Assembly: GCA_949358305.1 (NCBI GenBank)
Contig: OX442314.1
Location: 28,892,001 to 28,956,000, forward strand
Source of the DNA: Strigamia acuminata
Taxonomy: Eukaryota
Reading direction: 5' to 3'
DNA length: 64,000 bases
This document shows positions 1 to 64,000 of this stretch, in pieces. The stretch's first letter is position 1. Every line of letters begins with the position of its first letter. The position numbers and the translations under genes are program-made. The notes beneath the pieces are model-generated. The model was given only the letters and a program-made list of their open reading frames with translations, was not told the origin of the DNA and ran no database searches.

Positions 1-993
1 TTTATCACTATTAAGCCTAATATTGAGCCTGATAATGCTAAAATAAAGTAAATAAACAACAACAACAAACTCATTATTAAAAGTAAATTACACTGTATGA
101 CCAAAATATTGTTGTTTCTTTACTTTATTTTAGCATTATTAGGCCTAATATTAGGCTTAATACTGATTTATTTCAATTATGCAATCATACGCGCGTATTA
201 CGCTAACGTAATGGACCCGGGACGGGTCGGGACCCGAAAATTGGTCCCGTTCTCATCCCTAACGCATATATATCGCAGACATATCGCGCCCACGACAAAG
301 CACAAACCCATGGCAGTCACCAAAGAATATTTACGCCGCTTCCACGCACGTTTTATTTTCTCACAGGCCTCTACACATTTAACTTGCGCGCGCACTTGCT
401 ACGTGCTCGTGTGGTCACAATAAATACCTAATTTTCATTAAAATAACGAATGAACGAAATCACTTCAACCACACTTGCTACGGTCGACGCATCGACGGCG
501 ATTCGCATGCGTTACCCCAAATACCGATCAAAAATCGCAGAAAACACTAATCCCGACCCAAAAACCGCCAAAATTACCCTCAACACACCCCAACAACCTT
601 CCACCACTTAAATTACACCGGAAAAAAAACAATTTCAAACCGAAAAATCAACAAAAAAGGCCAAAAAAATATTGCAAACAAAGAGAAAAGATCAATTATC
701 GAGGCAAATCCCCACCACAAAACAACGCATCGCCGGTAAACACTTAAGCGTACAGTGCACAACACTACTGTTTATTTTCAATGATCCAATAAATAAAATT
801 TGAAACAAAGTTGAGTGGAATTGTACGTTTCTTGTATATTAAAGTTTTTATTTTGTTTGTTTACACTTAATTTTTTTTTTCCATCATAGAATGGCGACTC
901 GATACTTTTGTAGCTCGAATTCACTTCGTAAACGTAATCGGTGTTCATCACGCGTCAATGCGCTCGTGCAATAGTATAGGCGCGCATACGATT

Positions 994-1495
994 TGATGCG
1001 CGCAAAACTTGCAAAACTTGCACGGAATTTGGGCAATTTTTGACAATTTTCAGCAGATTTTTGCCTGTATTTGACAAATTTCAGAAGATTTTTGCCTATA
1101 TTTGACAAATTTCAGAAGATTTCCTCAATCCTCAAACATTTGCTGAAATTTCTCATAAAATTTCTAAAATTAATTGAAATTTGTCTGAAATTTGTCTGCA
1201 ATTTGTCAAATATTGTCAAAAATCCGTGGAAATTTGTCAAATACTGGCAAAAATCCATGTAAATTTGTCAAAAATTGCCATAATTCGGTGCAAATTGTGT
1301 TAGACATTGGAAAAATTTATTTTAACGCTTCCAACGCGCCAGTAAATCGCGCGTGCACACGCGTGGATTTTTCGTCATAGTTGGATGCGCGCAAACCTCA
1401 CGTAACTTGCGCCAAAATTTGGCAATTTTTGACAAATTTCAGCAGATTTTTGCCAGTATTTGACAAATTTCCACTGATTTTTGACAATATTTGAC
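994..1495. repeat. Degenerate direct/inverted repeat block (ggcaatttttgacaaatttcagcagatttttgcc family)
   Basis: Motif forward at ~1030-1120, reverse-complemented at ~1185-1285, forward again at ~1420-1495; possibly a decayed DNA-transposon remnant. Confidence 0.45.
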
Positions 1496-2269
1496 CCAAC
1501 AACTGCGCCACGTTCCAGGCGCCGGTTTAGGCATTTTAGACCCGTTTTAGACCGTTTTAGATGGCGAAAACGTTCTCTCCATCATTTTCTACCCCTGGGT
1601 GAGGTTTTCAGCGTTCATGATTGATGAAAAAGCTGTTTTCTAACTAGCTGTCCCATTGCTAGTTTTGGCGTCAGGTTTTAGCAACCTTCCGATCCGACTC
1701 TGTCGTCTGCACGACCTCCAAGACCGTTTTAGGGTTAATTTGAGTCAAATAATTCATTCTGGGATTGTTTTGGGTTTTTTACAAGTGTGTTTTTGTAGTT
1801 TTTATTGGTTTCAAACATTGTCAATTCTTTATACAAGTGTAACTTTCATTTCTCTGTATTTTGAGAACTTTGCATTGCAGCAAAGTTCATTTCTTGCCCC
1901 TTAATTATTGTGTAATTGTTGGTTTTCAAGCCCGTTTTTTAACAATAACTTTATTTGAAGTGCCTATTGTTTCAGGCACGTGCTTCCACGTGCCTTTTAT
2001 TGTTGAGCAATTTCTTGGGCAGTTGCGCTCCTGTTGCTAGCATTACCGCGCGTTCTCCGCGCGCGTACTCGCGCGTTTCGCATCACACACATTCGGGTTC
2101 AATGGCCTATCGCGGCGGCACATTGTGTGGCATAGCGCGGCACGTTGCAATTACGTGACGTGGCACGTTGCTGTTACGTGACGCAATAGCCAGTATTTAA
2201 GCAGGGGATTCCATCATCGTTTACACAAATGCGCATTGCAACGTGGAGGCGCATTCGAGTCCTTTTCCC

Positions 2270-4988
2270 AAGCGTTGAAAAAGGACAAAACTCGTATTCG
2301 ATTCGAAAGCGAATCGAATACGATTTTTGTCCTTTTTCAACGCAAAATTGTATTCGATTCGCTTTCGAATCGAATACGAGTTTTGCCCTTCTTCAACGCG
2401 AAATCGTATTCGACTCGTTTTCGAGTCGAATGCGAATTTTGCCCTTCTTCAACGCGAAATCGTATTCGACTCGCTTTCGAATCGAATACGAGTTTTGCCC
2501 TTCTTCAACGCGAAATCGTATTCGACTCGTTTTCGAGTCGAGTACGAATTTTGCCCTTCTTCAACGCGAAATCGTATTCGATTCGCTTTCGAATCGTATA
2601 CGAGATGGTCGATTTTTGTTTCCCGGACTTTGATTCGTATTCGAGTTGTTACGAGTTCGTATTTTGATCGTATTCGTATTCGAATCGAATTCGAATCGTA
2701 TTCGAATCGAATACGAATCGAATTCGAGTCGTATTCGAGATGGTCGATGATTTCCACTCGCTCGTATACGCGTTGTATACGAGCTCGTATTTTGATCGTA
2801 ATCGTAAACGAATCGTTTACAAGTCGTATACAAGTTGTATACGACGTGTATACACCTCGTATACGAACGAAGTTTGTGAAAACACAATTTCCAAATAAGA
2901 CGTATGTGACTACTATGTGTTTTCATGTCGTAGTAAGTATCCGGTGGATTTTCCAAACTTCGTTCGTATACGAGGTGTATACACGTCGTATACAACTTGT
3001 ATACGACTTGTAAACGATTCGTTTACGATTACGATCAAAATACGAGCTCGTATACAACGCGTATACGAGCAAGTGGAAATCATCGACCATCTCGAATGCG
3101 ACTCGAATACGATTCGAATACATCTCGAATACATCTCGAATACGAGTCGTACGAGTCAAAGTCCGGGAACGGGTCATCGACTATCTCGTATTCGAGTTGT
3201 TACGAGTTCGTATTTTGATCGTATTCGTATTCGAATCGAATTCGAATCGTATTCGAATCGAATACGAATCGAATTCGAGTCGTATTCGAGATGGTCGATG
3301 ATTTCCACTCGCTCGTATACGCGTTGTATACGAGCTCGTATTTTGATCGTAATCGTAAACGAATCGTTTACAAGTCGTATACAAGTCGTATACGACGTGT
3401 ATACACCTCGTATACGAACGAAGTTTGGAAAATCCACCGGACACTTACTACGACATGAAAACACATAGTAGTCACATACGTCTTATTTGGAAATTGTGTT
3501 TTCACAAACTTCGTTCGTATACGAGGTGTATACACGTCGTATACGACTTGTATACGACTTGTAAACGATTCGTTTACGATTACGATCAAAATACGAGCTC
3601 GTATACAACGCGTATACGAGCGAGTGGAAATCATCGACCATCTCGAATACGACTCGAATTCGATTAGTATTCGATTCGAATACGATTCGAATTCGATTCG
3701 AATACGAATACGATCAAAATACGAACTCGTAACAACTCGAATACGAGATAGTCGATGACCCGTTCCCGGACTTTGACTCGTACGACTCGTATTCGAGATG
3801 TATTCGAGATGTATTCGAATCGTATTCGAGTCGCATTCGAGATGGTCGATGATTTCCACTCGCTCGTATACGCGTTGTATACGAGCTCGTATTTTGATCG
3901 TAATCGTAAACGAATCGTTTACAAGTCGTATACAAGTCGTATACGACGTGTATACACCTCGTATACGAACGAAGTTTGGAAAATCCACCGGACACTTACT
4001 ACGACATGAAAACACATAGTAGTCACATACGTCTTATTTGGAAATTGTGTTTTCACAAACTTCGTTCGTATACGAGGTGTATACACGTCGTATACGACTT
4101 GTATACGACTTGTAAACGATTCGTTTACGATTACGATCAAAATACGAGCTCGTATACAACGCGTATACGAGCGAGTGGAAATCATCGACCATCTCGAATA
4201 CGACTCGAATTCGATTCGTATTCGATTCGAATACGATTCGAATTCGATTCGAATACGAATACGATCAAAATACGAACTCGTAACAACTCGAATACAAATC
4301 AAAGTCCGGGAAACAAAAATCGACCATCTCGTATACGATTCGAAAGCGAATCGAATACGATTTCGCGTTGAAGAAGGGCAAAATTCGCATTCGACTCGAA
4401 AACGAGTCGAATACGAATTCGCATTCGACTCGAAAACGAGTCGAATACGATTTCGCGTTGAAGAAGGGCAAAATTCGCATTCGACTCGAAAACGAGTCGA
4501 ATACGATTTCGCGTTGAAGAAGGGCAAAACTCGCATTCGACTCGAAAACGAGTCGAATACGATTTCGCGTTGAGAAAGGGCAAAATTCGCATTCGACTCG
4601 AAAACGAGTCGAATACGATTTCGCGTTGAAGAAGGGCAAAACTCGCATTCGACTCGAAAACGAGTCGAATACGATTTCGCATTCGACTCGAAAACGAGTC
4701 GAATACGATTTCGCGTCGAAGAAGGGCAAAATTCGCATTCGACTCGAAAACGAGTCGAATACGATTTCGCGTTGAAGAAGGGCAAAACTCGCATTCGACT
4801 CGAAAACGAGTCGAATACGATTTCGCGTTGAGAAAGGGCAAAATTCGCATTCGACTCGAAAACGAGTCGAATACGATTTCGCGTTGAAGAAGGGCAAAAC
4901 TCGCATTCGACTCGAAAACGAGTCGAATACGATTTCGCGTCAAAGAAGGGCAAAATTTGCATTCGACTCGAAAACGAGTCGAATACGA
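2270..4988. repeat. Foldback-like nested palindrome with 56-bp tandem repeats in both arms
   Basis: 56-bp unit (copies at 4455 and 4511) with internal hairpin ttcgactcg-aaaa-cgagtcgaa; left arm is the reverse complement of the right arm; symmetry centre in the spacer at ~3427-3505. Confidence 0.85.
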
Positions 4989-5348
4989 GATCATTTTTTG
5001 ATCTGGGTCGTGAATGCGTCCGTATGTCACGCGAACGCGTGTTGGAGTCGATTCCGAGTTCGTATTCCATCTTGAACGCGCATTGGAGACGTAAACCAGT
5101 TTATTTTACCCACTCTCGCTCGATCCCGCTTCATCGCTCCTTGTCGCTCCTGTGAAAAAAAATACATGAGAATGTGCAGAAATGAACCTTCCAATACTCA
5201 CATGAAAATTGACAACCTTGACACAAAACAGTCTATTGACACTCCCAACACCACCCCGGACGTTTTCCGGAAGAGTTTGGTCCACCCGGAATCCCCAGAA
5301 TAGTCGCCCCCGAAATGCGGATTTCACGGAAGCCAATCCGCGAAAAGG

Positions 5349-5607
5349 TTAAAAGCGCACAGTGTATCCCCACAAATCACCATTGTTGAAGGTGCACACG
5401 CTCAACAATTGGTTGATTCCGCTCAATTTGAAGCGGATGCAGAGAACGAGGCTCGACAAGCCATTCGCGAGAGACGGAGGAAGCTGGCGGAAAGAGAAGC
5501 GCAAGCTCTCGAGTACGGCAGAACCCAGCCCAATCCGACGACTCCCGAGGAGGTAGAAATAGTTGACCGAGCCCTGAGAGCACATCGATATGCTTTCCAC
5601 TCGCAAC
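5349..5607 (+). pseudogene. Isolated fragment of element-B-family gag next to the assembly gap
   Basis: Reverse complement of ~23708-23966 with one visible substitution; no LTR in front of it. Confidence 0.85.
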
Positions 5608-5807
5608 NNNNNNNNNNNNNNNNNNNNNNNNNNNNNNNNNNNNNNNNNNNNNNNNNNNNNNNNNNNNNNNNNNNNNNNNNNNNNNNNNNNNNNNNNNNNN
5701 NNNNNNNNNNNNNNNNNNNNNNNNNNNNNNNNNNNNNNNNNNNNNNNNNNNNNNNNNNNNNNNNNNNNNNNNNNNNNNNNNNNNNNNNNNNNNNNNNNNN
5801 NNNNNNN
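5608..5807. other. Assembly gap (200 N)
   Basis: Run of N. Confidence 1.
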
Positions 5808-5933
5808 GCCACACCAAACGGTTAATTAATGGACTCACCCCAGCCAAATTGGGGTGAATTATGCTAGGGGAGTTTTCCTCCCTTAATTATGTAACTTGGT
5901 TTGACCGTCTTGTTGAAACACATATTGGCCACA
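5808..5933 (-). mobile_element. Terminal fragment of an LTR related to the 10217-11605 LTR
   Basis: caccccagccaaattggggtgaa...ctaggggagttttcctcc...aattatgtaacttggtttg matches ~11415-11510; ends ggccaca. Confidence 0.6.
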
Positions 5934-6947
5934 TCAATATCACCCAATTTCGGCAAATTCAAATATTGTCTTATTCCATAAATAACCCTATCCTATGCAC
6001 TTTATGATTCAATAAAAAAATAACAGTCTAAAGACTAAAAATTTTTCTATTTAATTCAAATCTTGCATAATTTTGGGTATGGTTCAAAGTTATATTGCAA
6101 TGGATTATAAAGTATTGTGAAATGTATTGGGTTTGACAAAGCACTTGAAAATGTATTTTTTAATACATTTTGTAAAATGTATGATGAAATGCATTCCATT
6201 ACTATTTGTCAAATACGCATGCATTGTGAATATACATATTTACAAAATATGTTTTAAAATATATTTTAAAGTACTATTGTTAGAGAATTGTATTTGTAAA
6301 TGCATTGTCAAAATATATATTTTTTGATTGTATTATTCATGCATTAATTACTGCATGAATAATATACAGTATTTCAATTCCGCGAAAAGCAATATATTTT
6401 GGAATAGATCTTGAAATGCATTTGGGAAGGCATTAATTGGGCAAATCCAAATGAAATATGAACCATATGCGATAATAAAACAGCAGTAACAAAGAAAATA
6501 AAAGAAAAAAGAAAAAAGCAGTTTCAGGCTGAAAAAAATGCCATTTTGAGCATGAAAAATGCCGATTTGAACATGAAAAATGCCGATTTGAAGCTGAAAA
6601 ACGCTGAAAGGCAAAAACAAAAAACAGACAGCAGACCAACAGTCAGTTGAACTAAAGAAGGAGAAGTCAATGGCTAAAAGCAGAAGCAAAGACGTTTGAA
6701 GAACAATCCTAAACCATACATTAATAAATTCCGTTGTATTTGTCATGTGATACATTAATGATTACAATGTACAGATTAGTTTAGTATACCTACAGTAACA
6801 TGTTTAAGACAATTTTGCATCGTATCTTTGAATTTATTATTTGTTGACCCAAGCTTTAAGTCAAAAACTTATTTTCCATTCCTGAAAGTAGTTACCAGTA
6901 TGCTTGCAACTAAAATGTTTTTATTATCGAAAACTATTTATTCGCAG

Positions 6948-8713
6948 ATGCAACATGAGAAGACAAGTCAGACCCAGACGAGTCACATATGAAAAACAAC
7001 CTATTAAAAAACTTCAAACTGATTTTTTGGGATTGAATAAATTGTGTGATCATTCACACAGCGGATTTTTCAAACTGGTTTGGTTCCTACTTGTCGTGGC
7101 TTGCTTCACTGCTTGTTTGTTCCAAATTTACACGCGTGTGAGCGTTTACCTTGATGGGGCAATTACGCAGGAAGTAGAATTCCGACCCCAAAAATCTTTT
7201 TCATTTCCTTCGATCGCTATATGCAATATGCACATACATTATCTAATGAGTTATATAGGAAATCAACCAAACACAATAAATAAGAAGACACGTGACTTAA
7301 TCAACAGCGATGTCGACGAATTATGGACTACATTGGGTAGAATAAATCTCGACCACTTTTGCGCCGTAAGTAAAATTAAACTGCATTTTCATTTAACTAA
7401 GGTTTGGCATAAAAATCAGTAACAGTTTAATCTACTTGTAATTGTTTATATCCTCAGGGAACAGCATACTTTAGACGCATTTGTGGAAAAAAACTTTTTG
7501 AGAAAATGACAGCATACTCCGTTAATACCGCAATTGGAAATTGTGTGATGCTTAACATGAGTAATATGTAGAATATATCAGATTATTGAAAACGTTATAG
7601 CGAAAAAGTTTCTACAGGCTTGCATTTTTCATATGTATTGCCATGAATAACCGCCACAGAGGTTACATCCACTCTTCAATAGGAATGCTGCCAAAAGGAA
7701 ATCGTCCCAATTTCCTGTTTTCAGCCTATCTCTGGGCAACGATCAGTTTCCTGTAGAAACCTGTTTGCAATAACGTTTACAAACTATGTCAGAAATTCGA
7801 TTGAATAGCAATTATACAATTACAGATGAAAAAATGGTGTACAAAGGTCCATTCACTTTTTTAAATTTGGGCTGGAACACTGTCGAGGCTCCCTATGATG
7901 TACCAATTCTATTGGTAAGGTTATACATATGAGGAAAACAAGAAACGGAAAATGTGTATAAAATGGGACAGTTTCTTTCAGTTTTCTCTCCACAGTGATA
8001 CTTTCCAGCATGTGTATGACGGCCTTGTTGTATCTGAAGATCCCAATACCGATTTTTATACAGAGTACCGAATATTTGAAAAAGAGGTGCAGTAATACAA
8101 TTATAAAAAGAAATGAATGCTTTCCTATATCAATCCAAATTTTAGTTTAAGAATTTGAATTCACCTCGCAATCCCTGTGCACCGGCAGAAGAAGTTACAA
8201 CTTGCATAACTAATTGCTTAGACAAATTACTAGAAAAAGAGTTAACTTGTAGGTAAGGTTCCAATGCATGTAGGTTACAACTGTTTCATCCGGATGTTTG
8301 TGTAATCTCTCACTTTGTTTGACAGATTACCATTTTTTAATTCCACGCTACCACGCTGCACCAGATTTAATGAAATTGAGAAAGGATTTTGGACTAGTTG
8401 GGAAGCAGCAATCGAAATGGTCAAAAATGTTAAACCTTGTCACTGTAAACGTAAATGTAACGAGATCAAATACACATTGAATAAGGAAACGGAGGCAAAT
8501 AATGATAGCTCAAACAGAACAGGGTTGAATTTCCTTTTTTCAGCTGAAACACACGAAACGATTATAGAGCGACAAATGTTCTCGCTTTCAGCTTTGTTCA
8601 GTGAAATCGGTGGAAGCCTCGGTTTATACCTTGGCATCAGCATTTTCACAATTGCTGATCTCACTAGCTTTCTTGCCCGACTTTCAATTTCCAAGTTTAA
8701 ACGCTTTTTCTAA
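6948..8713 (+). CDS. DEG/ENaC (amiloride-sensitive sodium channel family) subunit, copy 1; exons 6948-7365, 7458-7560, 7826-7914, 7982-8086, 8146-8252, 8326-8713; first exon not seen (in-frame ATG at 6955)
   Basis: TM1 LVWFLLVVACF, FPSIAICN, GNCxxxN, CxCKRKC, TM2 SEIGGSLGLYLGISIFT; GT-AG introns with compatible phases give an open frame. Confidence 0.9.
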
Positions 8714-9157
8714 AATAATAAATTCCGCTTCAGTTAAGATTTCAGTAAGCCAAATCAAATGTACCATACAATAAGTCAATTTCTGCACCTTTAGAAATGA
8801 TAAAAAGAAATCCTCCAGCAGTGTTTAATAAATAATAAGGTTTGAATGAGGCGTATAAATGGGTTTGCTCTCGTTTAGAAAGACTCCCAAAGCACGTCCG
8901 TCGACGTCAATCGGTCACAAAATTAACAACAACACACTACACCAACACTTTGCTCTGCCCACCTACCAAAATTATTCTACCAAGTCAAAAAAACAATCCA
9001 TTATTTCTCATTGATCAGTCGCACATTACTGTTCGCTTTCTCACGTATTCTAATAAAGTCCCAAAAAGTATTTCACTTTATTGAAAGAGAGCACATTAGA
9101 ACGTTTCAACTGTCAATTAATGTAATTGTATTCTGTATAATTCATTATGTGCAAGTA

Positions 9158-9410
9158 CGGTGAAGTAAAAAAAAAACTGTACCCTCACTTTATGCTGGCA
9201 ATTGAAATTGTAAGTAATTTTGTATTTTGCCACTAGGGAAAACACAAGACACAAAACATGTGTATATTACTTGTAATGCAGACTACTGAGGGTATACAAG
9301 TATTATCACCTGTTGATGTCTGGTGTTTAAACTAGTGGAAAAACAGAAAATTACTCACAATTTCAATTGCTAGACTAGAGGGAGGGTCCAATTGTTTTAA
9401 TACCCGACTG
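9158..9410. mobile_element. Degenerate Tc1/mariner-type MITE
   Basis: ~60 bp imperfect terminal inverted repeats (gcaattgaaattgt.agtaattt core), TA on both sides. Confidence 0.6.
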
Positions 9411-9411
9411 T

Positions 9412-9537
9412 ATACACATTGAATAAGGAAACGGAGGCAAATAATGATAGCTCAAACAGAACAGGGTTGAATTTCCTTTTTTCAGCTGAAACACACGAAA
9501 CGATTATAGAGCGACAAATGTTCTCGCTTTCAGCTTT
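9412..9537 (+). repeat. 126-bp duplicate of part of the last exon of ENaC copy 1
   Basis: Identical by eye to 8470-8595. Confidence 0.9.
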
Positions 9538-10216
9538 AATCAATTTAATCAATTTTCTGAAACTGTAATTCACACGTCATTTTTCCGAATTTTTTCATAA
9601 TTGGGCAGTTTAGTGAATTTTGCTTAACTAATTCATTTTGGTGGATATCTGGATATCCACTCATACAAGAACCCTAACAATTTCTTAAACCCAATTTGAA
9701 TAAATTTCCTACGGTACGGCTAGTTAGACATTTGAAATTTTCTGCTTTTTTACTATCAACTTGTACTTTTCAGTTTGATATTCTCAAATTGTATCTCTTC
9801 GTCCATATGTTTATGCACAAAAGAATGTAGGAAGTATAGTAATAAACAGTACTTAAATGCAGCAAATTAGTTGAAAACATTTCTGGATGCACATCAGACT
9901 ATACGTATAAAAGAAACACACTTGTCAGAACAAACCGGGTTGAGGTTTGATTTTTGGCCATTGCATAGGTCGCTTTGCTGCACCCCAACTTCGGAGTTAG
10001 GACCAACCGCTTCTCGCGACTGTAAGCAAATATGGTGTTTGACCACAGCTGGCCCAATTTTGACTGTGCTGGGTTTTCAGGATTCTACAAACAAATTTAA
10101 ATCAAATAAAGTTCCGGAACTTGGAACGTACGTATAGGTCATCTATCATAGAATTAGCCTCACAGTAAGGAGTAGGAGCGGTCTTCGATTCGCGTTGGGG
10201 CAGCAAACGGTCGATT

Positions 10217-11605
10217 TGCAGCCTTTCGTCAATAAGAGTCGGTAAAGGAATTTATCTAAATAAATACTTACCTTTTATTTGGATAACTCACAATCGAGAT
10301 GCCGTTAATAGGCCTTGAACTCTGTTGCCTGTAAAAAGTGTCTAGGGGTGTTTAAAAAACGAGAATACAGTTTTGGTTCAATAAAAATGACAAAATATCT
10401 TTATTGCTAGAAATTACAATGCAATTAATGGGACATATGATAAATTATTTGACTAGAAATTAAGGCTAAATTAGAAAGAAATAGAAATGAAACGTAAGCG
10501 ACAAAGCTCACGCGAAACTAAGGAAGTTTTCGCGTTTGTTGCAAGCGAAATGGCGAAGCGGATTCGCCTAGAAAAATTGCGCTCGTTCGTGCGATGGCAA
10601 GGACTGCAAGCTCCGGAGGGACTCCGCGGTGGCTTGCAGACACTGGCGATGGTTCACGGCGAGTTCTTTGCTTGTGACAATGACGGCGTGCCCGGACAAG
10701 TTAATGGAGCACACAATAATCGGCAGTGAGCTGTTATAATTACACTGTTCGTTTGATGGTGTAGACTGTAAACTCCGGAGGGACTCCGCGGTGGTTTACA
10801 GTCGTTCACGATGGTTCACAAGCAGCGGTTTGCTCTGTCGGCGATGGTGAGTCTCTGACAAGTCAACGAGACTCAACGATGGTCGGCGATGAGCGAGTGT
10901 TTCTCGGGCGTTACTCGAAATTCGTATAGTGCTTGTAACAAACACGTTTGTTACACACGGGCGCAAAAGCAGGCTAATCTCACTGAGCTTTGTCAGTGAG
11001 AGCAGCAATGAATCTCTTATCACAAAACGTTAACACTATCAATACCTGATGTCATTTGAAGTAGTGACGGTTTTGTTCTTGTGTTTGTGATAATTTCTTG
11101 AGACTGACTCAAAACCGCCAAAATTTGGGGTTTTATGCAATCTCTGGCCCTGTGCACTAAATATGCGCAGAAAGCTAATTTTGATACAACAAAAGAATTT
11201 GTTGCGCCAAAACCGTTTATTTTGCACCATACCCTGGCTGAAAAGGCGGGTGAAGTGTGTCTAGGCACACTTCAGTTCTGAGCCTTAAATGTACGCCGTG
11301 AGCTTAATTTGGTGCAGAAGTATGGCAATCCTGCACCTGCAGGCCTGGCACACTTCGGATCCTGCTCAGTAAAGCTGCGCAATTAGCTTGGTTTGGTGCA
11401 ACAAAGGATTTGTTGCACCAAAACAGTTAATTAACGGCTTCACCCCAGCCAAATTGGGGTGAAAATGCTAGGGGAGTTTTCCTCCCCTAATTATGTAACT
11501 TGGTTTGGCTTGTGCCAAACTACAATAAAATAAAAATATACAATTTCTTAAGTGGTGACTTTTTTATTTATTGCAAAACATAAAAAATACTTCAGGGTCA
11601 CTACA
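10217..11605 (-). mobile_element. Solo LTR-like remnant related to the element A LTR
   Basis: TG...ggtcactaCA ends; shares gagatgccgt, tgtctagggg and ctgctcagtaaagctgcgca blocks with LTR A; flanks gatt/aatg do not form a TSD, so the left boundary is uncertain. Confidence 0.6.
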
Positions 11606-11920
11606 AATGGTTATTCTGATAAATCTTTTCGGAAATCACTGGTCAGAACAATGCAGTTGCAGATCTATGACACTCGTGGTGAATTGGATGAAAGAATAAC
11701 ATAGACCAAAGAAATAAAATATTATTTCTCCAAAATTGGCTGAAAACGACCACCGCGAATGCTCGGTGTGCCTGGCATACGCCAAGCCTAGCAATGGTGC
11801 AGATTGGGTGGCAACATCCTAATTAGTTGCAGCCAGGGGCGGATCTAGCTTTTCGGAAGAAAAATTTAAAAAAAATATATTTAAAAAAAAGCTACTAAGA
11901 CTTTAGACCGGTTCGTGACT

Positions 11921-12403
11921 TGCGGCGATCCGGGTTTTTACTTAATAAATCGAGGAGACTTATCAAGCAATCGTCGTAGAGATGCCGTACAGGACTTCTA
12001 CTCTGTGGCCAAATGTTTGTCTAGGGGAATGATTTTACACAGAGTAAAGGAAAAATTAGATAGTTTTAATTAGTTCAAAAATATACAGGAGATATATGCA
12101 AAATAATAATGTTTGGGGTCGATCTGGCTTCTTCTTCACCAATATAAACTCACAGTTGACCGTTGGCTCCAAGATGGCGTCGACGGCGTCGTGTGAGCGC
12201 GGAATTTTAGCGGAGTAAACTCAACGCTAAAATACGCCTCTAAATATACTAAAATCCTCGCGGAGCAAGCTCAACACGAGAATACGTCTTGCACACAGCG
12301 ATTCGATTATTACGGAGCAAGCTCGACGTAACAATCGGTCTTCACACAGATCGCTTTGTGGAGTTAAACTCGACACAAAGCCTTCAAATTGACAGAGCAA
12401 GCG
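11921..12403 (-). repeat. Element A 3' LTR, left part (split by element B)
   Basis: Matches 46591-47073 with about five substitutions. Confidence 0.95.
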
Positions 12404-13418
12404 TGTCGCGCTCAACTCTAACCGTCGCTAACTCGTGGGTTGATTACTTAATTCGACTAACTCACTACCGCTTTGTTCGAGCGGTTTACCCAAAGAAATG
12501 ATTACACAGATATAAAAGGTAAAATATAATATAGATTTATTCTGTGGGACAATGTACAGATATATCTTATATATATATATGAAAGGTAAGTAAAAGGTAA
12601 ATCGGAATAGGTGATGGGAAATGGAGAGGTAAAGGTAAGATGAAAGCTGGCTGGAATCGGCGAGGTCGTCTGTTGTCTCGTTCGTGTCCAAGATGGCGTC
12701 CTCGTTGTGGCAACGTGATGTCGTCTTGGGCCGGCGTGGCAAGATGGCGTCCTCGACTCGTCTCTGGCTGGTCCTTCGGGCTCACGCTGGTCAAGCGCGA
12801 GTGAATGCTTAGTTAAAAGGCTTACTTCGGTCTGTTGTCTAGGTTTTTGTGTGGTGTCCGGCGATCACACAGCGGCGGACTCTTCTGGCTCCCGGCGGTC
12901 ACACAGCGGCGGGAACGCTCGTCGTGGTTTAACTGCAGTTTAGGCTTGTGCGACCGTTTGTCTGCACAACTCGCTAAACTGGAGTGGTTTTTACTATTTC
13001 TAGCTGATGTGCTAAAATAGTGTGGTAATCTTATCTCGCAGGTTACTCTGCGGAGTTTGACACTGACCAAACGTACTCACGGTAAATTGTCCTTTGTCCT
13101 TGGTCAATCCCAGTATATTTACTTGGGCCTGATCTTGTAGGACGACGGGTTTACGTGTGTTTCTCGTTTGATGGTTGTGTTGGTTCTGCCCGCTCAGTGC
13201 AAGGCACATTCCTTTGCACAAAGCGGGGTTGACAGGTGACCGGAATCACCCAATGGTGGGGTGGACGAGCCATCCCCACTCCCTCAGGGCAGACGCCTGT
13301 CCATTGACTAGATGTCAATGCACTGAGGGAAGGGAGACGCGCTTGCGGCTCCCCTTACACCCGAAACGAGGTCACGAGAGAAACTCTTCGTTGACCCCGG
13401 TCCAGTCGGGTCACCACA
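12404..13418 (-). repeat. Element B 3' LTR
   Basis: tgtcgcg...gtcaccaca; three clustered substitutions near 12911-12918 versus 24660-25674. Confidence 0.95.
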
Positions 13419-13430
13419 CTTCCCCCTCCG
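13419..13430 (-). promoter_or_regulatory. Polypurine tract of element B
   Basis: Minus strand CGGAGGGGGAAG directly before the 3' LTR. Confidence 0.85.
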
Positions 13431-13454
13431 AGCTCAGACCGTGGGGCTGAGCGA

Positions 13455-16400
13455 TCACTTCTTTTCTGGGGGACCCGACACTGAGTCCGTCACCTGGGCG
13501 TAACTCACTCCAGGGACAGGCGGTTGAGTGCCGGGTGGCGCGAGTAGATCGCCTACTAGCGCCGAGGACCGATCGCGGGGGTCCTCATGCTCCGTAATGA
13601 AGCATAATGCATGGCCGTCAACTGGCTCATGCGGGGCACGCGTCCTCTCGTGTAACCAAACGCTCGGGATGTAGGCGGAGAAGCCGGTGTTCGTATGCCG
13701 GATGGCATTGGCTTCCGCTGGCGTCACTGGTGCACGGTGGGCTCTCAGCAACCTCTGGTGGAAGATGAGGTCCTTAGTCTTCCGGATCTGGTTGTGAAGC
13801 CAGATGAAGACCGATTTGCCTTTATCCCGTTGTGCGAGGATAAACCTCCTGGTCGCCGTTGTCATCGAGAGATGGGGAAACTCTTCGATGATTCGCCCGT
13901 AATAGTCTGGTGGAGGCGGTGCCGGCTTCGGCTTCTGGGTGGCCGCGGGAATCACGGCTTGCGTCGTTGTCGCCGCTCGGGCCGGTGAGGTCCCGGGCGG
14001 TGTCGGCTTCGTTTGCTCGACGGACCTGACGGGTGGCGTTCGGCACAGTAAGCGCTTTGGCTTACCCGCCACTTCGAACAGGGCGGGTCCCTGCGGGGAT
14101 ATCTCCGCAGGCATCGGTGGCGGAATCGGAACTCCGCTCGTCGGCGAGATCACCATGTCTACATCCTCTGCCGATTCTTCCGTCTGGATGGTCAAGGCGC
14201 GCAGTTGTTGGGTAGGCGCCGCTGTCCAGGTGGCGGAGGTGTAACGAAACGCCGTGCTTCGCAACTTGTACCCTTCAAATTCTGGGTTTACCACATCCCT
14301 GGTTAGCTCGTAGCGAGTCAACACAGGGTCGGGCAGAATGGAGCTCCACTCTGCGAGGAGTGCACGGGGAACCTGTACACCCTCTCTGTCCACGACAGAC
14401 CATGCGGCCATCGCCTGACGCCCTTCTCCGAAGAGTGCTGGGGTTAGCAGCTGCATCATGACCTTGGTCAATGATAGCTGTAGGCTGCGACGATTCACTG
14501 GATTCGATCGCTCCGAATCCGCAGTGAAGGCACACGAGAGCTTACTCATCATCGCCGTTGCCCATTCGATGAAATATCGCTGGGCTTGATCCACACCTCG
14601 CAAGGCGGGTGCGGAGACTCTTGGGTCTTCCATCACGAAGCGAAACGCTGAGAGCTCGGAGATAGTCGGGTTGGCGGCTTCTCTCGCGAGTCGCGCTTCT
14701 TCGTCTCGCCTCTCGAAGAACAGGGCCGAGGAACCGGGTCGGGGTCGGCTCGGCCTGTAAATGTCGGTCAAATTGGCTCGACATTCCTGCATAATGCTCT
14801 GTCCAACGGGGAGAGGGACTGAGCGGTCGGTGGGTAAATCCGGCGGATCGCTCGAATTCAACAACGACGGTGGCGGCAGGTCCGGAGGCGGCTGCGTCTT
14901 GGTCGGCAGCGTTGGCGTCGGCAGCGGTGGTGTTGGCTGCGTCGGCGGTGGTGGCGTCTCCGTCGTCTGCACCCCAGTCATTGCGACTTGGGGCGCCGGG
15001 AGATGTTGTTCGGAGCTTGAGGGCTGCACGATGGCGGTTGGCATGCCATCGGGTCGTGGTCGCGAATTTATGTAGTCTGCGAGCCACCTTGCCACCTCGT
15101 GTGGGGTCACCATCCCGTCGGTGACAACACCCATCTTCCTGGCGTGTTTCATCGCGGGATCGAAACGTGTCAGTTTCGTCCGCTTCATCTGAGTCAGAAT
15201 CTCGCGAAGGTCCCGCGTATCTGCCGCTGGGACGTTTCGCTCACCTGACTGGCTACCACTTCGTCGACCCGCTCTCTTGGAGATGTAGGCGGGTTCGGGG
15301 ATGGGACGGCCCCGAGCTTCGCACCTCGCGAAGTATCGCTCCTTGCGATCTTTTTTCCGCTGCTCGCGATGAGTCAGCGGACGTCTAGAAGTGCTGGGAC
15401 GAGAGACTCGCTCTTCGTCACCAGACATCCAAACCTCCTTGCACTCCTTACCGTCTTTAATCTGACGGTTTACGAAAATTCGCGGTCGGGAATACTGCGA
15501 AGGGTCACGCACCGTACTAGTGGATGGCCCAGCTTCGTTGCCTTCAGTCGTGTTTGGAGTGACACGCTGCTTCTTGGTTGTCACCGGGGAACGCGACTGG
15601 CTGTTTCCGGCGCCTTTGGAGCGCTTGCGCTTCCGCGGGTAGCTGCTTTTGGGCCCCAAAATCCCCAGGTAGTGGAGCTGCCACATCTCGGCTTGGGACG
15701 TTAAAATTCCCATCCGAGGTCTCCACTGAGGCGTACTCTCCCCCAATCGCAGCCTCTCAAACCACAGATGAATATCATCCGCGGTCATCCCCTCGTTTTG
15801 GAGGATGCGCTCGGCCACTGCCGCAGCGGTATCCACCAGCTGTTGTCTATAATGCTGATAGATGGCCTCACGGGCCTCTTCTGTCTCGGCTGCTCGCCAC
15901 GCATGCAGCACGTGTTCCTCCGCCGGGTTGCCAGTGTACTGACTTGACAATCCGGGGTGGAAAATTGGCGATTTCGGGTCATCGTCATGAGCTAACTCTG
16001 TGGCGATGCCTTCGCGCATTCCCTCCGGGAATGTGTCCAGGAGCGTGCAGTCTCGTACCCAACGTCGGGCGATGCATCGGGAATGTAGTATTCGCAGGCG
16101 CCAAGGGTCGGCGTCTTCGCCGAAACATCGTCGGTAAAAATCGGGCAGCGCGCCTCGAAATATCCCGCCACGAGTGATGCAAGCGGGGTCTAATGGTCCC
16201 CATGTTCTACGTAATGCCATCTGGAAGGGTGGAGAAATAAACAATTAATAAAAAGTTAACATTAAATACGTAGATAAATGGTTGGTTTCGAGGGACGTTG
16301 CCGATACGTGCAGCCGTCCGTCGAGACCGATTCCTGTCTATCGGTGCAAACGTAGGACGAATTGTCCCTCGTCGGATAGAAAAAGAGAAGTCATCACGTA

Positions 16401-17153
16401 AAAAATCTGTCTCATGTCCAAAACGCACAGCGAGACGGAATCGAGCCTTTAATCTGGATTCTTATCATCAGATTTTACTTCAAATTAATTCTAACATTAA
16501 TTAGAACATTACTAATAATTAAATTAATAATTAACAGTCATTCGTAAAAAGAATTCGTCGGGTGTAAATTATTACTAAAATTGCACAATAAATGTGCTTG
16601 TCGAAATTTTATTAAATAAATAAACCTAATAAAGAATTATTCCGAAGTCGGACTTTGTCTAAATTTTTAAAAAGAAGTTAAAGTCAAATTAAATTTATCC
16701 AACACACCGAAAAATTCATCGTACGAATGTTAAGTTGCATCAATTCGATCCGTCAAATTACTTGTGGAGAAAAATATTCTTTTACAGAATATTCTCCCCT
16801 TGTCATAAACTTTTTATGGCTCGAGCCCATTGTCTCGCTCGTGACTCATGTCATGAGGAATTTTCGAGACGCGAGGCGACGTGAAGTCTACGATCGCATC
16901 CCGAAAACAAATTAACAAGAAAAAAATACGATCGTGTGAGCGATCGCGGTTAATAATCAATTATTCGCTATTTCGAGTGCAAAGCACTCATGTCAGGTAT
17001 TAGTCAAACAAAATTTCTTCTTCAGCAGCACGGAACTAATTCTCATGTGCCGATGCCGACTTCTACCTGATCGGGTGGGACTTGGTTTACATCGTGGTCC
17101 CAATTCTCGTCCTCGTGCTCGATGGCCAGCACGTCCTTCTCTTCCTCGTCCAT
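13455..17153 (-). CDS. Element B third gene (ORF3), unknown function, not env; predicted join 17153-17067 + 16220-13455, ~950 aa
   Basis: 921-aa open exon; acceptor ttatttctccacccttccAG; upstream exon MDEEEKDVLAIEHEDENWDHDVNQVPPDQ ends cag|GTagaa in phase 0; homologous to ORF3 of A and D. Confidence 0.8.
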
Positions 17154-17641
17154 GGCGAGGAGCGCGCACAAGAAGCTCAATCACGATTGAAAAAAGGATG
17201 ATAAAACTATCTCAAAAACTCGGTAAAAACTCGGTAAAAATGTTAAAAACGAGGATCACGCACGAATGCAGCAATCAGCTGTGAAAAGCGGAAGTCCGTG
17301 TGAACACGAGGTAATCGCGATGGATTCTGGGTAATATACTCCAGAACCCGGGTGTTTGAGACTAGTGCGCACCTACCCGTGCGCATGTTACGCTACGGGT
17401 CTCCTTTGTTTTCACTCCCGTGCGCGATTGCTGCTACGGGGTCTTTTGCACGCGGTATCCGACCCGTGCCGATAATTTTGCTACGGGTCCCGCGCTTCCA
17501 CGCCATCTTGTGACGCGAATTCGACCGATATCCGCTTTGTTGGACTTAGCGAAATTTTGTAGAGTCTCGGATTTTGATGGCTAGCGCTGCCGATCGGTCA
17601 TTTTTTTGTTTTTCAGCGTCGCCATCGACTCGTAACGTTTT

Positions 17642-20600
17642 CTACTCTTTTCCTACGACCTTTCCATCTTTTATAAATGGATTACTTCTACGAGGCCGCA
17701 GGTGATGAGTCGAGACAGGTACGACGTTTTTTGTTGTTTTTTTTGTCTGTACCTCCTCATTATTGCTTTCTTTTTTATCCGTGTTTTTTGTGTTTGTTTC
17801 AGGAGTTTCTCCTGTTTCCCCCCCGACCAAAATTGGATCCGGAACGGATTCAACTATCTCGTTTACCGGAGGTGAAGGGGCGTCGAAATACTCCTCGTTG
17901 TCACTTGGCGGTGCTTTTTCCGACTCGCCAGCGAACATATCGACGATTTGGCCGTCAGTTTTAGACTTGACTTGGCCCTTGGCCCACATTTCTTGCGGGA
18001 ATTCCGGAATGTACGGAGTTAACTCTCGTACTTGTATCGACTTATGCTCGGTATTGTCTTCGAGCTTACGTAATTTATACGCGTTACCGCCATGCTTGCC
18101 GATGATCACATACGGACCGTCTCTCTTGTCGGCCAAGCTGGCGGTGATTCCTCTCGCTGCATTTGAGAGGGTGTGTGCATCTTTCCACACCAAATCATTG
18201 ATCTCGAAATTCACGAATTTTCCACCGCTTTTATCTTGTAAAATGCGGTCGCGCATGTTAAAAATGTGCGCCATCATATGCTTGTATGTGTTCGAAATTG
18301 TTTGCTCCAATTTATACAAATACTCATGTGGTTTCTCTGGGTCCACCACATTTACCGACTCTGCCACTCGTGGGTCCCAAGGCACTCGTAGCTCTCGGGC
18401 GAAGTTGAGGTAGGCCGGAGAAAAATCTCTCGTCCTCGAGACTGTTGTTCGTATGCTGAACGCGATCTCCCTCAAGTATTCATCCCACCTATTGTGGATG
18501 TCAGTGAATATACTTAATGCATATTTGATGTCCCTGTTGAGTCGCTCAACGGGATTTGTTCTAGGATTGTAGGTCGAAGTATGTGACGCCACAATCCCGA
18601 ATTTTTTACAAAACTTACCCCAAATTTTCGAGATAAATTGGGGTCCGTTATCGGATATTATTTTACGTGGAAATCCGTAACGTAACGCCACGTCGTAGAT
18701 ACATTCAACGATTTTCTCTGCTGAAGGTCTAGCGACGGCGTACAACTCGGGCCAACGAGTCGCCACGTCCATTATTACGATAATGTACGCATTTTTATTT
18801 CCCGTAACGGGTTTTGGGCCCATCACATCGACACTTAAACAATCAAAAGGCGCGTAAGGCCCTAAGAAAATAGTTTCGAATGGTGATTTTCTCCTCGGCT
18901 TGCACGCTTGACATCGCTGACATTGGTGGACAAAAAGAGCAATATCTTTTTTCATCCCTGTCCAGTGAAAAAGCTGTGTAGCACGATAGAGTGTTCTGCT
19001 TACTCCCGCATGGCTCGCAAGCGGGTGCCCGTGTAACAACCACAGCACGCGACCGATTAAGGAAGCAGGTATTACTACCTTTACTGCGGTGTCCGATTCA
19101 CTCAAGTCATCTTGGTGATTTGGGTGATGTTTCACCAAAAGGCCGTCATCCAATAGGTAATCTATGGATTCGTGTGCATAACGACGCTTCTGCCTTCTGG
19201 TTAAGTTGGGCGGATACTTTCCTGTCAGTACGAATCTAGCTCTGTCCTGACATTTTTTGTCTAATTTTTGTTGCACAATTATTTCCTCCCTTGTCGGGGG
19301 ATTGCTTTGCATCTGCTTGCCGACATGAGCGTGGAAGGCGCTTAGAAGCGGGTCATTTATTCTCCGCTCTAGCTTAAATTCCTTCTTTGCATCTGAGTAA
19401 TTGTCAGCAGCTGGTTGGTATAACCGCGTCCAGAATCCACAGAATTTTACATCTGCCGGAGACGCGGTAGGAATTTCATTCATTTTCCTTAAATCCCAAC
19501 GGTGACAACTCGTAGGGCAATAAATGATGCGGGAGTCATCCTCGCCATCATCGTCAGCGTCGATTGGATCTGACACTGGTGCCCGTGACAGAGCGTCAGC
19601 CACGACGTTATATTTGCCGGGCTTGTATTGAATGGTCAAGTCGCATGCCATCAGTTCTAACTGCCATCTGGCTAGTCGACCGGCTGGCTCTTTTAATTTC
19701 ATCAGCCATTGTAACGCTTGATGATCTGTGTGGACCACAAATTTGGTATATTCGAGATAATCTCTGAATTTCCTTATGGCCCACACAACGGCCAAACACT
19801 CCAACTCTGTGGCGTTGTAATTTTTTTCAGCGCCTTGGAGTTTGCGACTTATAAACATGCACGGCAGGTCTTGTTCGACTCCGTCGCGCACGTGTGTTTG
19901 AAGCAACGCGGCTCCCAACCCAACTCTGCTGGCGTCCGTATGTAATATGAACGGCCGGTTTAGGTCGGGTAGAGGCATTACGCCGACTTCCGTCAGCATC
20001 CTCTTTATCGCATTAAATGCGATGTTGCACTCATTTGACCATACAAATTCGTTTTCATTCTTCAGGAGGTCGGTAACTGGGGCTGCCACTTCAGCTAGAC
20101 CTGGTAGTAACCTGCCGAAGAAGTTTATCATTCCCATAAACCGTTGGACACCTTTAACGTCCTCGGGTGGGGGGAAACGATTAATCGCATCGATTTTTTC
20201 GGGGCCAATAGCTAAACCATTGACTCCAATGCGATAACCCAGGAAGGCAAGTTCCTTTCGACAGAACTTGCTCTTGCCCGGGTGAACGTGTAACCCAGCT
20301 TTTGCCAGCCGGGTGAGCACTTGGTCGATGTGCTCAATGTGCTCTTCGAATGTTTTGGAGGCAATAACTATGTCATCTAGGTATGCCCATACAAACTGAT
20401 GCAGGATATCACCCAATACGCTTTCGATTAGTCTCTGAAAGGTACTGGGAGCGTTCACTAAACCAAATGGCATGACGTTGAACATCAACCGTCCAATTGG
20501 CGAGTAAAATGCTGTTTTTATCTTATCCTCTGGCCTCATCTCAACTTGCCAGTATCCCTTTGACAGATCCATCGTCGTAACCCAAGAAAAGGGGCTAAGC

Positions 20601-21781
20601 TCTCTCAAAATGGATTCGATAGACGGCATCTGTATGGGATCTATCTCTGTCACCGCGTTTAATGGGCGGTAATCAATGCATAGGCGTGGGTCCGAGCCCG
20701 GGCGCATCACGAGCACAACTCGCGTCGCGTATTCTCCCTGGGCCTCGGAGACAATGCCACTGTCTAGCATTTCTTGGCACATTTTTTGCACTATTTCACG
20801 TTTTTGCGGGTTCATTCCCTTATACGCAACTCGTATAGGTTTATTATTCGTCAATTTAATTTCGTGAATTGCCCTATTCGTTCGGCCCGGTTTTTTCGAC
20901 AGGATCCCCTCATATTTAATTAGGACCCTTCGTAGGGCTGCCGCTTCGTTTAATTCTAAAGCGGCGTCGGCGACAAGCGTTTCCACTACATTGTCCCGTT
21001 GCAATTCTGCTACGAATGCTTTAAAATCGTAGTCTTGAACGAATTTCTTTAGGCCTTTCTCCCACTGTGTCTTGTCGGCCGCTTCTTTTACAAGAGCTGG
21101 TGGCACGACAATTGCGGGTCTTTCCTTATCATTTCTGATATAATTCCAAGATTTCGTTATTGGATTTGGTTGTATTTCCATTGACGCCATGAGGTCTAAG
21201 CCCAACAGAAAAATTCTGTCGCATGTGGGCAGGACCAGGAAAGGGTGCTGTTCTACCCCTCCGAGCCACTCCATGGTCAATAATATAACTCCTTTTGGAC
21301 GCGCCATTCCGTTGGCGGTTTTTAGACGTATATTTTTATTAACGCCTTTTATCTTATCGGTGAGACCCAATGATGCTACTATGTCTTCGGAAACGAACGA
21401 GCGATCTGCTCCCGAGTCTAGCAGTCCCATAATTTTTTCACGTTCTATTGTCATGGGCAACATGCATAGGCGGTTGGTGTATTCGACCGCCACGTTGCAC
21501 ATGAAAACACGAAATTCTTCTGTGTCTTCGACTACTTGAGGTAATTCTTCAAGCAGTAGGTTCGGTTCTTCCGCCTCAGCCTCAGCGTTTGCGGTAATTA
21601 CCTGCAAAGCGTTGTTGGCCCTGTCTTGAATTTGGGCGTTAGCTATGTCACTACCCATTTCTTTGACTGGTGGCGGCTTATCGAACCCTTTGTTGAACCC
21701 CTTTTTCTTCATGAATGGCGCAGACGGTCGAGAAGTTATTTCTTCGCCGCCTGCGCTGACTCGTTTTTTGACTCGTTTTTT
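17642..21781 (-). CDS. pol: Element B Pol (protease, RT, RNase H, integrase), reached by -1 frameshift
   Basis: LLDSGA, YLDD, LHTDAS/ELECLAV, HHCC zinc motif, SDNG..VER, GPY; Gypsy domain order; frame stays open upstream of ATG 21712 to the slippery sites. Confidence 0.95.
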   Translation of the reverse strand, partial: KKRVKKRVSAGGEEITSRPSAPFMKKKGFNKGFDKPPPVKEMGSDIANAQIQDRANNALQVITANAEAEAEEPNLLLEELPQVVEDTEEFRVFMCNVAVEYTNRLCMLPMTIEREKIMGLLDSGADRSFVSEDIVASLGLTDKIKGVNKNIRLKTANGMARPKGVILLTMEWLGGVEQHPFLVLPTCDRIFLLGLDLMASMEIQPNPITKSWNYIRNDKERPAIVVPPALVKEAADKTQWEKGLKKFVQDYDFKAFVAELQRDNVVETLVADAALELNEAAALRRVLIKYEGILSKKPGRTNRAIHEIKLTNNKPIRVAYKGMNPQKREIVQKMCQEMLDSGIVSEAQGEYATRVVLVMRPGSDPRLCIDYRPLNAVTEIDPIQMPSIESILRELSPFSWVTTMDLSKGYWQVEMRPEDKIKTAFYSPIGRLMFNVMPFGLVNAPSTFQRLIESVLGDILHQFVWAYLDDIVIASKTFEEHIEHIDQVLTRLAKAGLHVHPGKSKFCRKELAFLGYRIGVNGLAIGPEKIDAINRFPPPEDVKGVQRFMGMINFFGRLLPGLAEVAAPVTDLLKNENEFVWSNECNIAFNAIKRMLTEVGVMPLPDLNRPFILHTDASRVGLGAALLQTHVRDGVEQDLPCMFISRKLQGAEKNYNATELECLAVVWAIRKFRDYLEYTKFVVHTDHQALQWLMKLKEPAGRLARWQLELMACDLTIQYKPGKYNVVADALSRAPVSDPIDADDDGEDDSRIIYCPTSCHRWDLRKMNEIPTASPADVKFCGFWTRLYQPAADNYSDAKKEFKLERRINDPLLSAFHAHVGKQMQSNPPTREEIIVQQKLDKKCQDRARFVLTGKYPPNLTRRQKRRYAHESIDYLLDDGLLVKHHPNHQDDLSESDTAVKVVIPASLIGRVLWLLHGHPLASHAGVSRTLYRATQLFHWTGMKKDIALFVHQCQRCQACKPRRKSPFETIFLGPYAPFDCLSVDVMGPKPVTGNKNAYIIVIMDVATRWPELYAVARPSAEKIVECIYDVALRYGFPRKIISDNGPQFISKIWGKFCKKFGIVASHTSTYNPRTNPVERLNRDIKYALSIFTDIHNRWDEYLREIAFSIRTTVSRTRDFSPAYLNFARELRVPWDPRVAESVNVVDPEKPHEYLYKLEQTISNTYKHMMAHIFNMRDRILQDKSGGKFVNFEINDLVWKDAHTLSNAARGITASLADKRDGPYVIIGKHGGNAYKLRKLEDNTEHKSIQVRELTPYIPEFPQEMWAKGQVKSKTDGQIVDMFAGESEKAPPSDNEEYFDAPSPPVNEIVESVPDPILVGGETGETPETNTKNTDKKESNNEEVQTKKTTKNVVPVSTHHLRPRRSNPFIKDGKVVGKE

Positions 21782-24587
21782 GCCATGGCGAGTTTAATCT
21801 CTGCCATCTGCTTCATTATCGCGTCAAACTTAGCGTCTTCTTTCGCTGTTCTTGGGCACTCATTGGAATAGTGACCCGGTTGGTTACACTTGAAACAACG
21901 AATATTTGATTTGTCTCTTGGGGCTTCAATCGATTTTTTCTTTTCAGGGTCTACTTTCGATGGTGGCGTGTAATTTTTCCGAAAATACTTCGGAATTCGG
22001 CCGGCATTTGGTTTTAACCTGGCGCGAAATTCTTCTACCGCTCTATCTCGATGGATGAGATGTACTAGCGGTCCTTCTTCATCGCTTCTGCCAGCTCCAT
22101 TATACCGCTAAGATATTCAGTAGGGCGCATAATCTTATCTGTCGCCCCATATCTTTCCGCACTCAACTTGAGACGTTTTGCGGTCGCTGCTTTCTCCGCT
22201 TCTGGTAAAGCGGAATAATATCTCTTCTCGATATCTATCGTGTTCTCGAACAGGAAGGCGCTCATTTCTTCGTAGCTGCCTCCTGTCGGTGCCCTTTCTT
22301 CAAGTAGCACCCGTTGCGAGTATTCCGACAAACCGCCGAGAAAGAAAAGGTTGAATCCCGTGGCATGAAATTCCATCGGGGCCTTTTCGAACAACAATCT
22401 GGCGCGAATGTCGTAATCCATTATGGTTTCACCAGGCATCTGGCGAAGACCTCGCATCTTTCGGCTCACCTCTTCGGGTGTCTCGCCGTAGCGCAGGTCG
22501 AATCTCATTAAAAAGTCGTCCCAATTGACGCCTTTCAATCCTTGGTACCACTCACGTGCCGAGCCTGTCATTAGCTTGACAATACCGTGGGTGAGCATGT
22601 CTCCTACGGTGGCTTTAGTGGCAGTCTTAATTCGAATTACTTCGTCAAGGAAGCGATCTCCCGCTTTCCATGACCCGTCGAAACGGTTCTGAATATAAAA
22701 TTGCCACCTAATATTCCCGGTAACACTCATGGTGTCACGTCGGGAGACAGCGTATTTTTTCTTTACGCGGTCGCCAGTGCTACGATTACGATCGTTTCGT
22801 TTGCTCAGATCGATTCCCTCAGCTTTTAACGAGCCGAGTAGGGCTCTTCCAAGCTCTCCCATCGTATACTGCCGACCCGTCAAATCGGTAAACGCGCTTT
22901 GTCGGGGAAGGTCCTGAAACTCCTCCCGTCGGTGGTCTCTATTTTCCGATCGACGTCGTTTCTCTCTATCGCGCGGAGAGTTGGATCTCTTCCGGCGATT
23001 ACTTGATTTATCATTTCGTCTGTCGTCGTTGGATGAGGGGTCGGAGCTGGGGTCGGGAGACGGTGAGCGGCGTGGCGGGTTGCGCCGTGAAGAGTTTGAC
23101 TCTTTCCGGCCCCTACGACGGTCGTCACGTTCCCTTTCCCTGCGTTCATCGCGTTCTCTTTCCCTTCGTCTTTCTCCGGAACCTCTCTCCGAATCGTGAT
23201 GACTGGGTGCATTTGACTCCAGTCCATCTGACGACGAATCACTATTTCCGTAGTGATAATATTTCGGTCTTTCATCGCGTTTGCCTTCTTCTCGCGAAGA
23301 GGTGCGATCATGCGATTGTCTCCTTGACGACTCGTCGTCTTTAAGGATGGGCACTGGTTGTTGCCACTCAGTCCTTTGCGGATTATCATGCTGTTGGCTT
23401 GTGAGAGCTTGCTCTTCATTTCGCCTAGCATTATTAGCGTTGATTAATCGCGTTATCGCATTATTTGTGGCTGAATCGAGAGCTTGCATGCGGGGCCGAG
23501 TTTGTTGTTCTCTGGCCGACGCATCTCTCTTGCGCGGAGTAGCTGGTGTTGCCCTCTCCGGCTGGGGTTTGGGTTTGGCCTTCGGCGTGCGCTTTGGGTC
23601 TCCCTCTAGGCTCTCGTCGGACAGCTCGGATAAACTGACCTCTGGTTTGCGGACGGATTTCGGGTCATCTCGTCGCAATCTGGCCATAAATGCTCGCTCT
23701 GCTTCTTGTTGCGAGTGGAAAGCATATCGATGTGCTCTCAGGGCTCGGTCAACTATTTCTACCTCCTCGGGAGTAGTCGGATTGGGCTGGGTTCTGCCGT
23801 ACTCGAGAGCTTGCGCTTCTCTTTCCGCCAGCTTCCTCCGTCTCTCGCGAATGGCTTGTCGAGCCTCGTTCTCTGCATCCGCTTCAAATTGAGCGGAATC
23901 AACCAATTGTTGAGCGTGTGCACCTTCAACAATGGTGATTTGTGGGGATACACTGTGCGCTTTTAAAGCTGCACGTACGATTTGTAACGTTTCGTACACT
24001 GTAATCTTTCCCGTCGGAAGGGTGTATCTCACTCCCTCCGCTTGTGCCAATTGCATCGCATCAATCAAGGTGCCCGAGACGCTGTAAGGCTGGCTCGAAA
24101 CACGCTTGACAGAGGACGAGTTGGACTTGTGCCCTTCAGACATTACCGAGGCTGGTCGACTGTGCGTAATTGGCGTGTTTAGCGCTGAATTCGCTGTCGT
24201 GTCGGACGCCGTCCTTTGTATCGAAGACGTCGCTCTCGGATCGCTCACTTCGGTATCGTGCGTTAGACGAGGCGATTGGTTACGGGATAAAACCTCGTTT
24301 CCGCTCGTCTCGCCGTCACGATTGGGACGCGGCGGTTTGGGGTGGGACGGATCCTCACTCTGCTCCGTCTCGTCTAATCGCTGCCTCGTCTCGGCGTGAG
24401 ACGGGTGCGATGCCTCCGAAGCGCTTCGTCGGTCTGGCTTGGCCTTGCGGCGTTTTTGCCTAGACTCGTGCGCTGAGGCTTTGGGCAAAGGACCTCCCGA
24501 CCTCAAATGATAGTCGGTTCCTTTGCGACTACCGGCTCGTTTGTTAACGTCTGAGTCGGAGTCTGTTACTCGAGTATTATCTGCCAT
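21736..24587 (-). CDS. gag: Element B Gag, with an apparent 1-nt frameshift near 22075
   Basis: 840-aa ORF directly after the PBS; CCHC knuckle CFKCNQPGHYSNEC lies downstream in the -1 frame, which stops at 21736. Confidence 0.85.
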
Positions 24588-24639
24588 TTCTTGCTTTGGG
24601 TATGAAGTAATCTCAGGTTAGAATCAGTTATTCAACTTG

Positions 24640-24657
24640 ATCCCGGACAGGCCCCCA
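24640..24657 (-). promoter_or_regulatory. Primer-binding site of B, tRNA-Pro-like
   Basis: TGGGGGCCTGTCCGGGAT, 2 nt inside the 5' LTR; 16/18 match to the canonical tRNA-Pro PBS TGGGGGCTCGTCCGGGAT. Confidence 0.85.
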
Positions 24658-24659
24658 CG

Positions 24660-25674
24660 TGTCGCGCTCAACTCTAACCGTCGCTAACTCGTGGGTTGAT
24701 TACTTAATTCGACTAACTCACTACCGCTTTGTTCGAGCGGTTTACCCAAAGAAATGATTACACAGATATAAAAGGTAAAATATAATATAGATTTATTCTG
24801 TGGGACAATGTACAGATATATCTTATATATATATATGAAAGGTAAGTAAAAGGTAAATCGGAATAGGTGATGGGAAATGGAGAGGTAAAGGTAAGATGAA
24901 AGCTGGCTGGAATCGGCGAGGTCGTCTGTTGTCTCGTTCGTGTCCAAGATGGCGTCCTCGTTGTGGCAACGTGATGTCGTCTTGGGCCGGCGTGGCAAGA
25001 TGGCGTCCTCGACTCGTCTCTGGCTGGTCCTTCGGGCTCACGCTGGTCAAGCGCGAGTGAATGCTTAGTTAAAAGGCTTACTTCGGTCTGTTGTCTAGGT
25101 TTTTGTGTGGTGTCCGGCGATCACACAGCGGCGGACTCTTCTGGCTCCCGGCGGTCACACAGCGGCAAGAACGTTCGTCGTGGTTTAACTGCAGTTTAGG
25201 CTTGTGCGACCGTTTGTCTGCACAACTCGCTAAACTGGAGTGGTTTTTACTATTTCTAGCTGATGTGCTAAAATAGTGTGGTAATCTTATCTCGCAGGTT
25301 ACTCTGCGGAGTTTGACACTGACCAAACGTACTCACGGTAAATTGTCCTTTGTCCTTGGTCAATCCCAGTATATTTACTTGGGCCTGATCTTGTAGGACG
25401 ACGGGTTTACGTGTGTTTCTCGTTTGATGGTTGTGTTGGTTCTGCCCGCTCAGTGCAAGGCACATTCCTTTGCACAAAGCGGGGTTGACAGGTGACCGGA
25501 ATCACCCAATGGTGGGGTGGACGAGCCATCCCCACTCCCTCAGGGCAGACGCCTGTCCATTGACTAGATGTCAATGCACTGAGGGAAGGGAGACGCGCTT
25601 GCGGCTCCCCTTACACCCGAAACGAGGTCACGAGAGAAACTCTTCGTTGACCCCGGTCCAGTCGGGTCACCACA
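24660..25674 (-). repeat. Element B 5' LTR
   Basis: Direct repeat of 12404-13418. Confidence 0.95.
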
Positions 25675-26268
25675 AGCTCAATGTCAATTTACACACAGAA
25701 ATGGCTTAAATTACGCGTAGTAATTCAAGCTAGAAAGTTGCTATTCCGTACAGTGGGTACAGACCAGCGATGAAACTCAATTCGTCCAAGAATCACAGAT
25801 CACACTTTGCAGTTTTGGCAGAAGTTTGACACGGTTGTGAACAGTTTAGAGGTGGAATCAAGAGTGCGGGAAGAGTGGGCCAAAACCGTTTGGCTCACTC
25901 CAAAATCTGCTCAGTAAAGCTGCGCAGATGACGAGTTGCACAAAGATCACACACGGCCGCCTTCGGGTCGTGTGCAACAATTGAGCCGGGCACGCGCGAG
26001 GGGAAGGGATGCTCCGCCCAGGCACACGCCTAGCAGCATCATCAAAGCAATGCACGCTGCAGCATGATTGGTTGACGCTGTTGCCGGGCCAAAACTTGCT
26101 GCAAAACACAATATTATTTGGGTAATATGGTGTCTTGTTTTATATTTGATTAAGATATATTTTATTTCAATTTACATTGAAACAAAACATATAAACTTGT
26201 TGAATATGTTTCTAAGACAATTTGGAAATATGGTGCGCACTCAAATAGGAATATTTGAGGTCACCACA
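25675..26268 (-). repeat. Element A 3' LTR, right part
   Basis: Matches 47070-47663; PPT AAAAGGGGGGGAAG at 26269-26282 on the minus strand. Confidence 0.95.
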
Positions 26269-26441
26269 CTTCCCCCCCTTTTAAGAAAGAATCTTATTCT
26301 TTTCCAGAAGAGACAGGTAAGCATGAGAATAAATACACAAGGTTTCAAAGTAAAATGGAACAGGATATATATTTATTCTTTTTTATTACAATATAAAAAA
26401 TAAAAAAGGAATTATTTTTAATGGACGGGTATGTTCCCTAA

Positions 26442-29273
26442 TTATTTAGGCAACATGTCCGTCGAATGATCATTTGGATCCTTGTGCTCTGTGACGGTGC
26501 ACAAAGATCGGCCGACGTTTGGTCCTGACTGGAAGCCAGGGTTGATGTGAAGCCACACTTGTTTTATGCGGTTCACACCATCCCTTCGTCCAAACCCCAT
26601 TTCGAAGTACTCCTGCGGGTCCTTCGGCGTGATCCTGGCAAAAACGAGACGTTGATGGAGGAACCACAGCTGTTGTTCTTTGATGTGGTTCTCCAGCCAC
26701 GCGAGGACTCGGTTGCAGAGATCCTCGTTGTTCTGGAGAATCGTCTTCGTTGCACTCGTTATGTAGCAAAATGCATACACCGAGCGCAAGCGTTGATAGG
26801 CGCTTAAGTATGTTGCCATATTAAAGCCCCTCTCTCTTGGTGGCGAATCCTTTGGCGGTGGTGGTGGTGGCGGCGACTTTTTGCAGATCGAGAGCGATCA
26901 GGATATGCGCGAAGCCGGGGCGCGCGTCTTTGGTCTTGCACCGCTGGCCACAGGCACGACGAACTCGCGGTTGTCACTGTCGAGCCATTCCATTGGAGAC
27001 GAGAGTTGGCAACTCGGTGCTTCGGTTGCTCGCATGACACCCGACGTTGCCGCTACGACAGTGTTGAGTGGAGCGGCTGATGATGGTGGAGCGCCAGCAG
27101 GACGGGCGGTAGCTCGTTCCGTTGCGCGTTGCTGTTTCAGCGTAGCCCATTCTTGCCGTAGTCGAATGGCGGACCCAGCTGGGGTTTCGCCAGTCGCCTC
27201 GGCTTGGTGCGTTAATTCGGCGAGCATGGTCGGAGGATCGGGGCGAACTGACTCCCAATCGTCCAGCAAGGCTCGAGGAAGCCCTAACGGCACGGTCCAC
27301 AATCGAGTGGCGGCCGTCAGAGCCATTCGTAGGTCAGGAAAGACTCCTTGGAACAGGATTCTAAGAAGCCCCTCCGACAGTTTCCTGTGCATCTTCTGCA
27401 GCGTTCGTTGCAGTTGTTTGTCGGATTTGCACGACTCGATCTCTCGGGCAACCCATTGCCATCCTTTTTCACCTTCGCGGATCTGAGCGAGTTGGTATTC
27501 GTCCAGATGCGCGAGGTACATTGTTTGGGCTGTCTCGGGAAACGATGAGAATCGCCTCCAGAGATCAGCGCACTCCTGTGCGGGAAATGGTTCCGGCGAG
27601 ATGTGTGATCCCTCGAAACGAATGACTGTCGTCACTTGTGGCTCGGGCACAGACGTATCGAGTCGCATGTCGCTGGTGACTGGACGGCAAGCGAACGGCA
27701 AAGAGGTGTTGACGTCTCCCTGACCGGCTTGCAATGCGGCGATGCGTCGATCTTCCTTCGCTATCTCGTCCGACCAGTCGATCTGGCCGGAGGAGGAAGC
27801 GCTAAGCTGTGAAGCGTTGGATTTTTCCTCACGCGACGAGAGTGAACTCCTCGGATTGGCGCGATTGCACTCGAGGTCGGCTTCGGGATGAGTGTCTTGA
27901 AACGGACTTCGAATGTCTTTTCGGTGGCGTTGACTCGCGTCGATGATGTGAGCGATGACGAGTCTTCTGGAGTGGAGGTAACCCTCCAATGGCGCCTTCC
28001 CCCGACGACTGTGTTGGGGAGGAGCGACGGCCACTGTAAGGCGACCTCGATGATCGTGACCTCGACGTGGAGCGCGGTGGCACCACGTGGATGGTGGATG
28101 CGATTGGTACCCGGGGCTCGGGCTCTGGGTACGGGTTCGGCACGAAGTTAGCGTGGAAACATCCGCCCATGGCTAGTTGATGCATCTCCGATTGGCATGT
28201 CGGCACCCAACGTCTCCTTCCGTCCGTGGTTGGCCGGAAAGATTCGTGGTAGAGGCGCACAACCTCGGCTTTGGTTTGGTCCAAGCGTTGGAAAATGTCC
28301 TCCAAAATCTGTCGACGCTCCCACGCAGGAGCGTTGAAGTAACGGCGATGGTCTCGCGTTTCTTGAGCGATCACTACGAAGGCGAAGTCTAGCAACACAT
28401 TTCGTAGTGGTCCGTAGGTGTCGCGCTTCTGTGCCCACTCGAGGGCGTCGCGATGACCGAATCCATCGATTAATTAGGCAATCCGGAACTTTGTCCCCCA
28501 TCGCTTGTTAAGGGCTTTGGAGAATTTGTGGCGGGCCGCCCAAAACGTCAGTCTTCCTTTAGACTTGATGATTTCCGGCGGCAAAGCGTGTCGCCAGACG
28601 CCGGGATCGGTCGGAACATCGGGATGCAGTTCGAGATGTGTTTCCCGAAGCTGGATGATCTGTAAAATATTCGAAGAAATAATTAAAATCCATTTTTTCG
28701 TCAAAATTAATCATTTCCGAATTTTAAGTGAATAAAATCACGGTGAGATTTCATTCGACAGTTTAGATTCGTTAAATTTTTCAAAATAATTGAAAAATCG
28801 TGAAAAACGTTGTTTCCGACGGCTATGTTTCAATGTTGGAGCGTTACCGTAGCAACGCCTCAAAAACGAGACACAGCGCCATCTGATGATAAAAATGGCG
28901 GCGCCTTCTTGCGAAGGCGTTACCAACGAACTTTTCGCTTTTTCCGAGTGAAAATGCACTTTTAATTACTTTTCATGACTGAAAGGTAATTTTATTTTAA
29001 ATTATTTACCTGTTCGTGCCTCTGCGCACGTGTTTCGCCGTTTGGATCGGCGAATAGGCCTCCTCGTAGTCGGGGCTGGGGCGGCGTGACTGGCAAACGG
29101 GCAGCAGCGTCGGCCAGAGCGGCTTGAGCTTCGGCGGACGCTTCGGCGGACTCTTCGGTGACATCCACGAATGCATTCGAGGTGTTTGCGGAACCAAGCA
29201 GCGTCGAATTTGTTTCTAATTCGAGACTGTTGGCGCCGACTTTGCTTCCTTCTTTCGGTTCCTCTTCTTCCAT
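26442..29273 (-). pseudogene. Element A third gene (ORF3), frameshifted; exon 29273-29010 spliced to an exon starting at 28659
   Basis: Pieces in different frames (GVWRHALP; CQSEMHQL; LPRALLDDW..PDP; WLENHI..HQRL..VWLH..EHKDP) are colinear with ORF3 of B and D; donor cag|GTaaat, acceptor attttacAG. Confidence 0.8.
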
Positions 29274-29483
29274 TTGAACGACTAATCCAAATGGAAAAGA
29301 AAAACGAAAATTAATTTATTAGCTTTTCCTTGGAAAATTCCAAAGAAAAAACTACTTACAATTGAAGAATCTCGTTGAAATAATCCGATTGTTTCGCTTT
29401 TGGTTCTTTGGAGATGAGCACTTAACACACGTGTGAGATCGAAGTGAACTCAGACGCGAAGTGATCAGTTCAAATACCGGAAG

Positions 29484-32400
29484 TTACGTTTGGGTAACGT
29501 CGTGGTTAGCGACGTCATCCAATCTTATTATTTGATTGGTTTGCGTATGGCTTGGGGAATTGCTCCTTACGTCATACGGCTGATCCCTGGATCTCGAGGT
29601 TATCGAGGGGAGAAGACACATGTTGTTTTTTCCTCTCGGTTTACGAGTCCGAAGATTATATCTCTTTGTCGGCGAGGGATTTATTGTATTTAAATCGCCG
29701 TCTTCATTGTCATCGGAGACTGAGTCAGATGAGTCTTTTGTTTTAGATGTTTTTTGTTTCTTTTCTAAAAACACCTTTTTATTTAATTTTTTAGCAATTT
29801 CAAGCTTTTTGAAACTGTCTCGGAGCTCAACGTCGTTGTTTACAAAATCGGACTCCAGGGGGCGATTAGATGAATTATCGACTGGTATTTTCTTTAATTC
29901 ATTGTCATCTAACGTATTAATTATATTTTCAGTCTTTTGACCGACTTCTTCGCCTTCGAGCCATACTTCCTGATCAAAACTCGGGAAATACGGAGTTAAT
30001 TCCGATGAATGGACAGCTGGAAATATTTCGTTATTTTCTAGCTTTCTCAATTCTACTGAACCTCCCTGTAATACTTTGGTTATTACATAAGGTCCTGTTC
30101 GTTTATCAGCGATGCCAGCTGCAATGCCGCGGGCAGCACTCGACAAAACATGAGAATCTCTCCAAACTAAATCGTTTAATTTAAAATTGGAGAACTTCTC
30201 ACCTTCTTTTTTAATATTCACTCGTCTACGTAAATCTAACACGTGTGACATCATGTGCTGATATGTTTCGGCGATAACTGCTTCTAATTTTTGCACGTAT
30301 AAATGTGAGTTTTTTGGATCTACGACCAAAATTCCTTCAGGTATTCTTGGATCCCAAGGTACTCTGAGTTCGCGAAAAAAGTTAAGAAATGCGGGAGAGA
30401 AGTCTCTTCCTCTCGTCACCGTAGTTCTCAAACTAAATGCAAATTCACGCAAATATTCGTCCCATTTGGAATGAACAGATGAATAAATTGCAACAAGATA
30501 TTTGATGTCACGGTTAACTCTTTCAACCGGGTTAGCCTGCGGGTGATACGTTGAAGTTGGCGTTGGAACCATCTTGAACTTTTCACAAAATTTTTTAAAG
30601 ACTTGGGCACGAAATTGCGGGCCGTTGTCAGAAATAATTTTACGAGGGAATCCCATGCTCATGGAAAGGTGATAAATGCAATTTGCTACTTTTCCAGCAG
30701 TGAGGTTACACATTGGATACAATTCTGGCCAATGAGTTGCCACGTCAAGTATGACTAAAATATGTGTGTTGTTTTTGCGCGTCCGTGGTTTCGGGCCGGT
30801 CAAATCAACACTTAGGCAGTCAAATGGGCTGTAAGGACCCATTTGCGCTGCTTCAATTTGTCCTTTCGTTCGAGGCTTGCAAGCTTGACAGCGCTCGCAG
30901 TGTCGAATGAATCTCGTAATGTCCGATTTCATGCCTTTCCAGGTATAAATTCGGCGCGCTCGATAAAGAGTCCTAGCAATTCCTGGGTGGCCAGAAAGTG
31001 GGTGGCCATGCATCAGCCAAATAATTTTATACTTCAATGTCTGAGGTACAAATACTTTGAGTGCTCTCCCATCCTCCCCCAATTCATCAGACATTGTGGG
31101 ATGAAATTGCATTAGTAAGTCATCTTCAATTAAGAAGGTTGTTGCGTGTTTTCTATATTGTTTCCTCTGAAGTCGCGTAGTGACGTCAGGCGGAAATTGA
31201 TTACAATTTAAAAAATTACGCATCAATTGACAAACTTTATCTTCTTTTTGGGCCTTAATTATGTCTTCCCTTGTGGGGGGTTCACAATCAAGACGCTCTA
31301 CAATTTTGGCGACAAATGCTTTTATTAAAACATTTGACGAAGGAATTTGGAATTTCCTTGAAATTTGTGCTCTTATGACGTCATCTGATTCTTCAGAGGG
31401 GTCATAAATTTTAGTCCAATAGTTGACGAATTCGTGATCTTCCTTCTCTTCCAATGTGGAGACAGGATGTTCATGAAATTTTCCCATTTTCCAATTTCGT
31501 TGTGGTGATGGACAATAAGATAATAACTCGTCATTATCTCCATCGTCTTCAGGATTTTCTGGTTTATCAATCGGTGATCTGGATAAAGCATCCGCTAAAA
31601 CATTTAGTGGACCTTTAATGTATTGTATTTCGAAAGAATAGCGCATCAGCTCTATTTGCCAACGTGCCAGCCTTCCGGCAGGTTCGTCTAACTGCATCAA
31701 CCATTTTAATGCTTGATGGTCAGTCCTTACTATGAATGTTGTAAATTCCAAATAATGTTGGAATTTACGTAATGCCCAGATTACTGCTAGGCATTCTAAC
31801 TCTGTGGCGCTGTAATTTATTTCAGCAGGTTGTAAACTTCTGCTGGCATAAACGTAAGGCACTTCGATGTTTTGATCATCGATTTCTCTCATTTGCATAA
31901 GCGCGGCGCCTAGTCCTTTCCTGCTAGCGTCGGTATGTACAATAAATGGTTTTGTCAAATCAGGCATGGCCATTGTTTCTGCATTTGTTAAAGCGTCTTT
32001 TATTTGATCAAAAGCTTCTTGATGCATTTCTGACCAAATAAATTCTACATCTTTTTTGAGTAAAGGACGTAGAGGTTCTGTCATAACTGCTAGATTTTTA
32101 AGTAATCGGTGAAAAAAGTTCACCATTCCCAAAAATCTTTGCAACTCTTTCAAATTTGAAGGAGCTGTCATTTCCTTTATAGCGGCGACTTTTTTAGGGT
32201 CGACACTAACTCCTTGAACACTTAACTTGTAACCAAGAAAAGTTAATTCTTTTCTGCCAAATTTTGATTTTTCTGGATGAACATGAAGATTTGCATTTTC
32301 AAGTTTACTCAGAATTTCTTCCAGATGAATCATGTGTTCTTCAAAATTTTTAGATATAATAATTATATCATCGAGGTATGCCCATGCAAATTTTCGATAG

Positions 32401-33858
32401 GCGTCCCCCAAAATTTTTTCTATCAACTTTTGAAAAGTTGACGGTGCATTTACGAGACCAAAGGGCATGACCCGAAATTGTAGTCGACCCAAAGGACTCC
32501 AAAACGCAGTTTTCGCACGGTCGTTCGGATGAACCTCTATTTGCCAATACCCTTTTGACAAATCTATTGTTGTGACCCACTCAAATCTTCCGAGTTCTCG
32601 CAAGATTTCCTCAATGCTGGGCATTTGAGGTGGATCATATAATGTGTGTGCATTGAGTGGTCTAAAATCAATGCAGAGTCTCGGATCACAATCCGGACGC
32701 ATCACTAGAACTATTCGCATTCCATAATCTCCAGTGGCTTGTTCAACGTACCCATTATCCAACATATCTTGACAGATTTGACGAATAATTTCACGTTTCT
32801 GTGGATTTACGCTTTTAAACGGAACTCTAATAGGAACTTTAGTGTCCAGTTTAATTTCATGCCTAACGAGGTGTGTTCTACCTGGTCGGCGTGACAAAAT
32901 CTTTTCATGTTTCTTTAATACTTTTTCAAGCATTAAATTATTTTCCATTGACAAATTAACGTCGCTAACAAGTCTTTGTACTACATTTTCTTCATTGGCA
33001 ACTTTAGCTTGACATGCAGTGGCGGAACCAGCTTTCATGTGATTTGCTTTAATAAAGTCGCGTTTCATTATTTCTTCGGGTGGATCAAGGAACTCTTGAT
33101 AACGATCAAGAATTGCTTGAGGAACAAAAGGTAAATCTTCTTTCAAAGTCTTAACAAAATTCCAAGACATGGTCTTAGGATTTGGTTGAATATTGAGTCG
33201 ATTCATGAAATCACATCCTAATAAAACAATAGGATATTTATTTCTTAAAATTATGAATGGATGGCTTAACATCCCGTGTGTCCACGCAAAAGAAAGTAGG
33301 AGAGTTTCTTCAGGGACTACATCTTCTGAAGCAGTCGTAACTCTCACGTCTGGTCCTATTGGTCGAATTTCATCTTCCAGTTTCAGCGAAATTACTACGG
33401 AGTAGGCCATGAAGCTTCGGTTAGCTCCAGAGTCTAACATCCCTGTTATCATACCGTTTGCCGTCTGTAATCGAATCGTCGGCAAATCATTGCTGTTTGG
33501 TATGTCCGCGTACTTGCATTTAAAACGTCGCGGTGGTTTAATTTCTATCGGCGGATCCAATGGTAATTCGTCCAATAAATCATTAGTGACTAGCGTTGTA
33601 GCCATTAATTTTTCAATGCATTCATCAAGACCAGGTAAATCAATTTTATCTGATCTTTCAATAATTTCATGTGTTGGCCTAGCTTTTTCATCTAGTAAAG
33701 TAACAGCATCTTTTATTTTAGATTCCCAATCAACTTTTATTTGTTAAACTTTTTCTTTAAAAAATTCTTCAGTGATGTTTTCATTTTGCAGCACAAGCCT
33801 TAAACTGGAAACATCAATTTTCGGAAATTCTAAATTATTTTCAATCTCTAATTTAATC
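29484..33858 (-). CDS. pol: Element A Pol; 1373-aa open part 33605-29484, N-terminus broken by an in-frame TAA (33744-33746) and by element C
   Basis: MLDSGA, YLDD, VHTDAS, HGHPLSGH..CERC, SDNG..VER, GPY; the frame continues across the element C insertion to 43503-43613. Confidence 0.93.
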
Positions 33859-35761
33859 TGTGACGGTTTACAATGGCTATAAATGCCTATTTTCTTAGAA
33901 AGAAGCGCTGTTGCGCCATTATCATGATATCTCGAAGATATTCTGTGTAAAACTGATAAATGTCTGGAATAAAGTTATTTATGATGTTTCAAATACAAAG
34001 ATGTTCGTTTATTAAGAATAAACACTCATTCCTACTTGATATCAAAGGATTCCGGCCGAATCACGAAGAGTCGTCTGCTAAAACCGCATTTGTCAATGCG
34101 CAATGTTGCCACAAGATGGCGCGATTACGATTTAGCGGCAAATTCAAGATATGAATATAAAACATGTAAATAAATATAAAACTATATTTACTAGAATGAA
34201 ACGAAGCTTTGTGAACATTAATATAAAGATATATTAATGTCTTGTGATGTTAAATACAATGTAACTTCCATTTTCTGCGGGACAGGACATTTGGTGATCA
34301 ATCGATCAACCAATAGATCTGATTGGTGGATCCATTTCCGGTCCTGGGTATCCAGTTCCGGTTGTGGTGAGAATTAGCACATTGTTCCTCCGTATCCACT
34401 TCCGGTGATACGGGATTGGAGGGATTCGTGGAACCCATGTTCCAATTGGATAACTGGATTAATCCTTAATCCAGTCAGGTTATATAAACCCAAACAACCG
34501 GCCATTCTGCAGCTCTGTTTGATTATTTTCTGTTTGGTATTGTTACTTAAGAAATATGATTCGTTGTTCACGTAAAAAAACCTTTTGGTTCTTTGTTGAT
34601 TTATTCACAAAGAACCGTTGCATGATTCTACAGAATCATGCCACCGCCGGCAATTGAAGTCGAAGTGCTGGGATTATTATGTTGCATAAATGTTACAGTC
34701 TACGGTTGCGACGCCGAAGGAGAACCCGCCGTTGTGCAATTCAGTATCCTCCGGACAGGACCAAGTTGTCTTTTTCGGTATGAACGTATTCCGTTACCAC
34801 GAGTAGCATCGGTATTGTTGAGAATCGGTTCCTTCACCTGATGGTGCCAAAGCAGTCTGTTTTACAGTAACCACGAGTAGCACCAAGTGTTTGGCAAGCT
34901 GATTCTCATGGTATTCGATGCCAAAGCAGTCGGTCTATTATTAGTACCGCGAGAGATAAAACTGCTGTGCGGAGCCGCGAGCTATCGACCCCTGTGTACG
35001 TGGTACCGTCAACCACTCGATGGACGACCGTGCTGCGACGCCGGGGACGCTTGATACCGTTCTGCATGGCAAGGCGTATATTCTAATCGATGGCAATTGT
35101 GTGTTGCGACGGGAAGCTTAATCTTCATTTTATTTATAACAGCAAAACTTAAACTCGACAACCAGTTGGACCAAAATCAAGTCAGAAGACTTAATCTCAT
35201 ATTGAACTCAATATAACCGATAAGTTGACGACAACTTATTCCCGAAATATCTAAATAAGAATTCACAACGATATGAATTAAATATAATTCATAAGTGGAA
35301 TATTGATAAGTAAATGAATACATTTACTTACACCAATATCCTCCCAAAGTTGTGGCGGTGCAGACAAAGTCAACCGCAATGCTCAGATCATTCGATTTAT
35401 CGACGTGCGATAGTTTACACAGCGAACCAAGGAAACCAGCGAAGCCGTATCGGACTCCAGGACACAGCCATCCGGCTTAAGATGACATCTATAATCAGGT
35501 CGAGCGATGGGGAAACCGCTCCCATATTCCAGACCCGTAGTGATATTATTCTAGGGCCAGTTGGCCAATTCTTTGTATAGTTTAATAGCTGATTTAACTT
35601 GCCAAATGTCGGCATTAGTCCTATGTATAATTTAGCCTTGATATTATTGTTTACCAACAATAAACTGTCTTGTATTTATCTCGTATTGTATTCACTGTTT
35701 ATTTATTGCGATCTCTTCCCGGTACCATTGTTAAATGGGAGTTGTGGTCGTCACCGTCACA
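33859..35761 (+). repeat. Element C 5' LTR
   Basis: Direct repeat of 41600-43502, no difference noticed by eye; TATA-like tatataaa at ~34481, aataaa at ~35659. Confidence 0.95.
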
Positions 35762-36600
35762 CGTGGAGGTCCCACCGAGATTAGGTTGCAATTAAATTCG
35801 ATTGAATTGCAACAGTGAATATTGGAGATAAATATTTAACTAAAAGATTTAAGTTAAAAATAGACAGATTAAATTTTCAGTTTATATTTCCATGTGAAGA
35901 AGTTAAACTGATGAAATAGAAATACGTAGTAGATTTTCCTTCATTATTTTCGTTTGAAGATTTTAGGGATTTCAAAGACTACCACCTAATCTCACACGTG
36001 GAGGTCCCACCGAGATTAGGTTGCAATTAAATTCGATTGAATTGCAACAGTGAATATTGGAGATAAATATTTAACTAAAAGATTTAAGTTAAAAATAGAC
36101 AGATTAAATTCTCAGTTTATATTTCCATGTGAAGAAGTTAAACTGATGAAATAGAAATACGTAGTAGATTTTCCTTCATTATTTTCGTTTGAAGATTTTA
36201 GGGATTTCAAAGACTACCACCTAATCTCACACGTGGAGGTCCCACCGAGATTAGGTTGCAATTAAATTCGATAGAATTGTAAAAGTGAATTTTGAGATAA
36301 ATATTTAACTAAAAGATTTAGTTAAAAAACAGACCAGTTTCAAACCATGTTTATTTTCTTGAGAAACACCAAAACTGTCCTTTAACTAGGAATTTCGGAA
36401 GTTATAGACCTATCACACGATCACTGAAATAGGTTGCAAATTAATTCGATCGAATTGCAAAAGCGAATCTTGAATCCGATATTAACAAAAAAAATTTTAG
36501 TTAAAACAGACAAATAGATTTTCAGTTTATATTTTCATGTGAAAAGTTAAACTGACGAAATGGAAACGTTTAGTGAACTCTCTTTACTATTTTCGTTCGA
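35757..36600 (+). repeat. 235-bp tandem repeat: two full copies, one partial, one decayed
   Basis: tcacacg+PBS recurs with period 235; a diverged copy without intact PBS begins at ~36413. Confidence 0.85.
35764..35781 (+). promoter_or_regulatory. Primer-binding site of C, tRNA-Gln; repeated at 35999 and 36234
   Basis: TGGAGGTCCCACCGAGAT is complementary to the 3' end of eukaryotic tRNA-Gln. Confidence 0.85.
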
Positions 36601-39246
36601 CAATTTAAGGAATACGAAGTATTTTAAATAAGAAATCAAAAAAAAAGTTTCGAGTGAAATAAGAATACAGATATTTTTTTCGAAGTTTGTTTTATTTCGA
36701 AAAGCTAAAAACATACAAGTTTAGAAGGCGGACTTCTTACGAATTTATCTTTCCACCTGAAAAGTTAAAACGAAGAAAACACCGCAACTATTTGGAAATA
36801 TTTACAAGAAATTAAGTTTCTTGTAACTGTACGTCGACACCGATAGCCAGCGACCACGCGCCATAGCAATACGCGTCGATCTCCGTATCAAACGCAGCAG
36901 GGAAGCTACTCAAACCTTCAACGCAAGGTGCGAACGAATGCTTGGAAATTATGGCGGACAACAGATAAAAGACAGCGGAGAAATGTTACAGAAGGTTCGT
37001 AGAGATTTATTTAAGTGTCGCGAACTAATTTTTCCACTGCCATCGGTACCAAAGATAATTTAGTTGTTGGAGAAAAACAACACACTCCATTTCGCAGAAA
37101 AGATTTGCAAATCGAAATGAATATTACCTTTATTTGAAGGAATTAACTATTTTCACAAAAAGTACATTTTTTCCTTCGGGACAATGGAAATTAAGAAAAT
37201 ATAAAATGGCGGCGAATGAAGTTGCCGACCACGTAGAATAGTATTTTTTACATTGAAAGTTACGAATCACGATAAACGCTTTCCCTCGGAAAAGTAAAAG
37301 GATTTCATTCAATCTTTCCTTTCGGAAATTTAACAGTGTTTTAAGTTTCCAACGATATTTGGGTCTCCCAAATTTTGAGAATTTCTAAATGAAATTTAGC
37401 TGTTTGAAAAACAACGAATATTTTTAGTAATCTAATCGGACATTTTCCCACATGATTTCTTAAAACCGGAATAACAAATCCATTTGTGGCTATGAACTTT
37501 GCCACATGAAATATTTACGGAGCGAATATTTTTTAATTGGATTGAAGCTTTAAAATCAGATAGCTGATTTAAACGAAGAAAATAAGTTTCAAAGTAATTA
37601 TTTTTCTTTCGGAAAAATCAAATAAATCACCGCTGATGAAAAGTTGTATTTTTCCATTCGAAAAAACTAAGAATTGCACAAGATTTATCTTCTATTTTGA
37701 ACATAGATTTTATTCGGAAAAGGAAAGATTCTAGATACATTATTTTTCTCTAAAAATTAAGAATTTAGTCAATTTTCCTAAAGGTTAATGGAATGTCATC
37801 ATATATTTCGTTCGTAATTTACGTGTTAAAGTTTAATCAGAAAAACGATTGAATATGTTTTATTTGCGATAAGTAAAAGAAAGGTTCTTTAAAAATGGAA
37901 TTTCGATGCAAATCCCACAGTAAAGGGAATGTTATGTGTGAGCAATTAACGAAAAGTTGGAATAACTTCATTTTATTTCATTCAAAAGTAGTTGTGAAAA
38001 ATCAATTTCAAATATTTTTCAAAGAAAAATTATTTTTATCGGAAAAAAGTAATTTACATGTCCTCGCGCGGACCGAGTAGTAAACTGCTTAATTGTGACA
38101 TCGATACTGTTATTGTGTCACGTGTTATACGGAATTCCAAACCAGTGAATTACGAATTTTGGCGCGATAGGAATAGAAGTTTGACAGTGAAAGTTCTCCA
38201 GATTTGCCTTTTCATTTGAAAAGTTCAAATTGAGGAAATGCTGCAGCAGATGAAGGTATTTACGACAATTGAGATTTAAATATTCTTTCATTCAAAAGAT
38301 AAAAGATCTCTGCAAAAACATCTCGTTATTAGAGATAAGGGGGACGAAAATTATTAAAACGAATAATCAAAGACACGTCCTTCGTAAATATCGCAAAGGA
38401 ATAACTAATTGTGAAAACAATTGTCCGCTCAGGAAAAGTGGAATTTAGCTAGATATTTTCTTTCGAAAAATCAAAGCAATTGTCATCAAAAAAGAAAGAT
38501 TTGATGAATAATTTTTACCCAAAAGTCTAAAGGATTGTCGAATAGTTTTCTCCCGAAAAACAAGTACACATTTGTACCAATAACTTTATCGTTTAAAGTA
38601 AAATTTCGAATATTTTCTTTTGGAAGATTAGAGAATTAGATAATTTTTCTCGCAAAACAAATTTAAAGAATTTTAACGAATTTTTATTTGTTAAAAAAAT
38701 TTGTTAAAAAAGGGGGAGATGGATGGTGAAAATTTATTTTTTCACACTCGAAAAATGGAATTTAAACCCGAAAAAGTAAAGACTTGGTCAAATTATTCTT
38801 CCTATTGGAAATGAATACACAATGTTGGGAATCGAAAATAGATTTCAATTACAAAGGAATGATTATTTGAACGATAATTGAATAAGAATAAGAAAAATTG
38901 AGAGTTTGAGAAAACTTTATTAAAGTTGTGGTTGTAACGATATCACACACTAACGGAATAATTAAAAGAAAAATATTTTTTGAAGAAAAGTTATTTAATT
39001 ATTTGGATTGGTAAAAATCCCAAAGTTCAAGAAGATTGAAGTAAGTTTATTTTATTTTCATTTGAAAAATACAATATTTTACGAATGTCTTCCCGAAGGA
39101 ATTTTATTTTATCGGTAAAATTGAATCTCGAAGGGAACGGACTTAGTAGAGAACTACTAAATAGATGTAACGTCCTTTATACCATTGGCCGACACTAACA
39201 TCCGCCAATCAGAAGTTGGGAGATCTAGGGATCCCCAGCCCCCTGC

Positions 39247-39281
39247 TATTAAAGGAGGACCAGATCAGATACTGATCATTC
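39247..39281 (+). promoter_or_regulatory. Putative internal Pol II core promoter of the element C ORF
   Basis: CCAAT at ~39205, TATTAAA at 39247, Inr-like TCATTC at 39276. Confidence 0.5.
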
Positions 39282-39523
39282 GCATCCAGACCAGACCAGA
39301 AGACGTGTTCCAGAGTCATCTTGACCACGCCGTCCCGATTTCAGTCACGATTCGAATTTTGTGTGCCGTGTAACCTGCAAAAGCTAACACGTGTCAAACA
39401 AACGCGAAGTTTAATTTTATTTTGTCAAAAGTAAAGTTTAGAAGTGTTTCTTGTTGAAAAGTGTATTATATTCGTCTTCTTTATAAATTAAAGAATTAAA
39501 ATCGTCAGATTTTGAATTTTTTT

Positions 39524-41005
39524 ATGGCTCAAAAACCATTGAATATGATCGATCCAAAAGGAAATAATAAGCAGACAAACTTAAATTTAAGTTCTGTACC
39601 ACTTGGCGATCAAACAGAAAAGATTCCCGATCATTTTACTCTGTATTGTAATCGTCATGGACTGGATAAAACCAAGTTTAAAAATATAATCGAAGCTTCA
39701 GACTATGTAAAAGCTAGGAACTGGCGAGATCGTACCCAATCTCAATCTTCACATCAAGATCCAGTACGGAATCCACAAACATACAGCCGAAACTTAGTGA
39801 ATCAAGATTCTCATACTATGTTTCAAACATCCAGTAGGGGATCTAAGTTAGAAAAGTTTAAACCACCTAATTCGGTAGATAAGGGGGAAGAGAATTATAA
39901 ACCTAATAATTCTCGTCCAGAGAGTTCGTTAACTAACCAGTCGGTTGTTCAGAACAAATTAAAACTCGTTTACAATCGAGATCAGCTAATTTCAGTTCGA
40001 TATGCTAATCCAGCTGAAGCACAACGATATGTGGCTAGCCTTAATCTGTCGATTAACCTACCGCTATCAAAAGAATTGGGAACCGTAAACAAAAGTTTTG
40101 GGCCACCAATATCAACGCAAAGGAAAGATATTCGGACTCCAAACAAACATTTGCAGTCAAATAACGTACAACAACGTGCCCGATCGCCGATCACAAACTC
40201 ATGTTTGCGGACGTATGATTTGTCTACCAAGAAGAGTCCCCAGCCAAGACAATTCTACCTAACGCCCATTTCAAATCGAAAAAAGGTCAAGCAAACTTTT
40301 CCCTTGAAAAAGTATTACCAACACGATAATGAGAATGATTTTAAACCTAAAAAAGAAAGTTTTTTGACTAACCCACGGGAGATCCGGTATCAATTCGAAC
40401 AGTATTGTAAACAATACCAGTTAAATTCAGCTGAATTTAAAAATATAAACGAAGCGCAACAATTCGTATTTCGAAATCAATACCGTAACCAACGACTAAA
40501 ACCCGTCCCAGTCGTCAATCTGACGGAGATACAACAATTTGCGTCTGGAAAGCAACCCTGCAATATCCAGAATAATTCATCTCAACGAGAGGAATTAAGA
40601 ACTTCAAAAAAGCGTTTTCGGTCACCAAGTCCAGCTGGTGATGAAGAAACTTCAAGTACAAACCAACATGTTCAAAAACTGACTGAAAACCCAGGTTTCC
40701 AATCATCAGTTCCACGACTTAGAGTCAAATATAGATCCCCTCGTTTGTTGCGGGATTTCACAATTCCAAATATGGGTCCTTTCCACGTATGGTTTTCCAA
40801 TGAGGGTCCCATTCATGTATGGTTTTCCAGAGATGACCTAAAACAAAAAGTTGGGTCGTCACGGTCATTTACACTGCCAAGTGAGTACACTGTGTGTAAC
40901 TGCCCAAAGAAAAAACGTCGAAAGAAATCAGTACAGCAGGCTGAGAGATCTCGGAAATTTGCAAATATGCGAGCTCAATATTTAGCAAAGAATCATGTTG
41001 ATTAA
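39524..41005 (+). CDS. Orphan 493-aa basic protein carried by element C
   Basis: Only long ORF in an AT-rich interior; duplicated F..YC....L....FKNI.EA...V motif; C-terminal PKKKRRKK. Confidence 0.75.
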   Translation: MAQKPLNMIDPKGNNKQTNLNLSSVPLGDQTEKIPDHFTLYCNRHGLDKTKFKNIIEASDYVKARNWRDRTQSQSSHQDPVRNPQTYSRNLVNQDSHTMFQTSSRGSKLEKFKPPNSVDKGEENYKPNNSRPESSLTNQSVVQNKLKLVYNRDQLISVRYANPAEAQRYVASLNLSINLPLSKELGTVNKSFGPPISTQRKDIRTPNKHLQSNNVQQRARSPITNSCLRTYDLSTKKSPQPRQFYLTPISNRKKVKQTFPLKKYYQHDNENDFKPKKESFLTNPREIRYQFEQYCKQYQLNSAEFKNINEAQQFVFRNQYRNQRLKPVPVVNLTEIQQFASGKQPCNIQNNSSQREELRTSKKRFRSPSPAGDEETSSTNQHVQKLTENPGFQSSVPRLRVKYRSPRLLRDFTIPNMGPFHVWFSNEGPIHVWFSRDDLKQKVGSSRSFTLPSEYTVCNCPKKKRRKKSVQQAERSRKFANMRAQYLAKNHVD

Positions 41006-41599
41006 CATGATATGATACACAAAGATTCCCCGATTATAGTGTAAACAGAAAATCCTCTTCTAAAAATCATGACCTCTCTTCTAAAGAAAAGGGGGACAAA
41101 ATATAAAAGTTAGAATTAACAAAATTTTGAAAAGTAATGCTACATTATTAAGACAACTAGTTTAATTAAATTAGTCAATTGTACGAAGAATACCAAGTGA
41201 CTCCGGTCATGACAATTAAGGGGGACAATTATGATTTCTTAATTGTCAACTCTTATCATCTAAAAGCTATTTATTGTATATTTATAGCGATACATCTGAC
41301 TAGGCATATGAAATAAATATTTTGTGATAACACAAATGATGATTTTATGTATGACGAAAGTTTCTTCAAAAAGAAGACTTGGAAATAAATTCTGGACTTG
41401 AATTTAGGCTATTAGAAAAGATTATTTCGGCAGAAAATCAGAACTTAGATAATTCAAGTTAGTTTATGTAAGCTCAAATTCGAAATTGGAAGTCACGGTA
41501 TCTCCAAGATACATCAAGTCCGAAAATAGCATTTATGCTAATTAGGAGAATAACGAAAACTCTATAAAATTTTATATAATTGTGTTATTAAGGGGGATG

Positions 41600-43502
41600 T
41601 GTGACGGTTTACAATGGCTATAAATGCCTATTTTCTTAGAAAGAAGCGCTGTTGCGCCATTATCATGATATCTCGAAGATATTCTGTGTAAAACTGATAA
41701 ATGTCTGGAATAAAGTTATTTATGATGTTTCAAATACAAAGATGTTCGTTTATTAAGAATAAACACTCATTCCTACTTGATATCAAAGGATTCCGGCCGA
41801 ATCACGAAGAGTCGTCTGCTAAAACCGCATTTGTCAATGCGCAATGTTGCCACAAGATGGCGCGATTACGATTTAGCGGCAAATTCAAGATATGAATATA
41901 AAACATGTAAATAAATATAAAACTATATTTACTAGAATGAAACGAAGCTTTGTGAACATTAATATAAAGATATATTAATGTCTTGTGATGTTAAATACAA
42001 TGTAACTTCCATTTTCTGCGGGACAGGACATTTGGTGATCAATCGATCAACCAATAGATCTGATTGGTGGATCCATTTCCGGTCCTGGGTATCCAGTTCC
42101 GGTTGTGGTGAGAATTAGCACATTGTTCCTCCGTATCCACTTCCGGTGATACGGGATTGGAGGGATTCGTGGAACCCATGTTCCAATTGGATAACTGGAT
42201 TAATCCTTAATCCAGTCAGGTTATATAAACCCAAACAACCGGCCATTCTGCAGCTCTGTTTGATTATTTTCTGTTTGGTATTGTTACTTAAGAAATATGA
42301 TTCGTTGTTCACGTAAAAAAACCTTTTGGTTCTTTGTTGATTTATTCACAAAGAACCGTTGCATGATTCTACAGAATCATGCCACCGCCGGCAATTGAAG
42401 TCGAAGTGCTGGGATTATTATGTTGCATAAATGTTACAGTCTACGGTTGCGACGCCGAAGGAGAACCCGCCGTTGTGCAATTCAGTATCCTCCGGACAGG
42501 ACCAAGTTGTCTTTTTCGGTATGAACGTATTCCGTTACCACGAGTAGCATCGGTATTGTTGAGAATCGGTTCCTTCACCTGATGGTGCCAAAGCAGTCTG
42601 TTTTACAGTAACCACGAGTAGCACCAAGTGTTTGGCAAGCTGATTCTCATGGTATTCGATGCCAAAGCAGTCGGTCTATTATTAGTACCGCGAGAGATAA
42701 AACTGCTGTGCGGAGCCGCGAGCTATCGACCCCTGTGTACGTGGTACCGTCAACCACTCGATGGACGACCGTGCTGCGACGCCGGGGACGCTTGATACCG
42801 TTCTGCATGGCAAGGCGTATATTCTAATCGATGGCAATTGTGTGTTGCGACGGGAAGCTTAATCTTCATTTTATTTATAACAGCAAAACTTAAACTCGAC
42901 AACCAGTTGGACCAAAATCAAGTCAGAAGACTTAATCTCATATTGAACTCAATATAACCGATAAGTTGACGACAACTTATTCCCGAAATATCTAAATAAG
43001 AATTCACAACGATATGAATTAAATATAATTCATAAGTGGAATATTGATAAGTAAATGAATACATTTACTTACACCAATATCCTCCCAAAGTTGTGGCGGT
43101 GCAGACAAAGTCAACCGCAATGCTCAGATCATTCGATTTATCGACGTGCGATAGTTTACACAGCGAACCAAGGAAACCAGCGAAGCCGTATCGGACTCCA
43201 GGACACAGCCATCCGGCTTAAGATGACATCTATAATCAGGTCGAGCGATGGGGAAACCGCTCCCATATTCCAGACCCGTAGTGATATTATTCTAGGGCCA
43301 GTTGGCCAATTCTTTGTATAGTTTAATAGCTGATTTAACTTGCCAAATGTCGGCATTAGTCCTATGTATAATTTAGCCTTGATATTATTGTTTACCAACA
43401 ATAAACTGTCTTGTATTTATCTCGTATTGTATTCACTGTTTATTTATTGCGATCTCTTCCCGGTACCATTGTTAAATGGGAGTTGTGGTCGTCACCGTCA
43501 CA
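41600..43502 (+). repeat. Element C 3' LTR
   Basis: Direct repeat of 33859-35761. Confidence 0.95.
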
Positions 43503-43600
43503 AATCTGAGTATTTAAAAATTTATCTAAAATTTGAGATGGTGTTAGTTTGTTTTCCGAGGCGGTAGGCGTCGCATCCACTAGACCGTCTGGATGCGCGC

Positions 43601-46498
43601 TTACAAGTTTTTTAGAAGTTCGCCGATTGATTTCATCGATTTCTCGAACTCTTCCAAAATCTTGTCTTTGCTCGATTTCCTATCAGGACATTCTTTAGCC
43701 CAATGTTCCAATTTTTTACAAATGTTACACGGATCAGTAGCAGGCGATTTAGCGACTTTTGGCGAAGGCGAACTTGAACGTTTGGCTTCATCCTTTTTAG
43801 GGGTCGGCGACTTCAATCTACTGAGTGCGTCTGTTTTTGGTGAACCAAAAGTAACGTTTTTAGGCGCCATCTTTGGTCCAAATTTTCTTGCTACTGCGTT
43901 ATTACGGGCTAATAATGCAGCTGCAGCTTCACTTTCTGGCTCCGAGTCAGATTTCTCTGGTTCAGAAGCAGTTTCCATTTCAGTCACTTCGGCTAAGTGA
44001 GCTTTAGGGGTTGGATGTGGATTTTTTCCATCCGATCCCTTTTTCAATTCCTTAGCAGTTTCTGCCAAAAAATCTCCTCGTTTTGGGGGTTGTAAAAGAG
44101 GGGTATTAGCAAAACGTGTATCTTTAGCTAATTCCTTTCTCCTTTGCTGGCGCTTAGCGTACGCAACCTTTTCATCAGCTGGTAAGTAAGCTTTATAATT
44201 TTTGTCAATCCTTATCTGATTGGCTCGCATAAATTTGGCTAATTCAGCGAAACCACCCGGATAAGGTGCTCGTACAGAAAGTAGAACATTTTTCGAATAA
44301 TCGGTCAATCCACGACGGAATTGACGATCAATGGCTGCGTCTCCCATCGTATAAGGGAGAGTTACCAATAAATCTTCAGTCCTTCTTAAATAAGAGCGAA
44401 GACTTTCGCCTTTATTTTGAGAAAGATTATCCCACATTTGTAATAAGTCTTCACTTGACTCTCCATACTCAGTCATGAATTCTTCTACAAAGTGGTTCCA
44501 ATTTTGAAATTGTTTAGAATAAAACCATTTCTCAGCTCGGTCTATAAGAGCTTTTGGTACTACTCTTTTCAAAGCAGTGTGACAGGCAATGCCATTCAAC
44601 CTTGAAATTCGCAAAACTTCGTCTAAAAGAGTGGATCCAGCTTCCCATTCTCCATCGAATAAAGCGGGTTTAATGTGATCCCATCTAATAGTTCTTTCAT
44701 CAACTAGATCGTGAGTCCAGTTGTTGGCAGTGTATTGTGCAATTTTCTGTCGTAATGCAATGTCAGCATTATCGGCAGTAGCGTCAGATCGATCAGCAGA
44801 TCGTCGATCAGCTAATAATCGATCAATTTCTTCAGCAGTGTAATAATGTGTATTACGCCGAGAAGAATGGCCTCGATGTCGACGTCGATGAGATCGATGT
44901 CGATTATCGCGTTCTTGTTGCGCATTCACGTCAGAATCCGACCTTGAATCAGATTGTGAATTTGAAGGCGTGTTGAAATGTGGTGTTTCAGGTGGGTCGG
45001 GTGGGTCGCCGTCACCATTGTCTGGCGGTCGGCGTCCACCTCCAGGTGGTCCATCTCCATGTCCATCTGGATTTCCTCCATCTGTTGGATTTCTTCTATA
45101 CTGACCCCCACCTGGCGGGCTTTCATGTCCGTCGGGCGGTTCGCGCGCTGGATTCGTGTCTCGTCGACTTCTTTTCGACGAATCTTGTTGTTGAACTAGT
45201 GGTATCGTTCGAGCAACATGAATACCAGTTTCATGTTGCCTATTTCGGTCGTCTACCATTCCCAACAGTCGGTCACTGTTGTGAAAGATAGGATTTCTAT
45301 TACCAGGGAGCGGATTGTGATCAGCTCTCCTTTCTTCAGAATCTGAGGGACGTTTTCTTTTTGAGCGATGGCGACGACGCGAACGTTGGTCGTCATCACT
45401 CGACAATCCAGATTGGCTACTTAACTCTGAAACAACTGAAATTGTTATTGTTTCGGGAGTTAAAATAGGAATAGTTGGCGCAGCCATTTCTGGTTGCACC
45501 AATTGGTCAGTATAATTTCTTGCTTGCAGACGATCTTTCATTTCTGCAAGCTCTTCTTGTGCACGTAACAAATCAGCTCTGAGAATTTCATTCTCTCTTA
45601 GTTGATTGTCCGCTTCTACAGGTGGTGATTGGTCAGTAGGGTAGCTTAACTTGACTTTTCCGCTCGTACTGGGTTGATCCAGCGAGTGGAAAATCTCGTC
45701 TTCGCGCCTTGCTATTCGACTTTCGCGAGTACGCTGTGTTTTAGCTCGTGTGTCTAATTCAGCAGCATATCTCACTAATTGATTGTGATTGCGTTGGTAG
45801 TGATCTGCCAAATCAATCAATTCTTTGTTTTTCAGTTCCAACTTACTTTTGGTAAGTTCGAGCTGTTTTCGCGCCTCTTGGTGTGAGCGAATTGAAAGTT
45901 CATTTCTAACGTTCATTTTAGAAAGATCTTCCACTTCACTTTTTAGTCGGTATTCCCTAGCTTTTTGGGCTAGAAATTCTTCATTTTGTCGAGTGAGTTC
46001 CATGTGTTGGAGCTCAACCTCTGCTTTTTGTTGTTGAAGGTCTGCTTCTTTCCGTTCCATTTCAAATTTTAAATTTGAAACAGCACGTTCAGTGTGTATT
46101 CGTATCATGGCGCGATGAATCTCTTCCACCGTCATGTCGTCCGTTATTTGGGCGCCATCCTGGCGTGCTTGATTTCTCAAAGCATCCAGCATGGTCATGC
46201 GAGGAGGTGATTCGTGAGACGATTCACTTTCCATTTCTCGTAATGTATTTTCCACTTCCTCCAGTGAAAGTGGCGGGAGTTCTTGGTCGTTGGAACTCGC
46301 ACTCGACGCGCTCAGGGCTCGAGCAACTTCATTTTCAGCATCCTTAAGTTGTTTCGGATCTGGAACTGGTGTTATTTCCTCGCAAATAATTTTCTCCACA
46401 AGCCTTTCAGGCTCGAGAGCCGGCAAAACCGTCGCTGCTCGTTTCTGAGTGCTTGGTCGACCTCGCTGTCGTTTCACAATTTGCATTGGCGTCGCCAT
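43601..46498 (-). CDS. gag: Element A Gag, 965 aa
   Basis: Follows the PBS; coiled-coil-like and Arg/Ser-rich N half; CNICKKLEHWAKEC knuckle; A-AAA-AAC slippery site at 43613-43607 just before the stop. Confidence 0.9.
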   Translation of the reverse strand: MATPMQIVKRQRGRPSTQKRAATVLPALEPERLVEKIICEEITPVPDPKQLKDAENEVARALSASSASSNDQELPPLSLEEVENTLREMESESSHESPPRMTMLDALRNQARQDGAQITDDMTVEEIHRAMIRIHTERAVSNLKFEMERKEADLQQQKAEVELQHMELTRQNEEFLAQKAREYRLKSEVEDLSKMNVRNELSIRSHQEARKQLELTKSKLELKNKELIDLADHYQRNHNQLVRYAAELDTRAKTQRTRESRIARREDEIFHSLDQPSTSGKVKLSYPTDQSPPVEADNQLRENEILRADLLRAQEELAEMKDRLQARNYTDQLVQPEMAAPTIPILTPETITISVVSELSSQSGLSSDDDQRSRRRHRSKRKRPSDSEERRADHNPLPGNRNPIFHNSDRLLGMVDDRNRQHETGIHVARTIPLVQQQDSSKRSRRDTNPAREPPDGHESPPGGGQYRRNPTDGGNPDGHGDGPPGGGRRPPDNGDGDPPDPPETPHFNTPSNSQSDSRSDSDVNAQQERDNRHRSHRRRHRGHSSRRNTHYYTAEEIDRLLADRRSADRSDATADNADIALRQKIAQYTANNWTHDLVDERTIRWDHIKPALFDGEWEAGSTLLDEVLRISRLNGIACHTALKRVVPKALIDRAEKWFYSKQFQNWNHFVEEFMTEYGESSEDLLQMWDNLSQNKGESLRSYLRRTEDLLVTLPYTMGDAAIDRQFRRGLTDYSKNVLLSVRAPYPGGFAELAKFMRANQIRIDKNYKAYLPADEKVAYAKRQQRRKELAKDTRFANTPLLQPPKRGDFLAETAKELKKGSDGKNPHPTPKAHLAEVTEMETASEPEKSDSEPESEAAAALLARNNAVARKFGPKMAPKNVTFGSPKTDALSRLKSPTPKKDEAKRSSSPSPKVAKSPATDPCNICKKLEHWAKECPDRKSSKDKILEEFEKSMKSIGELLKNL

Positions 46499-46570
46499 TT
46501 TGTCAAATTGAGAAAGAACAATGGAAATAAAGGATCTTTTTGCAAAAATCGGATTTTAACAATCAAAACT

Positions 46571-46588
46571 ATCCTGGACGGGCCCCCA
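46571..46588 (-). promoter_or_regulatory. Primer-binding site of A, tRNA-Pro-like
   Basis: TGGGGGCCCGTCCAGGAT, 2 nt inside the 5' LTR. Confidence 0.8.
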
Positions 46589-46590
46589 AG

Positions 46591-47663
46591 TGCGGCAATC
46601 CGGGTTTTTACTTAATAAATCGAGAAGACTTATCAAGCAATCGTCGTAGAGATGCCGTACAGGACTTCTACTCTGTGGCCAAATGTTTGTCTAGGGGAAT
46701 GATTTTACACAGAGTAAAGGAAAAATTAGATAGTTTTAATTAGTTCAAAAATATACAGGAGATATATGCAAAATAATAATGTTTGGGGTCGATCTGGCTT
46801 CTTCTTCACCAATATAAACTCACAGTTGACCGTTGGCTCCAAGATGGCGTCGACGGCGTCGTGTGAGCGCGGAATTTTAGCGGAGTAAACTCAACGCTAA
46901 AATACGCCTCTAAATATACTAAAATCCTCGCGGAGCAAGCTCAACACGAGAATACGTCATGCACACAGCGGTTCGATTATTACGGAGCAAGCTCGACGTA
47001 ACAATCGGTCTTCACACAGATCGCTTTGTGAAGTTAAACTCGACACAAAGCCTTCAAATTGACAGAGCAAGCTCAATGTCAATTTACACACAGAAATGGC
47101 TTAAATTACGCGTAGTAATTCAAGCTAGAAAGTTGCTATTCCGTACAGTGGGTACAGACCAGCGATGAAACTCAATTCGTCCAAGAATCACAGATCACAC
47201 TTTGCAGTTTTGGCAGAAGTTTGACACGGTTGTGAACAGTTTGGAGGTGGAATCAAGAGTGCGGGAAGAGTGGGCCAAAACCGTTTGGCTCACTCCAAAA
47301 TCTGCTCAGTAAAGCTGCGCAGATGACGAGTTGCACAAAGATCACACACGGCCGCCTTCGGGTCGTGTGCAACAATTGAGCCGGGCACGCGCGAGGGGAA
47401 GGGATGCTCCGCCCAGGCACACGCCTAGCAGCATCATCAAAGCAATGCACGCTGCAGCATGATTGGTTGACGCTGTTGCCGGGCCAAAACTTGCTGCAAA
47501 ACACAATATTATTTGGGTAATATGGTGTCTTGTTTTATATTTGATTAAGATATATTTTATTTCAATTTACATTGAAACAAAACATATAAACTTGTTGAAT
47601 ATGTTTCTAAGACAATTTGGAAATATGGTGCGCACTCAAATAGGAATATTTGAGGTCACCACA
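46591..47663 (-). repeat. Element A 5' LTR
   Basis: Uninterrupted copy; contains the empty site gagcaAGCTcaatg where B sits in the other LTR. Confidence 0.95.
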
Positions 47664-48002
47664 GACTTTTAGCCAATAAGTAAGGGCTTCTATCTATCTC
47701 AATCAGGGTCGTTTTATCCAATTCGACATCGTCATGCTTATCTCGACGCACAATCAATTTTACAAAGAAATAATAAAATATTTATTGAGTTTGTATCAGT
47801 ACTTTCTTTCGCAGTAAACAAACCGGAGAGAACATCAATATTCCACGTGTCTCTTCTGGTGAGGTATGTTCTTCGACTTTTATTCCTCGCTCTCTAAAAT
47901 TTCACTTTCACAACTTTCCAACTTATTACCTATCTAGTTCAATGCCCGCTTTCAAATTTGAGAAGAATTTACGTTACCAGTAGCACGGTGTAAATATCAG
48001 TG

Positions 48003-50855
48003 ATGATGGGCAACATTTGGAACTCTGTCCAAATCAGCAATGCACAAAGACCAGCGATGTAAGTAGCAACGCGAAATTAGCTGCCAATTGAATAACGACA
48101 TAACAGAATAGCTGTTAAGTAAAATACCGAGTGGCCCATACAAAACAGACCCGACAATGCCGGTTTTATTAGAGCAACCCAGTGCATGGAGCCAGAGCTG
48201 GACTGGATAGAAATTTAGTACCGGGAAATCTGTCTGGGTCGGGCTACAGGGACAGGCAACGGTAAGCCAGGGACGGACGACCGTCACATTTGGAACTCTC
48301 CTAAACAATCCTAAACCACATGATCCAGAACCAACAAAGTCTATTGAACCAACAACTCGATGACACAATGTGGCACACAATGTCCCCACTAGTACCTACT
48401 CGATTAGAAATCATGATAAAATACATTATTAAAACCAGCTATTACTGTATACTGTATATTAATAAATTTCGTTGTATTTGTCATGTGATACATTAATGAT
48501 TACGATCAGGGGTCTTTATACTTTTCAGCACCCTGGGCTAATAAAACTCAGGCGCCCCTTGCCCAGCACTTTTCTGTGCCCGGCGTCCTTCTGTGCCCAT
48601 TGAGCCCCTGTGCCCGGCGCCCCCCTGTGCCCGGCGCCCCTGGTAAAGGTGGGCCTGATTACGATGTACAGATTAGTTCAGTATAACTACTGCACAGTAA
48701 AATGTTTGAGAAACATTTTATTGCACACGTTTGCTCTCAATTTCACATCTTACCTTTGAATTTATTATTTGTTGACACAAGCTGTAAGTCAAAAACTTAT
48801 TTTCCATTCCTGAAAATATTTGCCAGTATGCTTGCAAGTAAAATGGATTCATTATCGAAAACTATTTATTCGCAGATGCTACATGAGAAGACAAGTCAGA
48901 CCCAGACGAGTCAGATATGAAAAACAACCTGTTAAAAAACTTCAAACTGATTTTTTGGGATTGAGCAAATTGTGTGATCAATCACACAGCGGATTTTTCA
49001 AATTGGTTTGGTTTCAACTTGTCGTGGCTTGTTTCACTGGTTGTTTGTTCCAAATTTACACACGTGTGAGCGTTTACCTTGATGGGGCAATTACGCAGGA
49101 AGTAGAATTCCGACCACAAACATCTTTTTCATTTCCTTCGATCGCTATATGCAATATGCATATATATTATCTAATGAGTCATATACGAAATCAACCAAAC
49201 ACAATAAACAATAAGACACGTAACTTAATCAACAGCGATGTCGACGATTTATGGACTAAATTAGGTAGAATAAATCTCGACCGCCTTTGCGCCGTAAGTA
49301 AAAATAAAGGCATTTTCATTTAACTAAGTGTTGGCATTGCGATGGTCAAAATCAAAATCAGTAACAGTTTAAACTAATTATTTATATCCTCAGAGCACAC
49401 CATACTTTGACGGATGTGGTAAACAACTTTTTAAGATAATGACAGTAAACCCTGTTACTACAGTTGTTGGAAACTGTATGATGTTTAATCTGAGTAATAC
49501 CAAAATGAAATCACATTCTTGTGAATGTTATTGTGACAAAGTTTCTACAGGCTATACTCTTTCCGCACTCAAGAAGAGCCCTGGAATCTTGGCTCCCATT
49601 GGCCAAGCCATATCACTTATGTAGTGATACATAAAAAAAGACCCAAAACACCAGAAATGCATTATAGGGAACAACTTTTCCTTGTAGTAGAACTTCAACT
49701 ATAACTATATACAGTTCTGAGTAATCAGACTAGGCATTGGCCAGCTTCCAGGGCTCTTCTTGAGTGCGGAAAGAGTATAGTTAGTGTATTTCATGTGTAT
49801 TGCCCGAAATAATCGCCACGTAGACTGCATCCACTCTTCGATCAATAAGACCGATACCAAAATATTTTCACCCTAACTCTGGCCAACGATCCTGTAGCAA
49901 CCTGTTTGCAATAACGTTTATAGAGTAGTCAGTAATTCGATTGTATAGCAATTATACGATTGCAGATGAGAAAATGGAGTACAAAGGTCCATTCACTTAT
50001 CTTAGTTTGGACTGGAAAACCGTTGAGACTCCCTATTATATGCCATGTGTATATGTAAGGTTATACATACGAGGAAAACAAGAAAAGGAAAATGTGTAAA
50101 AAATGCTACGGTTTCTTTCAGTTTTCTCTCCACAGCGATACTTTCCGGCATGTCTATGACGGCCTTGTAGTATCTGAAGAAGTCGATGTTAATTTTCAAA
50201 CAGAATACCGAATATTTGAAAAAGAGGTGCAGTAACACAATTTTAAAAAAAAATGAATGCTTTCCAATATGAATCCAATTATTAGTTTAAGAATTTGAAT
50301 TTACCTCGCAATCCCTGTGCACCGGCGGAAGAAGTTACAATCTGCATAACTAATTGCTTTGACAAATTATTAGAAAAGAAGTTAACTTGTAGGTAAGATT
50401 CCAATGCATAAGGTTAGAACTGTTTCATCCGGATGTGTATGTAATCTCTCACTTTCTTTGTCAGATTACCATTTTTCAATTCCACGCTACCGCGCTGCAC
50501 CAGTTTTAATGAAATTAAGAAAGGATTTTGGGTTGGTTGGAAAGCAGCAATCTACATGGTCGATAATGTTAAACCTTGTCAGTGTAAACGTAAATGTAAC
50601 GAGATCAAATACACGTTGAATAAGGAAACGCAGAAAAAAAATGATAATTTAAACAAAACAAGGTTGTTTTTCCGTTTTTCAGCGGAAACACACGAAACGA
50701 TTATAGAGCGACAAATGTTCTCGCTTTCAGCCTTGTTCAGTGAAATTGGTGGAACGCTCGGTCTATACCTTGGCATCAGCATTTTCACAATTGTTGATCT
50801 CATTAGCTTTCTTGCCAGACTTTCAATTTCCAAGTTCAAACGCTTTTTTAAATGA
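48003..50855 (+). CDS. DEG/ENaC subunit, copy 2, 421 aa; exons 48003-48058, 48876-49293, 49394-49493, 49966-50054, 50122-50226, 50286-50392, 50465-50855
   Basis: Same motifs as copy 1; all introns GT-AG and phase-compatible; first exon MMGNIWNSVQISNAQRPA conserved in copies 3 and 4. Confidence 0.9.
48507..48657. mobile_element. hAT-like MITE in intron 1 of ENaC copy 2
   Basis: 8-bp TSD ATTACGAT, CAGG..CCTG ends, internal ctgtgcccggcg repeats; absent at the paralogous sites of copies 1 and 4. Confidence 0.8.
49555..49777. mobile_element. Tc1/mariner-type MITE in intron 3 of ENaC copy 2
   Basis: 32-bp perfect TIR tactctttccgcactcaagaagagccctggaa, TA TSD; empty site caggcTAgttag in copy 4. Confidence 0.9.
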
Positions 50856-51685
50856 TTAATTCCGCTTAAGTTAAACTTTCAGTAAGCCACATCACATCTA
50901 GATCAATCTCAGCACTACCATATTAGGAGTGATAAAAATAAAACCGCCAGTACGGTTTAATTCATATTGAGATTTGAATAAAGTATGTAAATGGGTTTGC
51001 TTTTGGATAGAACGACTCCTCCACCAGCATTCTAAGCTCTGCCCACCCCCCAAACTATTCTATTCACTCAAAGAAACAATCCATTATTTGTCATTGATTA
51101 GTAGGCTCATCTGGCTTCTTCAAGCATCAGAAAAGAGTCCCAAAAACTATTCAATTTATTGCAAAAGAGCACTTTATAGCACTGTCAATTAGTGTATTGT
51201 ATTGTGTATAATTCAAGGTTATTTCAAGGTTATTCAAGGTTATTTAGTTTACACGGGGGGATTTGGTTGGGGGAAAATTTTATTCCACTTAGGGGCCAAA
51301 ATTTAGTCAAAATGGGGGTGGTTTAAATCGGCCCCTATTACAATCATATATGCAAACATTTTACCATATGTTATTACTAAAAGGTGCCTTTCCTAATTGG
51401 GCAGTTTAAAGCATTTTATTCAACTAGATGAGAGGATCATTTTGAAGGATATCATGAATATTTGAATAAATTTCCGACTGTACCGGTAGTTATACATTAG
51501 AAATTTTATGCCATTTTTCTCAACATGAACTTTTCAGTTGAATATTCTCAAATTGTATCTCTTTGTCCGTATATTTCTGCTCAATACAATGTAGGAAATA
51601 AAGATATTAAAATAAACGAATTAAATGACTCATCATTAACTTAAATGAAATATTAATTTTTCTAATGCACAGGCTTATGCGCCTA

Positions 51686-52568
51686 TACTCTGTTCCGATA
51701 CAACGTTGTCCTACTTTCAGCCGTATCACTGGTGTAGTAGTGGCACAAAAAAGTAGTTTAAAACACCAGAATTGTAATCGAACTCCAGACATTGTGATCG
51801 ATTACCAACACAAAGGTGATGCTTTGACACAGAACTACTTTTCCGCATAGTCCACAGTTAGGCGTAATTTGGCTCGGAAATAGGACAACGTTTGTGGTGA
51901 CCCTGGTGGTCACCAAAGGGTTGAATTTATTTCTTCCCTATCAGAAAAGTATCTGAAAATTATTATTTTTTATGTTTCATTTTTTATATGTCTGGTTGAG
52001 GAAATCAGACAACTTGGAGAAACATGTGGGTGGTTGCCAGGGCAACCAACCCATGAGCTTTTTTCTAACAGGAAATGCTTCCTGTGAAAGGAGAAAAACC
52101 TTAGTACAAGTATGAATCTTGTATTTGTATGAAACACACCATGAAAAACTGCTCTCTGAAACCAAATCTCATTGAAGTTGTTTTGTGGTAATTCTACAGA
52201 TATTTGGACTCCTGCTTCCATTAACACACGTACTGTGAGATATCATTCTTGTGACACGAGATTTCTCGTTTTTACTGATAGAATAAGATCAACAGCGGGA
52301 TTTCTGTCTTTCTGTTGGACAACACCAACAACAGAATTTTTCTGTCTTGCTAGCCACAACTGGCTACGTGAGAAACTCGTCGCGACTGCTACGTTGCGAA
52401 TTGTTGCGTTTAAGTCAACGAATTGGATTCGTTGTGTGAGTATAATTTTGATTAAACCAGAAATTTATCCGATCTCTTTTCTTCTTGTGAATGGAATTGA
52501 GTCCGAGCTTTATCACGGAAATTTATCCGTTTTCGTCGTACGTCATCGCCGTTTCGGATCGAAATTGG
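51686..52568. mobile_element. MITE remnant cut at 51893 by a truncated LTR-like sequence
   Basis: aacgttgtccta / taggacaacgtt inverted pair; tgtggtgacc start resembles the LTR termini of A, B and D; host repeat resumes at ~52569. Confidence 0.45.
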
Positions 52569-52969
52569 GCGCTGTCAATCAAATACCACAATACAGTCTG
52601 TCAAAACGATTACGTTTAGTGTAAAGTGGTCTTGAGAAGCAACAGTTTCTATCTAACTTTAATCAGGATCGATACCGAATCGACGTCGTCCGGCTTATCT
52701 CGACTCACAATCAATTTTACAAAGAAATGATTAAATATTTATTTGAATTAGTATCAATACTTTCTATCACAGTAAACAAACTGGACAGAATATCAATATT
52801 CCACGTGTCTTTCCTGGTCATGTAAGAGTGTTTTTTCTCCTCGCTCTCTAAAACTTTCACATTCACAACTTTCCATTTTACTACCTACCTAGTTCAACGC
52901 CTACTTTCAAATTTGAGAAGCATTTACAGTACGTAGCAGTAATACGGTGATGCTAAATATAATCTAGAC

Positions 52970-55900
52970 ATGATGGGTCGAATTTGGAACTCTGATCAAA
53001 TCAGTGACGCGCAAAGAGCGACCATGTAAGTAGCAACGTAAAATTAGCGACCGATTCGAATAGCGACATAACAAAATAGCGACGTAGCATAAAAGCGACC
53101 CGCGCATATTAAGACATTTGGAATAGCGACGGTCGTTTTAGCTTCCGTTGCAGTGAAGTATTCAAGGGAGGTGTTTTTCAAAAAGAGGAGATGACGTAAT
53201 AGAACTAAGAATTGAATGTTCCAATAATTCTGCAGAACTACTCAGGATGACTTGATTTTTAGGCGTACTTAACTAAGCTTTGTGTAACCCTCTTAAGAAG
53301 TTGAGTAAGTTTGAGTTATCTGGCCAGATCACTCCTTTTTTGGATAGGAACAACACGAGTAATAGAATACACCAAATTCAATTTTTACATGGTTTTGATT
53401 TAACAAGATCTAGAAAAATGAATTCAAATTCCGTTTTCCATTTCCGTTTCCGTTTTTCGTTTTCAGTTTTCATACAGGGTGTTCTAAAAGTCTGGTTTCC
53501 TCCAAATATTTCCTGTGCAATTGCATCTAGGCCAACTTTGATGAAGCGATCATAGAGGAAGTTGGGTGAGAGCAATCCAATAATGTCATCAAATTTGACC
53601 TTGAAGGTCATTTTCAAGGTCATTCACTTTTTAACTTTTAAACCGTTTAAGATACAGCAAAATTTCCAATTACACAGTTGTAGAGCACCATCATATTAGT
53701 ACTATACATCTCATCTTAGTTATAGTACCAGTAAGTTAAATTTTTTTTGTTAAAAAAAGAAACAAATTAGCAAATTAAAATTTTCAATCAAAATGTTGTA
53801 GAGCACCATCAAATTAGTCTAAATAATCCAACAATTGGCTGTTCAACAAAGTTTATAAATGATGAAAATCATTGAGAAATTAATCTTCAGCTTGACTGAT
53901 GCTCATTACACAGTCGTGCAGAACTCTGTCTAGCGGCCAAAGGACAACACATTGAACTACTACCATACTTAAGTGATACCTAGAAACCAACTACCAGCCC
54001 ATCCACCGACACTCTCCCACCGAATCATTAACCCGGTGATCCATAATATGCGTGATATTCACGATATTCGCTACATGTAAGAATAATTCTTACACGCGAT
54101 GTCGCGCATTCAGTATGAATAGCGCTGCTGCCATGTGTTACTGCAATATCGCGCGTTATGAAAAATTTAACTTAGATAACTAAGATAAGTTTGATAGTAC
54201 TAATTTGATGGTGCTTTACAACTTTGTAATTGGAAATTTTGCTGTATCTTAAACGGTTTAAAAGTTAGAAAGTGAATGACCTTGTAAATGACCTTCAAGA
54301 TCAAATCTGATGATATCATTGGATTGCTCTCACCCAACTTCCTATACGATCGCTTCATTAAAGTTGGCCTTGATGCAATTGCTCAGGAAATATTTGGAGG
54401 GAACCAGACTTTTAGAACACCCTGTATATTACAATCAAACCATTTTTAGAATTCAATAAAAATAAAATAAAATAATACGGAGTATAACTTTACACCTAAT
54501 GGGCACAAAAAGAAAAAAATTAATTGCAGGTCTGTCATAAACTTATTAGCCACTGCTGAAAGTGTTTGTCTATGTGCTGTAATTACAGTAAAATAGTTTC
54601 ATCAATGAAAACTATTTATTTGCAGATGCAACGTGAGACGACAAGTCAGACCCAAAAAAGTCAGGTATGGAAAAAAACCTGTTAAAAAACTTGAAACTGA
54701 TTTTTTGGGATTGAACAAATTGTGTGATCAATCACACGGCGTATTTTTCAAATTGGTTTGGTTCCTTCTTGTCGTGGCTTGCTTCACTGCTTGTTTGTTC
54801 CAAATTTACACCCGTGTGAGCGTTTTTCTTGATGGGGCAATCACGCAGGAAGTTGAATTCAGACCACAAACATCATTTTTATTTCCTTCGATCAATATAT
54901 GCAATTTGCATATATATTGTCTAATGAGTTATATACGAAATCAACCAAACACAATAAACAATAAGACACGTAACTTAATCACCAGCGATGTCGACGAATT
55001 ATGGACTACATTGGGCAGAATAAATCCCGAACACTTATGCGCAGTACGTAAGCAAATATAAAGTTCATTTTAAATTCAGATTAGTGTTGGCATTGCAATC
55101 GTTACCACTGGACACGCTGAAATCAGTAACAGTTACGGTCACTTTTCTCCACATCCCCTTACCTATTGAACAAAAAAATGTTTTTCCTGGCCAGATGCAA
55201 AGTTTTCCACTGAAGAGCTTTGCAGGGCAGTATATTGTATATCAAAAACAAGCTCATTGTTCTGAATTTTTAATGTAATTGATAAAGAAATGCACAATTA
55301 GTTTAAGCTAAATTATATTTTTTAATAGAGAACATCAAAAATGAAAAGCCGCTGTGGAAAAGAACTTTTTGAGAAAATAACTGCAAACTCCGTTAATACA
55401 GCAATTGGAAATTGTGTGATGCTTAATATGCGTAATACGTAGAATATATCAGATTATTGAGAACGTTATTGTACAAAAGTTTCTATGGGCTAGTATATTT
55501 TATGTGTATTGTCATGAATAACCACCACACTTCAATGGAAATGCTACCAAATCGAAATCGTCCCAATTTTACTGTTTTCATCCTATCTCTGGGCAACGAT
55601 CAGTTTCCTGTCGAAACCTGTTTGCAATAACGTTTACACAGTATGTTAGAAATTCTATTGAACAGCAATTATACAATTACAGATGAAAAAATGGTGTACA
55701 AAGGTCCATTCACCTTTTTCCAGTTGGGCTGGAACACCGTTGAGGCTCCCTATGATGTACCAATTCTATTGGTAAAGTTATACATATGAAAAAAACAAGA
55801 AACGGAAAATGTGTATATAATGGGACAGTTTCTTCCAGTTTTCTCTCCACAGTGATACTTTCCAACATGTGTACGACGGCCTTGTAGTATCTGAATCAGC

Positions 55901-56575
55901 CAAAGTCAATTTTCAAACGGAATACCGCATATTTGAAAAAGAGGTGCAGTAACAAAATTATAAAAAGAAATGAATGCTTTCCAATATCAATCCAAATTTT
56001 AGTTCAAGAATTTGAATTTACCTCGCAATCCCTGTGCACCGGCGGAAGAAGTTACAACCTGCATGACTAATTGCTTAGACGGATTATTAGGAAAGAAGTT
56101 AACTTGTAGGTAAGATTCCAGTGCATGTACGTTAGAACTGTTTCATCCGGATGAATATACAATCTCTTTCACGTTTTTTGCTAGATTACCATTTTTCAAT
56201 TCCACGCTACCACGTTGCACCAGTTTTGATAAAATTTTTTATGGATTTTGGGGTGGTTGGAATGCAGCAACCAACATGGTCGAAAATGTTGAACCTTGTC
56301 AGTGTAAACGTAAATGTAACGAGATCAAATACACATTGAATAAGGAAACGGAGACAGAAAATAATAACACAAACAGAACAGCGTTGAATTTCCTTTTTTC
56401 AGCTGAAACACACGAAACGATTACAGAGCGACAAATGTTCTCGTTTTCAGCTTTGTTCAGTGAAATTGGTGGAACGCTCGGTTTATACCTTGGCATAAGC
56501 ATTGTCACAATTGCTGATCTCATTAGCTTTCTTGCCCGGCTTTCAATTTCCAAGTTTAAACGCTTTTTTAAATGA
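52970..56575 (+). CDS. DEG/ENaC subunit, copy 3, 422 aa; exons 52970-53025, 54626-55043, 55329-55431, 55683-55771, 55839-55943, 56003-56109, 56185-56575
   Basis: Same motifs and exon structure as copies 1 and 2; open frame after splicing. Confidence 0.9.
53475..54424. mobile_element. Internally deleted Tc1/mariner-superfamily element in intron 1 of ENaC copy 3
   Basis: ~230-bp TIRs starting CAGGGTGTTC, TA TSD; remnant RAELCLAAKGQHIE near 53915-53960 resembles a transposase C-terminus. Confidence 0.85.
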
Positions 56576-58177
56576 TTAATTCAGCTTAAGTTAAACTTTC
56601 AGTAAGCCACATCACATCTAGATCAATCTCAGCACTACCATATTAGGAGTGATAAAAATAAAACCGCCAGTACGGTTCAATTCATATTGAGATTTGAATA
56701 AAGTATGTAAATGGGTTTGCTTTTGGATAGAACGACTCCTCCACCAGCACTCTAAGCTCTGCCCACCCCCCAAACTATTCTATTCAATCAAAGAAACAAT
56801 CCATTATTTGTCATTGATCAGTGGGCTCATCTGTTTGAAAGGTCGCAGGTCGAATTCGTACTTTGTATATTTTAAATCTGGTTGTACTTGCTATTTTTTC
56901 TGGTTTGGCTGCTGCTCAAAAAAGGACATGTTTTAAGGTTGAAAACAAGTTTATTGTGTGTAAAATATTTGGGGTCTACAGAACTGAAATCAGGCTAAAT
57001 GAGGTCAACACTACACATCTGGACACACGTCACACTCTCATAAAAGTGTCACTCGCTCATAAACGTGCCCCCTCAATGTTGAAAACTCTCCTCTTGCAAA
57101 CCCACCCTACTCTAACTAAAACTCCAGTTTTTACAATCTGGCTTCCTCACGCATCAGAAAAGAGTTCCATAAAACTATTCAATTCATTGCAAAACAGCAC
57201 TTTATAGCACCCCTATACTGTCAATTAATGTATTGTATTGTGTATAATTCAAGGTAGTACAATCTTACATGCAAACGTTTTCTAAAATTGTAATTCTCAC
57301 ATGTCATTTTTCCATATGTTATCACTAAGGGGTGTCTTTCCTAATTGGGCAGTTTAAAGCATTTTATTCAACTAGATGAGAGGATCATTTTGAAGGATAT
57401 CATGAATATTTGAATACATTTCCTACTGTACCGGTAGTTATACATTAGAAATTTTATGCCATTTTTCTCAACTTGAACTTTTCAGTTGAATATTCTCAAA
57501 TTGTATCTCTTTGTCCGTATATTACTGCTCAATACAATGTAGGAAATAAAGATAATAAAATAAATGAATTAAATGACTCATCATTAACTTAAATGAAATA
57601 TTAATTTTTTTAACGCACAGGCTTATGCGCCTAGTCCTGAGTATCCAGATCCTGTTGACCCGGATTTTTAGAATTCCTGTTTCCATGGATCTCAATGGAG
57701 ATTAGATTAAAGATGATTATGAGATGAAGGAATCAAAGATGGGTGACCATTCATGATTGTGATGTTTAAATCTGTGTCTTTTATTCAACAGCTAGCTAGA
57801 TGGCGCTGTCAATCAAATACCACTATACAGTCTGTCAAAACGATTACGTTTAGTGTAAAGTGGTCTTGAGAAGTAACAGTTTCTATCTAACTTTAATCAG
57901 GATCGATACCAAATCGACGTCGTCCGACTAATCTCGACTCACAATCAATTTTACAAAGAAATGATTAAATATGTATTTGAATTTGTATCACAGTAAACAA
58001 ACCGGACAGAGTATCAATTGCACTTGTCTTTCCTGGTCAGGTAAGAGTGTTTTTTACTCCTCGCTCTCTAAAAGTTTCACATTCACAACTTTCCAACTTA
58101 TTACCTATCTAGTTCAACGCCCACTTTCAAATTTGAGAAGAATTTACGTTACCAGTAGCACGATGTAAATATCAGTG

Positions 58178-59962
58178 ATGATGGGTCACATTTGGAACTC
58201 TGTCCAAATCAGCAACTCACAAACCCCAACGATGTATGTATAGCAACGCGAAATTAGCTTGCCGATCGAATAATGATATAACAGAATAACCGTTAAATAA
58301 AATAACGGATGGCCCACATAAAACAGGCCTGAAAATGCATGGAGGGTTACTATGGCCGGGACGGTTTTATTTGGACAACCTGGTACATGGAGCAAAGTCT
58401 TACAACATGCGTTGCTTTATTTGTACTATTCCGTATGCTTCAAAGTTATATTTGTGACGATGTCGTACCTGCAGCTAAAATGTCACCTATCATATATCGC
58501 GCAAGATAGTTTGCCATAGCTAGAGCAAGTGAACGGTAAAGAGAGATAAAAATGACAGAGTCGGTGGGTTTCTCAAGACATTAACATTTATTACTAAGAT
58601 AGAAGTTAGACAATTACTAAGCCAACAAATGGCTAAATTACTACGAATTAAACTATACAATAATTTGGCTTCTGGAAGCCCCAAAATAATATAAGTTTGG
58701 TTCTTTCATCCGAAAATAAGGGGTCATGACTTCCTTATTTCTAGACGTGAAAAGATGTCATCTAGATCGGTCTGATCGGTCTTGGTTCCAATGGTTCTGT
58801 GGTTCTAAAAGGTGTGTAATGGCTATTAATTCATTCGAGGCGTACGGTTGGCTTTACTGCATCGCGACAATCGCATTTTGGTCATAGAAGTAGATAAGTA
58901 CTTTAGTCATCTAACAAATGACCATTTATAAGTTCGGTGGAATTAATAACTGAACTAGGTTGAGCAAAGACGTTTGAAGAACAATCCTAAACCATATGAT
59001 CCAGAACCATCAAAGTCTATCGAACCACGCACGGGTACTCAATTAAAATTAATGGTAAAATACATTATTAAAACTAGCTGTTACTGTATACATTAATAAA
59101 TTTCGTTGTATTTATGATGTGATACATTAATGACAACAATGTACAGATTAGTTTAGTACAGTATATCTGCAGTAACATGTTTAAAACACATTTTATTGCA
59201 CAATATCTTCCGTTTGCTCTCAATTTTGCATCTCATCTTTGAATTAATCATTTGTTGACACAAACTGTGAGTCAAAAACTTATTTTCCATCCCTCAAAGT
59301 ATTTGCCAGTATGCTTGCAGCTAAAATGGTTTCATTATCGAAAACTATTTATTCGCAGGTGCAACGTGAGAAGACAAGTCACACCCAGACGAGTCAGATA
59401 TGAAAAACAACCTGTTAAAAAAATTCAAACTGATTTTTTGGGATTGAACAAATTATGTGATCAATCATACACCGTGTTTTTCAAATTGGTTTGGTTCCTA
59501 CTTGTCGTGGCTTGCTTCACTGCTTGTTTGGTACAAATTTACGAGCGTGTGAGCGTTTTCTTAGATGGGGCAATTACGCAGGAAGTAGAATTTCGACCAC
59601 AAACTTCTTTTTTATTTCCTTCGGTCACTCTATGCAATTTGCATATATTTTATCTAATTATATATTTAGAAAGTCAACAAAACACTACAAACAATAAGAC
59701 ACGTAACTTAATCAACGGCGATGTCGACGAATTATGGACTACATTGGGTAGAATAAATGTCGACGACTTTTGTGCCGTAAGTGAAATTAAAGTGCATTTT
59801 CATTTAACTAAATGTTGGCATTAACATCAGTAACAGTATAAACTAATTATTTATATCCTCAGGATACAGCAAACTTGAGCGGATGTGGTAAACAACTTTA
59901 TAAGATAATGACAGCAAACCCTGTTAATACAGTAGTTGGAAATTGTATGGTGTTTAATCTGA
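58178..59962 (+). CDS. DEG/ENaC subunit, copy 4, 5' part; exons 58178-58233, 59359-59776, 59863-59962
   Basis: TM1, FPSVTLCN, GNCMVFN; intron 3 is interrupted by element D, so the remaining exons would lie outside the window. Confidence 0.85.
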
Positions 59963-60186
59963 GTAATACCAAAATTATATCAAATTCTTGTGAATGTTAT
60001 TGTGACAAAGTTTCTACAGGCTAGTTAGTATATTTCAAGTGTATTGACCGGAATAATCGCCACGTACTGTAGACTGCATCCACTCTTCAATAAGACCGAT
60101 ACAAACTTTTTTCACTCTAACTCAGGCCAACGATCCTGTAAAAACCTGTTTCCAATAACGTTTACAGAGTAGTCAGAAATACGATT

Positions 60187-63100
60187 TGTCGCGTCCTACT
60201 TGGTATAGGTTTAAATAGCGCTAACGTGTAATACTTTACCTGTGATCAATTATGTAAATACCCAAATGAATACCAAATGTATGTAAATAAACAGGTAATT
60301 TATTCACCAGGCTTTATGCCTTTAAAATACACTCAGTAATAATTCTAGAGTCGACGTGGTCAGCGTCGAACAAAGGATTTCTCAAGATGGCGTCGTCGAT
60401 TCCGCGTGGTCGGCGGAACAAAGGCGGCGTCTCGAGTTGTCGTTAATTCGTCACGGATTCGTCTTCACGGACGCGGTGGAATGCTCTTTCGAGTCTTCTA
60501 TCCGTGCCTGTTGTCTAGGGTTTGTTTAGCGTCGCAGAGGCCTCGTCTAGGAACTTTGGGGTTCCCTACAAAGCACTCGGACACTTACTTCGGCGAATAA
60601 TCGTCTGGGCGATTATTCTGGGTGATTTCACAAGGGCTATTCTCGTGCTTTCGCAGGAATAGCTCGCAAGTGACTTCGTGAGAGTTACAGTTTGCACTTT
60701 ACTCAGCGATCCTCGATCAATCCTAACTTGTAGTTGAAGTTGGCCTGACGGTGAGGTAGTTGCTGTGTTCTTGGTGTCGTTTGTGTAAGTTCTGTCTTTA
60801 GGCGGGAAACACAGCCTTTTATGCAGTGGGGTGAAGGGCCGGCGATCAACCAATGGGGGCTGACCACCAGCCGCTTCCTCCCCCTCGGGGCACACACCTG
60901 CCATGGGGAGGTGGAGCCAACTCGGGGGGGAACGACTCTTTAATCATAGTGACTCATAGGACAAGTATCCGCCCTGGGGGGACACTTATCCAACTGGGTC
61001 ACCACACGTCCCTCCTCCAGCTTCGATCTCGGATCGGAGCGATCTCAATTTTCTCATCGCTCTCCTCTGCGAAGAGCCGGCAGCACTCCTCTGCATGGGC
61101 GGAGGATCACGGGTGGCACTGCCGGTGGCGGCGGTGGTAAATCCGGGGGCAGAGAGGTTGTCAGATCCGCAGGATTTTGTCGCTCGTTGATGAAGTACTG
61201 CGGGTGACTGCCGGCTGGCTCGCCAACCAACCCCGTACGCTCATGGATCCAAATCCGGGTAGACGCGGGGAATCGATCGGGGACGAGTCGGATCCTTCGC
61301 GACTCGGCGCTCGATCCGGGTTTCCTGTGGGCCCGTAGGATACGGCGATGGAAGACGGCGTCCATGGTGGATCGGGCTTCTCTGTTTAGCCATTTGAGGA
61401 TTGATTCGCCGTGATCGTCGGAGTCAATGATGCGTTGTCGCGTGAACTCCGACATCTGAAGGAAGGGGTATTCCACTCCCAGCCTCAAATAAAGCTGCGC
61501 TGCTGGGGGCGGCGGAGGCGATGGTGGGAGCGGAATCTCCATTGGGCTCTCCAACGGTGGCGTAGCCGGCTCTGCAGAGAGAGCGGCCAGCCCTGCCGCT
61601 GGTGGTGAAGGAGAGGGCAGCGGAGGAGTTCGGGGTCCTCGCTTGGAACGCTTCGGAATCAATATGGGTCGATTCGCGTGTCGCTTCTCCTTCGGGAATA
61701 CCGGCTTTGGGGTCGGTATGTATGGTTGGACCGCCGCCTCTGGGGGGGCGGTCTCGATGGCCTGTGGAAGGCTCGCCGCCGTTCCCGGTATCTCCGGAAC
61801 CTCCCGAATTGTTCGCAACAAGGAAGGGTGGACTCCGGGGTTCCGGTAGCGGAATGCTAACGAACGCATCTTTGAAAACTGTAGGCCTGGGTTTTCCGTA
61901 TTTCTGGCCAGGTCGAAGCGCAGCGAGGCGGGCTCAGGAGTCCATCCGGCCCATACCTGGTACAACGCCCGAGGAAGGTGAACTCCCTCACGGTCGACGA
62001 TTGTCCAGGCCGCCATAGCTTGCCGACTGTCCAAGAAGACGCCCAGGGATAGCAGCTGGGCCAGTACGTTCGTCACAGCCAAATTCAAACTGCTCCGATG
62101 GCAGGGGTGAGCGCGGTCCGGATTGTCACTGAATTGCTGTGACAACGTCCGCATCTGTTCGATCGCCCAGTTGATGTGGTGAGTTTGGGCGGCGTCGGCC
62201 TGTCGTATGGCCAACTCGGCAATCGCGGGGTTCTCGTATTCGGCCAGATATTCTTGTAACTCGCTGAGTGAGGGATAGGCCGCTTCACGCCGGCATCTGG
62301 CGTCCATCCCCCGCTGCGCGTACCACTCGGCGTTGCGATGAGGATGGTACACTCGTGGCGTCGGGGGTGACGGTGGACGGCCCATCCCTGGTAGGTCGTC
62401 GTATCTGACCCGTTTGGGAGTTGGATCTCCCACCGGAATCATCCGGGGAGGGGTCCACGTGGTCACTGCTGGGTTTGTACCCTCGAGGAGTGGCGGCCAT
62501 CGCGATTGCACCTGTGGGGGCACAAGCGCGGTGGGCACAGCCGGTGTTGAGCCCGACGGCCGGTTGGCCGCGTATCCTCGGAAGGCGTTCTTCAATGCCA
62601 TGGCCAGATCTTGTTTCGTGACCGGTCCATCCTTGTCCGACTCTTCTTGGGATATTTGTTCTTCCGTCAATTCTCCCAAATCAATCTCTGCCTGGAGCCT
62701 GGACGGCCCAGCCGCGGATCCGAGACTTCGGGGTTCGGACCTTTTTGCGGCGGCCATCTCTCGCTCTTTCTCCAATCCTTTCGCGATCAGAGACCGCGCA
62801 CGCGTCTTCTGTCGTACTTTACGCTTCCGATTCCTCCTGGTGTTGGCTGCGACGGATCTTTGTTGGACCGTCCTCTGGGGGACGTCCGTCGGGGAATCCG
62901 GTCTCTGGTGTGTTGAGACGGTTCGTCGCGACGAGGATTGATCTGACGACTGTGTGGTAATCGCCATAAACAACGAGGATCTTTTCTTTCCTCGATCTTG
63001 GTGTGTCTCGGACCTCGCAGCCCAGTGGGCGGAAGATTCGACCGTTCGCTCAGCCCGCGCGTCGTCTGGCGAGGCAGGCTCGAGCGTTACTACTCGGCGA

Positions 63101-64000
63101 CACTCCGAGCGCACGACAACTCGAGTTCGGGAACTGGAGCTGCTCGAGCGGCTGCGGTAGTCGCGACTCGTTGACGGGCCGGCCTCTGTTGGGGAGACGG
63201 CCTGTCTTCTTCGTGCGGGTCCGCGTGGGGCGGACTCCGCCGGACGCTTCGATCTTCTGTGATGGCGGCGACTTCCCAGGATACCAGCGTGGTATAACTG
63301 CCACATCTCAGACTGCGTGGCCGTAAAATTCGCCGGTGGTATCCATCTGGGTGTCAAATGGTCTTCTTCGATGTCGCGAAGCCATCTACGGATTTCTTCG
63401 GGGGAGAAACCGTTTCTCTCGAGAACTCGGGTTACTCCGTGAGTCTCGGTGCGCTTTAAGCGTTCGATCTCGTCGTCCACTATTTTCTGGCGGGCTGCCA
63501 AGGTCGGGGCCTCGCTCCACCTGTGGGAGGTGTGCAGCTCGGCCACCGTGCCTGGGTAAGCCTCTTCCAGGTACCCGGAGTAAACGGGGCTCGGCGGATC
63601 CGCATCGGGTGGGATCCGCGGCCCCACTCGCTCCCTCATCTCCTTCGTCATGCACTCGACCAGCGTTTTCGATCGCTCGAATTTTTCCTCGAGGGTCCTG
63701 GAGTACATCAATCGGATTTTCCAGGCGCTGGTCTCTGCAGGATAGGCCTGCCGCAGGTAAATCGGCAGGGCTCCGCGAAAGATGTTGTTGGCGGTTGACA
63801 CCGTCGAAGGCAGGGCGTCCCACGATTCTAGCGGGTCGACCTGAATAATTTTAGATCACAAGATTAATATAATAAATCCCAGTTTAACGATGGGGATCAG
63901 AAATATGCTCAAGATCGACGGTGGCAGCAACTCCTTTCTTTTGTTGCGGCCGTCGGTCTTATTTTCTTGTTTCGCAGTTCTGCGATGATCTCCGCCGTCG
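60187..64000 (-). mobile_element. LTR retrotransposon D, 3' end (LTR 60187-61006, PPT ~61007-61019)
   Basis: tgtcgcg...gggtcaccaca ends like element B; host intron homology stops at gatt|; carries an ORF3 homolog. Confidence 0.88.
61054..63840 (-). CDS. Element D third gene (ORF3), main exon, 928 aa
   Basis: Acceptor ttattcAG at 63842-63841, phase 0; IFRGALP, QSEMWQL, RQAMAAW..VDREGV, FHRRILRAHR shared with B. Confidence 0.85.
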   Translation of the reverse strand, partial: VDPLESWDALPSTVSTANNIFRGALPIYLRQAYPAETSAWKIRLMYSRTLEEKFERSKTLVECMTKEMRERVGPRIPPDADPPSPVYSGYLEEAYPGTVAELHTSHRWSEAPTLAARQKIVDDEIERLKRTETHGVTRVLERNGFSPEEIRRWLRDIEEDHLTPRWIPPANFTATQSEMWQLYHAGILGSRRHHRRSKRPAESAPRGPARRRQAVSPTEAGPSTSRDYRSRSSSSSSRTRVVVRSECRRVVTLEPASPDDARAERTVESSAHWAARSETHQDRGKKRSSLFMAITTQSSDQSSSRRTVSTHQRPDSPTDVPQRTVQQRSVAANTRRNRKRKVRQKTRARSLIAKGLEKEREMAAAKRSEPRSLGSAAGPSRLQAEIDLGELTEEQISQEESDKDGPVTKQDLAMALKNAFRGYAANRPSGSTPAVPTALVPPQVQSRWPPLLEGTNPAVTTWTPPRMIPVGDPTPKRVRYDDLPGMGRPPSPPTPRVYHPHRNAEWYAQRGMDARCRREAAYPSLSELQEYLAEYENPAIAELAIRQADAAQTHHINWAIEQMRTLSQQFSDNPDRAHPCHRSSLNLAVTNVLAQLLSLGVFLDSRQAMAAWTIVDREGVHLPRALYQVWAGWTPEPASLRFDLARNTENPGLQFSKMRSLAFRYRNPGVHPSLLRTIREVPEIPGTAASLPQAIETAPPEAAVQPYIPTPKPVFPKEKRHANRPILIPKRSKRGPRTPPLPSPSPPAAGLAALSAEPATPPLESPMEIPLPPSPPPPPAAQLYLRLGVEYPFLQMSEFTRQRIIDSDDHGESILKWLNREARSTMDAVFHRRILRAHRKPGSSAESRRIRLVPDRFPASTRIWIHERTGLVGEPAGSHPQYFINERQNPADLTTSLPPDLPPPPPAVPPVILRPCRGVLPALRRGER

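Follow-up and report, generated by a model that had tools for sequence, protein, structure and literature searches.

Third genes other than env are a known kind in LTR retrotransposons, and CERV, the bdelloid ORF3s and the plant aORFs are described examples. In animal LTR retrotransposons, accessory proteins of known function are few; CERV, from the C. elegans element Cer1, has a tested role and solves the intron-retention and export problem of Cer1 genomic RNA (PMC10309623, PMC3315495). The GDSL esterase and DEDDy exonuclease ORF3s of bdelloids belong to known enzyme families and have intact catalytic residues (PMC5408684). Plant aORFs are family-wide extra ORFs after pol without outside relatives, some of them nuclear (PMC7264820). 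In errantiviruses the slot is occupied by an F-type or gB-type env, the ectodomain of which has a membrane anchor at one end and a signal peptide, or else a second membrane helix, at the other (PMC13524379), and in Tor3b/4b elements env forms a separate transcription unit after pol (PMC4402516).

Here we explore the third gene of three LTR elements (A, B and D) in a 64,000-nt window of the Strigamia acuminata genome, the window being the whole stretch of DNA analysed. Judged by its sequence, it is a conserved non-envelope gene, likely spliced, of a host-restricted Ty3/Gypsy lineage. Like the bdelloid Juno/Vesta ORF3s it is a non-env third ORF in animal LTR elements, but it matches neither of the enzyme families described there (PMC5408684). 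With the plant aORFs it shares the position after pol and the lack of outside relatives; plant nuclear aORFs are antisense, whereas this gene is same-sense (PMC7264820). It also differs from Tor env, a membrane glycoprotein whose message is unspliced when it starts at the internal promoter (PMC4402516). The literature searched, mostly open-access and outside Repbase and Dfam, gave no description of this protein family, of its predicted exons after pol or of its unmatched C-terminal domain, and both the family and its intron architecture appear undescribed.

CERV is the closest comparison. Both are non-env ORFs of Gypsy/Ty3 elements, placed after pol and before the 3' LTR, with a spliced multi-exon message (predicted here), three ordered domains, flexible linkers and a basic import motif, and neither has relatives outside its own lineage. 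CERV, however, has 517 aa against ~830-950 aa, and its first exons are common with gag (PMC10309623), whereas the predicted upstream exons of the third gene lie after pol. Its M domain has an invariant Cys loop, whereas no block of the third gene has a conserved Cys; its G-protein-like domain is not among the fold matches of block 3, and block 2 gave generic helical bundles. Compared by CERV's description only, the two give no evidence of homology.

The element nest and the shared third gene

Features are collected in Table 1. On the minus strand, B lies inside the 3' LTR of A, and C is inserted in A, the three being nested in one another; A reads 5' LTR, gag, inserted C, pol, third gene, 3' LTR. 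The LTR pairs differ at 3 of 1016 aligned positions in B and at 6 of 1078 in A, and both elements have 4-bp target duplications, with one mismatch in B's; low LTR divergence and target duplications together indicate that both insertions are recent. The first-pass annotation spoke of three Gypsy-type elements. This holds for A and B, in which LTRs, primer site, purine tract, gag and a PR-RT-RH-IN pol place them in Ty3/Gypsy; D, whose pol lies beyond the window end, is assigned only through the start of its LTR, the purine tract and the homology of its ORF. As assembled, neither copy is fully intact: B has a frame break at 21740-22070, just before the gag zinc knuckle, and A a stop near the start of its pol frame (33744-33746).

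Table 1. Features of elements A, B and D in the window. Exons and introns marked predicted derive from sequence.
Feature	Positions	Strand	Basis or remark
B third gene, main exon, 921 aa from ATG	13455..16220	minus	ORF and homology
B main exon, blocks 1, 2 and 3	~aa 15-190, ~495-665, ~770-885		
D third gene, main exon, 928 aa after acceptor, open	61054..63840	minus	first Met: residue 45
A third gene, main exon	26442..28659	minus	broken by two stops and one frame change
B 3' LTR	12402..13418	minus	LTR pair alignment
B 5' LTR	24658..25674	minus	LTR pair alignment
B gag ORF	22065..24617	minus	frame break before zinc knuckle in this copy
B pol, PR-RT-RNase H-IN	17642..21793	minus	domain search
A 5' LTR	46591..47663	minus	
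A 3' LTR, split by B	25673-26268 and 11921-12402	minus	
A gag (Retrotrans_gag, zf-CCHC)	43601..46555	minus	domain search
A pol, PR-RT-RNase H-IN	29484..33743	minus	domain search
D third gene and 3' LTR	LTR begins at 61006	minus	rest of D beyond window end
B predicted intron, 846 nt, GC 0.36	16221..17066	minus	strong acceptor directly before ATG
B predicted acidic coding micro-exon, 29 codons, GC 0.56, phase 0	17067..17153	minus	
B predicted small untranslated intron, 98 nt	17279..17376	minus	consensus scan only
B three repeated hairpin/palindromic units after pol	17376..17487	minus	candidate cis-element
A predicted intron, 350 nt, GC 0.33	28660..29009	minus	donor 6/7 consensus positions
A predicted acidic coding exon, 88 codons, GC 0.59, phase 0	29010..29273	minus	
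A predicted small untranslated intron, 78 nt	29282..29359	minus	consensus scan only

As the first-pass annotation had reported, B, D and A each carry a same-sense ORF before the 3' LTR; the three are homologous and all on the minus strand, and the coordinates of A and B place the ORF downstream of pol. The B and D proteins are identical at 261 of 944 positions (28%, E 1e-87) over nearly their whole length. Each block comparison was scored against 300 shuffles. For B against D, z was 53, 65 and 39 for blocks 1, 2 and 3; A scored 10 against B and 12 against D in block 2, and 27 and 13, respectively, in block 3. In block 1, where A is represented only by the piece after its first stop, z was 6.8 against D and 1.8 against B. 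Linker 1 reached 5.2 and linker 2 -0.1. As described earlier, there are three colinear blocks; the linkers that join them are Arg/Ser- and Pro-rich, and the motifs quoted for the blocks occur in B and D and, in part, in A. The blocks are not repeats of one another. Linker 1 holds 9 (B), 16 (D) and 14 (A) RS/SR dipeptides, and basic motifs begin right after block 1, at residue 196 in B and 195 in D. The copy of A, previously called frameshifted, does show one frame change, but it also has two in-frame stops. Compared as DNA, B shares a single 92-nt match with A and D across their third genes, spacers and LTRs.

The pol proteins of A and B are 48% identical, or 61% over RT-RNase H, for which the best outside match has 45% identity. 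In a tree of the 109 of 122 rows that aligned over at least 400 residues, built without named reference elements, both pols pair as sisters at the end of a long stem; the group around them has tick and springtail pols among its members. A search with the pol alignment gave two short, distant loci, and none in viral contigs.

Further observations concern the surroundings. C (33856-43502, plus strand) has 1.9-kb LTRs that differ at 1 of 1904 positions, 235-bp tandem repeats after its primer site, and neither gag nor pol. Its one same-sense ORF (501 aa, 39500-41005), before the 3' LTR, is unlike the third gene and without a match in Pfam, NCBIfam or PHROGs; C is a non-autonomous element keeping only an orphan gene. 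A 9-mer similar to a YY1/Pho site is found at 11 places in the window, where 0.54 would be expected; the LTRs of all four elements have it, and it is also present at 17501-17509. Primer-binding sites lie at 24640-24657 (B), 46573-46590 (A) and 35762-35781 (C); we take them to be of tRNA-Pro type in A and B and of tRNA-Gln type in C. In A, but in neither B nor D, the interval from third-gene stop to LTR (26270-26440) contains an AT-rich stretch in which polyadenylation-like hexamers occur. A foldback-like element at 2289-5012 comprises 56-bp repeat arrays, 551-bp units and 926-nt inverted arms at 99%. An inverted 259-nt piece of B's gag (5349-5607) beside a 200-N gap is probably another B copy at a contig break. 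Host genes of the amiloride-sensitive sodium channel family stand in tandem at 6716-9144 and 47678-60186, with the retrotransposon nest inside the array. No tRNA genes were found, and an Rfam scan of 11000-30000 gave no match.

Protein properties, searches and selection

The first-pass annotation saw no signal peptide, transmembrane helix or Cys-rich ectodomain and proposed a soluble product, and both points were borne out. The hydropathy scan detected no signal peptide, no N-terminal hydrophobic stretch and no C-terminal membrane anchor, the C-termini being Pro-rich. Over 19 residues, hydropathy peaked at 1.07 in B and at 1.75 in D, where the peak lies inside block 2, and did not exceed 1.06 in any piece of A; no cysteine is invariant in any block of B, D and A. 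Errantivirus env shares the slot, the sense and an acceptor before the ORF, but has a signal peptide, a membrane anchor and a cysteine-bridged ectodomain, all of which the third gene lacks (PMC13524379). The earlier premise that env normally fills this slot applies to such elements but is too narrow, given CERV, the bdelloid GDSL/DEDDy genes and the plant aORFs. A cryptic env or fusogen is largely excluded and we give it hardly any credence: position and spliced-type acceptor match env, yet signal peptide, C-terminal anchor and conserved cysteines are missing, the predicted first exons are acidic, and the structural model is mostly helical with long disordered linkers. F or gB folds were not among the structure matches of the full model, itself of low confidence (pTM 0.28).

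Sequence, profile, language-model and fold searches gave no homologue, in line with the first-pass annotation, which had recognised no family. There was no match in a word-based search with B, in phmmer against 1.84 billion representatives, in metagenome and viral contigs queried with the B-D alignment, or for the block-3 alignment against longer proteins, a weak search by the tool's own note. The ESM Atlas gave none for the whole protein or for block 3, a blank that shows neither absence nor novelty. Pfam returned none at the curated cut-off for all nine block pieces, PDB sequences nothing significant (best E 0.074), and NCBIfam and PHROGs no significant match, the best PHROG being a HTH family (E 0.075, D only). 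A GDSL candidate, confined to block 1 of B, was rejected, its 12.9 bits falling short of the cut-off of 32.9. Pol is isolated as well, so the third-gene blank may be due to a lack of samples from the host's group no less than to a family that is truly new.

The full B model (pLDDT 50.9) has ordered, mostly helical regions at ~100-185, 500-640 and 770-880, separated by long disordered linkers. Foldseek found nothing at E 0.001 in PDB or BFVD, and in the fold search of the full model the best Z, 7.2, was a generic helical bundle in block 2. Block 3 alone, modelled from three sequences, reached pLDDT 78 and pTM 0.74, with five helices and three short strands; 29 of 48,161 chains scored Z >=2 (best 3.9, none at 5) and BFVD gave no match. 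Such blanks do not establish a new fold, and block 1 was barely covered, by the full model only. In block 3, all three copies keep His at two positions and Arg, Trp, Glu and Asp at one each. The C-terminal domain, as modelled, lends itself to study as a possible undescribed fold.

Selection on the gene, postulated from block-wise conservation, is purifying, residues being kept while synonymous sites are near saturation. Codon-position identity ran second > first > third in nine of nine block comparisons, with pS 0.66-0.82 and pN 0.40-0.55; with codons aligned by protein and synonymous sites near saturation, these values show long-term constraint and are not a usable dN/dS. Variants of family B were taken from two public runs of unrecorded kind, from one study and possibly from the source sample. 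Among the 40 listed of 155 variant rows, silent changes accounted for 3 of the 5 third-gene variants, for 11 of 15 pol variants and for 7 of 8 gag variants; among the 12 listed of 27 indels none fell in main exon, pol or gag, all small counts. In the time since insertion the third gene of A would be expected to gain 0.27 stops, but it has two (Poisson P ~0.03 for two). This excess suggests decay before this copy inserted, with the protein supplied in trans or dispensable, though the breaks may be assembly errors. The gene may act in trans, since A's copy is broken in three places.

Predicted splicing and the hairpins of B

The third gene probably has several exons, of which the ORF would be the last. 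Each of the three ORFs starts where a pyrimidine- or AT-rich tract closes with CAG, an acceptor shared by all, and has in-frame stops 5-17 codons upstream. The first Met lies at residue 159 in A and 45 in D, after the first conserved motif, so that both need an upstream exon. A and B have a common predicted order of small intron, acidic exon, AT-rich intron and main exon; their predicted acidic exons start Met-acidic-acidic and end CAG|GT in phase 0, followed by an AT-rich, intron-like stretch, and blastn found no similarity between the two pol-to-third-gene spacers. In B, micro-exon plus main exon would total 950 aa, and the single indel listed in the micro-exon (among 12 of 27) is of 3 nt, in frame, and adds one codon. 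Against splicing in B stand its weak donor (<5/7 consensus positions) and its own ATG right after the acceptor. None of the 15 read joints listed, of 23, fell at a predicted junction, which speaks neither for nor against splicing. There may be a further splice from gag or leader to the third gene.

The third hairpin unit of B overlaps the predicted donor, and the region folds at z -2.65. A search pattern, chosen after seeing the units, matched three times in the whole window, always in B, against 0.29 expected, and 1 of 100 shuffles reached three. The A spacer has no such hairpins or palindromes, and the LTRs no palindromes.

Possible roles of the third gene

An element with internal introns can be copied, round after round, only from genomic RNA that still contains them, and this RNA must be exported. 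The reading we favour, tentatively and at well below even chance, is a CERV/Rev-like soluble nuclear protein that would protect genomic RNA with its introns from splicing and allow its export. A nuclear location and an accessory role are suggested by the basic motifs and the gene's position. A spliced subgenomic mRNA would join the acidic micro-exon to the main exon. Import of the protein would fall to the basic motifs that follow block 1, and contact with RNA and with the machinery of splicing or export to the folded blocks and the Arg/Ser-rich linker. The protein would bind the full-length RNA of its own element, possibly at the hairpin triplet over B's predicted donor, and so keep the introns in and promote export; working in trans, it would allow copies such as A to lose it. 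The slot, the predicted spliced message, the three ordered domains, the basic motifs and the Arg/Ser-rich linker all favour export, by analogy with Cer1. Against it, the hairpins occur in B only, the protein has no counterpart of CERV's Cys loop, and a scan of B, D and the A pieces for a simple leucine-rich pattern of export signals gave no match. Errantivirus env, moreover, is a spliced third gene without a known export protein. The same applies to Tor3a env (PMC4402516). Basic and acidic patches, finally, fit a transcription factor equally well.

This last point leads to the main rival of the export role, a DNA-binding transactivator made from an internal promoter after pol, with the acidic micro-exon as activation domain and the palindromes as DNA sites, which we hold possible but rather doubtful. 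Foamy-virus Tas is a precedent for such an activator. The acidic first exon of both A and B, the basic import-like motifs and the three spaced palindromes in B's spacer would suit it, as would the internal promoters after pol in Tor3b/4b elements (PMC4402516), but there is no significant match to a DNA-binding family (the D-only HTH match at E 0.075 came nearest), the palindromes are absent from A and from the LTRs, and neither the A nor the B spacer has an Inr consensus. Fast divergence with domains kept could instead mark an anti-silencing factor directed against piRNA or chromatin repression of its own family, and recent, abundant copies (by the LTR pairs, 3/1016 and 6/1078, and very high summed depth in two runs) are compatible with one. 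VANC-type proteins offer a precedent. No chromatin or small-RNA domain was matched, however, and we consider this role unlikely.

The nesting of A, B and C might reflect targeting, and Pro-rich linkers suit adaptors, as for an accessory of particle or integration that serves capsid transport, nuclear entry or target-site tethering; nesting is nevertheless common without targeting, and in the window the third gene shows no chromodomain and no similarity to Gag or IN, which makes this role quite unlikely. That block 3 is a small metal-binding catalytic domain, captured like the hydrolases of the bdelloid ORF3s, seems less probable still. Its invariant His, Arg, Trp, His, Glu and Asp and its fairly confident folding (pLDDT 78) point that way, yet invariance among only three sequences is weak, Pfam and PDB sequences gave no match, and the GDSL score in block 1 of B lay far below its cut-off.

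A bolder form of the export reading, which we regard as doubtful, would have a multi-intron regulatory gene with a ~950-aa product that includes one or more folds not yet described and governs its own RNA by way of the donor-overlying hairpin array; it would constitute an independent Rev/RRE-type switch outside retroviruses and Cer1, acting in trans on defective relatives. Whatever its role, a large, selected and probably intron-containing gene is present in elements with pols only 48% identical, and the third gene offers a concrete case of how simple retrotransposons become complex, retrovirus-like genomes.
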